A stretch of DNA of 64,000 nt from Oceanispirochaeta sp. Lineage in GTDB: Bacteria > Spirochaetota > Spirochaetia > DSM-2461. The notes under the pieces were generated by a model, which saw nothing but the letters and a program-made list of their open reading frames with translations, was not told the origin of the DNA and did no database searches. This document shows positions 1-64,000 of the stretch, piece by piece. The stretch's first letter is position 1; the number at the start of each line of letters is the position of its first letter. The DNA lies in assembly GCA_963666275.2 (NCBI GenBank), contig CAXXOA010000001.1, positions 1,312,001 through 1,376,000 on the forward strand, read 5' to 3'. The translations under genes and the position numbers were made by a program.

Positions 1-2494
1 CTTCCGATTCAGGTTCTTTTAAGGGAAAATTCTCTAATAGCCGGTGGATATAGGCTGTTTGAATGTCCGCTTTAGCTGCTTCGTAGAGCAATTTGCTCAT
101 CCCCGGGCCTTCGTCAGTAAATTGGCTGATAAAGCCCAGGGGTTCCGCCAGGGTGAGAGCTTTCGCTATCATTTCCAGGGCACTTTTCCGATCATCTAAA
201 GCCTGCCAGGCCAGTGCCTGAAGAGTGAGGGATTCAATAATGGCAGTTGCTCGATTTTCTGAAACAGCTATTGATTCAGCCCATTTAAGGAGAAAAACCG
301 CTTCTTTCGGATGGCCCTGTGCAAGCCTGATTCGTGCGAGAACAAAATACAATTCTTCCTGGATACGCTGAGGAGGTTTGCTGGTATCAATGCTGAGCTC
401 ATCTGCCCATTGGACAGCTTCTTCAAGCTTTCCTTCTGCCAGCATAAGCCGGGCTTTCCATGACTCTGCTATTAATAGCTTTGGCAGAGGCAAATGGCGT
501 TGCCCCGCAAGACGTTTCACTTTCTGAATGGTGTTCCAGGCCCTTTCCCACTCTCCGCAGGAAAAGAATGTCCTGGCAACATAAATACTGCTCCGGGTTA
601 TATAGAAACCGTCTTCACAGCGGGAGGAACGTTCCATGGCCAGTTCAACCTGTTCCCGGGCGGTATCGGTTTCTCCCATTTCTGTCAGGACATCGCTGTA
701 GAAAGCAAAAAGCCAGCAGAATTTCGGATTTTCCGATATTTTAGAAATCTCTGAATCGAAAATCAGGCTTTTGCAAAGCTTTGCCGCTTCCCGTAGATTT
801 CCCTTACACCTCAGCATTTCTGCCTGTATCATCCCTGCAAAACTTATGAGTTCTCTATCGCCCAGTTGTTTTGCAGCAGACATGGCATCAGTCTGGACCT
901 GTTCGGCCTCTTTTATTAAGCCGGCATATTCATAGGCATAAGCCAGAACAATCAGCGCGAATGCCCGGGGTCTCATAATCTCACCCTCAGCGGCTGAAGA
1001 TCCCTGTTGTGCGATCAATTCCTGGTGGTATGCAAGCGCTCTTAAGCCCTGCTGAATACTTGCTTCAAAATTTCCTCTGTATGATTCAATAAAGGAATGG
1101 AATGCGGCTGCCATGGCCAGGCATTGAGTCCATTGAAGTCTGTTTTCCCGATTAGATGAATCCCTGGGAACAAGTGAGTTTTCCACAGCTCCGATGCATC
1201 GTTCTGCAATCTCCAGTTGTCCAGCCACGATCATAGACCAGGCTTCGAACAGAGCCAGGTAGGGCCTGGTCCCAAGGTATTCCTCGGGTATTGTTTCCAG
1301 CCAGCGTTTACGGGTCGCTTGTGATATTTTCTCAAAGTTTTCCCCCAGGTAGGCCTCAATCCAGCCTACAGCGCTTTCAAAGTCCCTGGCCAGGAGGTTA
1401 TGTTCAATGGCATCAAAATCATAATTATGTTGGGAAAACCAGAATCCTGCCTTTTTATGAAGTTCCGGAATATTCTCCTTTTGAGTCTCTCTCAGGTGTT
1501 GACGTAAAAGTTCTGCAAAAAGATGATGATAACGGTACCAACGGCGTTCATCATCCATAGGAATGATAAACAAATTACTTCTTTCCAGCATCTCCAGTAT
1601 CTTCTGCCCGTCTTTGCGGCCAGTGATTTCATCACAGAGTGAACCGCACATCCTTTCCAGAATGGAGGTCTGTATTAGAAAATCCTGAATTTCTCCATTC
1701 TGATTCCGTAGTACTTCTTCTACAAGATAATCCAATACCAGCCGATTGCTTCCGGTAAAAGATTGTATAAATAGTGGTATGTCTGTCTGTTTCTGGATAG
1801 AGAGTGCTGCAAGTTGAAGACTGGCTATCCACCCTTCGGTGCGTTGTTCAAGGGATTCTATAAGTTCTGAGTTCAGTTGGAGATTCATACCAACGTTCAT
1901 AAACTGAGCAATTTCATCTGTCAGAAATCGAAGTTCCTGAGCCCGAAGTTCATTCATTTGACCAGAAGCTCTCAGACGGGATAGACCAAGTTGGGGATCT
2001 TCCCGTGTGGAGAGGACCAGATGCATCTGGGAGGGAAGGTTGTCAATGAGAAATTCGAGAATTTCATCTATCTCCTGGTCATCAATTAAATGGTAGTCGT
2101 CTATAACCAGGATTATTTCCTGTGGTTGAGAAACAATTTCATTTATAAGACTGGTAAGCACCAACTCCGGAGCTGTCTGCTCCCCGGTCTGCATCATTTT
2201 CAGAGTCTCGCTACCTATTCTATTTTGAGTTGTTTCTATAGCTCCAACCAGATAACATAGAAACCGCAGCAGATCATTGTCTCTTTGATCCAGGGACAAC
2301 CAGGCCAGCTGCCGATCTGTTCCAAGAATCCACTCACTGATAAGCGATGTTTTTCCAAAGCCGGCTGGTGCTGACAGGAGGGTCAACTTCCGGTGAAGGT
2401 TATTATTTAAATGATCAACCAGACGCGGGCGAAAGACATATTCCGGTCTGACAGGTGGTATATGAAATTTGGTTTCTAATAATGGAATCGTCAT
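1..2494 (-). CDS. MalT-like ATP-dependent LuxR-family transcriptional regulator (partial; C-terminal HTH lies beyond the window start)
   Basis: Read manually on the minus strand from ATG at 2494: MTIPLLETKFHIPPVRPEYVFRPRLVDHLNNNLHRKLTLLSAPAGFGKTS (typical MalT N-terminus with Walker A), later AWLSLDQRDND, LVIDDYHLI, RTEGWIASLQLAA. GAGG RBS upstream. Missing from the ORF track, consistent with no stop inside the window. Confidence 0.9.
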   Translation of the reverse strand, partial: MTIPLLETKFHIPPVRPEYVFRPRLVDHLNNNLHRKLTLLSAPAGFGKTSLISEWILGTDRQLAWLSLDQRDNDLLRFLCYLVGAIETTQNRIGSETLKMMQTGEQTAPELVLTSLINEIVSQPQEIILVIDDYHLIDDQEIDEILEFLIDNLPSQMHLVLSTREDPQLGLSRLRASGQMNELRAQELRFLTDEIAQFMNVGMNLQLNSELIESLEQRTEGWIASLQLAALSIQKQTDIPLFIQSFTGSNRLVLDYLVEEVLRNQNGEIQDFLIQTSILERMCGSLCDEITGRKDGQKILEMLERSNLFIIPMDDERRWYRYHHLFAELLRQHLRETQKENIPELHKKAGFWFSQHNYDFDAIEHNLLARDFESAVGWIEAYLGENFEKISQATRKRWLETIPEEYLGTRPYLALFEAWSMIVAGQLEIAERCIGAVENSLVPRDSSNRENRLQWTQCLAMAAAFHSFIESYRGNFEASIQQGLRALAYHQELIAQQGSSAAEGEIMRPRAFALIVLAYAYEYAGLIKEAEQVQTDAMSAAKQLGDRELISFAGMIQAEMLRCKGNLREAAKLCKSLIFDSEISKISENPKFCWLFAFYSDVLTEMGETDTAREQVELAMERSSRCEDGFYITRSSIYVARTFFSCGEWERAWNTIQKVKRLAGQRHLPLPKLLIAESWKARLMLAEGKLEEAVQWADELSIDTSKPPQRIQEELYFVLARIRLAQGHPKEAVFLLKWAESIAVSENRATAIIESLTLQALAWQALDDRKSALEMIAKALTLAEPLGFISQFTDEGPGMSKLLYEAAKADIQTAYIHRLLENFPLKEPESE

Positions 2495-2594
2495 CAGCTG
2501 CCTCAGTACCGGAATAAGGTTGATGGAATAAATACATCATAACACAGAGTTCCAGGGTCCTGGACATTTTCCTGAAATTGCAGATGGAGAGGTA

Positions 2595-2843
2595 TCAGGT
2601 ATCAAGGAAATGTATTGATATGATAGGCAGTCCATGGTTATATAGCCTTCTGATTATCCCCAGCAAGGCAGCCTGATCTACCGTACAGGTCAGTATGGTC
2701 ACTGTATAAATCCCATCGATTAGACTGTGACAGATTCTCTCCACGTTGTCCCATTCCGAGTAGTGATTTTCCAGATTACCTAATGCCTTTATCTCATACC
2801 TTATGGTATTGAATAAAGTTAATTCGTCTTTGATTGTTTTCAT
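2595..2843 (-). CDS. Small conserved hypothetical protein of the type found beside MalT-like regulators
   Basis: ORF 2595..2900; likely start MKTIK at 2843. Motifs YEIKALG.L...YSEW and VDQAALLGIIRRLYNHGLPIISI. Confidence 0.55.
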   Translation of the reverse strand: MKTIKDELTLFNTIRYEIKALGNLENHYSEWDNVERICHSLIDGIYTVTILTCTVDQAALLGIIRRLYNHGLPIISIHFLDT

Positions 2844-3167
2844 ACTCAGGATTCTAATCCCGGGACAATCTCTGTCACATACCTCCGAGGTATTATTCAA
2901 AGGAGTATTTTCAAATATTCTGATTGCTCATATTACAGCCCATAGGGACGATTCTAAAAAAATCGGGAAATGCAGCAGAAAAAATGCGCTATGAATTGAG
3001 ACCATACTATGCTGAAAATTGTTCACAAAAATAATTCAGGAGATTGATTCTGATTTTACCATCAAGCAGATGTTCATCAGAATTATCCGCACCCTCTCTT
3101 TTCATGTGTATTGGACTTTCCCTCCCGCTCATAAGATAATTTAAAGAGCAGCCCCTCAGGAGTCCCT

Positions 3168-4433
3168 ATGAGTAAAATAAAATATCCTGTCCTGATCTTT
3201 CTGGTTCTGCTCTTTTCCCCTCTGTACTCCCAGTCGGCAGAGCTTGTTATCGAGTCTCTTATCAGTAAACTGACGCTGGAGTTCAGAAATACCCATCCCG
3301 ACCTGGCGTTCCAGCCCAATCTGGCGGTATTTCCCGTTCAGAATCAGTCTCCCTCGGCTGAGGAGTACGAGGTGGGGCCGGCGTTTACAGCCATTATCCG
3401 ATCCCTTCTGGAGCGGTCCCTGATTTTCAATCTGGTGGACGAAGAGCTCCGGGACGAAATGATCGAGGAGATCAAATTTTCTCTTACCGGACTGGCTTCG
3501 GGCAGCCTGGAAACCGGAGAGATCCAGCTGGCAGAGTACTTCCTGGTGGGCAGCGTCACAGAGCTGGGGGAGGACTTCCGTCTGTCCCTGCAGATTGTAT
3601 CGGTGGAAACCGGCGAAGTTCTGGTCAGCGCCGCTGAGGCTATTCCCAAAGAAGAGGTTTTTGAAACCTCCGAAGCCTATACCGCCGCCTATGTGAGCCC
3701 CTACGGGCTGGGGATCGAGTTCGGCCTGACTCCCTGGGCTACAACCATGGGAGAGATGGCCCAAAGGGAAGGGCAGCCCCATCCGCAGGAGTTTAACCTT
3801 TTTTCCATTATGCTCCATTACAGGATCCGCAAGTGGCTTGTGGCCTGGGGCGGTCTGGCACTGGCTCCGGGGGCCGTGCGGTTTGACAAGTCCTATAATG
3901 AGAAGGGCATTATTCTGGATGCGGAGGACGTTGAGAATATGGCAGCGGATCTACCGGAGGGATCAACGATTACCTACTCCAAAGACAGGTCGCCCTATTT
4001 TTCCCTTCATCTGGGAGCCGGGTATGTGTGGAACTTTTCAAAAACCCTGAACCTGACGGCCGGTGCGGAGCTGAGTATGGCCCAGACCTTCCTGGAACAG
4101 GAATACACCATACCACTGGATGATTCCCAGATGACCTACGGGACCTATACGGTGACTTCCAATGATATTTCCCTGTATACAATCGCTCCGACCTTAAAGG
4201 TTCAGTATTTTGTGACCCCCCGTGTGGCTTTTCAGTTCACCTACCAGTTCAAATATCAGATAAATAAAGATACCGAATCTACCAACTACTTTTTCAGGGA
4301 CGGTTCCTACAGTGACGGAACACCGATTCCGGAGCTCTATGACCTGGATCCTACAGTCGATCCCTATGGAGAGAAGCATATCACCGATATGTCCGGCCAT
4401 ACGGTCAATATGGGGGTGGGGTTCTATTTTTAG
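3168..4433 (+). CDS. Exported protein: CsgG/FlgO/TolB-N-like domain plus C-terminal outer-membrane beta-barrel (copy 1, intact)
   Basis: Signal peptide; NLAVFPV...AEYFLVGSVTELGEDFRLSLQIVSVETGEVL is CsgG/TolB-N-like; alternating hydrophobic strands end in GVGFYF (aromatic C-terminus typical of BamA substrates); AGGAG RBS. Confidence 0.65.
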   Translation: MSKIKYPVLIFLVLLFSPLYSQSAELVIESLISKLTLEFRNTHPDLAFQPNLAVFPVQNQSPSAEEYEVGPAFTAIIRSLLERSLIFNLVDEELRDEMIEEIKFSLTGLASGSLETGEIQLAEYFLVGSVTELGEDFRLSLQIVSVETGEVLVSAAEAIPKEEVFETSEAYTAAYVSPYGLGIEFGLTPWATTMGEMAQREGQPHPQEFNLFSIMLHYRIRKWLVAWGGLALAPGAVRFDKSYNEKGIILDAEDVENMAADLPEGSTITYSKDRSPYFSLHLGAGYVWNFSKTLNLTAGAELSMAQTFLEQEYTIPLDDSQMTYGTYTVTSNDISLYTIAPTLKVQYFVTPRVAFQFTYQFKYQINKDTESTNYFFRDGSYSDGTPIPELYDLDPTVDPYGEKHITDMSGHTVNMGVGFYF

Positions 4434-4547
4434 AGGGATTTTTGAGTAGACAGAGGATATCTCAAAAAATCATCCATTTTAATTGATTACAGATTTCCAA
4501 AATGCAGTATTTCAAAAACATCTCTATAAATGATAGAATTATGACTT

Positions 4548-6011
4548 ATGTCCCTGGATTACTTCGAACTGAAAGAGATGCGGAAAAAACACCCCGCCTG
4601 GCGGCTTATGGCGGCGGAAAACAGTCCCTTGATTGCCGGTTTCCTGGACCGGATCTTTTCAGATGCAAAGATCCGGCAGATCAGCGAAGGAGAAATTCTT
4701 ATGCTTCTGGAGGATTATCTGTATTCTCTCAGAGAACTGGAATCGGAAGAGCGATTTCCGCGGACCGCAGGGGAATATCTGACTGAATGGAGCCGTAATG
4801 AACGGGGCTGGCTCAGAAAATTCTATCCTCTGGGGTTTGATGAACCCCATTTCGACCTTACCCCGGCCAGTGAAAAAGCTCTGCAATGGATGAGAGAACT
4901 CTTCGAACGGACTTTCATCGGCACCGAAAGCCGTTTGTACTCTAGTATTGAACTTCTGAAGCAGATCATCCATGGGATGGAAGAAAATGAAGAGACCAGG
5001 ATCGGGAGGTTGGAAGAGCAAAAGAAACAGATCGACCTGGAGATACAGAAAATTCGGGATGGTTATGTGCCTCTGCTTAGTGAACGGGAAGTACGGGAGC
5101 GATTTCTTCAGTTCCAGAGGCAGTCGGGTGAATTGCTCAGTGATTTCCGTGCGGTGGAACAAAATTTCAGGAATCTGGACCGGGATATCCGGGAGAAAAT
5201 AGCCTCATGGACAGGAGAGAAGAGTTCGCTGCTGAAGATTCTTCTGGGAGAGAGAGATTCCATTTCCGGTTCTGATGAAGGTCAGAGCTTTTCCGCATTC
5301 TGGGGATTTCTCATGTCTTCCGCCAGCCAGGAAGAGCTATCGGATCTTCTGGATGCGGTATGTTCCCTGGAATCAGTTCAAACCCTGGAAAATCCGGACC
5401 GTTATAAACGGATACATTTCGACTGGATGCTGGCAGGAGAACAGACTCAGAGAACAGTTGCACGTCTCAGTCAGCAGCTTCGGCGATTTCTGGATGATAA
5501 AAGCTATTATGAGAACCGGAGAATCAGCCGCCTGCTGGACGGAATTGAACAGAAAGCCATTAAACTCAGAGATGCACTTCCCGAGGGGGATTTTATGACT
5601 CTAGACGGCTTTCGCCCTGAAATCCATCTTCCCATGGAGCAGCCCCTATTTTCTCCTCCCGTTTCTGATGTCCTTAAAGCGGAAGTGGAAGAACCAGATT
5701 TTAACGTTCTAGACGATCAGGTCCTTTTTAATCAGGTGGTGGTGGATAAACTTGTCCTGAAAAAACAGATTCAAACCTGTCTGGAAACCAAAGACCAGGC
5801 TTCCCTCTCGGAAGTTTTAGAGGAATTTCCCTTGGAAGAAGGATTGGCTGAACTGATAAGTTACCTTTCTCTGGCAGAAGAGAGCTTAACCGCTTCTGTT
5901 GACGAACAAGTCCGGGAAAATATCCAATGGATCGATAGAGCCGGGATTTTAAGAACAGCCCGAATGCCCCTTATTCTTTTTCAGAGGAGACGAGATGGAC
6001 AGTCAGGATAA
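4548..6011 (+). CDS. jetA: Wadjet JetA (DUF3375)
   Basis: HPAWRLMAAENSPL, GWLRKFY, FIGTESRL and SDEGQSFSAFW motifs; first gene of a four-gene overlapping operon. Confidence 0.9.
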   Translation: MSLDYFELKEMRKKHPAWRLMAAENSPLIAGFLDRIFSDAKIRQISEGEILMLLEDYLYSLRELESEERFPRTAGEYLTEWSRNERGWLRKFYPLGFDEPHFDLTPASEKALQWMRELFERTFIGTESRLYSSIELLKQIIHGMEENEETRIGRLEEQKKQIDLEIQKIRDGYVPLLSEREVRERFLQFQRQSGELLSDFRAVEQNFRNLDRDIREKIASWTGEKSSLLKILLGERDSISGSDEGQSFSAFWGFLMSSASQEELSDLLDAVCSLESVQTLENPDRYKRIHFDWMLAGEQTQRTVARLSQQLRRFLDDKSYYENRRISRLLDGIEQKAIKLRDALPEGDFMTLDGFRPEIHLPMEQPLFSPPVSDVLKAEVEEPDFNVLDDQVLFNQVVVDKLVLKKQIQTCLETKDQASLSEVLEEFPLEEGLAELISYLSLAEESLTASVDEQVRENIQWIDRAGILRTARMPLILFQRRRDGQSG

Positions 6012-6597
6012 GAGTACCGTGTTTTCCCTATTGCTGATAAAACTCATGAAGTCGGTGATGAACAGGGATGATAATCCCGTTCAATGGCAGCAGCTTCTTC
6101 AAAATCAGGGAGATCTGAGTGATTATCTGTCCCGGATGGCTCTGGAGTTGGTGATTTTTGAAGATGAAGGGTTCGCCTATTTGAAAAACAGGGAAGAGGA
6201 AGGGGGAGAGGAAATGCCTCGGATGATTGCCAGGAGACCCCTGTCTTATCCGGTCAGTCTTCTCATTGCCCTGCTCAGGAGAAAAATGGCTGAACACGAT
6301 GCCGGCAGCGGGGAAGTCCGTATCATTTTGGACAAACAGGAAATTGTAGACATGATGGCCGTATATTTTCCTTCGGGCATGAACGAAGTACAGTTTGTCC
6401 GTAAGGTCGATGCTTATTTGAAAAGAGTGATGGATATGGGGTTTCTCCGCTATCTGGGAGAAAACAGAGAAAAAATGGAAATTAAAAGGATATTGAAGGC
6501 TTTTGTTGACGCCCAGTGGCTTAATGAATTTGATCAGAAGATGGAAGAGTATACCGCTTACAAGGGAAAATCTGAAACGGTGGAGATAGCCGAATGA
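5995..6597 (+). CDS. jetB: Wadjet JetB (DUF4194)
   Basis: [23 protein letters not shown] and [11 protein letters not shown] motifs; overlaps jetA and jetC. Confidence 0.9.
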
Positions 6598-9500
6598 ATG
6601 AAATGGACGGATTTCTTGAGTTTTCCGATGATGATCGTCGGGCGGGATTTCGTCTTCACAGACTGGAGATGTTCAACTGGGGAACCTTTCATAAAAGTAT
6701 CTGGGAATTTCCCCTGGACGGCAGCAATGGCCTTCTGACAGGAGACATCGGTTCGGGAAAATCCACACTGGTGGATGCTTTGACCACACTGCTCGTTCCA
6801 CCGGGAAAAATACGGTATAACAAGGCGGCCGGCGCTGAGAAGAAGGAACGTTCTCTCCGATCCTATGTTATGGGCTATTATAAGTCCGAACGCAGTGATG
6901 AAGGGCATGCGGCCAAACCCGTTCCCTTACGGGCTCGAAACAGCTATTCCGTGCTTCTGGCCGTATTCAGAAATGAAGGATTCAATCAGACAGTAACCCT
7001 CGCCCAGGTATTCTGGCAGAAAGACAGCTCCGGTCAGCCCTCCCGATTCTATCTGGTTTCTGATGATGAGCTGAATATCCGTGATCATTTTTCTGATTTT
7101 AATGGAGACATCAATGTTCTCCGTAAAGCCCTCCGTAGCAGAGAACATACGGAACCCCCTTTTGATAACTTTCCACCCTATGGTTCAGCCTTCCGGCGCC
7201 GGTTTGGTTTACAGAATGAACAAGCCCTGGAGCTCTTCCATCAAACAGTGTCTATGAAATCTATTGGGAACCTGACGGCCTTTGTTCGGGAGCATATGCT
7301 GGAAGCCTTCGATGTGGAACCAAGACTTGAGGCTCTGATCACTCATTTCGATGATCTGAACCGTGCTCACGCAGCAGTACTTAAGGCGAAGGATCAGATT
7401 GCCAGACTGACACCTTTAGCCGCAGATCTGGATACCCATGACGAGCTTAGGCAACAGCTTCTGAAAGACAGGACGTGCCGTGATGGGCTGGAACCCTATT
7501 TTTCCCGTAAAAAACAGAAGCTTCTGGAAGAACGTATCCTTGGCTTGGAAGAGAAACAGCAGAAGAAAGCTCTATCCCTCGCTTCTATGGAAGAGGTGCA
7601 GTTACAACAGGAAAACGAACGAGATAATCTGAAGAAAGCGATCTATGAAAATGGCGGAGACCGTCTGGAGCTGCTTAAATCCGAGAAGGGAAAGGCCATC
7701 GGCGAGAAGACAAGGTGTTTTGAACGCTATGGGGAATACCTGAAACTGGCACAGCAGCTGGACCTTTCCGAACTGCGTTCGTCGGAGGATTTCATAGACA
7801 ACAGGAAAGCCGCTGAGGGATTTCTGGTAGAACTGGAAGAGCAGAGCCGGGAAGGGGAGAACAGAAAAACAGAAATCACCGTTGAATTTGTTGATCATAA
7901 AAAACAGCACAATGATTTGAGTCATGAAATTGAGTCACTCCAATCAAGGAAGAGTAATATTGAATCCAGACAGCTTTCTATAAGAGAGAGACTCTGCTCC
8001 GAACTAGGCCTGGACGAAGAAGAGCTGCCCTTCGCCGGGGAGCTTATCAAGGTTCGTGAGAGCTGTGCCGAATGGGAAGGCGCTATAGAAAGAGTACTCA
8101 GGAATTTTGCCATGAGTCTTTTGGTTCCCGATAAGTTCTACAAAGATGTGGCCTTGTGGGTTGATCGAACCCATTTGAAAGGCCGCCTTGTATTCTTCAG
8201 AACACCGGAAAGTCGGGAAAGGCAGCTCTATGAGCATGCGGATGATTCCTTATTGAATAAAATTGACCTAAAGAGCAGCCATCCTCTGGGGAACTGGCTG
8301 GAAAAAGAGCTTCATAAACGTTTTGATTACAGTTGCTGCGATACCATGGAAAGTTTCCGCCTGGCCAGTAAAGGGCTTACCAGAATGGGGTTGATGAAAA
8401 GCGGAGGAGCCCGTCATGAAAAGGATGATCGGCACAGAATTGACGATAGAAGCCGTTATGTTCTAGGTTGGATCAACCGTTCTAAACTGAATACCCTGGG
8501 ACAAATGCTTCGGCAGTTGGAAAAGAAAATGCAGGATATCAGCAGTAAAATGGCCTCTTTGGATAAAGAGGCAGGACTCAGGGATGACAGGAAAAAAACT
8601 GCCATTGGACTCGGGCATTATACACGGTTTGAAGAACTCCACTGGCAGCCACTGGCAGAAAGAATCGATAGTATAAATAAGGAAATCAGTCAACTCGAAG
8701 CCAGCTCGGATATCCTTAATACCCTGAATGTCCGTTTGGAAGCTCTGGAATCTGCACGCCGGGAAATGAAAGAGGCTCTGGTCAAAGCCCGGAAGGATTT
8801 GGCCACTATTGAAGAGAAAATCCGGAATTTCAGGGAACAGAGGGATCAGGCTGAAGCTTTAGCGGAAGAGTCGGAAACAAATTCTGACGAATGGTCCCTC
8901 TTGATTGAGCCTCTTATTGATGAAGCCCTTGAAGGTCGCCGTTTTACCGTTGAAAGTTGCGATGCCAGACAGCATGAGCTTCGTAACTGGCTGCAGAGCC
9001 GTATTGATGCCGTTTCGAAACGTCTGGATCGGCTAGGGCAGAAAATTGTCCGGGATATGCAGGATTTCAAACGGGATTATCTGAGCGAAACCAGCGAAAT
9101 CGATGCTGTTATAGAGGCCGGCAGTGAATTCAGATCTATTCTGGAGCGACTGAAGCGGGACGATTTGCCTCAGTTTGAACAACGTTTTAAGGAACTTTTA
9201 AACGAAAATACGATTCGTGAAATCGCCAACTTTCAGGCACAGCTCAACAGAGAGAGGAAAGAGATTGAAGACAGGATAGCAAAAATAAATCGTTCCATGT
9301 CTTCCATTGAATACAATAAAGACCGTTATATACTCCTGGATGTAATGAATTCCAACGATGTGGAAATACGGCAATTCAGACAGGATCTGAGAAGCTGCAC
9401 CGAAGGCAGCCTGGATGGAAATAGGGATGAACAGTATACAGAACGGAAATTTCTGGAAGTAAGGAAGATCGTCGACCGCTTCCGTGGGCGGGAAGGGAGC

Positions 9501-9968
9501 GCAGAATTGGACCGGAAATGGACAAAGAAAGTTACGGATGTACGAAACTGGTTCGACTTTGCCGCTTCGGAACGCTGGAACGAGGATGACAGCGAATATG
9601 AACATCATACCGATTCTGGGGGGAAATCGGGGGGACAGAAGGAAAAACTGGCTTATACGGTTCTGGCCGCCAGCCTGGCTTATCAGTTCGGACTGGAATT
9701 TAATGAAGTCCGTTCCCGAAGTTTTCGATTCGTGGTTATCGACGAAGCATTCGGTCGTGGATCCGATGAATCTGCTCGATACGGACTGGAACTCTTCAGG
9801 AAATTGAACCTCCAGCTCCTTGTGATTACTCCGCTTCAGAAAATTCATATCATCGAGCCTTTTGTCTCCAGTGTGGGATTTGTTTCAAATGAAAATGGAA
9901 AAAGATCCCTCCTGCGGAATTTCACTATCAAAGAATACCGACAGCGGAAGGAAGAGCTTATTCAATGA
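6594..9968 (+). CDS. jetC: Wadjet JetC, SMC-like ATPase
   Basis: FNWGTF, Walker [10 protein letters not shown], long coiled coil, signature KSGGQKEKL, Walker B VVIDEAF; 1124 aa. Confidence 0.93.
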
Positions 9969-11146
9969 ACTGGGGAACCGCCTTTGAGGTCCGGAAGACA
10001 CTTATAAAACGTTGGGATTCAGGAGCTTTAATCAGGCAATTGAAAACAGAAGGACTGGACTTTCCTTTTCGATTAGCTCTGAAAAAGCCTAACTCAAAAG
10101 AACTGAGCGAATTTTTTGAGCAAGTCAGGAACTGGAGCCTGGAGTTGGAAGAACAATGCTTCAACGCTTCCTGGGAACTTGAAAAGACTGAAGTGAATCA
10201 CAGACTGCTGGGGCGCAACCGGATACCCTCGGCCCTGGTCTTTGCAGATTCAAACGCAATCCTGGAATGTATTGGAAAACGGAAAGTTTATGAAGCGTAT
10301 CTCCAATTATATACAACTTTAACGGATCCTTTTCCCGAACTGGAGGAGTGGGCTCTTCAGAAACCTCATCAACTTCTGGAACAGAAAGATGAACTGGAAC
10401 GGTTAATCCGAATACTGAAATGGATAAAAGTCCATCCCCGTCCGGGAATCTATCTGCGGCAGTTAGCCCTGGATGGAGTGGATACAAAATTTATCGAAAG
10501 GAAACGGGGGATTTTATCCGTATGGTTGGATCGGATACTGGAAGAATCGGCTATTGATGTAAAGTATTCCGGAGTTCGGCATTTTGCAAAGCGTTACGGA
10601 TTTCTTAGTAAGCCCGAACTGATCCGAATGTTGTTTCCCCATGTTTCTGACAGCCCCAGCGGTTTCAGCGATCTCAGTGTACGATCTGACGAGTTCTGTC
10701 AGAGGCCTATACGCATAAAGAGAGTCATTGTTATTGAAAACGATATTACTGCCCTGGCCTTCCCTACGCTGCAGGATAGTCTGATCCTATTTGGACGCGG
10801 ATATGATTTCTCCGCTCTTGAACAGGCTGACTGGCTGCAGGAAAGAGATCTCTATTATTGGGGCGATCTGGATACCCACGGATTTGCCATACTTTCTCAG
10901 TTCCGCGGGGTTTTTCCACAGACCCGCTCTCTGATGATGGACCGGAAAACTCTTCTTGATCATAAAGATCTTTGGTCGGCTGAAGAGAAGCCAGTTAAAA
11001 TGCTTCCTAATAATCTGACACCTTCTGAAAAATCTCTTTTCAGAGATCTGGCAGCAGACAAATACGGAAAAAATATCCGTTTGGAACAGGAGTTGATCAG
11101 TTATCCACATATTGTAGATTCTTTGGAATCTTATTTTTCTATGTAA
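9965..11146 (+). CDS. jetD: Wadjet JetD, TOPRIM nuclease (DUF3322 + DUF2220)
   Basis: [32 protein letters not shown] and RLEQE motifs; ATGA overlap with jetC. Confidence 0.92.
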
Positions 11147-11175
11147 ATAAGCAGCACCCTCTAACAGTTTAAAGA

Positions 11176-11535
11176 TCAGGTTCTAAAGCGTCCGAAGTTC
11201 TGCTGCAGTTCTTCTACAATGGTATTCAGTTCGCCCGACATGGAAACCATCATCTGAGTGGAATCCGCAATTTCCTGAATGCTTGTTCTGGCATCGGTCA
11301 TTTCCCATGCAACCGAACGGGAGGCATTCCGCATTTTGGAAGAGCTGTCCAGCATCATTTCTGTACCCTGTTTGATATCATTGGATCCCTGCCGGATCGA
11401 AAGGGTAATGTCATGGATGTTGTTGGAGGATTCCAGGATTTTCTGGCCTCCCTGATCCAGTTCCTCCACGGACTGTATAATTTCGGTAAAGGCATTGATT
11501 GTATAGTTAACCTCTTCTGCCACCAGTTCAATGGC
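11176..11535 (-). pseudogene. 3' fragment of a methyl-accepting chemotaxis protein
   Basis: Heptad-like signalling-tail sequence (AFTEIIQSVEELDQGGQKILES...ELQQNFGRFRT*) typical of spirochaete MCP C-termini; the 5' side abuts unrelated sequence at ~11535. Confidence 0.7.
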
Positions 11536-11660
11536 CCAATCTGGCCGTTCTGCCCGTGCAGAACCAGTCTCCCTCGGCAGAGGAATACGGTAAGCGTCAA
11601 ATAAACCGCATCTAAAATTCTCCAAGTCATCCCGGTACAATCTCCATCAGGAGATTTACT

Positions 11661-11960
11661 ATGAAACAATACACAATGGATCAGCGCTTAGCTCTTTTGG
11701 CAGAGTGGAAACAGTCCGGAAAATCTGTAAGTCAGTTCTGCCGGGATAAAAAACTGAAAACAACGACATTCCACGGATGGCAAAAGCGGTATAACCGGAA
11801 AACTCAATCCTTGATTGAAGTTCCGATGAAAAGGCCCTTAGATAAAGAAATGGGATCCATTGAATTGCAATGGAAATCCTACCGGATAAAACTGGATCGG
11901 AACTTTGATATAATCACATTGAAGAAACTGCTCCAGACCCTGGAAGAGTGCAATGATTAA
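11661..11960 (+). CDS. tnpA: IS66 accessory protein TnpA (HTH)
   Basis: WKQSGKSVSQFCR...TFHGW HTH; AGGAG RBS; inside the IS. Confidence 0.9.
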   Translation: MKQYTMDQRLALLAEWKQSGKSVSQFCRDKKLKTTTFHGWQKRYNRKTQSLIEVPMKRPLDKEMGSIELQWKSYRIKLDRNFDIITLKKLLQTLEECND

Positions 11961-12300
11961 GGATTTCTCCCAAGTCAAAATATTTATCCGTCCCGGTGTT
12001 ACGGATATGAGAAAAGCTATAAACGGTTTGGCTGTAGAGGTTCAAGATGAGATGGCTCTTGATCCTTTTTGCGGTTCTCTTTTCATGTTCTGTAATAAAC
12101 AGAGACGGATTCTGAAGGCCCTCTATTGGGATCAGACAGGGTTCTGCCTCTGGCAGAAGCGTTTGGAAAAGTACCGTTTTCCCTGGCCGGATACGGAAGA
12201 AGCTGCAAAAGCCATCAGCTTTGAAGAACTCTCTATGCTTTTAAAGGGTATTGATTTCTGGAAGGCTCATGAATCATTGAAATATTCAGAAATTGCCTGA
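11953..12300 (+). CDS. tnpB: IS66 accessory protein TnpB
   Basis: TDMRKAINGL, LYWDQTGFCLWQKRLEKYRFPWP. Confidence 0.95.
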   Translation: MIKDFSQVKIFIRPGVTDMRKAINGLAVEVQDEMALDPFCGSLFMFCNKQRRILKALYWDQTGFCLWQKRLEKYRFPWPDTEEAAKAISFEELSMLLKGIDFWKAHESLKYSEIA

Positions 12301-12341
12301 AAGGAATTTACTCAAATTCCAGACTTTGCTAAAATTCTTTT

Positions 12342-13913
12342 ATGGATATTGCCTCTCTTCCTTTAGAAGCGCAAAGAGAATTCCTTTTGCTGAAACAGCA
12401 ACTCGCTGAATCAAAAGCCCAGAACCAGAACTGGGAAAAGAAATATCAGCTTCTTGAAGAGAAGTTGGCTTTGGCATTGCATCGTCAATTCGGTCGAAGA
12501 GCAGAAAATATTCCTGATCAGATTGAATTATTTGATACAGATGAAGCTGTGACTCCAGAGGAAGACAGTTCGGTAGAACAGCAAATAGATTCTTACAAGC
12601 GTAAGAAAACAGGCAGAAAGCCTCTGGATGAGAACCTTCCCCGTAAAGAAAAGATTATTGATATTCCTGAGGATGAAAAAACCTGTGCCTGCGGTACGGA
12701 ACTGAAGAAAATCGGGGAAGAGATCTCTGAGAAACTGCATGTGATTCCTCCCCGTATCTGGGTAGAGCGGATTATCCGGTTTAAATATGCCTGTGGTAAT
12801 TGCGAAGGAACCGCCGATGAAGATATTCCTGCTGTAAAGATTGCCCCTCCGGAGCCTTCCATCATCCCCAAAGGGATAGTTACTCCCGGTCTGTTGGCAT
12901 TTCTGATGGTAAACAAGTACGTGGACCATCTTCCTTTTTACCGACAGGAAAAGCGGTTTGAGCGAATGGGAGCCCGGATTAGCCGTCAGAATATGAGTAA
13001 TTGGCAAAAAAAGGCTTTTGAAGCTCTTCTCCCTCTCTTCGAACTGCTGAAAATACATACAAAATCCGGTGTGGTTCTTCAAATGGATGAAACAACCGTA
13101 CAGGTTCTGAATGAACCATGTCGGGATAACAAACAAAAATCCTATATGTGGCTGGCCAGAGGCGGTCCTCCGGGACAACAAGCTGTTTATTATGAATACC
13201 ATCCGACACGGGCATCGGAACATGCAAAGAATTTTCTCACAGGTTTTAAAGGGTATCTTCAAACCGATGGATATCAAGGATACAAAACCGCGGTAGAAGG
13301 CAATCCCGATATACATCTGGTAGGTTGCTTTGCTCATGCCAGAAGGAAGTTCTTTGAGGCTGATAAAGCCAGTAAAAAATCTAAAAGTGCTCTGGAAGGA
13401 ATCAAGCATATCAAGAAGCTCTATGCCTTGGAAAAAGATCTAAGGAGTAGAAAATTATCTTCTGAAGATTTCCTGGAACAACGGAAAAGCAAGGCTGAGC
13501 CTATTCTTGATGCATTTAAACGATGGCTGGATAAACGTTCTGAGAATATTCTACCGGAAAGTGCTTTGGGAAAAGCGGTTCACTATGCATTGAATCAATG
13601 GGATTATTTGATTCGATATCTGGAAAGCCCCTATCTGACTCCGGATAATAATGCCAGTGAAAATGCTATTCGTCCTTTTGTTCTGGGGAGGAAAAACTGG
13701 CTATTTTCCGGGAATCCCAAAGGGGCAGACAGTTCCTGCGGGATGTATTCTCTGATTGAGACTGCAAAACAAAATAATTTGAATCCCTTTGATTATCTGC
13801 ATTATGTTTTCTCTAAAGCTCCGCTCATCAATAATGAACAAGAATGGGAAGAATTATTACCATGGAATTTAAAAGATAACATTACGGCTGATAAAGGGCC
13901 TGTGTTTATTTGA
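12342..13913 (+). CDS. tnpC: IS66 DDE transposase TnpC
   Basis: Zn ribbon CACG/CGNC, KYVDHLPFYRQ, QMDET, LQTDGY, CFAHARRKF, DNNASENAIRP, LLPWN; stop codon lies inside the right IR. Confidence 0.96.
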   Translation: MDIASLPLEAQREFLLLKQQLAESKAQNQNWEKKYQLLEEKLALALHRQFGRRAENIPDQIELFDTDEAVTPEEDSSVEQQIDSYKRKKTGRKPLDENLPRKEKIIDIPEDEKTCACGTELKKIGEEISEKLHVIPPRIWVERIIRFKYACGNCEGTADEDIPAVKIAPPEPSIIPKGIVTPGLLAFLMVNKYVDHLPFYRQEKRFERMGARISRQNMSNWQKKAFEALLPLFELLKIHTKSGVVLQMDETTVQVLNEPCRDNKQKSYMWLARGGPPGQQAVYYEYHPTRASEHAKNFLTGFKGYLQTDGYQGYKTAVEGNPDIHLVGCFAHARRKFFEADKASKKSKSALEGIKHIKKLYALEKDLRSRKLSSEDFLEQRKSKAEPILDAFKRWLDKRSENILPESALGKAVHYALNQWDYLIRYLESPYLTPDNNASENAIRPFVLGRKNWLFSGNPKGADSSCGMYSLIETAKQNNLNPFDYLHYVFSKAPLINNEQEWEELLPWNLKDNITADKGPVFI

Positions 13914-15178
13914 CGCTTACGGAATACGAAGTAGGCCCGGCATTCACTGCTATTATCCGCTCCTATCTGGAGCGGTCCCTGATTTTCAATCTGGTGGACG
14001 AAGAGCTCCGGGATGAGATGATCGAAGAGATCAAATTCTCCCTTTCGGGACTGGCTTCCGGGGAGCTTGAAACCGGCGGGATCAAGCTGGCTGAGTACTT
14101 CCTGGTGGGCAGCGTCACCGAGCTGGGAGCAGACTTCCGCCTTACCCTGCAGCTTGTGTCGGTGGAAACCGGCGAGGTTGTGGGAAGCGCCGGTAAGGCT
14201 ATTCCCAAAGAAGAGGTTTTTGAAACCTCCGAAGCCTATACCGCCGCCTATGTGAGCCCCTACGGACTGGGAATCGAGTTCGGAGTGATCCCCTGGGCCA
14301 CTACCATGGGAGAGATGGCCCAAAGGGAAGGGCAGCCCCATCCCCAGGAGTTTAACCTCTTTTCCATTATGCTCCATTACAGGATCCGCAAGTGGCTTGT
14401 GGCCTGGGGCGGTCTGGCCCTGGCTCCGGGAGCTGTCCGGTTTGACAAGTCCTATAATGAGAAGGGCATTAATCTGGATGCGGAGGACGTGGAGAATATG
14501 GGAGCCGATCTTCCCGAGGGATCAACGATAACCTACTCCAAAGACAGATCTCCCTATTTTTCTCTCCATCTGGGAGCCGGGTATGTATGGAACTTTTCTA
14601 AAACCCTGAACCTCACGGCCGGGGCGGAGCTGAGTATGGCCCAGACCTTTCTGGAACAGGAATACACTATACCACTGGATGATACCCAGATGTCCTACGG
14701 AACCTATACGGTGACTTCCAATGATATTTCCCTGTATACAATCGCCCCGACTTTAAAGGTACAGTATTTTGTGACCCCCCGGGTGGCTTTTCAGTTTACC
14801 TACCAGTTCAAATATCAGATGAATAAGGATACCGAATCCACCAACTACTTTTTCCGGGACGGCTCCTACGGGGACGGAGCTCCGATTCCGGAACTCTATG
14901 ATCTGGATCCTACGGTTGATCCCTATGGCGAGAAGCATATCACCGATATGTCGGGCCATACGGTTAATATGGGGGTGGGGTTTTATTTTTAGATTAGAAA
15001 GACGAATATCTCTCTTTATGCATTATCCTATTCCTGAATATTTGGCATAGACTGTGAAATATGACTATTCTATAGAAAAATCCCATGACACAGCCATTGT
15101 GAACTGGAAAGGGAATGAATTTTAAACATCCCCTGTAAAGGGAGAATGGAATGAAACACAAGAGAGGAAATTGATCAT

Positions 15179-15643
15179 ATGAAAAAAACCGATAAACCGA
15201 AATTTTTTGAAAAATATGCCTGGATCCTTTTTCTTATCATAGGATTTCTGGTTCTTATAGGCGCCATACCCCATACCCTTGGAAACAATACCGATCCGGG
15301 ACTAGTGATAACCATCAGCGGTTACACCATCGAAGAGCTTCAAGCATCCTATCCTGATATTTTCAATCTCTACGATTTCTATTTCAGAGGCGGCGGACTA
15401 TCGGATCTGGGCTTTGCCGTGCTTATGATCGTCCTTTCCTTAACGGCCTTCAGGACCGGGCAGAAATGGTCCTGGTACACATTCTGGGTTTTTCCGGCCT
15501 ACTTTCTCAGCTGGATCTTTCTCTGTCTGCCGCTCCCTGAGGAAGCCAGGGCAATGCTGATCCCCCCTCTAACTGTGCTGACTGCTGTGTGCACCATCGG
15601 ATTGATTTTACCTGTCAGAATCTTTCTGGGAAAGGAGAAATAA
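15179..15643 (+). CDS. Small membrane protein (about 4 TM), function unknown
   Basis: 154 aa with four hydrophobic segments; GAGG RBS. Confidence 0.7.
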   Translation: MKKTDKPKFFEKYAWILFLIIGFLVLIGAIPHTLGNNTDPGLVITISGYTIEELQASYPDIFNLYDFYFRGGGLSDLGFAVLMIVLSLTAFRTGQKWSWYTFWVFPAYFLSWIFLCLPLPEEARAMLIPPLTVLTAVCTIGLILPVRIFLGKEK

Positions 15644-15766
15644 AGACTCAGAGCTCCCCAGGCATCCTGAAACAGCATCAGAATTGCGGTCTTTAATGGG
15701 GAGGGAATAGATTAAAAATCTGCAGGAAAACTCCTCAGGAGGGAGAATTCCGGGTATAGTATCCCC

Positions 15767-16636
15767 ATGCATTTTAAAGAGGCCAAAGGCATATTATCCC
15801 CGAAAAACGGCATGAATCTCAGCCGGGGCTGTACCCACGGGTGCATCTACTGCGATTCCCGCAGTGAAATCTACGGGATGGACCATGATTTTGAGGATGT
15901 GGAGATAAAGGTCAACGCACCGGAACTGCTGAGAAAGAAGCTTGCCTCCAAAAGAAAAAAATGCATGATCGGCACCGGCTCCATGAGCGATCCCTATATA
16001 CCTGTGAAAGAGAGCCTGGCCAATACGCGGGCCTGTCTGGAGATTATCCAGGAATACGGATTCGGCGTTACAGTCATAACGAAATCCAGACTGATCCTGC
16101 GGGATCTGGATCTGCTGAAAAGCATTAATGAAAAGTCTAAATGCATTGTCCAGATGACTCTTACCACCTACGATGAAGATCTCTGCCGCATCCTGGAGCC
16201 CCGGGTTTCTACAAGTCGGGAAAGGTTTGATACCCTGAAAATCCTGGGAGACCATGGCATTGATACGGTCGTCTGGCTCTGTCCCATCCTGCCCTGGATC
16301 AATGATACGGCAGAGAATATCCGGGGACTCCTGGAGTACTGCCGGGAGGCCGGGGTAAAAGGGATTCTCTGTTTCGGCATGGGGGTCACTCTCCGGGAGG
16401 GGAACCGGGAGTATTTCTATGAGCAGCTGAGGAAAAGCTTTCCCGGCCTGGAAGAAAGATACAGAAGAACCTTCGGTAACAGCTACAGCCTGGGCAGTGA
16501 AAGGAACAGAGAACTGATGGACCTGTATCACAGGTTCTGCCGGGAAGAGGGAATCCTTCACGATAACGATGAAATATTCCGGTATCTGGCAGCCTTTCCG
16601 GAGAAAGAGGACAATTCCCAGCTGTCTCTGTTCTGA
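15767..16636 (+). CDS. Radical SAM protein, spore-photoproduct-lyase-like (Rv2578c-type)
   Basis: RGCTHGCIYC (CxxxCxxC), IGTGSMSDPY, ITKS, ILPWIND; C-terminal QLSLF. Confidence 0.85.
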   Translation: MHFKEAKGILSPKNGMNLSRGCTHGCIYCDSRSEIYGMDHDFEDVEIKVNAPELLRKKLASKRKKCMIGTGSMSDPYIPVKESLANTRACLEIIQEYGFGVTVITKSRLILRDLDLLKSINEKSKCIVQMTLTTYDEDLCRILEPRVSTSRERFDTLKILGDHGIDTVVWLCPILPWINDTAENIRGLLEYCREAGVKGILCFGMGVTLREGNREYFYEQLRKSFPGLEERYRRTFGNSYSLGSERNRELMDLYHRFCREEGILHDNDEIFRYLAAFPEKEDNSQLSLF

Positions 16637-16702
16637 GGGGGAGGGAACTGCCTGCTTCCGGGATGCTCAGAATACAGAGGTTTGGAAAAGGACGGGAAGG
16701 GA

Positions 16703-17116
16703 ATGACAGCTGAGTACCTGTTTGTCTACGGCACACTCAGAAAAGACATCGTCCGGGCGGAACGGCCGGGAATCCTGGAAGAGCACGGCATCTACTGCGG
16801 GGAAGGCTGGCTTTACGGGGAGCTCTATGAAATTGATCATTACCCGGGAGCAGTAATTTCGGAAGAGAATTCCCACTGTGTTAAAGGGGAAATCTACAGC
16901 GTCCTGAAGGGGACCCGGGTCTGGCAGGTTCTGGATGACTATGAGGAGTGCTCCGACGCCTATCCAGAGCCCCGTGAATATAGGAGGGTCCAGCAGGAGA
17001 TCCATATGGAAAGCGGGGAGAGAGTCACGGCCTGGGTCTATCTGTACAACCGGGATACAGAGGGGCTGGAGAGGATCGAATCGGGGGATTACCTGGAATA
17101 TCTGGCAGGGAAATAA
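16703..17116 (+). CDS. Gamma-glutamylcyclotransferase family protein
   Basis: LFVYGTLR, YPG, VKGEIY, LDDYE, AWVYLYN, IESGDY. Confidence 0.88.
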   Translation: MTAEYLFVYGTLRKDIVRAERPGILEEHGIYCGEGWLYGELYEIDHYPGAVISEENSHCVKGEIYSVLKGTRVWQVLDDYEECSDAYPEPREYRRVQQEIHMESGERVTAWVYLYNRDTEGLERIESGDYLEYLAGK

Positions 17117-17280
17117 TTGGAAATTCAGGCCTTGTCAAATCTGCGAAGTTGCAGATACACTGAATTTTACAAATCGATCCTGCTGAAAAGGGGGAGTCAG
17201 GAATGCCTGTTTCTGTCCCGTAGAAAAACAGCGGGATGAGAGAACAGTCCCTATCTGGAACAGGAATATCTGGAGTGAGT

Positions 17281-18897
17281 GTGAAAGTACTGATCGCCGA
17301 TGATGAACACAGAGTATGCCAGCTGATCAGGCATCTTATTCCCTGGGAAGAGTTCGGTCTGGACCTTGCCGGTATTGCCTACAACGGAATCGAAGCCTAT
17401 GAACTGATACGGACGGAGAAACCGGATATTGTCATCACAGATATCCGCATGCCCGGCTATGACGGGCTGACACTCCTTGAAAAAAGCAAGGAGCTGGATC
17501 CTTCCATCAGTTTTATTATTGTCAGCGGGTACAAGGACTTTGAGTATGCCCAGAAAGCCCTGAAATACGGAGCGGAAGACTATATTCTGAAACCTGTCTC
17601 CCATGATGATATCAACAGGATCCTGCGGAAGATCATCGACAGAAGGAACAGTGATCAGAACAGAATTCAGGAAGCCCTGGAAACCAGGGAGGAACTGGAA
17701 CAGAACAGGAATATCCTCAAAAAGGAGCTTGTTAAAAAGCTTCTCAATAGTGATTTCAAATTAGACAGCGAGACCCGGCAGAGTTTATCAAATGGAAATA
17801 TTGTGAATTTCCAGGCCCCCTGTTTTATGGTGTTTATCATTCAGGCGGACTGCATAGATCAGTCCCTTCTGGGGACAGAGCATTACAGTATCTCTGTAAA
17901 AATACTGGAAAGAGTGGAAGAGTTGGTCAACTCCCATGCCGGAGTGGAGGGGATCGAAACTCTGAGTGCCTATACAAAGTACAGTCTGATCTACCTGTGG
18001 GAGTGCCCCGGGCCTGCCATCAGCCGGGACGACTGGGAGCGGCTCCAGGAACAGGCCTCTCAGAAAATTGCCGGTTTCAGTGACTGGAGGGTCACATTCT
18101 GCATGGGGGGCGTGTATCCGGGCCTTGAGAATCTCAGTGCCAGCTATTCCGATGCCGAACTGATACGAAAAGACCGTCTGTTTCAGGGAACCGGGAAGGT
18201 GCTTACCCTGCGGCCGGATCTTCCCGGTTTTGAGAAATTTGAACAGCCTGACAGTGCCCCTCTGGCCGATGCGGTCAATAGAGTCCTGGAGAATCAGGAT
18301 CTGGACCAGTTTGCCTATGGGATCTCCACCTATGTGATCGGACTGACCCGGACGATTACTCATCCGGATCAGCTTTTCCGGACCTATCGATTTCTCTGTG
18401 ATGCGATTTTTGAACAGTTCAGAAAACTCAATGTGAACGGGGATTATATAGGCGAAGCATACGAAACGGCTGCATCCATATTAGACCTGACTCACAATAT
18501 GAAACTCATGAATACCCGTTTGTCCCGGCTGTTCAAAGATATGGCGAAAACTGTAATTTCCTCCCGGAAAGTGCTGGACAATAAACCCATCAGAATCGCC
18601 AAGGATTACATCTCCCGGAATTATGCCGAACCCATCGATCTTAATATGGTTGCCGCCCAGGCCGGTCTGAATCCCATCTATTTCAGTACCCTGTTCAAAA
18701 AGGAAACAGGAATGAATTTCAAGGACTTTCTGGTGGATATCCGTCTTGAGAAGGCCAGGGAGCTGCTTGTGAACAGCAATGAGACCATTCAGGAGATCAG
18801 TCACCTGGTGGGGTACAGGGATACAAGGTATTTCAGCAGAATATTTGCCAGGAATGTAGGCTTGAAACCCAATATCTACAGAAAAATCCATGGCTGA
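17281..18897 (+). CDS. YesN-type response regulator (receiver + C-terminal AraC HTH)
   Basis: VLIADDE, ITDIRMP, YILKP; C-terminal YFSTLFKKETG...YFSRIF. Likely GTG start 17281 after GGAG (ORF opens at 17236). Confidence 0.9.
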   Translation: MKVLIADDEHRVCQLIRHLIPWEEFGLDLAGIAYNGIEAYELIRTEKPDIVITDIRMPGYDGLTLLEKSKELDPSISFIIVSGYKDFEYAQKALKYGAEDYILKPVSHDDINRILRKIIDRRNSDQNRIQEALETREELEQNRNILKKELVKKLLNSDFKLDSETRQSLSNGNIVNFQAPCFMVFIIQADCIDQSLLGTEHYSISVKILERVEELVNSHAGVEGIETLSAYTKYSLIYLWECPGPAISRDDWERLQEQASQKIAGFSDWRVTFCMGGVYPGLENLSASYSDAELIRKDRLFQGTGKVLTLRPDLPGFEKFEQPDSAPLADAVNRVLENQDLDQFAYGISTYVIGLTRTITHPDQLFRTYRFLCDAIFEQFRKLNVNGDYIGEAYETAASILDLTHNMKLMNTRLSRLFKDMAKTVISSRKVLDNKPIRIAKDYISRNYAEPIDLNMVAAQAGLNPIYFSTLFKKETGMNFKDFLVDIRLEKARELLVNSNETIQEISHLVGYRDTRYFSRIFARNVGLKPNIYRKIHG

Positions 18898-19924
18898 TTA
18901 CAAGCTGCACTCCCACTCCCTGGCTGTTGAGCTCAAAAGGCATGTGGCTTTTCTTGTCCTGCTGGGCGTTCTCTTCCTGACGCTGACCTGTCTTCCTGTT
19001 CCCCGGGAATTGTGGGGAACCCTGGGCCGGGTGATCCTGGGCATTCTGCTTTTGGGGGATCTGGTTTCCCTGATTGTGTATGTCTACAGGCCTATTCGGA
19101 AAATGGAAGAGGCAATGAAACTGCTCACCCGGGGAGAACAATCCATTTTTGAGGAATTCAAACCGGAAAAAGACAGTGTCACCCTGTCCATCCATCTGCA
19201 TGAGCTCATTGAGATGCTCAAGCAGTCCCTTGATCGGGAGTACACATCGGATCTGCTGAAAAAAGAAGCTGAACTGAAGGCGCTTCAGAGTCAGATCAAT
19301 CCTCACTTCCTGTATAACGTTCTGGATGCTATCCGGGGACATGCCCTGACCGAGGGGGTTCCTGAAATAGCTGAAATGACGGAAGCCCTGTCGAATCTTT
19401 TCCGTTACAGCGTGAGTTACTGGGAAAACGAAGTTTCCCTGAAGAAGGAACTGGGAAATGTGGCCAGTTTTTTTAAAATTCAGCAGTACAGATTCAATAA
19501 CAAGTTTGATCTGCAGATCCTTGCCGGGGAGGATGAAGAGGAAACCCTGAAATGTCTGCTCCCCAAACTGACCCTGCAGCCCATTATTGAGAACTCCATC
19601 TACCACGGCCTGGAGATGAAACTGGATCACGGGCTGGTGACGATCAGAACCAGACTGTCCCGTACGGTCCTGCTTGTTGAAATCAGTGATGACGGGGTGG
19701 GGATGCCCGCAGAAATGGTCGACCAGTTAAACAGCGCCTTCCGGAACTGGCGGGACGCTCCCGGTGACAGAAAGAACTCCCGGGGAAGCGGCATCGCCCT
19801 TGCCAATGTGAACAGCAGGATCAAGATGATGTATGGAGAGGACTACGGACTCCATGTGTACAGTACGGAAAATTTCGGCACCACCGTGGAAATCCAGCTG
19901 CCTGTAAATAAAGAAGAGACATAG
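18890..19924 (+). CDS. YesM/LytS-type sensor histidine kinase with two closely spaced TM helices
   Basis: LQSQINPHFLYNVL, LQPIIENSIYHG, DDGVG, GIALANVNSRI. Confidence 0.9.
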   Translation: MADYKLHSHSLAVELKRHVAFLVLLGVLFLTLTCLPVPRELWGTLGRVILGILLLGDLVSLIVYVYRPIRKMEEAMKLLTRGEQSIFEEFKPEKDSVTLSIHLHELIEMLKQSLDREYTSDLLKKEAELKALQSQINPHFLYNVLDAIRGHALTEGVPEIAEMTEALSNLFRYSVSYWENEVSLKKELGNVASFFKIQQYRFNNKFDLQILAGEDEEETLKCLLPKLTLQPIIENSIYHGLEMKLDHGLVTIRTRLSRTVLLVEISDDGVGMPAEMVDQLNSAFRNWRDAPGDRKNSRGSGIALANVNSRIKMMYGEDYGLHVYSTENFGTTVEIQLPVNKEET

Positions 19925-19953
19925 GCCGCACTTGTGAGACCGGAGCAGGGAAT

Positions 19954-21408
19954 ATGGAAGAGTTAATACGAATCAGAGAACTTTCTACAGAAAACCCCTA
20001 TGAAGCATCCCTCAAGGATTTCAGACTCCAGTCTTTTGAAGGGGAGATCCTCGGGCTGGTGGGGCTGAACGGTTCCGGGAAAAGAACTCTCGTCAAAGTT
20101 CTGTCGGGAGAGATAAATCCTGTCGGCGGCCATGTGTTTCTTCAGGGAAAAGAGATTATCAGCCCCCTTCTGAAACCCGGAAGGAATCAGCTCGAACGGG
20201 AGGGCCTCTTTGTTGTTCAGAATATCAACAGACTTATCAAAGATCTGAGCATTTCAGAAAATCTCTCCATCTCCTCCAATATGAATTTCTTCAGTATGCT
20301 CCGGGCTCCCCACAATCTTGAAAAAATATCAGCCTCTGTTCTGGATGAGTTTATTCCGGAACTGGACCGTGATACCCCTGTGGACTATCTGCCCCCTGCG
20401 GAACATGCCCGGGTCGGTCTTCTGAAAGCCTATATGGAGGGAGCAAAGCTGATTGTTCTGGATGGGGTCCTTGAGGTCTGCCGCCGCAAAGAGGAAGAGG
20501 CGCTGATCACTCTGTTGAAACGGCTCAGGTCCAGAGGAGTGGGGATCATTGTCACCTACAACCGGGTGGCCCCTTTTCTGCAGTCTTTTGACAGGGTTGC
20601 CGTGATCTCCGGCGGGCAGCTTAAGAATATCATGTTCAGGGACAGCTTTAATCAGAGTCAGCTGGCGGACCTGATTGTCGGGGGCAAATACAGGGAACAA
20701 ACAGCTCACCGGGAAAGTTCCGATCCGCCGGTGAGCAGCAGGATCCTGGATGTCAGAAACATTTCTCTGGGAAAGAACTTCAGAAATTGCAGTTTTTATC
20801 TCTGCAGCGGAGAGATCCTGGGCATCCATGATCCTTTGAATGAAACCGCCCACAGGCTTCTTCAGTTGTTCAGCGGCATCATTCCCCTGGAACAGGGGAG
20901 AATCCATATAAACGGAAGAGTGCAGGAGCTTTTGAAAGAGCATAATGCCTTGCAGTCGGGATTAGGGATCGTTTCTGAAAAATTTTTCGAATACTCCTTT
21001 TTCAGAGGTTTGAACGCCGGGGAGAATCTGGAGATCTCGGCCGCGAAATCTGCTTCATCCCTGTGGGGGCACATCCCTTCTTCGTTGCATCACTATTTTC
21101 AGAAGAACTATCTCAGGAGCATAGGATTTTCAGAAGAGCTGCTGGAACAGCCTGTGGAGTATCTTGATCGGGATCTTCAGTTTATCCTGGTGCTTCATAT
21201 GAAGATCCTGAGCGGAGCAAAAATCTTTATTCTTGAAAACCCTGTTCAGAGTGCGGACCTTCTGTCCCGTGATCTTATCTACAGAAAAATGAGCTCTCTG
21301 CGGAAAAAGGGAATGGGTGCCATTTTTATCTCCGGTTCCATGGGCGAACTCGATGGTTTCTGCGACAGAATTCTCTACTGCGACTATAGTGAAGGAATAT
21401 TGAAATGA
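19954..21408 (+). CDS. Degenerate RbsA/MglA-like tandem ABC ATP-binding protein
   Basis: Two-NBD length; Walker A GLNGSGKR, but Walker B is LIVLDGV / IFILENP and there is no LSGG signature. Confidence 0.75.
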   Translation: MEELIRIRELSTENPYEASLKDFRLQSFEGEILGLVGLNGSGKRTLVKVLSGEINPVGGHVFLQGKEIISPLLKPGRNQLEREGLFVVQNINRLIKDLSISENLSISSNMNFFSMLRAPHNLEKISASVLDEFIPELDRDTPVDYLPPAEHARVGLLKAYMEGAKLIVLDGVLEVCRRKEEEALITLLKRLRSRGVGIIVTYNRVAPFLQSFDRVAVISGGQLKNIMFRDSFNQSQLADLIVGGKYREQTAHRESSDPPVSSRILDVRNISLGKNFRNCSFYLCSGEILGIHDPLNETAHRLLQLFSGIIPLEQGRIHINGRVQELLKEHNALQSGLGIVSEKFFEYSFFRGLNAGENLEISAAKSASSLWGHIPSSLHHYFQKNYLRSIGFSEELLEQPVEYLDRDLQFILVLHMKILSGAKIFILENPVQSADLLSRDLIYRKMSSLRKKGMGAIFISGSMGELDGFCDRILYCDYSEGILK

Positions 21409-22355
21409 AAGGTTCTACGGGGTATCTGAAAAAAAAGATTCATTACAATACGGCTGTGATTCTTATCCTGCTTCTGGGAGAATTCCTCGTTCTGAAGGTA
21501 TTTGTTCCCCAGTATCTATCACTGGGAAATATCATAAGCATCGGGAGACAGTCCTCCATCACAGGGATTATCGCCATCGCAATGGGGTTTGTCCTGATCA
21601 GCGGGGGCATTGATTTTTCCCTGGGATCCCAGATTGCCTTCAGCAGTATGATTGTCTCCATTTTCATGGTACGTCTGCACTTTCCCGTTGCCCCGGCACT
21701 GATTCTGGGCCTGACGGTATGCACGTTCTCAGGATTTCTTAACGGGATGATCTGTGCAAAAATCCGGATACACCCTTTTATTCTGACCATGGCGACAGGA
21801 GTCATTTACAGGGCCGCCGCCAAGGTCCTGAACTGGGGGATGCCTCTCTACGGGCTGCCCGAGGGGTTTCTGGGACTGGATCAGTTTCAGTTCCTCGGGC
21901 TGCCCCAGTCGCTTCTTATGCTTCTGCTCTGCCTTCTGGCCGGGCATTATATCCTGAGAAAAACCTACCTGGGAAAGTATATCTATGCCATCGGAATCGA
22001 TGAGAAAACGGCGGAGTTCGCCGGCATCAATACAAAGAAGATCAAATGGACGGTCTATGGAATCGCCGGTTTTTTCTGCGGAATCGCGGGCATCCTCCTC
22101 CTCGCCCGTGTGGGATCCGCCCAGCCTTCGGCCCTTTCCGGGATTGAACTGGATGTGCTTGTGGCCGCTGCGATCGGCGGTGTGGGATTCAAGGGAGGGA
22201 AGGGCTATCTTATCAATATAGTTCTGGGAGTCCTTATCATGGAATTTTTCGGCGATGCTCTGATTATTTTCGGTGTGGGCGAATATTTCCGGAATATTTT
22301 CAAGGGACTCGTTCTTCTCCTGGCCCTCTATATGGATGATGCGGTCAGATCTTAA
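21405..22355 (+). CDS. Monosaccharide ABC transporter permease (RbsC-like)
   Basis: ISGGIDFSLG, GKYIYAIG, ELDVLVAAAIGG. Confidence 0.88.
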   Translation: MKGSTGYLKKKIHYNTAVILILLLGEFLVLKVFVPQYLSLGNIISIGRQSSITGIIAIAMGFVLISGGIDFSLGSQIAFSSMIVSIFMVRLHFPVAPALILGLTVCTFSGFLNGMICAKIRIHPFILTMATGVIYRAAAKVLNWGMPLYGLPEGFLGLDQFQFLGLPQSLLMLLLCLLAGHYILRKTYLGKYIYAIGIDEKTAEFAGINTKKIKWTVYGIAGFFCGIAGILLLARVGSAQPSALSGIELDVLVAAAIGGVGFKGGKGYLINIVLGVLIMEFFGDALIIFGVGEYFRNIFKGLVLLLALYMDDAVRS

Positions 22356-22443
22356 TTTTCTCCCCTCATATCTTTAATCTGTCACATTGCGGTGTGAATT
22401 CTGCCCCTGTAAAATAAACTTATCATCAAGGGGAGAATGAATT

Positions 22444-23967
22444 TTGCCAAAACCTATTTTAGAAATGAAGGATATCACCAAATACTTTTCGGGTGTTCAG
22501 GTACTGGATAAGGTCTGTCTGAAGGTTATGCCCGGAGAAGTGCATGCGCTGATGGGTGAGAACGGGGCGGGCAAGTCAACACTAATGAATATCCTGATGG
22601 GAATTCATACGGCCGACGGCGGTGAAATCTTTCTGGAAGGGAAAGAGATTTCCAACAAAACTCCCAGGGAAGCCATGGACAGAGGCATCTCCATGATTCA
22701 TCAGGAGCTGCATCCCATCCGGGATATGGACGTGACGGAAAATATCTTTCTGGGAAGGGAAATCCGGAAAGGTACGGACGGTATTATAAGCCTGGTCAAT
22801 AAAAAAGAGATGCTGCATAAGGCCCGGGAGCTGTTCGAAGAACTGGGTATTGCCATCAGTCCTTCGGCTCTCATGCGGGATCTCAGTGTGGCTCAATGCC
22901 AGCTCATTGAAATGGTCAAAGCCATTTCCATTTCAGCCAAAGTTATAATTATGGATGAACCGACTTCTGCCATTACGGATAAAGAGGTTGATATCCTGTT
23001 CAAACAGATCCGCTATCTTAAATCCAAAGGGGTCTCCATCATCTATATCTCTCATAAAATGGACGAAATCTTTCAGATAGCCGATTCCATTACGGTCCTG
23101 CGGGACGGCCAGTATATCGGGACCGATGCTTCGGCAAATCTGAATAATGACAAACTTATAAGCATGATGGTGGGCCGGGAAATCAGCGGAATCTATCCGA
23201 AAGAGACCGTTTCGATTGGTGATGTCACCATGGAGGTGAAAAACCTCAGCTGGGGAAAAAGGGTCAGGAATGTCAATTTTGAACTCCATCAGGGAGAGAT
23301 CCTGGGGCTGGCAGGTCTTGTAGGCGCCGGGCGAAGCGAACTTGTGGAAACCCTGTTCGGCATTAACAGCAAAACTTCCGGAGAGATCTATATCCGGGGG
23401 AACAGGACGGATATCCGCAGACCTGCGGATGCGATCTCCCATCGTATCGCTCTGATCACCGAAGACAGGAAGAGATCGGGATTGAATCTGATCGGTTCGA
23501 TCACCGAAAACGTCACCCTGGCGTCTCTGGGCTCTCTTTTCTCGAAAGGGATTATCAACAAAAAACTGGAAGGATCCCTCACAGAAGAGAGTATTAAAAA
23601 ACACAAAGTGAAGACAGTTTCCAGAAAAGCCCTGGTCAAATCGCTCAGCGGCGGCAATCAGCAGAAGGTGGTCATCGCCAAGTGGCTTCTGACAGAACCG
23701 GATATCATCATTATGGATGAACCTACCCGGGGCATCGATGTGGGAGCCAAGCGGGATATCTACCTGCTGCTGGGAGAGCTTGTAAAAGCTGGAAAATCTG
23801 TACTTGTTATCTCATCGGAGATCCCCGAGATCATGGGGATTGCCGACCGGATCCTGATCATGGCGGAAGGACAGGTTACCGGAGAGCTGATGCGGGAAGA
23901 ATTTACACAGGAAAAAATTATGCATTACGCGTCAAAATTCAACAAAGGGAAAAAGAATGAAAAATAG
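22444..23967 (+). CDS. Monosaccharide ABC transporter ATP-binding protein (RbsA/MglA-like, intact)
   Basis: GENGAGKST, IIMDEPT, YISHKM, LSGGNQQK, DEPTRGIDVGAK. Confidence 0.93.
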   Translation: MPKPILEMKDITKYFSGVQVLDKVCLKVMPGEVHALMGENGAGKSTLMNILMGIHTADGGEIFLEGKEISNKTPREAMDRGISMIHQELHPIRDMDVTENIFLGREIRKGTDGIISLVNKKEMLHKARELFEELGIAISPSALMRDLSVAQCQLIEMVKAISISAKVIIMDEPTSAITDKEVDILFKQIRYLKSKGVSIIYISHKMDEIFQIADSITVLRDGQYIGTDASANLNNDKLISMMVGREISGIYPKETVSIGDVTMEVKNLSWGKRVRNVNFELHQGEILGLAGLVGAGRSELVETLFGINSKTSGEIYIRGNRTDIRRPADAISHRIALITEDRKRSGLNLIGSITENVTLASLGSLFSKGIINKKLEGSLTEESIKKHKVKTVSRKALVKSLSGGNQQKVVIAKWLLTEPDIIIMDEPTRGIDVGAKRDIYLLLGELVKAGKSVLVISSEIPEIMGIADRILIMAEGQVTGELMREEFTQEKIMHYASKFNKGKKNEK

Positions 23968-24919
23968 AAATGGAATATTGGCTTTAAGATCCATGAGGGA
24001 ACTGGGAATTGTTTTTGTTTTTATCTGTATCCTGGTAACCCTGATGATTCTATCACCCAATGCTTTTGCCAGGCCTGCCAACCTGATCAATATATTCAAA
24101 CAGGCCTCTATAAACGGGATTCTCGCCATGGGAATGATGTTTGTTATCATCTCCGGAGGGATCGACCTCTCTGTGGGATCCATTGTGGCCCTGACTGGTG
24201 TGGTGTCCGCCAGCTTTGCCCATCCCGGAGAGTACCCTCTGATCGTTCCCATTCTTCTGGCTCTAATCCTGGGACTTTTTATAGGATGGCTGAACGGCGT
24301 GGGTGTTTCCTACGGAAATATACCGGCCTTTATTGTGACACTGGGGATGATGACCATCATCCGGGGAGTGGCGCTTATCGTGGCAAAGGGAGCTCCTGTT
24401 TTCGGCGTGACAGATCAGTATGAACTCATCGCCGGAGGATTCCTTTTTGACACAATCCCATTTCTGGTTGTCTATTTCACGGCGATAACTGCATTCAGCG
24501 CCTATGTATTGAATAAGACAGTCTTCGGAAGGCGTGTCTATGCTGTGGGCGGGAATGAAATCTCCGCGGCTTTTTCGGGAATCAATGTCAATAAAATACG
24601 GATTATGGTATTTATGATCTCCGGACTCTTTGCGGGATTCGCCGGATTGCTCCTGGCCTCAAGAACTGTCTCGGGGAATCCCACGGCGGGTCAGTCCTAC
24701 GAACTGGATGCCATTGCCGCCGTTATTATCGGAGGCGTCAGTATGTCCGGCGGTTCCGGGAAATGGTATGGAACCGTGGTGGGCGCGCTGCTCATCGCCG
24801 TTATAGGAAATGGTCTGGACATACTCAATGTGTCGTCCCACTACCAGCTGGTTATCAAAGGGGCCATTATCATTTCTGCCGTACTACTGGATGTTAAAAG
24901 CAGGGAAAAAACGGTCTAG
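23957..24919 (+). CDS. Monosaccharide ABC transporter permease
   Basis: GGIDLSVGS, FGRRVYAVGGNE, YELDAIAAVIIGG. Confidence 0.92.
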   Translation: MKNRNGILALRSMRELGIVFVFICILVTLMILSPNAFARPANLINIFKQASINGILAMGMMFVIISGGIDLSVGSIVALTGVVSASFAHPGEYPLIVPILLALILGLFIGWLNGVGVSYGNIPAFIVTLGMMTIIRGVALIVAKGAPVFGVTDQYELIAGGFLFDTIPFLVVYFTAITAFSAYVLNKTVFGRRVYAVGGNEISAAFSGINVNKIRIMVFMISGLFAGFAGLLLASRTVSGNPTAGQSYELDAIAAVIIGGVSMSGGSGKWYGTVVGALLIAVIGNGLDILNVSSHYQLVIKGAIIISAVLLDVKSREKTV

Positions 24920-24949
24920 GCTGTTTGATATATATTAGAGGAGGAAGAT

Positions 24950-25879
24950 ATGAAAAAAATCTTTGCAATGGTTTTATTGTCGGTATTTGCACTCACAACC
25001 GGTCTGTTTGCTGCCGGACAGGGTGACAATGAAGGAAAGCCCCAGAAATATGCACTTATGATGAGTCATATGACCAATGCCTTCACCATGGAAATGTCCA
25101 GCGCGGTGAAGGAGAAAGCTGAAGAACTGGGAGTAAATCTGACTGTATTTGACGGAGAGCAGGATGTTTCCAAACAGATCAGCCAGGTGGAATCCGCGAT
25201 CATTCAGGGATATGTGGGAATTGTGATCGAACCTGTATCCGTGGATGGCGTTAAACCTGCCGTCAAGGCTGCCAAAGAAGCGGGTATACCGCTGATTACC
25301 CTGAACCAGAAAATCACTGATCAGGAACTGGCCAGTGCGTTTGTCGGAGCCAACCCCATCGAAGGGGGAGAGCTTGAAATGAGAACCGCTGCCGAAGAGA
25401 TGGGCGGATCCGGAAAAGTGGCTTTTCTGCTCGGACCTTTAGGTTCGGATGCGCAGATCGGCCGAACCCAGGGGTATAAAAATGTTCTGAAAGATTACCC
25501 CGGCATTGAAGTCGTCTACGAACAGACTGCCAACTGGAGAACCGATGAGGCTCTGGAACTGGTTGAAAACTGGCTTCAGACCGGTGTGGAACTGAAAGCC
25601 ATCGTGGCTAACAACGACGGTATGGCTCTTGGAGCACTGAAAGCCGTGGAAGATGCCAAGCTTCTGGATCAGATTAAAATCTACGGTCTTGATGCCACTC
25701 CCGATGCCATGGCTGCTGTCAAAGAAGGACGTCTGTCTGCGACTATTTCCCAGAGTACTTCCGAACAGGGAAAAACAGCAATGGAATCTATTGTGAAAAT
25801 TGTAAACGGAGAATCCATTCCCTCTGAAATCATTGTTGGACACACTCTGATTAACAGTTCCAATATCAACGATTTCTAA
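24950..25879 (+). CDS. Sugar ABC transporter substrate-binding protein (RbsB-like; ribose/inositol class)
   Basis: Signal peptide, ANNDGMALGA, IYGLDA, ATISQ; GAGGAGG RBS. Confidence 0.9.
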   Translation: MKKIFAMVLLSVFALTTGLFAAGQGDNEGKPQKYALMMSHMTNAFTMEMSSAVKEKAEELGVNLTVFDGEQDVSKQISQVESAIIQGYVGIVIEPVSVDGVKPAVKAAKEAGIPLITLNQKITDQELASAFVGANPIEGGELEMRTAAEEMGGSGKVAFLLGPLGSDAQIGRTQGYKNVLKDYPGIEVVYEQTANWRTDEALELVENWLQTGVELKAIVANNDGMALGALKAVEDAKLLDQIKIYGLDATPDAMAAVKEGRLSATISQSTSEQGKTAMESIVKIVNGESIPSEIIVGHTLINSSNINDF

Positions 25880-25904
25880 TTCGGAGAACAACATCTCTTT
25901 TCGG

Positions 25905-25936
25905 GGACCGGCAGATTGCTGCCGGTCCTTTTTTTT
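25905..25936 (+). terminator. Rho-independent terminator
   Basis: GGACCGGCAG-ATTG-CTGCCGGTCC hairpin followed by T8. Confidence 0.9.
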
Positions 25937-26102
25937 CCAAATAATTCCAGACGGCTCCGGTTTTTTCGAACCCACATTTCTGTGGGATTGTCAGATAATG
26001 GACACCCGGATGTATGACTTCGTAGGACCTTCGAGAGCACTTTGAAGATCAAAACCCTCCCTCACAGGCCTTTCGGATCTCCCGGAGCCATTGTTACCGG
26101 AT

Positions 26103-26118
26103 TGGCACTTTTATTGCA
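26103..26118 (+). promoter_or_regulatory. Sigma54 (-24/-12) promoter
   Basis: TGGCAC-TTTTA-TTGCA is an exact match to TGGCAC-N5-TTGCW, about 60 bp before the cheY-like start. Confidence 0.8.
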
Positions 26119-26176
26119 TTACTGTTCAGTAATAAAAACTTAGTAACAGAATAAATTAAAAAAACGGAGTCTGCCT

Positions 26177-26545
26177 GTGAAACTGTTAATTGTGGATGAT
26201 TCCAATATTATCCGTCGTGCCATCCAATTCTATCTGAAAGAGTTCAATATGGAGATCTGCGGTTCCGTCAGCAACGGAGAAGACGCGGTCCGCTGCTATG
26301 AGGAGCAGAAGCCCGATCTGGTGACCATGGATATCACCATGCCCGGTATGGACGGCCTCAGCGCCCTGGAGAAAATCATCGAAATAGATCCTGATGCGTC
26401 TGTGATTGTCATCTCAGCCCTGAAAGATAAAAGCACAGGCATCAAAGCCCTGACCCTGGGGGCCTGCGGATTCCTTTCCAAACCCTTTACCCCTGATCAG
26501 CTGAAAGAGGAAATACAGGCTTTCCTGGAGGAACGGAGCACATGA
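26177..26545 (+). CDS. Single-domain CheY-like response regulator
   Basis: LIVDDS, TMDITMPGMDG, ISA, FLSKPF; no output domain. Confidence 0.9.
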   Translation: MKLLIVDDSNIIRRAIQFYLKEFNMEICGSVSNGEDAVRCYEEQKPDLVTMDITMPGMDGLSALEKIIEIDPDASVIVISALKDKSTGIKALTLGACGFLSKPFTPDQLKEEIQAFLEERST

Positions 26546-27006
26546 AAGAAGAAGAGATTAAAGTCTTTATTGATATAGTCACCCACTATTTCCGGGAGAT
26601 CTCGGGAGAGGAAGCCCGCATGGGGGTTCCCTTTATCAAAAACGATAACCTGTCTGTCATGGACTATACAGGGATCATCGGGATCTCCGGTAAATACAGG
26701 GGAGGGATCTACCTCTCCGCCGACAGCGATCTTCTGGCCGAAGTGGCCTCATGCATTCTGGGGCTGGAAGCGGATCTGGTAGACGGGGAAGCCCGGGAGG
26801 ATATGCTGGGGGAGATTACCAATACCATCGCCGGGAATGCCCGCAGCAGCTTCGGCAGCCAGTTTATGATCTCCGTTCCCATTGTCATCAAGGGGCGCCC
26901 CGAGGATATCTCGTTCAAACTGAAACCGCCCGTTTTTGTCATCCCCATCACCTGGCGGGATCACTCCTGTTTTCTGGCCATCGGACTGGAAGAGGAGGCA
27001 TTATGA
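26542..27006 (+). CDS. cheX: CheX-family CheY-P phosphatase
   Basis: TGIIGISG..G, DMLGEITNTIAGNA (ExxN motif), ISVPIVI. Confidence 0.88.
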   Translation: MKEEEIKVFIDIVTHYFREISGEEARMGVPFIKNDNLSVMDYTGIIGISGKYRGGIYLSADSDLLAEVASCILGLEADLVDGEAREDMLGEITNTIAGNARSSFGSQFMISVPIVIKGRPEDISFKLKPPVFVIPITWRDHSCFLAIGLEEEAL

Positions 27007-29756
27007 TTGATATTCAGCAGCTTCTGGACGTGCTCTGGGTCATCATGGCATCGAGCCTTGTCTTTTTTATGCAGGCCGGATTTTCCATGGTGGAATCGGG
27101 GCTGACCCGTTCCAAAAACAGCATCAATGTGGCCGTCAAAAACCTGACCGACCTGGGGGTCTCCATCCTGATCTTCTGGGCCGTGGGGTTTGCCCTGATG
27201 TTCGGAAACAGTTACCGGGGTGTCTCGGGGATGAGCAACTGGTTTTTCCGCTTTTCCGACAATACCCTTATGATCTCGGCCGCCTTCTTTCTGTTCCAGG
27301 CTATGTTCTGCAGCACTTCGGCGACCATTGTTTCCGGTGCTGTGGCCGAAAGGATGCGCTACGCCTCCTATATCATAAGCACCATCCTGCTGTCGGGGAT
27401 TATCTATCCCGTCTTCGGCCACTGGGTCTGGGGCGGCGCAGGGGGCAGTGAAATCGGCCTCGGCTCAGGCTGGCTGGGGGCTATGGGATTTGTCGACTTT
27501 GCCGGCTCTTCGGTGGTTCACAGCGTGGGCGGCTGGGTAGGCCTGGCGATCCTTCTGATCATAGGGCCCCGGACCGGACGCTTTGCCGAAGACGGCACAT
27601 CCCGCCCTGTTCCCGGGAGCAGTATCCCCATGGCCGTAGGCGGGGTGATTATCCTGTGGTTCGGCTGGATCGGCTTTAACGGGGGCAGTACCCTGGTTAT
27701 GGACGGCAGCGTGCCCGGAATCATTATGAGAACCTGTCTGGCCGCTTCGGCGGGTATGGTAGGAGCCCTGGCGGCAGGGTGGATCATCAAGAAAACTCCC
27801 GACGTGGGATTTGTCCTGAACGGCGCCCTGGCCGGGCTTGTGGCTATTACCGCTCCGGTTCATGCGGTGAACGAGGTGGAATCGGTGATTATCGGCGCCG
27901 TGGGCGGGCTGGTTATGCTGATCTGTACGGACCTCCTGGAAAAGCTGAAAATCGACGACGCCGTGGGAGCCATACCGGTTCATCTGGCGGCGGGTATCTG
28001 GGGAACCCTGGCAGTGGGAATCTTCGGGGATCCTGAAATCCTGGGGACCACACCGTTGTTCGGTTCCCAGTTTCTGGTTCAGCTGATCGGAGTTGGGGCC
28101 TGCGGTCTCTGGAGTTTCCTCACAGCCTGGATCATCCTGAACATCATCAATAAAATATCGCCCCTCCGGGTTTCTGTAGAAGACGAACACAAAGGTCTCA
28201 ACGTGGCCGAGCACGGGGCATCCACCGAAACCTATCAGCTCTTCCAGGTCATGGAGGAGCAGGCCAGGTCGGGGGATCTTTCCCTGCGAGTGCCTGTGGA
28301 ACCCTTTACAGAAATCGGTCAGATTGCCGCGCGGTACAATGCGGCTCTGGCGGGGTTTGAAGAGAACTCGGTGGCCCGGAGCGACTACCAGACCATTCTG
28401 GACAACGTGAGCGACGGCCTTTTTCTCATTAACAGCGACGGGGCCATCTCACCCAATTACTCGGCGGCCACGGAAGGAATTTTCTGCCGGGAGGATCTGG
28501 CGGGAGTGACGCTGGAAGATCTTGTAAAACCCATGCTCACCGAAAAGGATTTCAAGGCTTTCAGTGACTATCTGCCCCTCCTTTTTGATCCCAAAATGAA
28601 AACAAGAACCCTGGACCGGCTCAATCCCCTGTCGGAAACGGCCTTTTATCTGGACACGGGAAAGGGGGAGTTCAATACCCGGTATCTGAAGTTCCGGTTC
28701 AGCCGGATTGCTCCGGAGGGGATCATTACCCATCTTATGATTCTGGTGACCGACTGTACCGCCGAAAAGGAGATCGCCCAGTCTCTGGAGGCGGAAAGGC
28801 GGAAAAACCAGGGGGAAATGGAGATGTTCTACAGCATCCTTCACCTCCAGCCCGATCTTTTCCGGGAGTTTCTCTCAAGCGCCGAAGAGGACCTGGACAG
28901 AGTCAATGAGGCTCTGGAACATCAGGGAGTAGGACTGGGGCAGCGTCTGGAGGAGATCTTCCGGCATATCCATTCGGTCAAGGGAAACGCCGCTCTCCTG
29001 GAGCTGGATTTCATAGCCCAGAGTGCCCATGAGTTTGAAGACGCCATACAGGAACTTCTGGAGAAAAAAGACCTTCAGAATGACGATTTTCTTGGTCTGA
29101 CCGTTATGCTCAGCGAAATGTACGGCGTGCTGGAGCAGATCCGCCGGCTGATGGAACGGCTCAGCAATTTCAGGGAAAATATGGTGAAACATGATCAGAT
29201 GGGCGGGGAACTGATTGCTCTCTCCCTGCAGAAGCTTGCGGGAAAAACAGCCGAAGAGCTGGGTAAGAAAGTGGAGTTCCGGTTTCAGGATTTCCGGAGC
29301 CGGGACATTCCACCGGCCTACAGAAAACCCCTGAAGGATCTGATGATCCAGCTGGTGCGCAATGCGGTTTCCCACGGTATCGAAGAGGAGAAGATCCGGA
29401 TCATGAACGGAAAAACCCCGGTGGGCCGTCTGGAGATAAAAAGCCGGCTGGACGAGGGCGTTCTGACCCTCACAGTCCGGGACGACGGACGGGGACTGGA
29501 TTTTCTGAAACTGAGAGACCGTTCTGTGCAGCTGAATCCGGACAATCCCAGGGAGGATAAAAAGAGTCTGTTCCTTTCTATGTTCCAGTCGGGAATCTCC
29601 ACCGCAGACGAGGTGGGCCGGCACAGCGGCCGGGGCGTGGGAATGGCTCTTGTAAAAACCATTGCGGAAGAACTGAAGGCCCGGCTTGTGGTGAAAACCA
29701 GGGAAAACCAGTTTTGCGAATTCAATCTTTCCATCCCTCTGGAGGGCAGCTTATGA
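27003..29756 (+). CDS. Ammonium transporter (Amt) fused to HAMP-like, PAS, HPt and CheA-type HATPase domains, without a CheW domain
   Basis: Start ATG 27003 (GAGG RBS, ATGA overlap with cheX); 917 aa. Amt: FMQAGF, SGAVAER, DFAGSSVVH, WIGFNGGS, DDAVGAIPVH. HAMP-like: GDLSLRVPVEPFTEIGQIAARYN. PAS: ILDNVSDGLFLI. HPt: IFRHIHSVKG. Kinase: LVRNAVSHGIE, DDGRG, GISTADEVGRHSGRGVGM. Confidence 0.92.
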   Translation: MIDIQQLLDVLWVIMASSLVFFMQAGFSMVESGLTRSKNSINVAVKNLTDLGVSILIFWAVGFALMFGNSYRGVSGMSNWFFRFSDNTLMISAAFFLFQAMFCSTSATIVSGAVAERMRYASYIISTILLSGIIYPVFGHWVWGGAGGSEIGLGSGWLGAMGFVDFAGSSVVHSVGGWVGLAILLIIGPRTGRFAEDGTSRPVPGSSIPMAVGGVIILWFGWIGFNGGSTLVMDGSVPGIIMRTCLAASAGMVGALAAGWIIKKTPDVGFVLNGALAGLVAITAPVHAVNEVESVIIGAVGGLVMLICTDLLEKLKIDDAVGAIPVHLAAGIWGTLAVGIFGDPEILGTTPLFGSQFLVQLIGVGACGLWSFLTAWIILNIINKISPLRVSVEDEHKGLNVAEHGASTETYQLFQVMEEQARSGDLSLRVPVEPFTEIGQIAARYNAALAGFEENSVARSDYQTILDNVSDGLFLINSDGAISPNYSAATEGIFCREDLAGVTLEDLVKPMLTEKDFKAFSDYLPLLFDPKMKTRTLDRLNPLSETAFYLDTGKGEFNTRYLKFRFSRIAPEGIITHLMILVTDCTAEKEIAQSLEAERRKNQGEMEMFYSILHLQPDLFREFLSSAEEDLDRVNEALEHQGVGLGQRLEEIFRHIHSVKGNAALLELDFIAQSAHEFEDAIQELLEKKDLQNDDFLGLTVMLSEMYGVLEQIRRLMERLSNFRENMVKHDQMGGELIALSLQKLAGKTAEELGKKVEFRFQDFRSRDIPPAYRKPLKDLMIQLVRNAVSHGIEEEKIRIMNGKTPVGRLEIKSRLDEGVLTLTVRDDGRGLDFLKLRDRSVQLNPDNPREDKKSLFLSMFQSGISTADEVGRHSGRGVGMALVKTIAEELKARLVVKTRENQFCEFNLSIPLEGSL

Positions 29757-31030
29757 CACCCGATGCGGGACTCCTTGAAAATGTCTCCCATGTGTACGAG
29801 AAGATTCCCGGACAGGATCAGGATGTGGATATCTTTGTACTGGAACCACCCCGGGAGCTGGATAAGGAGGATCCGGAAGGACGGGTTCTCCGGAAGGCCG
29901 GCCCGGGACGGCGCAAATCCAAAACGGTGAGCATGCTCAGTCACAGCCTCTATTATGTGACCGAAGACTGCCCCCTGGACCGGCTTGTGGAGGAACTTTC
30001 CGCCAAGAAGGACCTTTTTTCCATCGGTGTGGTGGACTCCCGGGGAGAAGCCAAGGGCCTTATCATCCGGCGGGAGCTCTTTGATCTTGTAGGCCGGTCG
30101 GGGAACACCGATCCCATGAAAGGGAAGAGGGCCGCCCAGGTTATGAAACTTGTCAAAACCTTTGCTCCCGATACCAGCGTTTTTTCTGTCGGCTCGGTGG
30201 TGGAAGAGGAAATGAAGGAAAGCCTGATCGTCTACTTTATGATCAAGGACGAGTACGGCCGCTTTGCCGGGTCTTTCTCCACCAAGGACCTGATGCTCTT
30301 CTATGCCCGGAACATGAACAGGGAAATGCAGCTGGTACAGGAAATTCAGAGCCGGATCGTCGAGCCCCAGGCCCGGCTGGATCTGTCAGACGGCGGGGCG
30401 GTCTGCGGAGTGAACCGCCATGCCCGGGAGGCCGGAGGAGACTATTTCCTGATCCGCCGGGTCCCGGACGGAAGGATTTTTTATGCCCTGGCGGATGTGT
30501 CGGGCAAGGGATACGCCGCCTCCCTTCTGACGGCAATCATAGGCTCCTTTCTGGAGAATACGACTTTTTCAAAAGGCCTTGCCGGATCCATTGGGAATCT
30601 CAACCGCTTTCTGCAGGAGAAATTCGCCGAAAAGGGGCTTTTTGTCACAGGCGTCTTCGTCCTGTTTGACGAAAAAAGCCCTGTTCTGGAAGTGTGCAAC
30701 TGCGCCCATCCCTTTTTCTATGTCCTGAGACGCAGAAAAATGAGAAAACTGAAGAGCCGTTCCAATCCTCCTCTGGGACTGGAGGGAGTGGATACACTGG
30801 AATGCTTCAATATCCGGCCCGAACCGGGGGACTGTCTGTTCCTCTGCAGCGACGGTATACCCGAACAGATGAATGAACTGGGCGAAACCTTTCCCCTTGC
30901 CTCTCTAGGGGGCATGACCGATCAGATCGACAAAGGGAAATTCCGCGAAAAGGTTCTGTCTGAAATCGACAGCTTCCGGGGATTTGCTCCCCAGCACGAT
31001 GATATTACCCTGCTGGTTCACCGCGTCTAA
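29753..31030 (+). CDS. CBS-pair + PP2C (SpoIIE/RsbU-type) phosphatase
   Basis: ATGA overlap with the kinase. CBS-like IGVVDSRGEAKGLIIRRELF and GRFAGSFSTKDL; PP2C motifs GGDYF, ADVSGKG, CSDGI, DDIT. Confidence 0.85.
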   Translation: MTPDAGLLENVSHVYEKIPGQDQDVDIFVLEPPRELDKEDPEGRVLRKAGPGRRKSKTVSMLSHSLYYVTEDCPLDRLVEELSAKKDLFSIGVVDSRGEAKGLIIRRELFDLVGRSGNTDPMKGKRAAQVMKLVKTFAPDTSVFSVGSVVEEEMKESLIVYFMIKDEYGRFAGSFSTKDLMLFYARNMNREMQLVQEIQSRIVEPQARLDLSDGGAVCGVNRHAREAGGDYFLIRRVPDGRIFYALADVSGKGYAASLLTAIIGSFLENTTFSKGLAGSIGNLNRFLQEKFAEKGLFVTGVFVLFDEKSPVLEVCNCAHPFFYVLRRRKMRKLKSRSNPPLGLEGVDTLECFNIRPEPGDCLFLCSDGIPEQMNELGETFPLASLGGMTDQIDKGKFREKVLSEIDSFRGFAPQHDDITLLVHRV

Positions 31031-31069
31031 AGAACACACATCCCTTCATGAAACTGAAGGGAACCCCTT

Positions 31070-32011
31070 TCAGCGGGACGCCTTGTCCAGCAAATCCAGA
31101 TCCTCTCTGTCCAGTTCCAGTTCGGGAGCTCTGAAAATGGTTTCCAGCTGTGTAATGCTTGTTGCACTGACGATCGGGGCTGTGATATCCGGCTTAGCCA
31201 GCAGCCAGGCAAGAGATACCATGGCGGGAGAGGCATTGTGCTTTTCCGACACCCGGTCCAGCGCGCTTAGTACATTCAAGCCCTGTTTGTTAAGATAGGG
31301 ACGGACCATTTCCGCCCGGGCTGAGCCTTCAAGGTCCTGGGTGCTTCTGTATTTCCCCGTAAGAAATCCGGCAGCCAGGGAAAAATAGGGAAACACCGAA
31401 AGATCGTATTCCTGCACCAGCGGCCTGTAGTTCTCCTCATAGGAAGGTTCTACAAGACTGTATTTAGGCTGGAGAACCGCATAGGCCGGGAGGGATTCTC
31501 CTGCTGATACCTCCATAGACTCTTTCAGCCGCTGGGGCGTCAGGTTCGATGCCCCTATATACCGGACCTTACCGGCTTTGATGATTTCATCGTAGGCCGA
31601 AAGGGTTTCTTCCACAGGGGTTTTCCCGTCATCAAAATGGGTATAGTAGATATCGATATAATCGGTCTGAAGGCGCCGGAGGGACTCATCTACACTTTTC
31701 AGAATGTGTTTCCTGCTGCTGTCTATGGGATGATTCTGATTCTGGGAACCCACCTTTGTGGCAATAACAATGCGGTCTCTGTTTTTCCGTTCACTCATCC
31801 AGGAACCGATGATTTTTTCTGACGTTTCTCCCACACCATTATGCCACCAGGGGTAGGTATCGGCAGTGTCTATAAAATTGAATCCTCCATCCTGAAAGGC
31901 ATCGAGAATTTCAAAGGACTGTTTCTGATCCAGAGTCCAGCCGAAAACATTGCCTCCGAAGTTGATAGGGCCCACAGAAAGGTCTGTATTTTTTATTTGA
32001 ACGCGATTCAT
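31070..32011 (-). CDS. Aldo/keto reductase
   Basis: FGGNVFGW, FIDTADTY, IATKVG, SLRRLQTDYIDIY, GKVRYIGASN. Confidence 0.93.
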   Translation of the reverse strand: MNRVQIKNTDLSVGPINFGGNVFGWTLDQKQSFEILDAFQDGGFNFIDTADTYPWWHNGVGETSEKIIGSWMSERKNRDRIVIATKVGSQNQNHPIDSSRKHILKSVDESLRRLQTDYIDIYYTHFDDGKTPVEETLSAYDEIIKAGKVRYIGASNLTPQRLKESMEVSAGESLPAYAVLQPKYSLVEPSYEENYRPLVQEYDLSVFPYFSLAAGFLTGKYRSTQDLEGSARAEMVRPYLNKQGLNVLSALDRVSEKHNASPAMVSLAWLLAKPDITAPIVSATSITQLETIFRAPELELDREDLDLLDKASR

Positions 32012-32228
32012 AAAACTCTTCTCCCTGTTGAGATAGTATAAAAACTAACTATTAGTAATTATAGAGTAATAAAAGGCGGAGGGGAAAGCAAATTCTCCGG
32101 AGTTACAGTTTAAATTAATCTCCCAACCTTTTTTTATTTTCCTCATAATTTATGCTGTGATATACTGGGCGGGATTTGATAAAAAGAAATTTATGTTGAC
32201 TGATAGTAAGGGGGAGGGAACAGAACCT

Positions 32229-33266
32229 ATGATATTTTATACAAACAGGGAACTGTATCAGAAGATTCTCTCTTCAGTTGAACACAGCCAAATGATATTT
32301 ATAGGGGAAAATCCCCATAGGAACCGGAGCATCCATACTGTTGTCGCTGAGCTGATGATTGAGCTGGCAAAACAGACAGACTTCCAAATTTATGCGACTG
32401 AGATGGTTTACAGCCTCTATCCCTTTATGGAGGAGAGCAGCCGACATGCCCGGGAAAGCCGGATGATTCCGGCGCAGATAACCAATTACAATAAATCCAT
32501 GGAATCCCATAAAAGGATCATCTGTACCGCCCTGGATATGGCTCATGACGTAAGACATTCTCCCCATCTTGTAATGGAATTCATGGAGAACCTTATGGAT
32601 GGATTGACTGATTCTTCCCTCAGACAGGCTCTCTCTGAAATCTGCAGGCTTTTTCCCGGGAATGAGGATGCTGAAGATAAAGAGATCCTGATCTGCAGGA
32701 TGAAAGAAATCACAGAGCAATATAGAGGCAGTATAGAAGACGATACCTTCCGGGAGCTCTCTTTTTACTATGAACTCCTTTTGGCTTCTCTGGAGATTGG
32801 CGGCTTGAATTTCCAATCTCAGGATGATCAGAGAAACAGATGGTTTATCCGTACCATAGAGAATGCCCTGGAAAGGTTGAAACAGGACAGGGCCAGAATG
32901 GTCTGTCATGTGGGAGCCCCCCATGCCTATAAAAGCTATTTAAATGAAGACGATTACTATGTGGGAAAAATACCTGAAGCGGCCTACTTCGACCGCAAGG
33001 GAGGAGAAAATCCGGTTTTTTCCCTACAGATCCGACCCTTTTTCTGGACTAACCGGGGCGACTATTCAACCACACTGACGGATCCGCTGGAAATCCTTGC
33101 CTTTCAGGAACTGAAGGATTCTGATGCGGTCTATGTGGATCTGAGGGAATACTGTGAGAAGGCTGATGAGAACACAAGGAAGAAATACTCCTTAAATGGA
33201 CAATTTCAGTTTGACGGGATTCTTTTTGTAAAAGAAATTTGTAATCATGAGTACCAGATCAATTGA
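32229..33266 (+). CDS. Hypothetical protein, possibly of the erythromycin esterase/ChaN/TIKI superfamily
   Basis: IFIGENPH...F.IYATE and later RNRWF...CHVGAPH resemble the Ere/TIKI pattern; start uncertain (32157-32229). Confidence 0.45.
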   Translation: MIFYTNRELYQKILSSVEHSQMIFIGENPHRNRSIHTVVAELMIELAKQTDFQIYATEMVYSLYPFMEESSRHARESRMIPAQITNYNKSMESHKRIICTALDMAHDVRHSPHLVMEFMENLMDGLTDSSLRQALSEICRLFPGNEDAEDKEILICRMKEITEQYRGSIEDDTFRELSFYYELLLASLEIGGLNFQSQDDQRNRWFIRTIENALERLKQDRARMVCHVGAPHAYKSYLNEDDYYVGKIPEAAYFDRKGGENPVFSLQIRPFFWTNRGDYSTTLTDPLEILAFQELKDSDAVYVDLREYCEKADENTRKKYSLNGQFQFDGILFVKEICNHEYQIN

Positions 33267-33340
33267 TGCCTATAGTAATTTGACTAGTATAAATTAGAAT
33301 CCCTCCATGGCATTATTTTTTTAATAGTAGAGGTCTGGAT

Positions 33341-33892
33341 ATGTTTGAAATAGAGACAGAAAGATTATACCTGCGGAACTGGAAACTCAGCGACAGCTCA
33401 GATGTTTATGAGTATGCAGGGAGTGAACTTGTCGGTCCCAATGCGGGATGGAATCCACACAGGTCGGAGCAGGAGTCCCTTGAAATTCTGAAAATGTTCC
33501 TTCGGGAGGATGAAACGCTGGCAGTGGAGCTGAAATCTGAGGGAAAAGTCATAGGCAGTGTAGGGCTTCATAATCGCAGACCTGATGAGAATCTCAGCAA
33601 TCTGAATCAGAGAGAAATCGGTTATGTTCTTAATCCCCTGTACTGGGGGAACGGATACATACCCGAAGCTGTGGAAGGACTCCTTGAAATCGGATTTATC
33701 AAGATGAAACTGGATCTGATATGGTGCGGTCATTTTGAAGAGAACTACAGGTCAAAAAGGGTCAATGAGAAGTGCGGATTCCATTTTCAGTTTGCAAAGG
33801 AACGGAATCTGACCCTGCTGGACAACAGGACGGTAATTACCTGGTATTACAATCTGAAAAAAGAAGAGTATCTGAGCAGACAGACAAGCTGA
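33341..33892 (+). CDS. GNAT N-acetyltransferase (RimJ/RimL family)
   Basis: IETERLYLR, EIGYVL...YWGNGY.PEA, N.RSKRV.EKCGF. Confidence 0.9.
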   Translation: MFEIETERLYLRNWKLSDSSDVYEYAGSELVGPNAGWNPHRSEQESLEILKMFLREDETLAVELKSEGKVIGSVGLHNRRPDENLSNLNQREIGYVLNPLYWGNGYIPEAVEGLLEIGFIKMKLDLIWCGHFEENYRSKRVNEKCGFHFQFAKERNLTLLDNRTVITWYYNLKKEEYLSRQTS

Positions 33893-34019
33893 ACAGCCGG
33901 TCTTTCGGATAAGAGCTCAGAGCTTTCTATAGCCATTTATCTCCCCACTACGTACAAATAATCTGAAATAATCAGAAAAATTTGTTTTTTCTAACATTCG
34001 GTACTATATTTATTTCAAA

Positions 34020-34040
34020 GAATAGAGCAATGTTCTATTC
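34020..34040. promoter_or_regulatory. Palindromic operator, probably for the downstream TetR
   Basis: GAATAGAGCAATGTTCTATTC, a near-perfect inverted repeat just upstream of the RBS of the DUF4260-tetR pair. Confidence 0.6.
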
Positions 34041-34060
34041 TTTGTTTTAGGAGGTTTATT

Positions 34061-34408
34061 ATGCCGAAGATTCATCTTCGTATTGACGGTTTAATGCTTA
34101 TGGCTGCCGGGCTGGCTCTCTATGCTCATTTTGACTATCCCTGGTGGATGTTCATTGTCTTTCTTTTTGCTCCGGATATTTTTATGGCGGGCTATCTTTT
34201 CTCTCCCCGTCTGGGTGCCCGGATCTATAATATCGGGCATACCCTGATCTGGCCGGTGTCCCTGGCTCTGATCGGTCTTTTCACTTCGGGAGGGCTCTGG
34301 TTCGCGGCGGCCCTGATCTGGACATGCCATATCGGTCTGGATCATCTGATCGGATACGGATTCAAATATGACGATGCCTTCGGGCATACCCATTTTTCGG
34401 AGATCTGA
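34061..34408 (+). CDS. DUF4260 family membrane protein
   Basis: APDIFMAGYL, GARIYNIGH, HIGLDHLIGYGFKY...FGHTH. Confidence 0.88.
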   Translation: MPKIHLRIDGLMLMAAGLALYAHFDYPWWMFIVFLFAPDIFMAGYLFSPRLGARIYNIGHTLIWPVSLALIGLFTSGGLWFAAALIWTCHIGLDHLIGYGFKYDDAFGHTHFSEI

Positions 34409-35074
34409 GTGGCCTACAGACGAACCGAAAGCCGTATCCGCCACAGCGAGGAAGTGAAGAACAGTATCCTTGCGGCTGCGGTTTCCCTGCTCGAAAAAGA
34501 GGGATTTTCAGCTCTGACAGTCAGAAAAACAGTGGCAGCTGCCGGTACATCCAATGGGAATTTCTATTTTTACTTCAGGGATAAGGAGGATCTGATAGAT
34601 CAGATTATCCGGAGTGAACTGGATAGACTGGGTGAGTTTATCGATCAGGCAGGAAGAGTTACTTCACGGGAAGATGATTCGGTCTACGCTGTATTGGCAT
34701 CCATGGTTTATACAGGAGTCAGGATAGGGTTGAGACTGGTCCGGGAGGAGGGGGTGCTCTTTCTTCCCGAACTGAGACCCCGGACTTTTGCGGGGCTGCG
34801 GGATTTTATGATTCAGAGAACTCAGAAGGTCTTTGCCCGGGGAGTCAACCTGCCGCCGGGACTGACTCCCTCACTGGCCGCTGTTTTATGGCAGGGATCA
34901 CTGTTGACTGTGATTGATGAGTTCCGCGATAGAAAAGAAGCCCATGGGGAGATTGCCAGGCAGTCCGCCGCCTGGAACCTGCGCGCCCTGGGAACATCCG
35001 AACCGGATATCCTCTCGTCCCTCATAAAGGCGGAAGCAATCTGGAGCACCATGGAAGAATCCTTTCTGAGTTGA
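34409..35074 (+). CDS. TetR/AcrR family regulator
   Basis: ILAAAVSLLEKEGF...TVR...AGTSNGNFYFYFRDKEDL. Confidence 0.88.
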   Translation: MAYRRTESRIRHSEEVKNSILAAAVSLLEKEGFSALTVRKTVAAAGTSNGNFYFYFRDKEDLIDQIIRSELDRLGEFIDQAGRVTSREDDSVYAVLASMVYTGVRIGLRLVREEGVLFLPELRPRTFAGLRDFMIQRTQKVFARGVNLPPGLTPSLAAVLWQGSLLTVIDEFRDRKEAHGEIARQSAAWNLRALGTSEPDILSSLIKAEAIWSTMEESFLS

Positions 35075-35132
35075 AAAATTCAAGCAGATCAATAGATTCT
35101 ATTTCCTTTATGGATGTCCTTCTTGACATAAG

Positions 35133-35180
35133 CGACACATATGTCGTATTTATAGTAAATATAAAACGACACTCATGTCG
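35133..35180. promoter_or_regulatory. Two palindromic operator boxes upstream of the second tetR, next to a TTGACA -35
   Basis: CGACACATATGTCG (35133-35146) and CGACACTCATGTCG (35167-35180); TTGACA at 35123-35128. Confidence 0.65.
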
Positions 35181-35200
35181 CTATTAAAGGGCGTACCACT

Positions 35201-35767
35201 TTGAACAAAGGCAGCAGAACAAAAGAAATAATATTGAATACGGCGTCCATTCTCTTTGCCCGGAAGGGATATGCCACTGTCACAATGAAGGATATCTGCG
35301 AATCCACTGAGCTCAGCCGGGGAGGGCTCTACAGGCACTTTTCATCAACCAAAGAGATTTTTATTGAGATCCTCAACAGGGACCTGGAATTGAACAGTGC
35401 CGCCGTGGATGCTGCCCTTCAGAACAATGTTTCCGCCCTGCGTATTTTTCAGCATTACCTGAATCAGGAAAAAGAAGCGGCATTAAGCAGAGACAGAGGT
35501 TTCTATTTTGCTGTTCATGAGTTTGCCTTCCTGGAACCGGATCAGCGGAAATACTTCAATCACAGGGTCGAAAAATCCCGGGAGATTCTTTCAAAAATTT
35601 TCCTCTATGGACAGGAACGGGGAGAGTTCGGACAGTTTGATATACCTGTGGTCTCAATGCATATCCTATATTTCTGGGACAGTATAAAAACATCATCCTC
35701 CATACTCACAATCACAGAAGAGGAAATTGAGAAACAGATGGAATTTATAAAGGAGCTCATACAGTGA
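35201..35767 (+). CDS. TetR/AcrR family regulator
   Basis: LFARKGYATVTMKDICESTELSRGGLYRHFSS. Confidence 0.9.
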   Translation: MNKGSRTKEIILNTASILFARKGYATVTMKDICESTELSRGGLYRHFSSTKEIFIEILNRDLELNSAAVDAALQNNVSALRIFQHYLNQEKEAALSRDRGFYFAVHEFAFLEPDQRKYFNHRVEKSREILSKIFLYGQERGEFGQFDIPVVSMHILYFWDSIKTSSSILTITEEEIEKQMEFIKELIQ

Positions 35768-36444
35768 AAATTTCTATTTTTAACGGCAGTCCCCGGGGAA
35801 AGGGCAGCAACACCAATGTGATCGCCTCGGCATTCCGCAAAGGAGCCGAATCGGCAGGAGCGGAGGTGCATAACTATTTTCTCATAGAGAAAGATATACA
35901 CCATTGCACAGGCTGTTTTTCCTGCTGGTATAAAACACCGGGTCAGTGTGTTTTTTCCGATGATATGCAGGAGCTGCTGGAAGCCTATATCACATCCGAT
36001 CTGGTATGCTTTGCCACTCCTGTCTACTCATGGACTCTGACAGCCTGTCTGAAAAACTTTATCGACAGACTGATCCCCCTCAAATCACCACGGGTGATAG
36101 AAGATCACGGGAATTTTGATATGCAGAACAGTAGAAGGAAAAATCCCGATGTCATGGTAATCGCCAATGCGGGGTTTCCGGGAGAAAACAATTTTCATAC
36201 TATCAAAACAGTCATGTCTGCCGCCCAACCTGTCTTTGAAATCTATCGTAACTGCGGCATGCTTCTTCAGTCCCGACGTCAGGATATAGCTGAAAAAGTT
36301 GGAGAATACCTGGAAAATGTCAGAAAAGCAGGCTTCCTTATGGCTGAGGGAAATGAAATTCCTGTAGAATTACATAGGGATCTGCAGATGGCACTTCTGA
36401 GTACGGAAAAATACATTGAGTACATCGGAGGCGGAAAAAAATGA
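35764..36444 (+). CDS. Flavodoxin-fold iron-sulfur flavoprotein / NADPH-dependent FMN reductase family
   Basis: NGSPRGKGSNT, CTGCFSCW...C, FATPVY, LKNFIDR. Confidence 0.88.
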   Translation: MKISIFNGSPRGKGSNTNVIASAFRKGAESAGAEVHNYFLIEKDIHHCTGCFSCWYKTPGQCVFSDDMQELLEAYITSDLVCFATPVYSWTLTACLKNFIDRLIPLKSPRVIEDHGNFDMQNSRRKNPDVMVIANAGFPGENNFHTIKTVMSAAQPVFEIYRNCGMLLQSRRQDIAEKVGEYLENVRKAGFLMAEGNEIPVELHRDLQMALLSTEKYIEYIGGGKK

Positions 36445-36498
36445 TTTTCCTGAAAGAATTTTCTTTATCGGAAAGATTTGCAGGAGAGAGGGGAACCA

Positions 36499-37155
36499 TT
36501 GAAAACAACAATACTCTTTGATCTGGATGGAACTCTGACAGATCCCGGCAGAGGTATTACAAAATCCGTTCAATACTCATTGAAGAAGTTTGATATTCCT
36601 GTTGAAGATCTGAAGACTCTGCATACATTTATAGGGCCTCCCCTGGGAGAGTCTTTCCGTCAGTACTTCGGTTTTTCCGAAGACCAGTCCCGGATGGCCA
36701 TAGACTATTACAGAGAGTATTTTTCCGAAAAAGGGCTCTATGAGAATGAGATCTATCCGGGGATCCCCGACCTGCTGGCAGGTCTGAAAGAGAGAGGAGT
36801 CACTACCGCTGTGGCTACCTCCAAACCGACCCGGTTCGCCCGTCAGATCCTGGAGCATTTCAAACTGGACCACCTGTTTGATGAAATCATAGGAAGCAAT
36901 CTGGATAACACCCGAACCGACAAAAAAGATATTATAGCTTTTGCTCTGGATCAGCTGAATAGAAACAATAAAGAATCGCTTATGGTCGGTGACAGAAAAC
37001 ATGATATCATCGGGGCTGTGGCCCATAAGATGGAATCAGTGGGTGTACTTTACGGCTATGGATCCAGAGAAGAGCTTGAAGGGGCAGGGGCTGACTGGAT
37101 TGCCGGAGATGTGAGTGAACTGGGCAGGATTCTGGATGGGCTTATTACACCATAG
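36499..37155 (+). CDS. HAD-family hydrolase (phosphoglycolate phosphatase-like)
   Basis: LFDLDGTLTD, FIGPPL, ATSKP, MVGDRKHDIIGA. Confidence 0.92.
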   Translation: MKTTILFDLDGTLTDPGRGITKSVQYSLKKFDIPVEDLKTLHTFIGPPLGESFRQYFGFSEDQSRMAIDYYREYFSEKGLYENEIYPGIPDLLAGLKERGVTTAVATSKPTRFARQILEHFKLDHLFDEIIGSNLDNTRTDKKDIIAFALDQLNRNNKESLMVGDRKHDIIGAVAHKMESVGVLYGYGSREELEGAGADWIAGDVSELGRILDGLITP

Positions 37156-37191
37156 CTCCGGAAGGAGTGTCTCCGCTCGAAGGATAGGACA

Positions 37192-38112
37192 ATGATAAAC
37201 CGTGTTCCGAGCTTACTTCGCAGTACCAGATATGAAAACTGCCGAGTCGAAAGGCTTGTGAAAGAGGGTTATGAATATCCAGATCTTTTTGTTCTCACAA
37301 ATCCTGAGGGCCAACGTTTCTACCTTAAAATTGCAGATCAGGAGAATCCCACCCTGAATGTATCTCTTCCCCTTCTGGAAAAGATGAAAAATCCCAATTC
37401 GCTTATACAGAAATATAGGGACATTCTGAAATTTGAGGGTCTGTACGGACTGATTACAGAAGAGATCACCCTAGAATCCTCCGTCCCCATAACATCGGGC
37501 TCCTCCGTCCCCAGGGAACGCTCCATTGTTCCTGATCAAACAAATATGAAAACCCTATTCCGTAGACTTGCTGGATTTCACAAAGAAAATATGAACCTTG
37601 AAGAAAAGATAACATCCAACTATCTGGACTATGAGCCATTTAATTCTGTTTCTGAACTAGTTGATGCTGAATTCAGAATGCATAAGACCTCACTGCCGGA
37701 AAGGTTTGTGCCCGGGATTGCTTCAGTAGTGGAGCCTTTGAAGAAGGGTTTTAAAACAGTCATTCACGGGAATATTCATAAGGGGAATATGATTCAGGGA
37801 GAGTTCCCCCAGCTCATTGATACAGAGACCCTTCATATGAGCTGCAATCTGTATGACTTTGAGTATTTTGATCTTTCAGGCTTCTATGGGAATTCACAGC
37901 TGTATTTTCACAGGGAAGCACGGGAGTGTTATGACGCCTATTTTGAAGAGCTGAACTACGGTGAATCAGAAACGCTGGCCGCAGTCTGCGCTATTGAGAT
38001 GCTGAATCTTCTCAGAGAGATAACTTTCAGAACCTGGCAGGGGGAGTTGACTGTCAGAAACTGGGCGGAACCGAAACTGGATTCACTGATAGAGATGAGT
38101 AAACAGGTATAA
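37192..38112 (+). CDS. Aminoglycoside/choline phosphotransferase-fold protein
   Basis: FYLKI, LAGFH, VIHGNIHKGNM, LIDTE (APH-like HGDxxxxN / IDxE with D-to-N change). Confidence 0.6.
   Translation: MINRVPSLLRSTRYENCRVERLVKEGYEYPDLFVLTNPEGQRFYLKIADQENPTLNVSLPLLEKMKNPNSLIQKYRDILKFEGLYGLITEEITLESSVPITSGSSVPRERSIVPDQTNMKTLFRRLAGFHKENMNLEEKITSNYLDYEPFNSVSELVDAEFRMHKTSLPERFVPGIASVVEPLKKGFKTVIHGNIHKGNMIQGEFPQLIDTETLHMSCNLYDFEYFDLSGFYGNSQLYFHREARECYDAYFEELNYGESETLAAVCAIEMLNLLREITFRTWQGELTVRNWAEPKLDSLIEMSKQV
37478..37511. repeat. Two CCTCCGTCCC motifs, 24 bp apart, inside the phosphotransferase ORF
   Basis: Copies at 37478-37487 and 37502-37511; same motif as around the RAYT. Confidence 0.8.
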
Positions 38113-38124
38113 AAGGATGCACCT

Positions 38125-38364
38125 ATGTTTATAAGGGGTTTCAAAGAGGGAGAGGAAAGCGTATTGAGAGAAGTCTTTTGTTCTTCTATCCATGGGAATA
38201 CAGAAAAGTTTTATACGGAAAGACAGCAGAATGCCTGGGCTCCCGCAGATTATGATGAAGAGGATTGGTCTAGACGGATCCGTCAGCTGCACCCCTATGT
38301 GATGGAAGATCAGGGAAAGATTATTGGATATGCTGACCTTCAGGATGATGGATATATAGATTGA
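38125..38364 (+). pseudogene. Truncated YafP-like GNAT acetyltransferase
   Basis: YTERQQNAWAP...IIGYADLQDDGYID* stops at 79 aa, before the acetyl-CoA-binding motif. Confidence 0.7.
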
Positions 38365-38513
38365 AAAACGGACTCCATTGAGACAAGGACTATCCGGAAG
38401 TCATCTAAAAGAGGTCAGTTGTATCTCCTTCTTCCCTGAAACTGTCTTTTCCGGTTGTATGATAGAATGGAGGGCAGGAGAGATCGATACTAATTCCTGG
38501 TAAGTCATACACA

Positions 38514-39377
38514 ATGAATATAGAAAAACAAATTGAGTCCAATAAAAGAGTAAACCTGTTTTTTCACGACCTGGAAAAGGTGATGAATCTGGATAAGGAT
38601 TTTGTCAGGGAACTTCTGGAACTGAAAAAGAAGCAGGCTGACCTGCCGGATGAGGAAGTGGAAAAAATCACCCGGAAAGTCCTGCAGATTTTTTATGGCA
38701 TTAATCAGTATCTGAATGTAACGCACAAGGATATTGAGGATCTAAAAAATATTTACAGAGTCACCTATGCCGAGGCCGCGGAAACGAATATCCATGAGGT
38801 GATGATAGAGCATCACAAACAGTTGTCCCTCTGGCTCTCCCGGTTCTATCCGGCTCAGTTTATTGAGCAGCTGAAAAGACAGGAGGAGATCGGCAGTGTT
38901 CTGAATGAGGAGTATACTGCAGAATTCCAGAGAACAATACTGGATCTTGATATCCCCTCTCTGAAGGAACCCATCCTGGATATTGGCTGCGGTTCCCGCG
39001 GGCATCTGGTGACAGCTCTGAACCGGCAGGGCAAACAGGCCTGGGGGATTGATAGAGTTATCCATTCCAGCGAAAAGTATTTCCGGGAACAGAGCTGGTT
39101 TGAATACAAATTTGAAAAGGAAAGCTGGGGAACAATCATATCCCATATGAGTTTCTCAAATCATCTTCTTTTTACCTATCGACATGATCCCGAAAAATTG
39201 CCGGAGTATCTGAATACCTTCAAAGAGATTCTGGAATCACTCAGGATTCACGGGACTTTTATCTACACTCCGTCTATACCTTTTCTGGAGAATTATCTGG
39301 AAGGAGCAGGCTATACGATCTGCAGTAGGGAAATAGCTGAGCAGATCAACAGATCCACGATCCAAAGGAACTGGTAA
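38514..39377 (+). CDS. Class I SAM-dependent methyltransferase
   Basis: ILDIGCG motif I, AWGID, G.FIYTP. Confidence 0.75.
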   Translation: MNIEKQIESNKRVNLFFHDLEKVMNLDKDFVRELLELKKKQADLPDEEVEKITRKVLQIFYGINQYLNVTHKDIEDLKNIYRVTYAEAAETNIHEVMIEHHKQLSLWLSRFYPAQFIEQLKRQEEIGSVLNEEYTAEFQRTILDLDIPSLKEPILDIGCGSRGHLVTALNRQGKQAWGIDRVIHSSEKYFREQSWFEYKFEKESWGTIISHMSFSNHLLFTYRHDPEKLPEYLNTFKEILESLRIHGTFIYTPSIPFLENYLEGAGYTICSREIAEQINRSTIQRNW

Positions 39378-39482
39378 CAGAGGAAGTAACTCTCCGGTGG
39401 CTGGAGTTGCATGAGAGAAATGAGACGATTCAGCTGAACCAGTGAAAAAAATTAGCCGCTGGAATTTATCCTTTCCAGAAAA

Positions 39483-39738
39483 CCTCCGTCCCCCCATTGT
39501 CTATCCTCCGTCCCCCGGAAAAACAGATATAACCAAAACAGGGGTTTAAAACTGAAAGAGACCTGACTCTCATATGTATTAGTTTTCCCGAATCGTATAG
39601 ACTTTTCGTGAAAGGGACGGAGGTTTTGTTTTAATTGTTGGAGAGAGGGACGGAGGTTTGGTAGGAGTGAGAAAGGTCGAGGGACGGAGGATTTAAGGCG
39701 AGGGACGGAGGATTTAAGGCGAGGGACGGAGGATTTAA
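39483..39738. repeat. Cluster of seven GGGACGGAGG motifs (2 reverse then 5 forward), including a 21-bp unit repeated three times
   Basis: CCTCCGTCCC at 39483 and 39505; GGGACGGAGG at 39614, 39647, 39681, 39702, 39723; tandem unit CGAGGGACGGAGGATTTAAGG. Confidence 0.92.
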
Positions 39739-39745
39739 AAAGGTT

Positions 39746-40204
39746 ATGAGAAGAAAAGATAAGAAAATCCAGGATCAGAAGGTAATTGATGAAATCTTTC
39801 TGAAAAACAAAGTCTGTCGAATAGGGTTTGTTGATGATAACAAGCCTTATGTGATCTCTATGAATTACGGTTATCAGGAGAATCTCATTTATGTGCACAG
39901 TGCTCTGGAAGGCCGGAAAATTGAGATCATTCAAAAGAATAACAGTGTCTGTGTGGAGATCGCCGATGCCATTGAAGTGGTGGACGCTGAAAAAGCTTGT
40001 GATTTCACAACAAAATACCGGTCTCTGGTCTGCGAAGGGAAAATCCATTTTCTCGCAGACTTAGGTGAAAAAAGAGAGGCTCTGGAAAGAATCATGCTGC
40101 ACCATACCGGAAATTCCAATTGGAACATGCCTGATCCTGCTATAGAGAAAATTGCCGTAATGAAGATAGTGCTTCAGACTATCAGCGGGAAGATTTCCGG
40201 ATAG
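39746..40204 (+). CDS. Pyridoxamine 5'-phosphate oxidase-like FMN-binding protein (NimA-related)
   Basis: MRRKDK, PYVISMNYGY, IYVHSALEGRK, YRSLV..G. Confidence 0.88.
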   Translation: MRRKDKKIQDQKVIDEIFLKNKVCRIGFVDDNKPYVISMNYGYQENLIYVHSALEGRKIEIIQKNNSVCVEIADAIEVVDAEKACDFTTKYRSLVCEGKIHFLADLGEKREALERIMLHHTGNSNWNMPDPAIEKIAVMKIVLQTISGKISG

Positions 40205-40291
40205 GTATTTAAAAATGGCATAGAAAGAAGGATAATTTGATTTTATAAAGAGGGGATGAATTAAGATCCCTTAGGCACAATCAGATAATCA

Positions 40292-40320
40292 AAACCGGGA
40301 GTCTTTGGGGATCCCGGTTT
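40292..40320. terminator. Hairpin between convergent genes, probably a bidirectional terminator
   Basis: AAACCGGGA-N11-TCCCGGTTT. Confidence 0.6.
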
Positions 40321-40327
40321 AATTTTA

Positions 40328-41488
40328 TCAATTGGAAGAAACACACCAGATAACGGCGTCATGAGTTGTATCTGTTAAATCATAGGCTGTCTCATTTTCC
40401 CAATAGCGTGCAACTTTAGTTGTTCCTAATGTTGGTTTATCCTCTGTTTCATATCCTACAGAATAAATGTTCCCATCAATGGCAAGTATTTTGAAAATAT
40501 CACAAAAATGATCTGCAGTGTTCAGATTGTGTACTGTTGTATCACTCCAGTAATTCAGCTGTATTAATGATAACTCTGCGTAAGCTTTTGCTGTACAAAA
40601 GACTGTATTATTGTTCACCACAATGTCTTTTAAAAGAGAGGTTCTTGTGTAAGATTCAGCAAGTGAAACTGAAGAAGAAATACTGAAATCAGAAAGGTCC
40701 ATAGTCCAATAAGTTCCAATATCTTTTGATGCAGAAGTAGAGTATTCTGATCCACATATGTAAAGGGTAGTTCCCGATAGATCTAACCCCCATGTTTCTG
40801 CAAAAGTATCAGAAGCAGGAACTGGGTAGGTGTCAAAACCTCCTGTCAGATTGGTTAAATCACCTACATAAACATAAGCGTTTCTATTTGGATAATCAGA
40901 ATCTTCATCAAGATATCCCGTAAGGTATATCTTGTTATTGTCAATAACAAGGTCTCTGGCAACAGGGTAACCACCAGAATCTACAGTATATTTCTGTATT
41001 GTTCCGTTTTGATCAATTTCATAAAGATACAACGCTGTATCTAAGTCATTGGTAAATATATAGATCTTATCATTGAAAATCTGAAAATCCTGTCCATTTA
41101 GATAGCTGTCTGGTAATTCTTTTATTAACTGAGAGTTTTTATAATAACAGAGAGTATCGTCCGTTCCATTAAAAACAAGTGCATATATGTCATCTTCATA
41201 AATTACTATATCCTGTACTGTCGTATAATCAGAACCATCTAAAAGGGGAATTTCAACTATATCTGATTTGTTGTTTTTATCAACTTTCCAGATTGTGGCA
41301 ACTCCATCATTTCTACCACCAAAATACAGAAATGTTTTAGAAATTGTTGAATCCTCATTTTCCTGTTCGCTATTGGAGCTTTCCTGATCTTGAGCGTTTT
41401 CATCGTCTTCTTTATCACTCATAGCAGGATTTTCACATCCAATAAAAATAATTATAACAAAAATGAGAAAAATAATAGTTTTTTTCAT
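40328..41488 (-). CDS. AT-rich lipoprotein with a probable beta-propeller
   Basis: Start MKKTIIFLIFVIIIFIGC (lipobox) at 41488 with GAGG RBS; repeated 'DIV.....IY..GY' blades. Confidence 0.75.
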   Translation of the reverse strand: MKKTIIFLIFVIIIFIGCENPAMSDKEDDENAQDQESSNSEQENEDSTISKTFLYFGGRNDGVATIWKVDKNNKSDIVEIPLLDGSDYTTVQDIVIYEDDIYALVFNGTDDTLCYYKNSQLIKELPDSYLNGQDFQIFNDKIYIFTNDLDTALYLYEIDQNGTIQKYTVDSGGYPVARDLVIDNNKIYLTGYLDEDSDYPNRNAYVYVGDLTNLTGGFDTYPVPASDTFAETWGLDLSGTTLYICGSEYSTSASKDIGTYWTMDLSDFSISSSVSLAESYTRTSLLKDIVVNNNTVFCTAKAYAELSLIQLNYWSDTTVHNLNTADHFCDIFKILAIDGNIYSVGYETEDKPTLGTTKVARYWENETAYDLTDTTHDAVIWCVSSN

Positions 41489-41630
41489 AATAAGTATTTC
41501 CTCGTTTATTTTAGAAAGACAATACCATATTAAAAATATACACTCAAGTGATTTTTCAGAGAAATGAACAGAAGATCCGATTAAATAGATTCTTATCATG
41601 TATTACTTGTGTATTACATGGTGGTACATG

Positions 41631-41640
41631 GGGACGGAGG
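41631..41640 (+). repeat. GGGACGGAGG motif upstream of the RAYT
   Basis: Exact copy 65 bp before the transposase ATG. Confidence 0.8.
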
Positions 41641-41704
41641 ATCTTTTCGAGAAAATAATTTTAGGAATTGAATCAGCCATACACTTTCTTCTGTTAATAG
41701 TAAC

Positions 41705-42199
41705 ATGAGAAAACCAAGATTAACCCGACAGGGTGCGACGTATCATGTCACGGCCAAAACCAACAGAGGAGAGTTTATATTTGAAGATGACAATATCAAA
41801 GAGCTCTTCTGTTCGGTTGTAGATGAATCCAGAGATCGCTATGATTTCCGCCTAACTAATTATTCTGTAATGACTAATCATGTTCATATGCTCATCGAAC
41901 CATTAGAGGGAACAGAATTATCAAGAATGCTTCAATGGATCTTCAGCGTTTTTGCCTGCCGGTATAACAAAATGACAGGACAGAAGGGCCATGTCTGGTA
42001 CGACCGGTTCAAGAGTAAAATTGTCAGGACTTTTCTTCAGTGGATTAATACCTTCAATTACATCACCAATAATCCTGTGAAAGCAGGATTGTGTCACTCT
42101 CCTGAGAAATATTTCTACAGCGGCATGCATGAACTGAAGAAAAAGCGGTTTAGGCTGCTCAATCCACCGGATAACTGGATCTCAGCTCTGTTTCAATAA
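41705..42199 (+). CDS. REP-associated tyrosine transposase (RAYT; HUH Y1 family)
   Basis: YHVTAKTNRGEFIF, SVMTNHVHML (HUH), GHVWYDRFKS, YITNNPVKAGLC (catalytic Tyr, NPVKAG). Confidence 0.9.
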   Translation: MRKPRLTRQGATYHVTAKTNRGEFIFEDDNIKELFCSVVDESRDRYDFRLTNYSVMTNHVHMLIEPLEGTELSRMLQWIFSVFACRYNKMTGQKGHVWYDRFKSKIVRTFLQWINTFNYITNNPVKAGLCHSPEKYFYSGMHELKKKRFRLLNPPDNWISALFQ

Positions 42200-42482
42200 A
42201 ATTTCTTATCTGAATCAGAGAAAACTCACGTTTGCATGTATCAATATTAATTGAAAAACATCCTCCTTTTACTGATAACAGGCTAGTTGTATTCTGCAAA
42301 TAAGCTGAATGAATTATTGATACACAAAACTCCTATTTTATTTTTTAAAAAATATCATCTTAAACAATCAAATCTGTGGTTTTGTGACTTCTAAGACTCT
42401 CTTTATTGATCCTATTTGGTTTGACCCCGGGAATTAAAAGAGAAAATAGGCCCTTTATGCTGAAAAATGCTGATTTTTTAAG

Positions 42483-42568
42483 CCTCCGTCCCTTAAATTA
42501 GCGGTCAGGATAGCCTCCTTCCCGCTTTTTCCCCGCTGCTTCTTCTTTACCTTCCATGCCTCCGTCCC
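42483..42568. repeat. CCTCCGTCCC motifs downstream of the RAYT
   Basis: Exact copies at 42483-42492 and 42559-42568; one-mismatch copy CCTCCTTCCC at 42514-42523. Confidence 0.8.
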
Positions 42569-42739
42569 TGAACAAATGATTTTTATTACTGTTTTTCTAC
42601 GAAAAAACCATACTCATAAGTCCCGGATATGTAAAAATATATTGAATTAACCTCGAGAAAAGAGCTGTATAACTGCTGTTTATGTCGGTATAGATTTATC
42701 GAAAAAGGTTTACAAATCTAACTAATAGAGTAAAAATAT

Positions 42740-42840
42740 ACCTGCCGAGCGAAACTCCTAAGCCGGGCCGGAACGGTAGGGAATTATGCCGATAGGGTCT
42801 TTCTGGAAACGGATAGGCCTCCCATTGTGGAAAGGCGAAG
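42740..42840 (+). ncRNA. Moco/Tuco riboswitch (molybdenum/tungsten cofactor RNA motif)
   Basis: CCGAGC...CCTAAG...CGGT...AGGGT...GAAA...GCCTCCC...TGGAAAGG pattern in the leader of the tupA-moa operon. Confidence 0.82.
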
Positions 42841-42914
42841 ATACAAAACTGGATGAAAAAATTCTGAAATGCGTCTCTATCGCCTTCAATAATCTTATTT
42901 ATTGGAGATCTTGA

Positions 42915-43739
42915 ATGTTTACTAGAAAGAATGTTTTAACAGTGATCATGGCTCTGGCCATGGTCTTTTCCGTGACTGCGGGGGGAAAGAAAGAAGAACC
43001 CCAGCACATCAAACTGGCTACCACAACAAGTACCGAAAACTCAGGCCTTCTGGCGGAACTCCTTCCTGTTTTTCTTGAGGAGGAGAATATCCAGGTGGAT
43101 GTTATTGCTGTAGGTACAGGTAAAGCGATCGCCCATGGTGAAAACGGGGATGTGGATGTCATCCTTGTTCATGCCAGAAGCCGGGAAGATGCGTTTGTCA
43201 ATGATGGTTTCGGTGTGAACCGCCGGGATGTGATGCACAACGACTTTGTTGTTCTGGGACCTGAAAGCGATCCTGCCGGGATCAGCGGTATGAGTGATGC
43301 GGCAGCAGCTTTTTCCAAGATTGCCGCTTCCGGATCCGATTTCCTTTCAAGAGGAGATGACTCGGGAACCCATACAAAAGAGAAGGCCATCTGGGCTTCA
43401 GCCAATGAATCCCACGAAGGTACCTGGTACAAAGAAGTGGGGCAGGGTATGGGAACTGTCCTGACCATGACGTCTGAAGTGCAGGGGTATACCCTTACCG
43501 ACAGAGGTACATGGCTGGCAATGAAGGACAATCTGGATCTGGCTGTTCTTGTAGAGGGAGATCCCGTCCTTTTCAATCCCTATGGTGTTATTGCTGTCAA
43601 TCCCGAATTGCACTCTCATGTCAATTACGAGGGCGCTATGAAGTTTGTTGACTTTCTGACTTCAGAAACCGGTCAGAATGTGATCAAAAACTTTCAGAAG
43701 AACGGGGAACAGCTGTTCTACCCGGATGCTCTGAAGTAG
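42915..43739 (+). CDS. tupA: Tungstate ABC transporter substrate-binding protein
   Basis: ATTTSTENSGLL (TTTS motif), GTGKA, VH, SRGDDSGTH, YTLTDRGT. Confidence 0.93.
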   Translation: MFTRKNVLTVIMALAMVFSVTAGGKKEEPQHIKLATTTSTENSGLLAELLPVFLEEENIQVDVIAVGTGKAIAHGENGDVDVILVHARSREDAFVNDGFGVNRRDVMHNDFVVLGPESDPAGISGMSDAAAAFSKIAASGSDFLSRGDDSGTHTKEKAIWASANESHEGTWYKEVGQGMGTVLTMTSEVQGYTLTDRGTWLAMKDNLDLAVLVEGDPVLFNPYGVIAVNPELHSHVNYEGAMKFVDFLTSETGQNVIKNFQKNGEQLFYPDALK

Positions 43740-43747
43740 GAAAGACA

Positions 43748-44428
43748 ATGTCAGCTTTAAGAGATGCGATTGAACTGATAATTTCGGGAGATAGAGAACT
43801 CTTCACTATCTGCCTTACTTCTCTCAGATTTTCCGGTACTTCCATACTGATTGCCTCTCTGGCGGGAATTCCTCTGGGATTCCTGCTTAAGCTGAAGAAT
43901 TTTTCAGGCAGGAAACTTGTCCTGGTTATTTTAAACAGTCTGATGGCCCTGCCCACTGTTGTGGTGGGTCTTCTTGTCTATGCTTTTATCTGCCGTTCCG
44001 GTCCCTTCGGTCAGTGGGGGCTCCTTTTTACTCCTGCCGCTGTCATCATCGGACAGGTTATTCTTGTACTTCCCATTCTGACCTCCATGGTTTACGGCAG
44101 TGTTTCCGATATGGATCCCCGGCTCCCGGAAACTCTGAAAACTCTGGGGGCCACAGGGAGTTCCTACTATGCTATGCTTGTCAGGGAGATGCGGGGACCC
44201 ATCCTTTCAGCTGTTCTGGCGGGATTCGGAAGAGCTGTGGGCGAAGTTGGTGTTTCCATGATGCTGGGAGGAAATATCCGGTGGTTTACAAGAACCATTA
44301 CTACCACCATTTCCCTGCAGACCAGTAAGGGGGAGTTTGAACTGGCTCTGGCACTGGGAATTATCCTTATGATAATAGCTTTTACACTGAATTTTCTTAT
44401 TCATCTGGCGGTGGGTTATGAGCACTGA
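43748..44428 (+). CDS. tupB: Tungstate ABC transporter permease
   Basis: LPTVVVGL, GFGRAVGEVG..MMLGGNI. Confidence 0.92.
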   Translation: MSALRDAIELIISGDRELFTICLTSLRFSGTSILIASLAGIPLGFLLKLKNFSGRKLVLVILNSLMALPTVVVGLLVYAFICRSGPFGQWGLLFTPAAVIIGQVILVLPILTSMVYGSVSDMDPRLPETLKTLGATGSSYYAMLVREMRGPILSAVLAGFGRAVGEVGVSMMLGGNIRWFTRTITTTISLQTSKGEFELALALGIILMIIAFTLNFLIHLAVGYEH

Positions 44429-45407
44429 TATTTTTCATATTCAGAATCTCATATTCCAGTATAAAACAGTGAAAAATTCCCCGGTAAACAGACCGGTTCT
44501 GGATATCCCCCACCTGGATTTTAAAAAGAATTCCATTACTGTTATCAGAGGGCATAACGGTTCCGGGAAAACAACTCTTCTGAAGCTGCTCAACGGCCTC
44601 TATGAACCTGTATCCGGAAATATAGATGGCAATGGATCCCGTTCCGTTCTGGTACAGCAGGAACCCTACCTGTTCCACGGATCTGTACAGCATAATCTGA
44701 CGGCTCCCCTGCGGTTCAAAAAGGAGAAGATCCGCAGCGGCAGTGAAAAAGTCAGTGCGGCTCTCGCCATGGTGGGACTTGAGGGGTTTGAAAAACGCCG
44801 GGCCCGGGAACTTTCGGGGGGAGAAAAGAAACGGATCGCCATTGCCAGGGCTCTCATGACAGAACCGGATGTTCTGCTCCTGGATGAGCCGGATGCGAAT
44901 GTTGACAGCACCACAGCGGGGGAGCTGGAGAATCTCTTCAGGACTTTGAAAAAAAGGGGAATCTCAATCATTCTCTGTTCCCATAACAAAGGGTTCGCCT
45001 ACCGCTGCTGCGATCAGATAATCGATCTCTATCAGGGGCGGCCTGTTGATCATGATGAAAATATTTTTGAAGGAAAATATCTTTATCAGAAGGATGTCCT
45101 TTCATGGTTTCAGACTTCCGGGTGGACCTTTTGCTGTCCCACTCTTCAGGGGGAATTCACCAAAGCGGTCATCTCTCCGGAAAGCTTCACCTTTATACCC
45201 GAACATGCGGAGGATACTGGACGGAATATTATCAATGCCCGTATCCTCTCTATATATCCCCAGAAAAAGGGGCTGAATACAGTGACTCTCAAGGGGCCGG
45301 TGGAACTCAGGATGCGCATGAGTGATGCGGAGTTGACTCTGTCAAAACTGAAAGTCGGTGATGAGATCCGGCTGCTCTTTGAACCCTCATCGGTGAAACT
45401 CTATTAA
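44418..45407 (+). CDS. tupC: Tungstate ABC transporter ATPase with C-terminal TOBE-like region
   Basis: GHNGSGKT, LSGGE, LLLDEP, SH; operon context. Confidence 0.85.
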   Translation: MSTDIFHIQNLIFQYKTVKNSPVNRPVLDIPHLDFKKNSITVIRGHNGSGKTTLLKLLNGLYEPVSGNIDGNGSRSVLVQQEPYLFHGSVQHNLTAPLRFKKEKIRSGSEKVSAALAMVGLEGFEKRRARELSGGEKKRIAIARALMTEPDVLLLDEPDANVDSTTAGELENLFRTLKKRGISIILCSHNKGFAYRCCDQIIDLYQGRPVDHDENIFEGKYLYQKDVLSWFQTSGWTFCCPTLQGEFTKAVISPESFTFIPEHAEDTGRNIINARILSIYPQKKGLNTVTLKGPVELRMRMSDAELTLSKLKVGDEIRLLFEPSSVKLY

Positions 45408-45424
45408 ACAAGGATTGAAATGCA

Positions 45425-46591
45425 ATGTTGGATGTAAAAGACATACGGGCAATTTTAGATCGGTATCCTGTCTCCCCCCGGGAGGAACATGTTCCTCTCG
45501 AAAAGGCTGACGGCCGGTTCCTTTTCAAAGATATTGTCTCTACTCTGGACTCTCCGCCATTTGACAAGGCGGCTATGGACGGATGGGCAGTCATAGAAAA
45601 TGAATCCTCATCTCAGCTGGATATCATTGAGACAGTGGCTGCCGGAGATGTTCCCGAATCCTCTTTATCATCCGGTAAATGCGCTGCCATTATGACGGGA
45701 GCCAAAATCCCCGAAGGAACCGGAAAGATTATACGGGTGGAGTATTCCCGCAGGGAAGGGGACCGGGTATTCATAGAAAAAGAGGAACCCCTTGTGAATA
45801 TAATCCGTCAGGGGGAGAATCTGAAAAAAGGGGATACAGTCCTGACGCCCCGCATGCTGGGGCCCGGTGACATCGGAATCCTGGCCAGTCTGGGCCTGGC
45901 GGAAATCCCTGTGGCCGTGACTCCCTCCATCGGTATTATCACCACAGGTTCGGAGCTGAAAGAACCGGGAGAGTCCCTTCTGGACGGTCAGATCTACAAC
46001 AGCAACGGTCATCAGCTGAAAGCTCAGGCACGGCGCTGCGGCTGTTCTGTGAACTACTACGGAATCATTCCCGATGATGAGGATCATCTGTTCCGCACTA
46101 TTGAAACAGCCCTGAAAGAGAGTGATATCCTTATCCTTTCCGGGGGTGTTTCCATGGGGGAATTTGATTTTGTCCCCTCCACGCTGGAGAAACTCGGGGT
46201 TAAACAGATCTTCTACAAAGCGGCCATCAAACCGGGGCGTCCCCTCTGGTTCGGCGGCTCCGATGAGTGCGCCGTGTTCGGACTTCCGGGAAATCCTGTT
46301 TCCACCTATATCCTTTTCGAGGTTTTTGTCAAACACCTTATCTACCGCTTCTGCGGACAGGATTACAAACCCGACTATCTGAACGGATTCCTGGGAAAAA
46401 CAATCAGAAGAAGAACCTGGGACCGTACGGAATTCCTCCCTGTCTATTTCCAGGACGGCAAGGTCTTTCCGGTGCGATATCATGGTTCCTCCCATCTGAA
46501 TGCCATGGCACTGGCCCATGGTCTTCTCACTATAGAGAAGGGAACCCAGACTGTTGAAGAAGGAGAGACTGTTCATGTTAGACTCTTATAA
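45425..46591 (+). CDS. moeA: Molybdopterin molybdenum/tungsten transferase
   Basis: PPFDKAAMDGWA, IMTGA, TTGSEL, SGGVSMG, KPGRP, GLPGNPVS. Confidence 0.95.
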   Translation: MLDVKDIRAILDRYPVSPREEHVPLEKADGRFLFKDIVSTLDSPPFDKAAMDGWAVIENESSSQLDIIETVAAGDVPESSLSSGKCAAIMTGAKIPEGTGKIIRVEYSRREGDRVFIEKEEPLVNIIRQGENLKKGDTVLTPRMLGPGDIGILASLGLAEIPVAVTPSIGIITTGSELKEPGESLLDGQIYNSNGHQLKAQARRCGCSVNYYGIIPDDEDHLFRTIETALKESDILILSGGVSMGEFDFVPSTLEKLGVKQIFYKAAIKPGRPLWFGGSDECAVFGLPGNPVSTYILFEVFVKHLIYRFCGQDYKPDYLNGFLGKTIRRRTWDRTEFLPVYFQDGKVFPVRYHGSSHLNAMALAHGLLTIEKGTQTVEEGETVHVRLL

Positions 46592-47378
46592 TAGGGAAAT
46601 CTCCTACCTCAGGATCTCCGTGACAGACAGGTGCAATCTCCGCTGCATCTACTGCATGCCGGAAGAGGGCGTTCCTCTGCGGGACCATGGGGACTGCCTG
46701 AGTTTTGAAGACATCGTGAAAATCGCCCGGGAGGCTGCCTCTCTGGGGATCAGAAAAGTCCGTTTGACCGGCGGAGAACCTCTGGTCAGAAAGGGCATTG
46801 TCGATCTGGTGGGAATGTTACGGCAGATTGAGGGAATAGAGCTCATTACCATGACCACCAACGGCTACAGCCTGGACAGATATGCCCGGCCCCTGAAGGA
46901 AGCGGGCCTGGACAGTGTGAATATTTCATTGGATACGCTTGATCCGGATAAGTACTCCCATCTGACCCGGGGAGGAGATATCAGCAATGTACTGAGAGGC
47001 ATTGATGCAGCCTGTGAAGCGGGATTTCCTATCAAATTGAATATGGTGGTTACCGAAGAAACCGGAGCGGGAGAAGTGGACAGGATGAGAGAGTTCTGCC
47101 GCAGCAAAGGGGTCAGGCTTCAGCAGATCAGAGAGTACTCTCTGAAAGAGGATAAAGAGGAACATGATGATATTACCTATCACAGGCCTCCTCCCTGCAG
47201 CCAATGCAACAGAATCAGGCTCCTTTCCAATGGAAGGATCAAACCCTGCCTTCATTCGGATCATGAAATCATCATAGATAAAGATGACATCAGGAGCAGC
47301 CTGATGGAGGCAATACAGAATAAACCCCGCTGCGGAACAGTCTGCAGCACTCGAAATATGGTAGAAATCGGAGGATAA
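46575..47378 (+). CDS. moaA: GTP 3',8-cyclase (short form)
   Basis: YLRISVTDRCNLRCIYCMP, RLTGGEP, CSQCNRIRL...KPCL, C-terminal IGG; start MLDSYNR. Confidence 0.9.
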   Translation: MLDSYNREISYLRISVTDRCNLRCIYCMPEEGVPLRDHGDCLSFEDIVKIAREAASLGIRKVRLTGGEPLVRKGIVDLVGMLRQIEGIELITMTTNGYSLDRYARPLKEAGLDSVNISLDTLDPDKYSHLTRGGDISNVLRGIDAACEAGFPIKLNMVVTEETGAGEVDRMREFCRSKGVRLQQIREYSLKEDKEEHDDITYHRPPPCSQCNRIRLLSNGRIKPCLHSDHEIIIDKDDIRSSLMEAIQNKPRCGTVCSTRNMVEIGG

Positions 47379-47380
47379 AA

Positions 47381-47839
47381 GTGGAATTTTCCCATGTAGA
47401 CGGATCAGGAAAGGCAAAAATGGTTGATGTCTCGGCCAAGCCGGTGATCCATAGAACAGCTACCGCAGAAGGGATGATCCTCTGCGGCGAAAATACAATG
47501 CGTCTGATCCGGGAGAATCAGATTAAAAAAGGCGATGTCCTGACTGTGGCCCAGATTGCCGGCGTTATGGCGGCCAAGCAGACCTCTTCTCTGATCCCTC
47601 TGTGTCATAATATTTCCATGGATCAGGTCACAGTGGATCTTTTTCCCGAGGATAAGGGGATCAGAATCCTGGCTAAAGCGGTCTGTACGGATAAAACAGG
47701 AATAGAGATGGAAGCATTGACGGCCGTCTCCCTGGCGGCTCTCACGGTCTATGACATGTGCAAAGCCGTGGACAAATCCATGGAGATTACAGGAATCAGG
47801 CTCCTTGAAAAAACGAAAAAGGAAATGGATCGGTCATGA
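47381..47839 (+). CDS. moaC: Cyclic pyranopterin monophosphate synthase
   Basis: MVDVSAK, LIPLCH, TGIEMEALT, YDMCKAVD. Confidence 0.95.
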   Translation: MEFSHVDGSGKAKMVDVSAKPVIHRTATAEGMILCGENTMRLIRENQIKKGDVLTVAQIAGVMAAKQTSSLIPLCHNISMDQVTVDLFPEDKGIRILAKAVCTDKTGIEMEALTAVSLAALTVYDMCKAVDKSMEITGIRLLEKTKKEMDRS

Positions 47840-48279
47840 AAAAAGTTGAGTTTTCCCTCCTGTCCCTGAATATTTCCGAAAAAAAAGGGGTCCAGAAAAA
47901 ACCTGTGGATTCTATGGAACTCCGGGTAGATCACGGGATCGTCGGTGATGCCCATGCGGCGGACTGGCACCGCCAGATTTCAATGCTCGCCAACGAGGAC
48001 GCCGATACGATCCGCGGAAAGGGCATGGAAATCGGATTCGGGGATTTTGCTGAAAATATAACCACCAGCGGTGTGGAGCTCAGCGCTCTGCCCCTGGGAA
48101 CCAGAATCTTCCTGGGAGAGTGCGAAACCGAGATTACCCAGATAGGGAAAGAGTGTCATCAGCACTGTGCTATCTACCATACCACAGGTGACTGCGTCAT
48201 GCCCCGGAAGGGGATCTTTGTGAAAGTACTGAAAGGAGGAACCATCACCCGTGAAAGTAACTGTTATTACTGTCAGTGA
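47836..48279 (+). CDS. MOSC-domain protein
   Basis: GDAHA..WHRQIS, GDFAENI, TQIGKECH..C.I....GDCVMP. Confidence 0.9.
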   Translation: MKKVEFSLLSLNISEKKGVQKKPVDSMELRVDHGIVGDAHAADWHRQISMLANEDADTIRGKGMEIGFGDFAENITTSGVELSALPLGTRIFLGECETEITQIGKECHQHCAIYHTTGDCVMPRKGIFVKVLKGGTITRESNCYYCQ

Positions 48280-48718
48280 CCGGGCCAGCCGGGGGGAGTA
48301 TGAAGACCTCTCTGGGCCTGAAATTGAAATGATTCTGAAAGAGTCCTATCCGGATGCCCTGATAGAAAGGGTCATTGTTCCCGATGAAGCTCCGGATATA
48401 AGAAACGCCCTCAAAGACGCCGGGAGCAGTGATTTTATCCTGACCACCGGCGGTACGGGGATCTCTCCCCGGGATATAACCGCTGATGTCACCCGGGATT
48501 TCTGCGATCGCGAACTTCCCGGTATTGCCGAAATCCTCAGAGCCGAGTCATACAGGGAAACGCCCCAGGCCATGCTCAGCAGAGGATATGCAGGGCTGAA
48601 AAATCAGACGATCATCATAAACTTTCCCGGGTCAGTCAAGGCTGTCCGCCTATGCACCAGAACTGTCCTGCCGATCCTGGGGCACTCCATCAAAATGCTC
48701 AGAGGGGAGGGGCACTGA
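48251..48718 (+). CDS. mog: Molybdopterin adenylyltransferase (Mog/MoaB)
   Basis: ITVSDR, DLSGP, TTGGTGISPRDIT, LSRG, NFPGS. Confidence 0.9.
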   Translation: MKVTVITVSDRASRGEYEDLSGPEIEMILKESYPDALIERVIVPDEAPDIRNALKDAGSSDFILTTGGTGISPRDITADVTRDFCDRELPGIAEILRAESYRETPQAMLSRGYAGLKNQTIIINFPGSVKAVRLCTRTVLPILGHSIKMLRGEGH

Positions 48719-48781
48719 TTTTTCTCCTCCCACCCTGTCCGGGAGGATCCCGGGGGGACGTTTTCTTCTGTTCCCCAGTCA

Positions 48782-48791
48782 GGGACGGAGG
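48782..48791 (+). repeat. Dispersed GGGACGGAGG motif in a convergent intergenic region
   Basis: Exact copy followed by AT, like the 39681-39723 and 41631 copies. Confidence 0.6.
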
Positions 48792-48834
48792 ATGAACAAT
48801 CCGCCGATGCTGTCCGGAAGGGAACTGCCCCGGG

Positions 48835-49842
48835 TTATCTGTTTCCCAGAGTTTCTCCCGGGTGCAGCTCCGGCAGTATCAGCCTCGCCTCGGAGGGCCC
48901 TGTCTTACCGGATATCACATCCAGCAGAAGGTTCACAGCTTCCATCCCCAGGGCAATCCGTTCGTTGCTCCAGCAGGTCCATTTCACATTCGAAGTAAAC
49001 CACTGGTCCTCCAGAAGGACGGCAGATATATCCTCTCCCAGAGTTAATCCCATGTCTTCGCAGGTTTTTTCAAGCTGGATCGCCAGTTCCTTTCTTTCCA
49101 GAAAGAGCAGACTGACCTCTTCATTGAGAAAATCCCGGATCATTGAATCAGTTATGCCCTCTGTTTTGACGCTGAGGCACTCTCCCCGACCCGAAATCTC
49201 CCAGGCCCGGTCAAGAAAATCCTGTCTGTCTGAGTAGGGTTCGCTGTTTTCGCTGTTCCGGAGGTACCGGCATCTGGTGTGGCCTTTTTCACAGGCCAGA
49301 CGGACAAGGTTCTCTATGACATTTTTATAGTCATAGTTCACCATATTAACCTGCCGCCCCTCCATATCCCTTCTTCCTATAAACACAAGAGGAAAGTTGT
49401 CGTCAATCAGCCTGAGCAGGACATCCGTATGCCGTTCGATACCGATGAGGATTCCTCCGTCCCCCAGTTTCAGTCTGTTCAGGTCAACCGGAGCCCCGTT
49501 GCTGTGGCGCTGTTTATTCGTCAGGAGGAGTATATCAAAACCGGTTTTTTCGGCAGTTTTCTCTATGCCCAGCAGAAACTCGTAAAATTCACTTTCCGCT
49601 TCAAAGGGAAAGGCCGCTTCATAGGAGAAAATAGACAGTATGTGCGATTTTCCCGACACAAGGTTCTGGGCGGCCGGGTTGGGGACATAGCCCAGTTTGC
49701 GGGCGGCTTCCTGAATCTTCTCCTGACTCTCTTTTCCCACCCGGATCCCTTTTCCCACTTTGTTGTTGAGAACTGCAGAAACCGCAGAGGGGGAGACCCC
49801 GGCTTCCTGCGCCACATCTTTGATACTGATCTTCTTCTTCAT
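48835..49842 (-). CDS. LacI family transcriptional regulator
   Basis: SIKDVAQEAGVSPSAVSAVLN...LGYVPNPAAQNL. Confidence 0.92.
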   Translation of the reverse strand: MKKKISIKDVAQEAGVSPSAVSAVLNNKVGKGIRVGKESQEKIQEAARKLGYVPNPAAQNLVSGKSHILSIFSYEAAFPFEAESEFYEFLLGIEKTAEKTGFDILLLTNKQRHSNGAPVDLNRLKLGDGGILIGIERHTDVLLRLIDDNFPLVFIGRRDMEGRQVNMVNYDYKNVIENLVRLACEKGHTRCRYLRNSENSEPYSDRQDFLDRAWEISGRGECLSVKTEGITDSMIRDFLNEEVSLLFLERKELAIQLEKTCEDMGLTLGEDISAVLLEDQWFTSNVKWTCWSNERIALGMEAVNLLLDVISGKTGPSEARLILPELHPGETLGNR

Positions 49843-49872
49843 ATGTAAACCTTCGCCTGAGTTTCTTATCTT

Positions 49873-51225
49873 TTAATCCGGGAGGAATGCCTTCTGCTTT
49901 TTTAACAGAGTCTGTATCTTTACAGGATCCAGATCCGGAAAGGCCAGTCCTGTCCGGACCGCAATCACAGCGGCAGCTCCTCCGGCATGCCCTATCGCAC
50001 CGGCTCCCGGGGTTGTTCTGAACGCGGCCTGGGCCTCGAATTCACCGGAAATGCATCGCCCCACTGTCAGCAGATTGGGAACCTGTGAATTCACCAGGGA
50101 GCGGTAGGGCAGAGTGTAGTACTCCCCCCAGGCCAGATGGCTGCTATAGGTATCCTCTCCGCTGGGGCTGTGGATATCCACAGGATACCCGTTACACACC
50201 ACCGCATCGGGGAATTTTCTCCCTTTCAGAATATCATCTTTTGTGACTGTGTATACACCTTTTATCTGCCGGGAGGAGCGGATCCCGATGGAGGGTCCTG
50301 TAAAACTCAGGACCGCATTCTGAAATCCGGGAATCCTCTTGCGGAAAAACGCCGCCAGTTCGGCCGCCTGCTTCCGGCCTTCCACTTCCGCCAGGGTCAG
50401 GTCATAGGGATCTGTTGGATCCAGCCCGGTAATCCGGGATGTATTGATGATCACTTCTCCGGGATTATTGGTTTCAAAAAACAGAATGTCTTCCCTCTGG
50501 AAAGAAAACTCTCCCGCCTCTCTGGCCTTCTGCAGAGTTTTGACAAAACCTCCAATCGAGAGTCTCCCCGCATTATTTATCAGGGAGGTATCTCCCTTCA
50601 AACGGGGAAACTCATCCGGGTTTTCCAGAATATAACGGCGGACTTCCGCCATATCCACACCGTACATTCTCAGTTTCATTGTCATGGGCTGACTGACGCC
50701 GTCATTGTTCCGGCCTTTGGTGAACTCCACCCCCGACCAGGCTGCAAGATCCGCATCTCCCGTGGCATCAATATAATGGTCTCCTTTCACATCCGAAAGG
50801 CCCGCCTTATTGCAGAGGGAGAGTCCGGTGATCCTGTCCTCCTCTTTGGACACCCCGGCCAGCATGGTGTGGTAGAGCAGTGTCCCTCCGGCTTCCAGGT
50901 ACATCGATTCCAGCTCGCTTTTCATTCCCTCCAGATCAAAGGGGGTGACAGAATAGGTATAGCCTGTGGTATCGAAGATATGCCCCGGTGAGAGTCCTTT
51001 GGCGGCCATACGTTCAATCAGCTCGCCCGTAATGCCCCGGATGACCTGATTGTCTCCGGCATGAAATGTCATCATGGGGCCGACGCCCGCACCTGTGAGC
51101 ATCCCGCCCAGATAGCCGTTCTTTTCAATGATCAGTGTTTTTACATTCTCTCTGGCTGCGGAAATCCCGGCTATTGCTCCGGAGATTCCCCCGCCTGATA
51201 TAATCAGTTCGTATGTTTTGGTCAC
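49873..51225 (-). CDS. FAD-dependent oxidoreductase (FAD_oxidored-type)
   Basis: GTG start 51225: IISGGGISG..A..SAAR, LGGM.T, IDATGDADL, LPYRSL, VGRCIS. Confidence 0.85.
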   Translation of the reverse strand: MTKTYELIISGGGISGAIAGISAARENVKTLIIEKNGYLGGMLTGAGVGPMMTFHAGDNQVIRGITGELIERMAAKGLSPGHIFDTTGYTYSVTPFDLEGMKSELESMYLEAGGTLLYHTMLAGVSKEEDRITGLSLCNKAGLSDVKGDHYIDATGDADLAAWSGVEFTKGRNNDGVSQPMTMKLRMYGVDMAEVRRYILENPDEFPRLKGDTSLINNAGRLSIGGFVKTLQKAREAGEFSFQREDILFFETNNPGEVIINTSRITGLDPTDPYDLTLAEVEGRKQAAELAAFFRKRIPGFQNAVLSFTGPSIGIRSSRQIKGVYTVTKDDILKGRKFPDAVVCNGYPVDIHSPSGEDTYSSHLAWGEYYTLPYRSLVNSQVPNLLTVGRCISGEFEAQAAFRTTPGAGAIGHAGGAAAVIAVRTGLAFPDLDPVKIQTLLKKQKAFLPD

Positions 51226-51230
51226 TTGTA

Positions 51231-52073
51231 TTATCCTTTGAGTCCTGAAAAAGCCATAGCATTGGTAATCCTCTTCTGAAAAAGGATATAGACAATGAGA
51301 ATCGGGATCACCGAAGCGCTGGTGGCTGCCAGCTGCATATGCCACTGGGGAAGCCCGTAGGAGTCATTGAAGTTGGCCAGGGCCAGGGGGATGGTAAACC
51401 TGGGGACGGAATCAATGAAAACCAGGGGTTCAAGGAATGTGTTCCAGCTGTAGAGAAACGACAGGATCGCCGTGGCGCTGAATACGGGAGTTGAAAGTGG
51501 TACTATGATCTTCAGATAGGTTTTAAAAGGCGAGAGTCCGTCCATATGGGCGGCTTCCTCCAGTTCATCGGGAATGGTGATAAAAAACTGCCTGGTCATA
51601 AAAGTTGTAAATGCCCCCTGGGCACCGAACACCGGGATCAGAATCAGAGGAATATGGGTGTCGATCAGGGCCAGTTTCTTCATGAAAAAGAAGTTGGGAA
51701 CAATGGTGACTTCAATGGGCATCATGAGGGAGCTTAAAAGGAGCAGAAACAGGAAGTTCCTTCCCCTGAAATGCATTTTGGCAAAAGCATAACCGGCCAG
51801 TCCGGAAACAAAAAGATTTCCCGCAGTAACAAGAACAGCAATATAGAGGCTGTTGAAACTCTGCCGGGCAAAAGGCTGATAACTGAAGGCTTCCCTGTAA
51901 TTCCGCCATTGCCATCCTTCGGGCAGAAGCCGGGGCATACCGAATATCTGATCCGGTGTATTGAGGGAATTGATAAGCATCCACCAGAAGGGATAGATGA
52001 AGGGGATCGAGATCAGAATGAGAACTATATAGCGTACCGCAATGGGATTGGCGGAGGGGATTTTAATTTTCAT
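51231..52073 (-). CDS. Carbohydrate ABC transporter permease (MalG-like)
   Basis: EAA loop IPDELEEAAHMDG; WNTFLEP. Confidence 0.92.
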   Translation of the reverse strand: MKIKIPSANPIAVRYIVLILISIPFIYPFWWMLINSLNTPDQIFGMPRLLPEGWQWRNYREAFSYQPFARQSFNSLYIAVLVTAGNLFVSGLAGYAFAKMHFRGRNFLFLLLLSSLMMPIEVTIVPNFFFMKKLALIDTHIPLILIPVFGAQGAFTTFMTRQFFITIPDELEEAAHMDGLSPFKTYLKIIVPLSTPVFSATAILSFLYSWNTFLEPLVFIDSVPRFTIPLALANFNDSYGLPQWHMQLAATSASVIPILIVYILFQKRITNAMAFSGLKG

Positions 52074-52950
52074 AGTGGCTTATCCTTTTTCTTGCACTCC
52101 ACTGGATGATCGTCATTATCAGGACAACTGAGAATAGAACTAGGGCTACAGCACTGGCATAGCCGTACTGGAAAAACTGAAAGGCCTGAAAATAGATATA
52201 GTAGACAAGCACCATGGTGGAGTGGTTCGGTCCTCCTCCTGTCAGAAGAAGGATTGTATCAAAAACCTTCAGAGAACCTATCACTGTGATGATGCTCACC
52301 ATCAGAAGAGAGGGCATCAGAAGGGGAATGGTTATATTGAAAAATGTCCGGACTTTTCCGGCTCCATCCATCGTGGCCGCTTCATAGTAGTGCCGGGGCA
52401 GATTCATCACAGCCGCCAGAAATATAATCACATTCATTCCCAGGTTCTTGATGACCCTGTTCACTATCACACTGAACATGGCCCACCCGGGCTCATGGAG
52501 CCAGTTGGGCCCTTCGATTCCGAATACGCCCAGAAGGGCATTGACGGCTCCCTGGTCTCCTCCCTGAAGAAGGAATTTCCAGACGATTGCCCAGGCAACG
52601 GCGGAAGTGACTACGGGAGCGAAAATAATGGTTCTGAATGCTCCCACACCCCGGAAAGGTTTCGAAAGGAGTATGGCTATGAGCAGGGAAAGGATGATAT
52701 TCAGGGGGACCTGACCAAAGGAAAAGACCAGGGTGTTCTTTATGGTTTTCCAGAATATAGGATCTTCAAAAAGCATCTTTGAGTAGTTGGCAAATCCCGC
52801 AAACCGGTTCACATTGGTCAGGAGGTTTCTTTCCTGAAAGCTGTAGATAATGATGGCAGCCAGAGGCCCGAGGACAAAAATCAAATATCCAACCATTTGG
52901 GGGGCAATAAAAAAATAGGCTGTAATCGGGCTTTTTCTGTTTTTAGTCAT
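52063..52950 (-). CDS. Carbohydrate ABC transporter permease (MalF-like)
   Basis: YYEAATMDGA, ITIPLL.P, TGGGP, GYASA. Confidence 0.92.
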   Translation of the reverse strand: MTKNRKSPITAYFFIAPQMVGYLIFVLGPLAAIIIYSFQERNLLTNVNRFAGFANYSKMLFEDPIFWKTIKNTLVFSFGQVPLNIILSLLIAILLSKPFRGVGAFRTIIFAPVVTSAVAWAIVWKFLLQGGDQGAVNALLGVFGIEGPNWLHEPGWAMFSVIVNRVIKNLGMNVIIFLAAVMNLPRHYYEAATMDGAGKVRTFFNITIPLLMPSLLMVSIITVIGSLKVFDTILLLTGGGPNHSTMVLVYYIYFQAFQFFQYGYASAVALVLFSVVLIMTIIQWSARKRISHYEN

Positions 52951-52999
52951 GAAAAAATATCCTTGAAGGCCGCCCCGGACCGGGACGGCCGGAGAGTTC

Positions 53000-54286
53000 T
53001 TACATCTGGCTTTTAATAGCCTGTGCTACGGAATCAAGAACCGCCTGAACATCGGCATCCTTATTCCAGAGTCGGTCAAATTCTCCCGAGGCACTCAGGG
53101 AAATCTGGGGAAACTTCTCGTGAAAGGGAAGGACTTTTCCGTATTTCAAACCCGGTACCACCGCTGAAAGCATCTGCTCCATGGGAATATCCGGATTGCC
53201 GTCCAGAAATTCGCTTGAGTTCATCACTGATTCTCTGGCAGGAGGCCAGTAGCGGGCCATACGGCTTACATTCTCTTTATTGGTCATAAAGGCAACGAAG
53301 GCCGCTGCGGCGTCCCTGTTTCTGCCCGAAGAGAAGGCAACGATCGCTGCCTGCCCTATGGTACTTGAAGAGGCGGGGCCTTCCGGACCCTGGGGCAGAG
53401 GAGCAATCGCCCATTCCCAGCTGACATCCTTGAGTTTTGATACCCTGCTTATCTGTCCGGTGGTCATGGCGGCAGCTCCCGCATAGAAGTCGCTTAAATC
53501 TCCCGGAGGAACTACGCTTTCATCCTCATAGACCATATCGTGGAAAAGCTGAACTGCTCGTACGGCTTCGGGAGAATTGATCAGGACGTTTCCACTCTGA
53601 TCCCAGGCATCGCCGCCGTATCCCCGGATCATAGGAACCAGATTATGCCAGACCCTGGCGCCGTAGGCGGCGCCGTCCATGCCCTGGAATCCATAGGTTC
53701 CTGTAGATTTTTTTACTCCTGCGGAAATCTCGCGGAAGGCTTCCCAGGTCCATTCTCCCCGGGCTGCCAGATCTCCGGGAGTGGGAACTCCCGCTTTATC
53801 CAGCAGGGTTTTATTGTAAATAACGATGAAGGGAGAGGTGGAAAAGGGGACTCCGTAGACTTTACCGTTATTAACCCACAGGCCCATGGCACTGGAGGAA
53901 AAATCTTCATAATCATACTTCTTCATTTCCCCGGTCAGATCCTCAAGAACACCCGCATTGACAAAGGTGGGGGCAGATGACTCTACAAGCCAGCCTATAT
54001 CGGGAGGATTGGAACCCGAGAGCTGCAGTGTTACCTTGGGTACATAATCTCCGAAGGGGATAGAGTCCACAGTGAGATCTATCTGGTAAGTATCCTGGGA
54101 GGCATTGAACTCATCTGCCATGGTTTTAAACATGGCAAGCTGAGTTTCATTGCTGGTCCAGGTAGTAAAACGCAATGGAATAATACCGTTTTGCTCCTCC
54201 GGACCGGTGCTTTTCTGGCCGTTGGCAGTGACTCCGGCTGTTATGATTGCTAACAGGGCAGCCACAAGAAGGATGCTTTTTTTCAT
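53000..54286 (-). CDS. Carbohydrate ABC transporter substrate-binding protein
   Basis: Signal MKKSILLVAALL..., PDI, YGVPF, YNKTLL.KAG, WTWE; AGGAG RBS. Confidence 0.9.
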   Translation of the reverse strand: MKKSILLVAALLAIITAGVTANGQKSTGPEEQNGIIPLRFTTWTSNETQLAMFKTMADEFNASQDTYQIDLTVDSIPFGDYVPKVTLQLSGSNPPDIGWLVESSAPTFVNAGVLEDLTGEMKKYDYEDFSSSAMGLWVNNGKVYGVPFSTSPFIVIYNKTLLDKAGVPTPGDLAARGEWTWEAFREISAGVKKSTGTYGFQGMDGAAYGARVWHNLVPMIRGYGGDAWDQSGNVLINSPEAVRAVQLFHDMVYEDESVVPPGDLSDFYAGAAAMTTGQISRVSKLKDVSWEWAIAPLPQGPEGPASSSTIGQAAIVAFSSGRNRDAAAAFVAFMTNKENVSRMARYWPPARESVMNSSEFLDGNPDIPMEQMLSAVVPGLKYGKVLPFHEKFPQISLSASGEFDRLWNKDADVQAVLDSVAQAIKSQM

Positions 54287-54328
54287 AATGATTCTCCTTT
54301 TGTACATTCTATAACGGATTAGGCACTT

Positions 54329-54377
54329 TGATAAACCGTTTTATCTGGATGATAAATCGGTTTATCAAAGCTGTCAA
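54329..54377 (-). promoter_or_regulatory. Two LacI-type operators overlapping the promoter of the sugar operon
   Basis: TGATAAACCGTTTTATCT (54329-54346) and TGATAAATCGGTTTATCA (54350-54367), palindromes with a central CG; minus-strand TTGACA at 54377-54372. Confidence 0.8.
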
Positions 54378-54419
54378 GAGTATTTTTTACCTGCCCGGAT
54401 CAGGAGAATCCCCTGATTA

Positions 54420-55157
54420 TCAGTCCTGGGAGCCTTTTCCTCCTTTGACAAGCAGCCAGATACCGAACCATCCCTCGGCAATGACCGATGGAAAAGCGAC
54501 AACAGCGGTAAACAATCTCGCATAGTTCTGGTAATCAGACATCAGGGTATGGGCCATTGTGTCCAGCATATAGGCTGATCCTGAGAGAATCAGAATAATT
54601 CCCAGAAAGAGAGGAGCGCTTTTTGTTCTGACAATAAGATAACCCATTACTATCAGGTGAACTCCAAAAGCTGTCAGACCTATGAGCCAGATAGAATTAA
54701 AAGATTCCAGTGCCACTGCGGCATGGGCATCGAGGACTTCCTGTCCGATGATTTCGAGCCCTCCCGTTCCCTGAAGCAGCTGTATCGCCTGAAAATAGAA
54801 TACCAGCGCCACCCCCAGAAAGACTGTATAGACTATGCGAAACCAGGCGGCCAGCAAAGAGATCTCTCTGTGATTATCCCTGAATAGGATGTAAAGACCC
54901 CAGGCTACGAACACATCAATCAGAAACACAAGGAGGAAACTGGCCATTCCCAGACGGAAAAGCCCCAGGGAATTTCTTATATTTTCCGCTGTTTCAGCTG
55001 TCTTTCCCGGAACAATCAATCCTTCCTTTACAAGGAAATTGGCAAAAACAGCTAATACAAAAAGGCTTAAATAGCCGAATCCCGCTATGAGGGATGCCTT
55101 TCTCTGATCCGTATAGGGCGCCCCGGCAGGGGACATCTCCGACATGGTTTTCTTCAT
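54420..55157 (-). CDS. DUF4386 family membrane protein
   Basis: TAENI......FR.G, DV.VAW.LY, LAAWFR, E....IWLLVKG. Confidence 0.8.
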   Translation of the reverse strand: MKKTMSEMSPAGAPYTDQRKASLIAGFGYLSLFVLAVFANFLVKEGLIVPGKTAETAENIRNSLGLFRLGMASFLLVFLIDVFVAWGLYILFRDNHREISLLAAWFRIVYTVFLGVALVFYFQAIQLLQGTGGLEIIGQEVLDAHAAVALESFNSIWLIGLTAFGVHLIVMGYLIVRTKSAPLFLGIILILSGSAYMLDTMAHTLMSDYQNYARLFTAVVAFPSVIAEGWFGIWLLVKGGKGSQD

Positions 55158-55215
55158 CTTTCTCTACTCCTTAAAAGATTCAATGTACTTGCGACAGAAC
55201 AGATCCCTTTATGTT

Positions 55216-55252
55216 CGTACGGTGTACTATTATAGTAATAGTACACCGTACG
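55216..55252. promoter_or_regulatory. 37-bp perfect inverted repeat upstream of the DUF4386 gene
   Basis: CGTACGGTGTACTATTA-TAG-TAATAGTACACCGTACG (17-bp arms). Confidence 0.7.
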
Positions 55253-55362
55253 GATATCAAGATTTTTTAAACATTAATTTTGAAAATTCCCGGATTCCGT
55301 GTATAGTTTAAAAAGGTCAGTTTAAATACATTTTTTTAAACCATTTAAAATGAGAATCGGAG

Positions 55363-55662
55363 TTGAAAAACCGCAGTAAAACTTTAAAAAATATTATCGC
55401 AAAGATCTCCGGTTTTATGGGATACCATTCTCTGCGCATTTTCGGCAGCATTCCCCGGCACAATACCTATCGTATTCCCGTACTCCTGGAAAGGGATCTG
55501 GATTTATTCCTTGGGGAAGGGGAAACCATTCACTGCCTTGTCTGCCGGAACACACTCACAAGTCAAAATATAGGGACTCTGGTTGCCTTTGAAGGGAAAT
55601 ACAGGTTCTGCTGTAAAAGCATTTCCTGTCAGGATAAACTGCGGGGACAGGGATATGAATAG
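55363..55662 (+). CDS. Small Cys-rich (putative zinc-binding) hypothetical protein
   Basis: CLVC...NIG...FCCKSISC; GGAG RBS before TTG; overlaps the next gene. Confidence 0.6.
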   Translation: MKNRSKTLKNIIAKISGFMGYHSLRIFGSIPRHNTYRIPVLLERDLDLFLGEGETIHCLVCRNTLTSQNIGTLVAFEGKYRFCCKSISCQDKLRGQGYE

Positions 55663-56896
55663 TCTATCCAATTTTATCCATAAGTGCTCAGTCAATGCCG
55701 GTATCTGTACCAGGATAAACCACTATCTTAAGGATAAGGGGTATCTCTACCGCCTTGTCTGGATGGATAAAATCCTGAAATCGGGAAAAATCCTCCCTCT
55801 GGATCAGCAGTTCATCACTGTTATTCCTGAGGATGATAACGAGACAAGTCAGGTCCTTCAGGCATTTCAGGCTTTTCTGTACAGCTTTCACAGAAAAGTC
55901 TACAGAAAAATTAATAACGAATTCAGCAAAGCCCTGGATTATGCCCTTCTGAGAGGTCTTGCTCTCTCTATGGATACAGAAGCCATTGAAATCTTCCATG
56001 AAAACTACCTGGCCCTTCTTGAGGGTAAACCCGAGATTCAGAGTATTTACCAGAAATTGTCAAATCTGGATGATCGGGGACTCCTGCAGTCTGTATTCAT
56101 GAAAGAGCTCTTCAATCTTCCTGCCAATGGAAAGGACTATTCCGAGGAGCTCGCCGGACTGATCGAGTTTCTCAGGCTTCCAACCCGGGATTATTACCTC
56201 AATGGTGATATCCGGATTGCCCTTTATGATAAGAACTTTCCTGTCCCCTCGGAAATCTCCCGTGTCTGCTGCGATAGAATCTATGTTTCCCAGCTCACAC
56301 CCCGCGGCAGGTCTGTCCGTATAACAGCCCCGGTTCCCAGCGAAGCCGAGCAGAGAGTCTTTAAAAGGAAAATTCAGGCAAGCCGTCTCAAACCCGGAGA
56401 AGAAGCCCATGGCTGGGTCATGAGAGTAGAATCGGATGTTGTCCTTTTTGATCTGGACGGCATGCAGGGAATCCTCTTCAAGGAGGATTTCGGATGGCAT
56501 CGCCTCCAGAAATCGGAAGTTTTCCATAATGGAGATTTCTGTGATATACAGGTGGAGAGTATTGATTATAAACAGTGCAGAATCTATCTGAGCAACAGAA
56601 AAGAAACCCTTGATCCCAGAAAGACTCTGGGGTTTCCGGAGATCTATACGATTGTGAAGACCCATATAGTCAGAGAATTTCACACCTATATGGTCGGTCT
56701 GTACAGAGGGACTTTTGAAATAATGATTCCCAAAGAGGAGTTGCCTGAAAAGAACAGGTATTTCCCCTCCAGTCTTATCGGAACTTCAGTCCCGCTGCTT
56801 ATCTATTACATCGATGACAAAAGCCGCCTCTATGGCAGCATCAAAAAGACACATCTGGATAACAATGATCCTCATATTCCCTACTCATCCTACTGA
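55655..56896 (+). CDS. Hypothetical protein with two C-terminal S1-like OB-fold domains
   Basis: Start ATG 55655; G.V.RVESDVVLFDLDGMQGIL..EDFGW...F.NGD...IQVESIDY...RIYLS is S1-like, followed by a second degenerate repeat. Confidence 0.65.
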   Translation: MNSLSNFIHKCSVNAGICTRINHYLKDKGYLYRLVWMDKILKSGKILPLDQQFITVIPEDDNETSQVLQAFQAFLYSFHRKVYRKINNEFSKALDYALLRGLALSMDTEAIEIFHENYLALLEGKPEIQSIYQKLSNLDDRGLLQSVFMKELFNLPANGKDYSEELAGLIEFLRLPTRDYYLNGDIRIALYDKNFPVPSEISRVCCDRIYVSQLTPRGRSVRITAPVPSEAEQRVFKRKIQASRLKPGEEAHGWVMRVESDVVLFDLDGMQGILFKEDFGWHRLQKSEVFHNGDFCDIQVESIDYKQCRIYLSNRKETLDPRKTLGFPEIYTIVKTHIVREFHTYMVGLYRGTFEIMIPKEELPEKNRYFPSSLIGTSVPLLIYYIDDKSRLYGSIKKTHLDNNDPHIPYSSY

Positions 56897-56917
56897 GGAG
56901 GGAATGCTGTACTTTCC

Positions 56918-57595
56918 TTATATCCGTGGGATTACAAACAGGTATATGCTCCCGTAAAAAAAGGCGCTTCCGGCTACGACGAAAAGATGCCAGATGGCAT
57001 GGTAGAAGGGCAGTTTTTTGGCGGCATAGAAAAGGGTTCCCACCGTATAGGAGAGACCGCCTCCCAGGATCCAGAAGCCCGCTTCGGGGGGGATGATTTT
57101 TCTCAGATCCCCCAGATAAAATACAATCATCCATCCCATAAGCAGATAGATCAATGTATGCAGCGGTTTGAGTCTGTTCCAGAATACAAGTTTAAACACC
57201 GATCCCAGAAGAACGATCGACCAGATCAGCCATAAGAGGGGGATTCCTCTGGAAGGGGGAAGTACAAGGCAGAAAGGAGTGTAGGTTCCTGCGATCAGAA
57301 TGTAGATATTGATATGATCCAGTATCCTCAGAAAACGCTTGGCCGGTGAAGGCTTCAGAAAATGATAGACCGCGGAGGATGTGTAGGTCAGTATCATGGA
57401 AAGTCCGAAAACAGCAGAACCTGTCAGAGCGGCAAAATCAGCATGACTCCCTGCATGGATAAGGAGCAGAATAAGGCCGGTCAGAGAGAGAACAGCTCCC
57501 ATGGCATGGGTGATTCCGTTCATAAACTCTTCCCGTGGTGAGTCATGACTGTGTAGAGCGATCCGGCTTTCAAGCCAGTTTGTGATAGTTTTCAT
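56918..57595 (-). CDS. Hemolysin III / PAQR family membrane protein (YqfA/TrhA-like)
   Basis: EEFMNGITH, SAVYH, LDHINIYILIAGTYTPF, HAIWHLFV. Confidence 0.92.
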   Translation of the reverse strand: MKTITNWLESRIALHSHDSPREEFMNGITHAMGAVLSLTGLILLLIHAGSHADFAALTGSAVFGLSMILTYTSSAVYHFLKPSPAKRFLRILDHINIYILIAGTYTPFCLVLPPSRGIPLLWLIWSIVLLGSVFKLVFWNRLKPLHTLIYLLMGWMIVFYLGDLRKIIPPEAGFWILGGGLSYTVGTLFYAAKKLPFYHAIWHLFVVAGSAFFYGSIYLFVIPRI

Positions 57596-57921
57596 ATATT
57601 CCTCCCGATAGGCTGATCATAAACCTGTCCTGAGGGGAAAGGTCTATAGTGTTTTCCTAGTATAAACAGACTATTTGATCCTCTTCTCTCCACAAACCGG
57701 GGATATTCAGGGAAAATCCGGACTGAGACCCGGTTCGGGCTGTTCAATCTTTCAGGGAAGGTATGGTTGCATTGATCCTGAAGGTACGGGATAATGCCTT
57801 CAACTCTGACCATGATAAGATATTCCCCCATACGGCCGTTTCAGAGGAAATTATTTTTCCCTCTTCTATTGATTGGCAGCGGAGTCGTCTTTTAAACTTA
57901 AAAAGAGTCCAGGAGAAAAGT

Positions 57922-58341
57922 ATGGAATGGCATCAATCATCCCGTCTGATCAAATCGGAAGATCTGAATCATCACGGTACCCTTTTTGCCGGCCGCATGG
58001 CCGAATGGTTTGTTGAAAGCAGCTTTGTCGCCGCCGCTCTGGCTGTGGGTAATCCCGATCAGATTGTCTGTCTGAAAATACACGGTATGCGATTCAACAT
58101 TCCCGCCAGGAAAGGGGATATCCTCAAAATCAGATCAAAAGTGGTCGATGCGGGTATTACAAGTATGACTGTATTCAACCAGACATTCTCTACAGGCACA
58201 GGCAAGGTCCTGGTAGAAGGATTTATCACTTTTGTGAGTGTTGACGGTGAGGGAAAAAAAATGGCTCATAATATTGTAATCGAAGCCTGGGATCAGGAAG
58301 AACTTGCACTGCAGGCCCGTGCACGAAGTTTGAAACAGTAA
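57922..58341 (+). CDS. Acyl-CoA thioesterase (hotdog fold)
   Basis: DLNHHGTLFAG, GFITFV; ATG 57922 after AGGAG. Confidence 0.85.
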   Translation: MEWHQSSRLIKSEDLNHHGTLFAGRMAEWFVESSFVAAALAVGNPDQIVCLKIHGMRFNIPARKGDILKIRSKVVDAGITSMTVFNQTFSTGTGKVLVEGFITFVSVDGEGKKMAHNIVIEAWDQEELALQARARSLKQ

Positions 58342-58358
58342 ATCAGGAGAGAAACGCT

Positions 58359-59150
58359 ATGAGTCAGAAGAAAGGAACCATACTCTATTTTTCCCACGGA
58401 GGAGGACCTCTGCCCATTCTGGGAGATCCGGGGCATAAAGCCATGGTCGAGTTCATGAAAAAACTTCCCGGATCGCTGGATAAACCTGATTCGGTCCTCG
58501 TTATCAGTGCCCATTGGGAGGAGCAGAACCCCACAGTCATGACCCATCCCTCTCCCTCTCTTTTCTATGACTATTACGGATTTCCCGATGAAGCCTACAC
58601 CCTGGAATATCCTGCTCCGGGCCATCCGGAACTGGCGGATAAAGTGTCAGCCCTGCTTGAAAAAGCGGGTTTCTCCGCAGGGAAAGATCCGGAACGGGGG
58701 TTTGATCACGGTCTGTTCATTCCCATGAAAATGATGTATCCCTCTGCGGATATCCCCATGACCCAGCTCTCACTGAAAAGAGGTCTGGATCCTGAAGAGC
58801 ATATTGCCCTGGGAAAAGCTCTTTCTCCTCTGCTTCAGGAGAATATTCTCATCGTTGGTTCGGGATTCTCCTTTCATAATATGCAGGCTTTTTTCAGATC
58901 CTCAGGGAAAGATCCAGCCAATGATACGTTTCAGGACTGGCTTGTGGATGTCTGTACAGGCTCCTACAGCGCGGAAGAACGGAATCAGCATCTCATATCC
59001 TGGGAAGACGCTCCCAATGCCCGTTACTGCCATCCCCGGGAGGAGCATCTGCTCCCCCTCATGACCTGTCAGGGGGCGGCCGGGACCGGAGCGGAGCTTG
59101 TATTTGACGATCTGATATTCGGCAAACGGGCTGTCGCGTTCAAGTGGTAG
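58359..59150 (+). CDS. DODA/LigB-type extradiol dioxygenase (YgiD-like)
   Basis: SHGGGP, ISAHW, RGFDHG, GSGFSFHN, HPREEHLLPL. Confidence 0.9.
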   Translation: MSQKKGTILYFSHGGGPLPILGDPGHKAMVEFMKKLPGSLDKPDSVLVISAHWEEQNPTVMTHPSPSLFYDYYGFPDEAYTLEYPAPGHPELADKVSALLEKAGFSAGKDPERGFDHGLFIPMKMMYPSADIPMTQLSLKRGLDPEEHIALGKALSPLLQENILIVGSGFSFHNMQAFFRSSGKDPANDTFQDWLVDVCTGSYSAEERNQHLISWEDAPNARYCHPREEHLLPLMTCQGAAGTGAELVFDDLIFGKRAVAFKW

Positions 59151-59172
59151 AATCTTGAACAGCAAAAATATC

Positions 59173-59221
59173 TGCATAAATATGCAATTTTATTGACATA
59201 AAATTACAGCAATTCTATTAT
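59173..59221 (+). promoter_or_regulatory. Sigma70 promoter of putP with an upstream palindrome
   Basis: TTGACA (59193-59198)-17 bp-TATTAT (59216-59221); TGCATAAATATGCA at 59173-59186. Confidence 0.65.
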
Positions 59222-59283
59222 TTTACTCTGAGCAATTATTTTAATTGATCAATATATAAATATTTACAACAAAGAGGTAAAAA

Positions 59284-60744
59284 ATGATCCTGTATGTTCA
59301 ATTTGGTTTATACCTGGTCCTCATGCTGGTAATCGGTTTTTATTCCATGAGAAAAACCAATACCAATGAAGACTTTATTATCGGAGGGAGGACCCTGGGG
59401 CCCTTTACTTCCGCTATCTCCGCCGGTGCGTCGGATATGTCCAGCTGGCTCCTTCTGGGGCTTCCCGGTGCAGTATTTGCCAGCGGTCTGGTCGAGGGAG
59501 TCTGGATCTCTGTGGGACTTTCTGTGGGTGCGTATTTCAACTGGCTCATCGTAGCGGGAAGACTCCGTTCCATGACGGAAAAGCTGGATGCCGTGACTCT
59601 TCCTTCCTTTATTGCCAGACGGTTTGATGATGAGACTCATGTTCTGAAAATCGTCTCCACCCTTGTTATCCTTTTCTTTTTTACACTCTATGTTGCTTCG
59701 GGACTCAAGGGAGGAACCCTCCTTTTTGCCCATACCTTCGGTGCCTCTGAAAAGGCAGCTCTTATCATAACAACCCTGGTTGTCGTTTCCTATACTTTTC
59801 TGGGCGGCTATATGGCTGCCTGCTGGACCGACCTGATTCAGGGGCTCCTTATGCTGGCCGCCCTTGTTTTCTGTGCTCTCCTGGGATTTTTCGCCATTGC
59901 CGGAAAGGGAGCGGATATTACTGCCGTCAATCCTGAGGCATTCCATTTTTCAACAGGCTGGATCACCGCTGTCTCTCTGATGGCCTGGGGATTCGGATAT
60001 TTCGGTCAGCCCCACATCCTGGCAAGATTCATCGGTATCAAAGATGTCAAATCTGTAAAAAGCGCCAGACGGATCGGTATTACCTGGATGGTAATCAGTC
60101 TGATTCTGGCAACGGCTATCGGTATTATCGGAATCGGATTCAACGTTCTTCAACCTCTGGAAGGAGTCGCAGGCCCCGACGGAAACAGTGAAAGAATCTT
60201 TCTGGCTCTTACAACCACACTGTTTCATCCTGTATTCGGCGGTTTTGTTCTGGCAGCTGTTCTGGCTGCGGTTATGTCCACAGCAGACTCTCAGCTTCTG
60301 GTTCTGACCTCCTCTCTCACCGAGGATATTCCTTTTATTGCCAGAATGGATGATAAGAAAAAAGAGTGGATAAGCAGAGCGGGAGTTCTCGGCTTTGCTC
60401 TCCTTGCCTTTCTGATCGCCATGAATGATTCAGGAACAATTCTGAATATGGTCGGATATGCCTGGGGCGGTTTCGGTGCCGCTTTCGGTCCTCTTGTGAT
60501 CCTGGCTGTTACCTGGAGAAAGACGACCAAATGGGGCGCCCTGGCCGGTATGATTGTGGGTTCTGTGACAATTTTCATCGTTAAGAACTATATCAGCATA
60601 GAAGGGGAGTACTTCTATGAACTCCTTCCCGGATTCATCCTGTCTCTGATTGCAACTATTGTGGTCAGTCTTCTGACAAAGGTTCCTTCCGAGGAAACTC
60701 TGAAAACATTTGATGATGTTCAGGATCTTGTAAAAACAGTCTGA
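59284..60744 (+). CDS. putP: Sodium/proline symporter
   Basis: SAGASDMSSWLLLGLPG, WTDLIQG, GYFGQPHILARF, MSTADSQLL, YAWGGFGAAFGP, YELLPGF. Confidence 0.9.
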   Translation: MILYVQFGLYLVLMLVIGFYSMRKTNTNEDFIIGGRTLGPFTSAISAGASDMSSWLLLGLPGAVFASGLVEGVWISVGLSVGAYFNWLIVAGRLRSMTEKLDAVTLPSFIARRFDDETHVLKIVSTLVILFFFTLYVASGLKGGTLLFAHTFGASEKAALIITTLVVVSYTFLGGYMAACWTDLIQGLLMLAALVFCALLGFFAIAGKGADITAVNPEAFHFSTGWITAVSLMAWGFGYFGQPHILARFIGIKDVKSVKSARRIGITWMVISLILATAIGIIGIGFNVLQPLEGVAGPDGNSERIFLALTTTLFHPVFGGFVLAAVLAAVMSTADSQLLVLTSSLTEDIPFIARMDDKKKEWISRAGVLGFALLAFLIAMNDSGTILNMVGYAWGGFGAAFGPLVILAVTWRKTTKWGALAGMIVGSVTIFIVKNYISIEGEYFYELLPGFILSLIATIVVSLLTKVPSEETLKTFDDVQDLVKTV

Positions 60745-60758
60745 TTGACAAATGATAA

Positions 60759-60795
60759 TAAAAAGAAGGAAACCTCTCATGGTTTCCTTTTTTTT
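60759..60795 (+). terminator. Rho-independent terminator after putP
   Basis: AAGGAAACC-TCTCAT-GGTTTCCTT hairpin followed by a T-run. Confidence 0.8.
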
Positions 60796-60809
60796 ATCCA
60801 GAGATTTTC

Positions 60810-60929
60810 TCAGACTTTGAACTTTTCCGTATCTTCATGAATTTTTCTGAAGCCGTCCAGGAAGTTGTGATTCATCTCTGTGATAGACTCCATCGCTTTG
60901 AGGATTTCATCCGTACCGGCTGATACTCC
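60810..60929 (-). pseudogene. Short remnant of an MCP C-terminus
   Basis: Manual translation GVSAGTDEILKAMESITEMNHNFLDGFRKIHEDTEKFKV*; no start, preceded by an in-frame TAA. Confidence 0.55.
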
Positions 60930-61031
60930 TTATAGCCTCTCAAGGGGATGCTTTCTAAAGGACCGGCAGAGACGCTGTTTTTATAAAAATGAATTGAGTT
61001 TCATGAAGAAGCCGGATCGGGGCGAATGCTC

Positions 61032-62456
61032 CTAACCGCGGCAGCAGCGGTTCCGTCCGCTTCTTTTGGCCTCATAGAGGCCTTTATCCGCCCTTGTAAG
61101 AAGGCGGCTGATCCTCTCTCCAGGGGCGGGAATGCAGCAGTGAATCCCGAAACTGGCTGTAATGGACTCGCCTGTTTCGGGATGTACTGTTGTCTCCAGC
61201 CTGGTCCGGACCCTTTCGGCGGCTTTGAGGGCATCAGAGTATTCGGTATCCGGCATTATCAGGACAAACTCTTCTCCGCCGTAACGGGCCAGAAGATCTA
61301 TGGAGCGGATCTCTCTGGAGCAGATATCGGCGACCCTTCGGAGTATCCTGTCTCCTACGGGGTGACCGAAGCGGTCGTTGACTATCTTGAAATGATCAAT
61401 ATCCAGAATGATAACAGCAAGTTCCCTTTTCGACCGGATTGCCGCTTCCAGAAGTATCCGTCCCTCCATCTGGAACCGGTGCCGGTTGCCAATCCCTGTA
61501 AGGGCATCCTTCATGGCCATTTTAAATGCTTTTTCATGGAGCATGGCATTTTCCAGAGCGATGGAAATGTGGTTTCCTATGGTCCCGGCCAGCTCCAGAT
61601 GATGCCTGGTAAAGGCATTTTTATCATATCCGTCCAGAGCAAGAAGACCCAGGATCTCTCCATGGCTGATAAGGGGGATACCTATCCAGGATTGGATTTT
61701 CTCCCCGTTGGCAGGCTGAATGAAGGAAGGAAAATCCTTTTCTATATCACTGGAGCGGATCGGCTTCTGTTCTTCCAGGGCTTTTGTGCTCAAACTCCCT
61801 TCCTGAGGATAGGGAAAGGTTAAACTGCAAATATCGCTGTTGTCAGGAAAGCCGGCTGCTCCGGAGACTTTCAGGGTATTCCCTCTGAGAAGCTGAACCG
61901 TTCCGGTCCGGTAGGGGATGATCCTGCTGGTTTCCTGCAGAATCCTGTCCACAGTTTCTTCCACATCAAGAGAGGAGCTGATAATGGAGGATATCTGTCG
62001 GATTGTCTCCACCTCGTTAAATCGCTCCTGTTCTTTTTTTATGCTCTGACGCAGGTTCTCTTCAGTCTCCTTCAGATCTGAGATATCCGAGTCGGAGCCA
62101 ATAAACAGGATCGGTTTGCCCTCTGTATCGGAAAAGACAGTTTTTCCGTAGGAGTGAATCCAGCGGGACTCCCCATCCGGTTTTTCTATACGGTAGATTT
62201 CGTGCAGAACAGAGTCTTTTCCCTCTGAAATCTCTATCAGTTTTTTTCGGATTTTATCCCGGTCATCAGGATGAATGTACTGAAGAAAACCCTTTTCAGG
62301 TTGGTTAATGTCGAACTTGTCGGGCATCTTATCCCATATGATGCTGCTCAGAGTTTCCCCTGTCACATAATTGCTTATATAAATTCCGATATCGGAAAGA
62401 GCTTTCAGAATTTTTTTGTCCTGGATGGAAACGTTGCCAAATAATTTGTCAGACAT
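61032..62456 (-). CDS. PAS-GAF-GGDEF diguanylate cyclase
   Basis: IHPDDR (PAS_3), SWIGIPL (GAF), DIDHFK.VND.FGH..GD, RSID I-site, GGEEF. Confidence 0.92.
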   Translation of the reverse strand: MSDKLFGNVSIQDKKILKALSDIGIYISNYVTGETLSSIIWDKMPDKFDINQPEKGFLQYIHPDDRDKIRKKLIEISEGKDSVLHEIYRIEKPDGESRWIHSYGKTVFSDTEGKPILFIGSDSDISDLKETEENLRQSIKKEQERFNEVETIRQISSIISSSLDVEETVDRILQETSRIIPYRTGTVQLLRGNTLKVSGAAGFPDNSDICSLTFPYPQEGSLSTKALEEQKPIRSSDIEKDFPSFIQPANGEKIQSWIGIPLISHGEILGLLALDGYDKNAFTRHHLELAGTIGNHISIALENAMLHEKAFKMAMKDALTGIGNRHRFQMEGRILLEAAIRSKRELAVIILDIDHFKIVNDRFGHPVGDRILRRVADICSREIRSIDLLARYGGEEFVLIMPDTEYSDALKAAERVRTRLETTVHPETGESITASFGIHCCIPAPGERISRLLTRADKGLYEAKRSGRNRCCRG

Positions 62457-62539
62457 TTATTATTACCTGTTGTTTCCTATCATACAGGTCATTGGCGGAT
62501 TTAACAATAATTATTCTGTATTCAGATTGAAAGGTTATA

Positions 62540-62577
62540 TAAAAAAACAGCCGGATCAACCAACGGAAGATCCGGCC
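62540..62577 (-). terminator. Rho-independent terminator after the gltA-like gene
   Basis: GCCGGATC-N11-GATCCGGC hairpin with an A7 run on its left (U-tract on the minus strand). Confidence 0.7.
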
Positions 62578-62628
62578 CAAATCAATAATTTTATATAGAA
62601 GTTCCCAATGAATACCGGTAACTGCTAT

Positions 62629-64000
62629 TTATATCTTTGAAAGGTACTCATCAATACCTTTTGCGGCAACTCGCCCGTCACCCATGGCAAGGATCACTGT
62701 GGCGGCTCCCTGAACAATATCTCCCCCGGCAAAAACACCCGGTATGGATGTCATTCCTCTGTCATTAACAAGTATATTACCCCACTTATTAATTGCAAGG
62801 TCAGGCGTTGTTCCCGTAACCAGGGGATTGGAGCTGTTGCCCAGTGCGGTAATGCAGGTATCAATCTCCATGACAAACTCGCTGCCTTTCACTGGTTCCG
62901 GACGGGCCCTTCCCGAATCATCCTGTTCTCCCAGCTTATATTTCAGGCATTCTATCCCTTTCACACAGCCTTTTTCATCTCCCAGAATGCGAACAGGATT
63001 GGTAAGCTCATCAAAAATGATCCCTTCCTCTTTGGCATGATGGATCTCCTCGGCTCTGGCGGGCATCTCTTTTTCGGTCCTTCTGTAGACAATATGAACC
63101 TCTTCCGCACCAAGCCTCAGGGCTGTCCGGGCCGCATCCATCGCCACATTGCCTCCGCCGAAAACAGCCACTTTCCGGGAGTGATAGATGGGGGTCATCG
63201 CATTGCCCCTGTCGTAGGCTTTCATGAGATTGGCTCTGGTCAGGTACTCATTGGCTGAGAACACACCCACCAGGTTTTCCCCTTCAATATTCATAAACTT
63301 GGGGAGTCCCGCGCCGTTGGCCACATAGACAGCATGAAACCCCTGTTTTTCCATCAGTTCTTTAATCGTTGCCGTCCGTCCGATCAGGTAATCATAGACG
63401 AATTTTACACCCATCTTTTCAAGCTTTTCCACTTCGAGCTGAACGATGGACTTGGGCAGTCTGAATTCGGGGATTCCGTATACAGTCACGCCTCCGGCTT
63501 TATGAAAGGCTTCAAATATGGTCACGTCATGACCCATTCTGGCCAGATCCGCCGCCGTGGTCAGACCGGAAGGCCCGCTTCCCACAATAGCGACTTTCTT
63601 ACCTGTAGCGGGTTTTTTATCCACAGTGCTGACAGAGTTGGTTCCTCTGTCCGCCAGAAATCTTTCCAGACGGCCGATGGCTACGGACTGCATGGGATCT
63701 TTCTTTATTTTTCCCACAGTACACTGTTCCATGCACTGCTTCTCCTGGGGACAGACCCTTCCGCAGATAGCCGGAAGCATGCTGCTCTCCTGAATGATTC
63801 CCAGAGCTTCGTCGAACTTGCCTCTGGCAGTTGCACAGACAAAAGCCGGAATATCTATATTGACAGGGCAACCTTTGACACAGGGGGCATTTTTACATTC
63901 CAGACAGCGGCTGGCCTCCAGAATCGCCTGTCCTTCCGAGTAGCCGAGGGCTACTTCGCTCATATTCCTGCCCCGGGCAACAGGGTCCTGGGCCGGCATC
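62629..64000 (-). CDS. gltA: NADPH-dependent glutamate synthase beta-like / NfnB (SudA) oxidoreductase; 5' end probably beyond the window
   Basis: RCLEC...CVKGCPV, CGRVCPQEKQC, GSGPSG, YGIPEFRLPK, GGGNVAMDAAR, FAGGDIV.GAATVILAM. Confidence 0.88.
   Translation of the reverse strand, partial: MPAQDPVARGRNMSEVALGYSEGQAILEASRCLECKNAPCVKGCPVNIDIPAFVCATARGKFDEALGIIQESSMLPAICGRVCPQEKQCMEQCTVGKIKKDPMQSVAIGRLERFLADRGTNSVSTVDKKPATGKKVAIVGSGPSGLTTAADLARMGHDVTIFEAFHKAGGVTVYGIPEFRLPKSIVQLEVEKLEKMGVKFVYDYLIGRTATIKELMEKQGFHAVYVANGAGLPKFMNIEGENLVGVFSANEYLTRANLMKAYDRGNAMTPIYHSRKVAVFGGGNVAMDAARTALRLGAEEVHIVYRRTEKEMPARAEEIHHAKEEGIIFDELTNPVRILGDEKGCVKGIECLKYKLGEQDDSGRARPEPVKGSEFVMEIDTCITALGNSSNPLVTGTTPDLAINKWGNILVNDRGMTSIPGVFAGGDIVQGAATVILAMGDGRVAAKGIDEYLSKI

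Follow-up and report, generated by a model that had tools for sequence, protein, structure and literature searches.

A candidate ammonium-sensing phosphorelay of the HKIII design encoded by an operon of Oceanispirochaeta

The sequence studied belongs to Oceanispirochaeta sp. (GCA_963666275.2, contig CAXXOA010000001.1, positions 1,312,001-1,376,000 of the forward strand), and this whole stretch of 64,000 nt is called the window below. Positions 26177-31030 of the window hold four plus-strand open reading frames, which encode a CheY-like receiver, a CheX phosphatase, a kinase fused to an Amt domain (Amt-kinase) and a CBS-PP2C. The features of the locus are listed here.

25903..25940, plus strand: intrinsic terminator of the upstream sugar ABC operon (12-bp stem and T run)
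25971..25986, no strand assigned: ACA-N4-TGT palindrome ("the box"), which may serve as enhancer for a sigma-54 activator of the nitrogen regulon, some 130 nt before the -24 element
26103..26117, plus strand: sigma-54 -24/-12 promoter, a perfect TGGCAC-N5-TTGC by sequence match
26177..26545, plus strand: single-domain CheY-like receiver, 122 aa, GTG start (PF00072, E=2e-30)
26542..27006, plus strand: CheX phosphatase, 154 aa (PF13690, E=2e-20)
27003..29756, plus strand: Amt-HAMP-PAS-Hpt-CheA-type kinase, 917 aa (PF00909, PF01627, PF02518)
29753..31030, plus strand: CBS-pair/SpoIIE-RsbU-type PP2C, 425 aa (PF07228, E=3e-30; PF00571, E=2e-5)
31041..31062, minus strand: hairpin, perhaps a terminator common to the operon and the convergent gene at 31070-32011, between which it lies

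The ATGA overlaps at 26542, 27003 and 29753 were read directly in the sequence and couple all four genes; the open reading frames, domains and overlaps given in an earlier, sequence-only reading of this locus were thus all recovered. That reading had also described a unit devoid of MCP, CheW, CheR, CheB and glnK genes, which is true for the operon, with such genes occurring elsewhere in the genome. The terminator (25903-25930, listed above to 25940) closes the upstream sugar ABC operon and thereby isolates the unit, whose downstream boundary is the hairpin followed by the convergent gene. GC3 is 0.62-0.69 in the operon compared with 0.49-0.58 in three neighbouring genes, and the Amt-kinase is present in 3 of the 11 genomes of the genus, a pattern that would be consistent with transfer or patchy loss. 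Upstream, positions 17236-25879 (plus strand) encode an AraC-type response regulator, a sensor kinase and the two ATPases and two permeases of the sugar ABC transporter; by conservation, none of these genes is related to the operon. Farther away in the window, four coupled plus-strand ORFs of 487, 200, 1124 and 393 aa (4548-11146), one of them SMC-like, form what we take to resemble the Wadjet jetABCD anti-plasmid cluster. Near-duplicate gene copies at 3168-4433 and 13910-14992 flank this cluster, the second being 5'-shortened beside a presumably IS66-like transposase gene (12342-13913).

The kinase matches the Pfam families Amt (PF00909, residues 11-407), Hpt (PF01627, residues 618-712) and HATPase_c (PF02518, residues 780-914). 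Its AlphaFold model (mean pLDDT 89.7; 86.5 for the cytoplasmic part modelled separately) comprises the Amt domain (4-404), a pair of HAMP-like helices (409-456), a domain of PAS-like fold (462-584), the Hpt bundle (617-732) and the ATPase (737-912). The HAMP-like/PAS-like linker at about residues 409-584 was absent from the earlier reading, as were the sigma-54 promoter and the upstream palindrome. The HAMP assignment is based on an alignment to Sd-Amt1 reaching residue 450 and on Pfam HAMP matches in relatives, and the PAS assignment on the order of structural elements and PAS_9 matches in relatives. The predicted phospho-accepting Hpt residue is H657 (codon 28971-28973). The ATPase structure matches CheA P4 with a TM-score of 0.75-0.85 (of target), and the protein terminates straight after it, at residue 917, without a CheW or P2 domain. 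In the P3 region, the models show no hairpin, with the final helix of the Hpt (693-732) continuing into P4, but in the alignment residues 715-740 correspond to the last part of E. coli P3. In 79/79 homologues, H657, K660, G661, E679, N787, H791, D827 and the G-boxes do not vary. The receiver active site (D7, D8, D52, S80, K102) is intact here and in all 23 Amt-fused loci, as is the E91-x-x-N94 motif of CheX, whose E and N are kept in 23/23. Catalytic residues are thus intact in kinase, receiver, CheX and PP2C alike. Since the kinase lacks a CheW domain, which the available text of PMC10782961 counts as core, it is not a CheA.

The closest sequence and fold matches of the Amt domain are the receptors Sd-Amt1 and Ks-Amt5, which rank above transporters. 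Sd-Amt1 matches with E=3e-119 over residues 9-450 and a fold TM-score of 0.95 (of target). By alignment, Q24, E31, K46, N47, D50, T108, S111, Y123, N273 and the His pair equal the ligand and switch residues of Sd-Amt1, whose N1/N2 roles are described in the accessible portion of PMC11152129. The exit-blocking N273 and the receptor-type F27/E31 are retained, and the pore residues (Phe gate, Trp, Ser, twin His) are invariant. The strict published AmR signature requires F or T following Asp; the kinase carries L51 at this non-ligand position. Among the 79 homologues, the strict signature matched 2 and a relaxed form 64. One stand-alone amt-glnK gene of the same genome matches the strict signature whereas the L51 kinase misses it, so sequence cannot separate receptor from transceptor. 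A pocket subgroup was also observed, with N47V in 15/79 homologues, Q24R in 14 of these 15 and a co-varying Gln-to-His change near residue 99 (P0019, P0030, P0053-P0055, P0057, P0065, P0068, P0069, P0075, P0076, P0079, P0093 and P0096, with P0026 partial); the arginine of Q24R might act as a mimic of bound ammonium or move the ligand to another position.

The order cheY-cheX-kinase is intact in all 23 Amt-fused loci, a set that excludes L168 and G400 (a 1,955-base contig) and includes two loci that end at contig ends. Two collection scans gave 159 generic Amt loci, with Hpt or CheX in 0/159 and an ATPase match in one. Kinases with non-Amt sensors gave 49 matches, of which 35 were fetched; cheY and cheX are present beside 30 of these 35, and promoters and residues were counted in 31 of them, the four without a receiver being left out. 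MASE6, 7TMR-DISM, GAF and HAMP-linked sensors replace Amt in these relatives, and the PAS-like domain is common to all sensor variants. In a quick tree, the Amt fusions group together as a single clade within this larger multi-sensor family (SH-aLRT 96 for the clade). The position after the kinase holds a CBS-PP2C in 6/23 loci and a PAS-adenylate cyclase in 2/23, with nothing conserved in the remainder. This observation indicated that the unit of selection is the triad: of the four-gene cluster expected to be conserved, cheY-cheX-kinase held up and the PP2C as fourth gene did not. Adenylate or guanylate cyclase genes, fused to PAS or receiver domains, recur beside Amt and non-Amt triads (L116, L117, L129, L135). 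The excluded L168 (G305:C27), which has no kinase, cheY or cheX, encodes an Amt-HAMP-PAS protein of 600 aa that may be a relic of truncation or a split form.

About 100 of the 120 homologues listed have the Amt-Hpt-HATPase architecture, and those with names are Spirochaetota. The Atlas holds a 66-member cluster of this architecture, and CheW-less sensor-Hpt-ATPase clusters occur there also in Myxococcota, Bdellovibrionota and Pseudomonadota. A profile search adds many further kinase relatives of varied length. The cytoplasmic part of the kinase was matched in 18/38 genomes of the family and in at least 44/401 of the phylum, the phylum scan having scored three candidates per genome, so that presence is a lower bound.

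The sigma-54 site at 26103-26117 is the sole match in the window at one mismatch or fewer. At this threshold, a site lies 30-108 nt before cheY in 15/23 Amt loci versus 0/31 non-Amt loci, with a background of 1.3% in random 400-mers. No site was found in 7/23 Amt loci, which speaks against the promoter being general; rpoN is nonetheless present in all four such genomes checked. Within the same genome, both amt-glnK operons, glnA, nifH and the Amt-GGDEF gene have sigma-54 sites, and the promoter check gave none for F2 cheA, Amt-MCP or the PP2C paralogue. A gapped-palindrome search of 22 promoters ranked ACA-N4-TGT first, in 15/22. The strict box occurs in 7/23 Amt loci versus 0.3 expected from Markov shuffles, and in 0/31 controls. 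Genome-wide, 5 of 81 sigma-54-like sites carry the box, namely those of the operon, both amt-glnK pairs, an amino-acid ABC binding protein and a nifV-like gene. Because the box was found on the same promoters, independent support is confined to two of these genome matches, both at nitrogen-related genes, and the nifH set. In that held-out set, the nifH upstream regions of 20 other genomes, a sigma-54 site is present in 15/20, the strict box in 6/20 (0.38 expected) and a loose box in 10/20 (1.64 expected). The box being common to the genome's own amt-glnK promoters and enriched before held-out nifH, the operon appears to belong to the nitrogen regulon. ACA-N4-TGT differs from the consensus sites of NifA and NtrC. 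A NifA-type TGT-N10-ACA at 25989-26004 was set aside for want of conservation (4/23; background 8%), and the box does not match the GnfM/NtrC-type site TGC-N11-GCA as given in Table S4 of PMC2995071.

A GAF-AAA-HTH NifA-like activator gene is present in 18/25 Amt-kinase genomes and adjoins amt in 15 of the 18; in the present genome, it lies beside amt-glnK-glnA, and neither ntrC (NtrBC) nor glnD was found over cut-off. nifH is over cut-off in 13/25 Amt-kinase genomes and not in the other 12. In the phylum sample, nifH accompanies 7/19 Amt-kinase genomes versus 25/381 others, with 5/24 for genomes with non-Amt kinases, and in the family 6/6 versus 12/32. Kin are not independent and non-Amt HKIII genomes are also nifH-enriched, so the association is confounded by lifestyle and kinship, and the link of nifH with the Amt-kinase is suggestive only. 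At L113 (G171:C31), the operon is divergent from nifH-nifI1-nifI2, and at G030:C1:429675-438944 it lies about 7 kb from nifH.

The genome is of the type of a flagellated spirochaete, with fliM. Elsewhere, it encodes two complete che clusters, one of them an F2-type cheA-cheW-cheX-cheY, together with two amt-glnK pairs, an Amt-MCP and an Amt-GGDEF protein, all outside the operon. With two che clusters and an Amt-MCP, this genome is not chemoreceptor-free. The Amt-MCP (G000:C1:919414-921759, L224) and the Sd-Amt1-like Amt-GGDEF (G000:C2:816697-818712, L225) make, with the kinase, three Amt sensors. A 622-aa Hpt/CheA-like protein, seemingly unlike canonical CheA, is encoded in the flagellar flhF-fliA region (G000:C1:2399398-2401266).

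The reading we favour, with slightly better than even confidence, is that the operon encodes an ammonium-sensing phosphorelay of the HKIII design that belongs to the nitrogen regulon, is induced by nitrogen limitation and acts on a partner other than FliM. What the sequences show directly is the gene layout, its conservation and the patterns in promoters and residues; control by ammonium, phosphotransfer, induction when nitrogen is scarce and the identity of activator and target are inferred from them. When nitrogen is limiting, the ACA-N4-TGT box would be bound by a sigma-54 activator, for which the NifA-like protein encoded next to amt-glnK-glnA is the likeliest candidate, and the operon would be transcribed along with amt-glnK, glnA and nif genes. 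By homology to Sd-Amt1 and Ks-Amt5, ammonium may occupy the N1/N2 pocket of the trimeric Amt, and the HAMP and PAS domains would pass this signal to the CheA-type ATPase, so that H657 of the fused Hpt is phosphorylated. The fixed gene linkage and intact residues suggest that the phosphoryl group would move from H657 to D52 of the receiver and be removed by CheX, giving a fast signal without methylation-based adaptation. The same evidence supports the earlier proposal of an array-independent Amt-kinase acting on a CheY that CheX resets. In the least certain step, the phosphorylated receiver would bind its partner through a conserved acidic alpha4-beta5-alpha5 face, the partner presumably being encoded outside the operon in most genomes. 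The CBS-PP2C or PAS-adenylate cyclase genes would be lineage-specific, co-expressed additions. A likely role for the relay would be to tell cells starved of nitrogen that ammonium is available again outside. As a more speculative proposal, which we consider unlikely, the circuit would stand in for GlnD/NtrBC, with the NifA-like activator and the ACA-N4-TGT enhancer inducing the kinase and CheY feeding back on the activator, PII or nitrogenase control; if true, this would be an ammonium switch-off made from chemotaxis parts, with a previously undescribed enhancer.

CheX is the chemotaxis phosphatase of spirochaetes, and the receiver is closest to the F2 CheY (42.6%) among 70 receiver matches in the genome, its nearest PDB structures all being motility CheYs. 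These likenesses speak for ammonium taxis or kinesis, in which the phosphorylated receiver would act on the motor (FliM/FliN) or as a phosphate sink in cross-talk with the main chemotaxis pathway. fliM is likewise present in 25/25 Amt-kinase genomes, but it is found in 379/401 genomes of the phylum, so we set this co-occurrence aside as uninformative. The residues that contact FliM (E. coli K91, I95, V108 and K119, taken from Table 3 of PMC3774744) were compared in an alignment with the conserved K-P motif as anchor. Receivers of the Amt operons carry D91 and T94 in 23/23, G, A or S at 95 in 23/23, P, S, K or T at 108 in 21/23 and E119 in 20/23; they thus do not look like motor-binding CheYs. 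F2-type CheYs, by comparison, have K/R91, V95, V108 and R119 in 15/15, and other HKIII receivers mostly keep the contacts (V95 in 24/31, K119 in 22/31). FliM of the host begins with the usual acidic peptide. The charge reversal in the receiver makes direct motor control unlikely, and its conservation indicates a different conserved partner. The genome also has its separate Amt-MCP, although full-length matches to it occur in only 3/25 genomes. We therefore disfavour the flagellar-switch output of the earlier reading and regard taxis or kinesis as unlikely. In a second HKIII subfamily (L131-L133, L136-L138, L140, L145-L149, L155-L162, L164 and L169), receivers of another clade keep V95, V/I108 and K119, the motor-binding residues, so HKIII outputs probably differ by subfamily.

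A dedicated output through the CBS-PP2C, in which the phosphorylated receiver would control the PP2C and drive a STAS/anti-sigma partner switch, seems to us distinctly unlikely. This gene is translationally coupled to the kinase, its metal-binding and catalytic aspartates are invariant in 7/7, and it occurs in three separate kinase subclades; STAS/anti-sigma genes adjoin 5 of 15 paralogue loci, and in 6/35 non-Amt loci the region fetched contains other PP2Cs. However, the CBS-PP2C adjoins the kinase in only 6/23 loci (a seventh is probably split by a contig end), whereas the receiver face is conserved in 23/23. The PAS-adenylate cyclase takes its place in two loci, the operon PP2Cs form two groups on their tree, and they have no receiver domain. 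STAS matches were absent near the kinase in the 23 Amt loci and seen only beside paralogues, so the operon lacks the cluster of PP2C, STAS and anti-sigma kinase genes that marks partner switching. The PP2C is thus too patchy to be the general conserved partner of the receiver, and it is an accessory gene. At G000:C1:86739-90482, a CBS-PP2C paralogue is convergent with a STAS/anti-sigma-kinase fusion, a candidate partner-switching substrate, and a probable glycosyltransferase gene precedes it. On the input side, the Amt may still transport as a transceptor, or may anchor the kinase while the PAS domain or another ligand is read. The invariant pore, the PAS-like domain in every sensor variant and the N47V and Q24R substitutions would fit this, and N1/N2-type Amts include proven transporters according to the accessible portion of PMC11152129. 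On the other hand, N273 and F27/E31 are kept, the closest structures are non-transporting receptors and transport is provided for by two separate amt-glnK operons; we consider such an input very unlikely.

If the favoured phosphorelay reading holds, this is an HKIII-type kinase whose small-molecule ligand can be predicted, and the four proteins of the operon make both ammonium signalling and HKIII chemistry testable in vitro. To our knowledge, HKIII chemistry is still uncharacterised. For free-living spirochaetes, which often fix nitrogen, the box together with the sigma-54 site gives a first candidate signature of nitrogen-regulon promoters.

Class III histidine kinases (HKIII) reportedly combine a sensor, an Hpt and a CheA-type ATPase with no CheW and no P3, and their gene neighbourhoods are said to include a single-domain receiver and CheX. 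With this definition, the Amt operon shares its N-terminal sensor, its Hpt and CheA-type ATPase without CheW, and its receiver and CheX nearby. The operon differs in its Amt sensor, its occurrence in Spirochaetota, the lack of a soluble chemoreceptor, its sigma-54 nitrogen-regulon promoter and its occurrence in genomes without pilT over cut-off. The same core with many other sensors also runs against the earlier remark that no characterised system of such composition was known. HKIII kinases always accompany the type IV pilus marker pilT, as paraphrased in the available text of PMC6501615. Here, pilT (TIGR01420) was over cut-off in 0/25 genomes, 16 of which gave weaker, longer ATPase matches, and had no match whatever in the present genome (97% complete). 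We therefore describe the operon as working like HKIII and do not file it as a pilT-linked member; with pilT not found over cut-off, a role in type IV pili is less likely to hold for HKIII in general.

Our literature search, outside which the primary HKIII papers lay, returned no description of an Amt-Hpt-CheA fusion or operon, and a text search of the PMC11152129 supplements gave no matches for Hpt, HATPase, CheA or Spirochaet. The ammonia sensor in the available text of PMC12918730 is a non-Amt protein without bearing on this operon. Sd-Amt1 of Shewanella denitrificans (PDB 8QJ3/8QJ4), as described in the accessible part of PMC11152129, likewise has an Amt receptor with an N1/N2 pocket followed by HAMP, but its output is a diguanylate cyclase, whereas the Amt operon has a predicted phosphorelay. 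Ks-Amt5 of Kuenenia stuttgartiensis (PDB 6EU6) is likewise an Amt receptor fused to a histidine kinase, and ammonium modulates phosphorylation of this fused class I kinase in the available text of PMC5764959. There the kinase is a class I DHp-CA without HAMP and the response regulator is unidentified, whereas here an Hpt/CheA-type kinase has its receiver and phosphatase encoded alongside. The CheA core domains are P1, P3, P4 and P5 in the available text of PMC10782961, and CheA and the spirochaete F2 system share with our operon the Hpt phosphorylation site, the P4-type ATPase, CheX and CheY. In contrast to class II CheA, the Amt-kinase has its own sensor, no P5/CheW and, in the models, no P3 hairpin, and the operon has no MCP, CheR or CheB. 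RsbU/SpoIIE partner-switching modules share a PP2C with intact metal-binding aspartates; the operon PP2C differs in being accessory and in its CBS input, with no receiver and no STAS/anti-sigma gene. Overall, the Amt operon is most readily understood as a variant of the HKIII design that senses ammonium and not as a new class, and the promoter and box evidence is what is new.

Follow-up and report, generated by a model that had tools for sequence, protein, structure and literature searches.

A probable Amt-type ammonium receptor fused to a CheA-like kinase and encoded with CheY-like and CheX partners in a spirochaete

What can an ammonium transporter (Amt) domain be doing at the head of a chemotaxis-type kinase, and through which partners would such a protein signal? 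The question is raised by a gene within a stretch of 64,000 nucleotides of Oceanispirochaeta sp. DNA (contig CAXXOA010000001.1, positions 1,312,001 to 1,376,000 of the forward strand), here called the window. A preliminary description of the window had claimed one 917-aa ORF, and translation indeed gives 917 aa ending in a terminal stop, with no internal stops. A GGAGG precedes the start codon, ATG at 27003, which shares bases with the stop of the CheX gene before it (ATGA); at the other end of the gene, the TGA (29754-29756) overlaps the ATG of a CBS-PP2C gene. The four genes of the operon lie on one strand in the order CheY-like regulator, CheX, Amt kinase and CBS-PP2C phosphatase (Table 1); the 5' boundary is a terminator-like hairpin, assigned by consensus match only.

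Table 1. Features of the operon, of its 5' boundary and of the sensor kinase (positions in the window).
Feature	Position	Strand	Details
Terminator-like hairpin, closes upstream sugar-ABC operon	25903..25930	+	12-bp stem, 8 GC pairs, then T run
Single-domain CheY-like response regulator, predicted phospho-acceptor Asp52	26177..26545	+	122 aa; Pfam Response_reg (PF00072) E 2.2e-30
CheX-family phosphatase, predicted to dephosphorylate the CheY-like protein	26542..27006	+	154 aa; Pfam CheX (PF13690) E 1.6e-20, above cut-off
Whole Amt-HAMP-PAS-Hpt-P4 sensor kinase gene	27003..29756	+	917 aa
Amt domain, receptor (AmR, cluster 2) type, residues 11-407	27033..28223	+	Pfam PF00909 E 2.8e-116
HAMP-like two-helix linker, residues 409-468	28227..28406	+	Sd-Amt1 alignment, model
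PAS-fold domain, residues 472-584	28416..28754	+	Model, Foldseek
Hpt four-helix bundle, residues 617-728	28851..29186	+	Pfam Hpt E 2.8e-12
Predicted phospho-accepting His657, codon	28971-28973	+
CheA-P4-type ATP-binding catalytic domain, residues 733-912	29199..29738	+	Structural alignment, profile
CBS + PP2C (SpoIIE-family) Ser/Thr phosphatase, last operon gene	29753..31030	+	425 aa; Pfam SpoIIE (PF07228) E 2.7e-30, CBS E 2e-5

That Amt and kinase are truly separate, joined here by misassembly or left over from a decayed gene, is extremely improbable. One open frame spans both, and the stop or frameshift between them that the preliminary description had warned of is absent from Logan contigs of two runs of one sample (possibly the source), which cover 26100-31100 with 0 differences and 0 gaps. 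A full-length match spanning the junction was found in 18 of 401 sampled Spirochaetota genomes, and the fusion is therefore not an assembly artefact; in all 18 the match reads through the fused frame without a stop. The full architecture is present in at least 64 other full-length proteins, almost all from Spirochaetota.

The protein consists of Amt, HAMP-like, PAS, Hpt and CheA-P4-type ATPase parts, and lacks P3, P5/CheW and HisKA. Pfam placed Ammonium_transp at residues 11-407, Hpt at 618-712 and HATPase_c at 780-914 (E 2e-13); its scan of the 917 residues returned no match to CheW, H-kinase_dim, HisKA, PAS or HAMP. Of the NCBIfam models, only those for CheA matched the kinase end, all under their cut-offs. 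Despite the silence of Pfam, the HAMP-like and PAS parts are supported, because the alignment to the ammonium receptor Sd-Amt1 runs through residue 450 and AlphaFold models and Foldseek agree. Together with Pfam these confirm the domain order given in the preliminary description, which had noted the missing CheW domain; the CheA dimerisation domain P3 is absent as well. The motifs it had cited are all in place, in the Amt domain (VVH at 171, PVH at 325, FQAMF at 98, GFN at 224, HWVW at 140 and NGGS at 226) and in the kinase (HSVKG at 657, RNAVSHGIE at 786 and SGRGVGM at 875). Invariance is reported here over an alignment of 65 full-length proteins and, for positions of the cytoplasmic part, also over 121 proteins.

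By sequence, the nearest relatives of the Amt part are the ammonium receptors Sd-Amt1 (8qj3, E 3.4e-119) and Ks-Amt5 (6eu6, E 8e-91), with E. coli AmtB far behind (E about 4e-35). The ligands of the N1/N2 site and the switch residues are present (Q24, F27, E31, K46, N47, D50, T108, S111, Y123 and N273), and the ligands themselves (E31, N47, D50, T108 and S111) map one to one onto those named for Sd-Amt1 (PMC11152129). The published signature Q-x6-E-x15-N-x2-D-[F/T]-x54-60-T-x2-[S/T] fits residues 24-111 except for Leu51 in the place of F/T; 9 of the 65 family members have other residues in the places of N47 and Q24. The N1/N2 residues are also found in all five Amt paralogues of the genome, two unfused ones included, and thus do not separate sensors from transporters; in plant AMT1, likewise, they do not mark sensors apart (PMC11152129). 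As the preliminary description had observed, the pore histidines, the Phe gate and the Trp/Ser site are kept, and H173, H327, F98, F102, W143, D165, F220, F225 and S229 are invariant in the 65 proteins.

The cytoplasmic transducer module (residues 408-917), fused to the C-terminus of the Amt domain, was modelled by AlphaFold with a mean pLDDT of 90.5. Its HAMP-like linker aligns with residues 405-446 of Sd-Amt1, described as HAMP by the authors of that study (PMC11152129), and is modelled as helices 409-423 and 437-468. It is the most conserved cytoplasmic stretch in the 65-protein alignment, with P431, E433, P434, F435, T436, E437, G439, I441, A442 and N446 invariant. The models confirm a PAS fold for residues 472-584: folded alone, the domain reached pLDDT 87.9 and pTM 0.75, and the top Foldseek matches listed are PAS domains, with FixL (8js5, E 4e-7) the best, DosP, the PAS of Rv1364c and LOV, at TM scores up to 0.75 on the target. 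Pfam PAS_4 matches at the equivalent place in one family member.

The kinase end is of CheA type. In the Hpt bundle, whose helices have pLDDT above 90, H657, K660 and G661 are invariant in the 65 and in the 121 proteins, and the family profile matches the CheA P1 structures 1i5n and 1tqg (E about 3e-8). The modelled ATPase aligned by VIA-align with 1i58_B at Z 21.5 and rmsd 2.3 Å over 169 residues (model 326-507 onto T. maritima CheA 356-540); no other fold class exceeded Z 15.8, about 6 Z below the CheA match. The ATP-binding boxes N, G1 and G2 do not vary among the 65 proteins (N787, D827/G829/G831, G876/G878/G880). Against CheA the family profile scored E 1e-53 to 1e-51; for HisKA-type kinases E was no better than 4e-7, and they align only with the last 40-60 residues of the ATPase. 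The DHp helix pair with its H-box, typical of a class I sensor histidine kinase, is lacking; Pfam found no HisKA-family domain in the protein at E up to 1. P3 (H-kinase_dim) has no Pfam match in the protein or in 60 sampled family members, and a six-frame search of the genome found P3 only in its two canonical CheAs. In the model, Hpt ends at 728 and P4 follows directly, from 733. No CheW match was obtained in the protein or in any of the 60 members, and the C-terminus lies 5 residues past P4.

The neighbours, absent from the preliminary description, supply the strongest clue to function. The nearest solved chains of the CheY-like regulator are the true CheYs 6er7 and 1tmy (E about 1e-26), and 19 orthologues all keep D7, D8, D52 and K102. 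Regulators encoded with such kinases in spirochaetes and Gammaproteobacteria form one supported clade (96/98), apart from the canonical CheYs of the genome and sister to them. CheX is matched by the solved CheX/CheC-like chains 3iic and 3hm4 (E 3e-15 and 1e-13) and contains D-x3-E-x2-N (REDMLGEITN). The order CheY-CheX-kinase holds in all 18 relatives' spirochaete loci examined. The gene after the kinase is a CBS-PP2C in 4 of these 18 and in the window, and a PAS-nucleotide cyclase in 6 of the 18; in 11 of 19 loci, then, a signalling enzyme with no receiver domain of its own lies 3' of the kinase on the same strand, often overlapping it. The other 8 have no such gene, and CheY and CheX are present regardless. 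The CBS-PP2C is thus a variable accessory, although D230, D248, D367, D416 and D417 of its acidic motifs, presumably metal binders, are invariant in 5 orthologues.

The PAS-Hpt-P4 part is a C-terminal module of 460 residues, always at the protein end. With E limited to 1e-30, it has 1,102 representatives (50%-identity clusters), and among the best 150 of these 1,102 the match covers almost the entire query in nearly every case. Its N-terminal sensors are interchangeable: 60 sampled members included PilJ (13), Reg_prop/Y_Y_Y (10), HAMP (5), GAF (3), ROK (3) and Amt (2). CheX adjoins 7 of 10 spirochaete members with sensors other than Amt, as seen in short flanks, and in Gammaproteobacteria CheY and CheX lie 3' of the kinase in 9 of 9 loci.

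Taken together, these results make it likely that the protein is an Amt ammonium receptor fused to a CheA-like kinase, in which ammonium binding leads to phosphorylation of the CheY-like protein and CheX resets the signal. As in Sd-Amt1 and Ks-Amt5, NH4+ would bind next to the pore, at the N1/N2 site, and the resulting shift of the Amt C-terminus would be relayed by way of the HAMP-like helices and PAS, setting how often P4 phosphorylates His657. The phosphoryl group would pass from His657 to Asp52 of the CheY-like protein, from which CheX may quickly strip it, and such quick removal would make the signal fast and resettable. Two-fold symmetry, which fits badly under a trimeric Amt, would not be required of this kinase, since the domain that is phosphorylated is a self-contained Hpt bundle instead of a dimeric DHp.

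Two other readings concern the input. The Amt domain might still import ammonium, with the kinase reporting flux or regulating the pore, and so not be a pure receptor. This is consistent with the invariant pore histidines, Phe gate, Trp/Ser site and D165, with the occurrence of the same N1/N2 residues in unfused paralogues, and with the transport of ammonium by cluster-2 proteins such as plant AMT1, which may have a dual role (PMC11152129). Ks-Amt5 and Sd-Amt1, however, share the pore residues, yet complete translocation is reported as not found for Ks-Amt5 (PMC11152129); the exit-narrowing Asn-269 of Sd-Amt1 has an invariant counterpart in N273, and two unfused Amt genes of the genome are available for uptake. 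We thus regard continued transport as unlikely. We give still less weight to the proposal that the PAS domain is the real sensor, of a cytoplasmic nitrogen or energy metabolite, with Amt mainly a membrane anchor or a second input. PAS is found in every family member whatever the N-terminal sensor, S487, N541, P542 and D584 are invariant over the 121 proteins, and ligand-binding PAS domains are among the nearest structures. Its very constancy under Amt, PilJ, Reg_prop/Y_Y_Y, GAF, HAMP and ROK, however, makes it look like a transmission element, and Amt plus HAMP is the best-conserved region. The heme ligand of FixL is a His; among the invariant positions listed for the PAS domain there is none, and a FixL-type heme ligand would accordingly be missing. 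An independent signal might also enter through PAS.

If ammonium sets the phosphorylation of the CheY-like protein, as we favour, what does the latter act upon? A non-motility protein, here possibly the co-transcribed CBS-PP2C, is the target with a chance somewhat short of even; the flagellar switch, in spirochaetes, is a possible but doubtful target, and something else takes up the remaining probability. Were the regulator to bind the switch, the result would be a taxis towards ammonium that needs no chemoreceptor arrays, CheW or methylation. This tentative proposal is favoured by the kinship of the regulator to true CheYs and to its sister clade of canonical CheYs, by CheX belonging to a chemotaxis-type phosphatase family, and by FliM and two canonical CheAs in the genome. 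However, the cassette regulators are a separate clade, an Amt-MCP fusion in the genome could already serve taxis, and FliM was found in one of 5 cassette-bearing gammaproteobacterial genomes (genome completeness not given), which argues against the switch as a general target. No more and no less tentatively, the regulator might control the co-transcribed enzyme (CBS-PP2C here, PAS-cyclase elsewhere), feeding a Ser/Thr-phosphorylation or cyclic-nucleotide pathway. The enzymes without a receiver in 11 of 19 loci (PP2C in 5, cyclase in 6), the invariant acidic motifs of the PP2C, and a receiver-Ser/Thr kinase fusion that follows one gammaproteobacterial cassette are consistent with this. On the other side, 8 of the 19 loci lack such a gene though CheY and CheX are always there, the PP2C gene occurs in only 5 of 19 loci with the window counted, which argues against PP2C as a general target, and we know of no precedent for a CheY binding a CBS-PP2C.

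Beyond this locus, the PAS-Hpt-P4 module with its own CheY and CheX may represent an undescribed, widespread third style of His-Asp signalling between two-component systems and chemotaxis, in which a sensor-bearing 'CheA' without CheW and P3 reads nutrients directly: ammonium via Amt, probably nitrate via PilJ-type sensors beside nirBD, perhaps bicarbonate beside SbtA. We hold this broad reading to be speculative, with the chances rather against it. If it is true, the self-contained Hpt would let each protomer of the trimeric Amt signal alone, and the trimer-versus-dimer mismatch that has puzzled work on Ks-Amt5 and Sd-Amt1 would be solved. Judging from the domain composition, the CheA catalytic core may be able to work without chemoreceptors, CheW and the dimerisation domain, wired straight to a sensor, which bears on the relation of chemotaxis kinases to ordinary sensor kinases. 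The Amt-based receptors studied so far are two, with a class I kinase and a diguanylate cyclase as outputs and a downstream partner known for neither. The Amt-Hpt-P4 family presents a third output, whose partners, a CheY-like acceptor and the phosphatase CheX, can be read from the operon; since they are encoded together, the path from outside ammonium to the phosphorylated regulator could be rebuilt from four genes. The same genome carries the Amt plus HAMP sensor with two other outputs, in Amt-GGDEF and Amt-MCP fusions, which together with the Amt kinase offer a natural comparison of three readouts of the same nutrient.

The preliminary description had supposed an Amt input on a CheA-like kinase to be uncharacterised; in agreement with this, a full-text literature search found no report in which Amt serves as the input of an Hpt/CheA-type kinase. 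The literature search also returned no paper proposing sensor-bearing, CheW-less CheA-like kinases as intermediates between two-component and chemotaxis systems, a proposal the description had mentioned. Its two comparisons with known receptors hold: Sd-Amt1 is an Amt-diguanylate cyclase fusion, and Ks-Amt5 has a class I, HisKA-type kinase.

Sd-Amt1 of Shewanella denitrificans, an ammonium receptor of Amt-HAMP-diguanylate cyclase composition (PMC11152129), is the nearest relative among solved structures, and the alignment with it spans residues 9 to 450 and takes in the HAMP region. It has the same N1/N2 ligands, switch Lys and Tyr and exit-narrowing Asn, and follows the same logic, in which a trimeric Amt is the sensor and the transducer is attached to its C-terminus in the cytoplasm. 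Its output, in contrast, is a GGDEF domain making c-di-GMP, whereas here PAS-Hpt-P4 is accompanied by a dedicated CheY-like acceptor and CheX; its Phe-49 corresponds to Leu51. Ks-Amt5 of 'Ca. Kuenenia stuttgartiensis', whose phosphorylation responds to ammonium in vitro, is, like the present protein, an Amt fused to a histidine kinase; its kinase is of class I, with DHp+CA as in TM0853, HAMP is absent, and no regulator has been identified (PMC5764959). Here, the predicted phospho-His is on an Hpt bundle, the ATPase is CheA-P4, HAMP-like and PAS parts lie between, and regulator and phosphatase are encoded alongside. With the CheA of T. maritima and E. coli (1i58, 1b3q, 6s1k) the protein shares a P1-type Hpt with an H-x-x-K-G site, P4, and a CheY-type regulator and a CheX phosphatase as partners, but it has no P2, P3 or P5 and carries its own transmembrane sensor. 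CheA is defined by P1, P3, P4 and P5 and no sensor domain (Berry, Andrianova and Zhulin 2023, PMC10782961); with P1 and P4 kept, P3 and P5 missing and a sensor of its own, the protein would work partly like CheA and is not a CheA. The wider cassette (for example the Neptuniibacter 'ATP-binding protein', P0115) has the same module and CheY/CheX neighbours and differs in its N-terminal sensors and, in Gammaproteobacteria, in the order kinase-CheY-CheX. In one gammaproteobacterium the arrangement is split: an operon with the shared kinase module, CheY and CheX continues immediately with an Amt gene (PF00909 E 6e-106). Amt is there a protein of its own (434 aa), the next gene encodes a 229-aa protein without a Pfam family, and any coupling would therefore need protein-protein contact. 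Amt-based receptors as such were already known; what appears new here is the Hpt/CheA-P4 output on a probable Amt receptor.

Translation of 27003-29756 (+) gave the 917 residues of Amt-kinase, the ammonium transporter (Amt)-kinase fusion, with a lone stop at the end, so the single intact reading frame claimed in the preliminary description stands, and all nine motifs quoted there lie where it placed them. Logan contigs, which come from two runs of one sample, possibly the source itself, span 26100-31100 unbroken and agree with the window throughout; no stop or frameshift was seen. Both runs are of DNA, and none of RNA was listed for the operon. A longer frame of 1001 aa, from ATG 26751, was rejected as the start: it would read across CheX, and alignments with homologues begin at residues 5-9 of the 917-aa protein. 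Pfam recognised Ammonium_transp (residues 11-407, E 2.8e-116), Hpt (618-712, E 2.8e-12) and HATPase_c (780-914, E 2e-13) in Amt-kinase, and gave no match to CheW, H-kinase_dim, HisKA, PAS or HAMP; among NCBIfam models, only those of CheA matched the C-terminus, under their cut-offs. The protein ends five residues past the CheA-type catalytic domain (P4) and therefore has no CheW-like P5, which, together with the Pfam result, bears out the proposed fusion of Amt, Hpt and ATPase without a CheW domain. Since Pfam was silent on the PAS and HAMP parts, these were judged by structure prediction and by alignment with Sd-Amt1.

Amt-kinase is one member of a family. Residues 408-917, used as a query, gave 120 proteins among the matches listed, and 64 of the first 85 were 880-945 aa long with Amt and HATPase_c domains, nearly all with Hpt as well. 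The carriers named by the sources are Treponema brennaborense, whose protein (WP_013757366.1) is called 'ammonium transporter' and, in UniRef, 'Multi-sensor signal transduction histidine kinase', Spirochaeta dissipatitropha, and a number of bins from Spirochaetota and from Leptospirales. Aligned with the query (65 sequences), these 64 proteins have invariant pore histidines (H173, H327), Phe gate (F102, F220), W143, D165 and S229, an invariant Hpt site (H657-x-x-K660-G661) and invariant ATP-binding boxes (N787; H791-G792-x-E794; D827-x-G829-x-G831; G876-x-G878-x-G880). A locus search with the full-length alignment returned 77 loci, four of which (L006, L008, L014 and L026) match nearly the whole query, and one (L007) residues 4-569 only. 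Amt patterns dominated that search, so genomes were searched with the junction and kinase part instead. In 18 of 401 sampled Spirochaetota genomes, counting our own, the match starts where the Amt domain ends, extends to the end of the kinase and lies in an open frame of 877-1063 aa; contig ends interrupt a few further matches across the junction in the same 401 genomes.

The gene stands third of four tightly packed genes downstream of a terminator-like hairpin, between those for a receiver protein and CheX and one for a CBS-PP2C protein.

Features of the Amt-kinase operon and of the unit upstream of it (window positions)
Feature	Position	Strand	Remark
Separate upstream unit	17236-25879		closed by the 25903-25930 hairpin
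Receiver-AraC regulator	17236-18897		in the upstream unit
His_kinase/HATPase_c kinase	18890-19924		in the upstream unit
Sugar-type ABC transporter			in the upstream unit; two ATPase genes, two permeases, periplasmic binding protein
Terminator-like hairpin	25903-25930		ends the sugar-ABC operon before it
CheY-like receiver protein	26177-26545		122 aa
CheX	26542-27006
Amt-kinase start (ATG)	27003	+	GGAGG 5 nt upstream; overlaps stop of preceding gene
Amt-kinase stop	29754-29756	+	overlaps ATG of following gene
CBS + SpoIIE/PP2C phosphatase	29753-31030		faces convergent aldo-keto reductase

We compared 18 loci, from 15 of the 17 other full-match genomes (without G094 and the contig-end case G236) and from three named related loci. 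CheY and CheX lie directly upstream of Amt-kinase, in the same order, in 18/18; the gene 3′ of it encodes CBS-PP2C in four of the 18, as in the window, a PAS-class III nucleotide cyclase in six, and nothing related in the remainder. The regulator, in which D7, D8, D52 and K102 are invariant, finds its best solved matches in true CheYs (6er7 and 1tmy, E about 1e-26), and its best paralogue in its own genome (42.6% identical) belongs to the canonical che locus. CheX finds its solved matches among CheX and CheC-like proteins, and the PP2C protein keeps its acidic motifs.

Of the solved structures, Sd-Amt1 (8qj3, E 3.4e-119, aligned over 9-450) lies nearest to the Amt part, followed by Ks-Amt5 (6eu6, E 8e-91), with E. 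coli AmtB far off (E about 4e-35). The N1/N2 ammonium sites and switch residues are those named for Sd-Amt1 in the available text of PMC11152129. Through the 8qj3 alignment, Q22, F25, E29, K44, N45, D48, T104, S107 and Y119 of Sd-Amt1 correspond to Q24, F27, E31, K46, N47, D50, T108, S111 and Y123 of Amt-kinase, and the exit-narrowing N269 to N273. K46, T108, S111, Y123 and N273 are invariant among the 65 sequences; F27, E31 and D50 are each kept in 64, N47 in 56 (Val in nine) and Q24 in 55 (Arg in nine). Leu occupies position 51, for which the published signature prescribes Phe or Thr. These residues place Amt-kinase, judged from sequence, in the putatively receptor-capable 'cluster 2'; they do not prove that transport is lost, because unfused paralogues carry them too. 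Indeed, column-wise mapping found the N1/N2 and switch residues in all five Amt paralogues of the genome, two unfused ones included, with Ala at position 111 in one (Amt_a); the published regular expression had failed to pick up two of them, Amt-MCP and a plain Amt. The signature was thus rejected as a mark of fused sensors.

The best-conserved cytoplasmic stretch, residues 389-446, aligns with the part of Sd-Amt1 termed HAMP by its authors in the text available, and an AlphaFold model shows two helices, 409-423 and 437-468. The genome holds three Amt-HAMP sensors with three outputs (kinase, MCP and GGDEF) besides two unfused Amt genes. One of these sensors, outside the window (L005:1369-3714, G000:C1, about 919.4-921.8 kb), is a 781-aa Amt-HAMP-MCPsignal fusion (Pfam: Amt 45-449, HAMP 452-496, MCPsignal 623-766), in which an Amt domain provides the input to a methyl-accepting chemotaxis protein; a literature search turned up no paper describing a protein of this kind. 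Another, also outside the window (L004:1339-3354, G000:C2, about 816.7-818.7 kb), is a 671-aa protein of Sd-Amt1 type, with Amt fused to GGDEF.

The AlphaFold model, which covers residues 408-917 and draws on 121 sequences, reaches a mean pLDDT of 90.5. The HAMP-like helices are followed by an alpha/beta domain (472-584), a long helix (586-613) that connects it to Hpt, and Hpt itself, a four-helix bundle (617-728) with His657 on helix two. Foldseek with the whole model gave TM of just 0.22-0.24 to PAS-kinase chains because of the domain arrangement, so domain 472-584 was folded separately (pLDDT 87.9, pTM 0.75); its top matches listed were PAS domains (FixL, DosP, Rv1364c and LOV proteins; best E 4e-7). 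P4, from residue 733, superposes on CheA (1i58_B, T. maritima 356-540) with Z 21.5 and rmsd 2.3 Å over 169 residues; the next folds, branched-chain ketoacid dehydrogenase kinases and HK853, reach Z 15.8 or less. The family profile likewise matches CheA chains at E 1e-53 to 1e-51 and CheA P1 (Hpt) domains at about 3e-8, and HisKA-type kinases at 4e-7 or worse. The dimerisation domain P3 is absent: Pfam gives no match to it in Amt-kinase, and Hpt and P4 leave no space for it between them; a six-frame search of the genome found H-kinase_dim in two canonical CheA genes elsewhere and nowhere else.

The PAS-Hpt-P4 module is general. With residues 452-917 as query, 1,102 cluster representatives among 1.84 billion matched at E 1e-30 or better, and nearly all of the best 150 of these cover almost the whole query and reach the protein C-terminus. 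We scanned the domains of 60 representatives (every second of 139 newly returned, limited to 60): HATPase_c was present in all 60 and Hpt in 53, behind N-terminal PilJ (13), Reg_prop/Y_Y_Y (10), HAMP (5), GAF (3), ROK (3), PAS (3), Amt (2), MASE6 (2) or dCache (1) domains. CheW and H-kinase_dim were absent from the 25 families listed for these proteins. ROK, a sugar kinase/repressor family, is an unusual histidine-kinase input. Non-Amt members from Spirochaetota have CheX in 7/10 and CheY in 4/10 cases within 1.5-kb flanks, and 300 sampled Gammaproteobacteria yielded nine kinase copies in five genomes, each of the nine with CheY and CheX after it, in that order. A tree of 44 receiver domains groups the regulators of 19 Amt cassettes, the nine gammaproteobacterial cassettes and one further spirochaete cassette in a clade (96/98), sister to the canonical CheYs of the window's genome; three regulators from more distant spirochaete cassettes lie elsewhere.

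The surroundings of the gammaproteobacterial cassettes point to nutrients. One operon (L157:387-5361, G701:C79), which encodes a kinase with no Pfam sensor, CheY, CheX, a 434-aa Amt and a 229-aa protein to which Pfam assigned no family, is a split version of the Amt-kinase fusion. In another genome, a cassette with a PilJ-sensor kinase (L158:6607-12750, G425:C15) adjoins nirD and nirB (assimilatory nitrite reductase), and a second (L160:5037-9150, G425:C2) comes directly after a gene for an SbtA-like bicarbonate transporter, suggesting that the cassette is tied generally to nutrient transport or assimilation. After a further cassette (L156:5091-9507, G701:C61) comes a gene that joins a receiver domain to a Ser/Thr protein kinase (Pkinase), which, like the PP2C of the window, gives a hint of some connection with Ser/Thr phosphorylation. 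Two tandem kinase-CheY-CheX cassettes, one with two CheX genes, occupy L154:5742-13431 (G524:C19).

Judged by sequence and models together, the system shows an apparently receptor-class Amt, a conserved HAMP-like/PAS path, an intact pair of Hpt and P4 and a constant partnership with CheY and CheX. Ammonium at N1/N2 would shift the Amt C-terminus, as in Sd-Amt1, and this shift, carried on by HAMP and PAS, would regulate how P4 phosphorylates His657; from there the phosphoryl group would move to Asp52 of the CheY-like protein, from which CheX would clear it. Such a relay from ammonium to the CheY-like protein is most likely how Amt-kinase works, whether ammonium turns it on or off. For both published receptors, Ks-Amt5 and Sd-Amt1, the accessible text leaves a dimeric DHp beneath a trimeric sensor as an open problem; we infer that, with a monomeric Hpt as substrate domain, a dimeric DHp would no longer be needed under the trimeric Amt.

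What the phosphorylated regulator acts upon may be the flagellar switch, a tentative reading that draws on the CheY likeness of the regulator, on CheX being a chemotaxis-type phosphatase and on the genome having FliM and two CheAs. As a general target, however, the switch is disfavoured by the cassette-bearing gammaproteobacterial genomes (completeness not stated): FliM was found in only one of the five, although CheW was found in all of them. Just as tentatively, the regulator may act on a presumably co-transcribed enzyme, CBS-PP2C or the PAS-cyclase: one or the other is present in 11 of 19 loci, but both are missing from the other eight. Complex prediction for the CheY-like protein with CBS-PP2C (alignments A5 and A6) gave a score of 0.01 (mark 0.32) and counts neither way.

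Tremblay and Hallenbeck (2009) reportedly dealt with Amt sensors. A full-text literature search, with most subscription journals outside its coverage, found no paper in which CheA-like kinases with a sensor and without CheW are proposed as evolutionary intermediates. In the text available to the same search (including that of PMC10433425, PMC5764959, PMC11152129 and PMC10782961), neither an Amt-Hpt kinase nor the kinase-CheY-CheX cassette is described. Amt-based receptors are already known, and many Amt-based signalling systems are still to be discovered according to the accessible part of PMC11152129; Amt-kinase would thus add a variant to them and not a category. According to the available text of Berry et al. 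2023 (PMC10782961), all CheAs have P1, P3, P4 and P5 and no sensor domain; Amt-kinase fails three of these five defining features and is thus not a CheA, though it uses the substrate and catalytic domains of one, and it differs from class I sensor kinases in having no HisKA domain. Its sequence makes it an Amt family member that would fit the receptor cluster, its input side being like Sd-Amt1 and Ks-Amt5 and its output side like the P1-P4 core of CheA.
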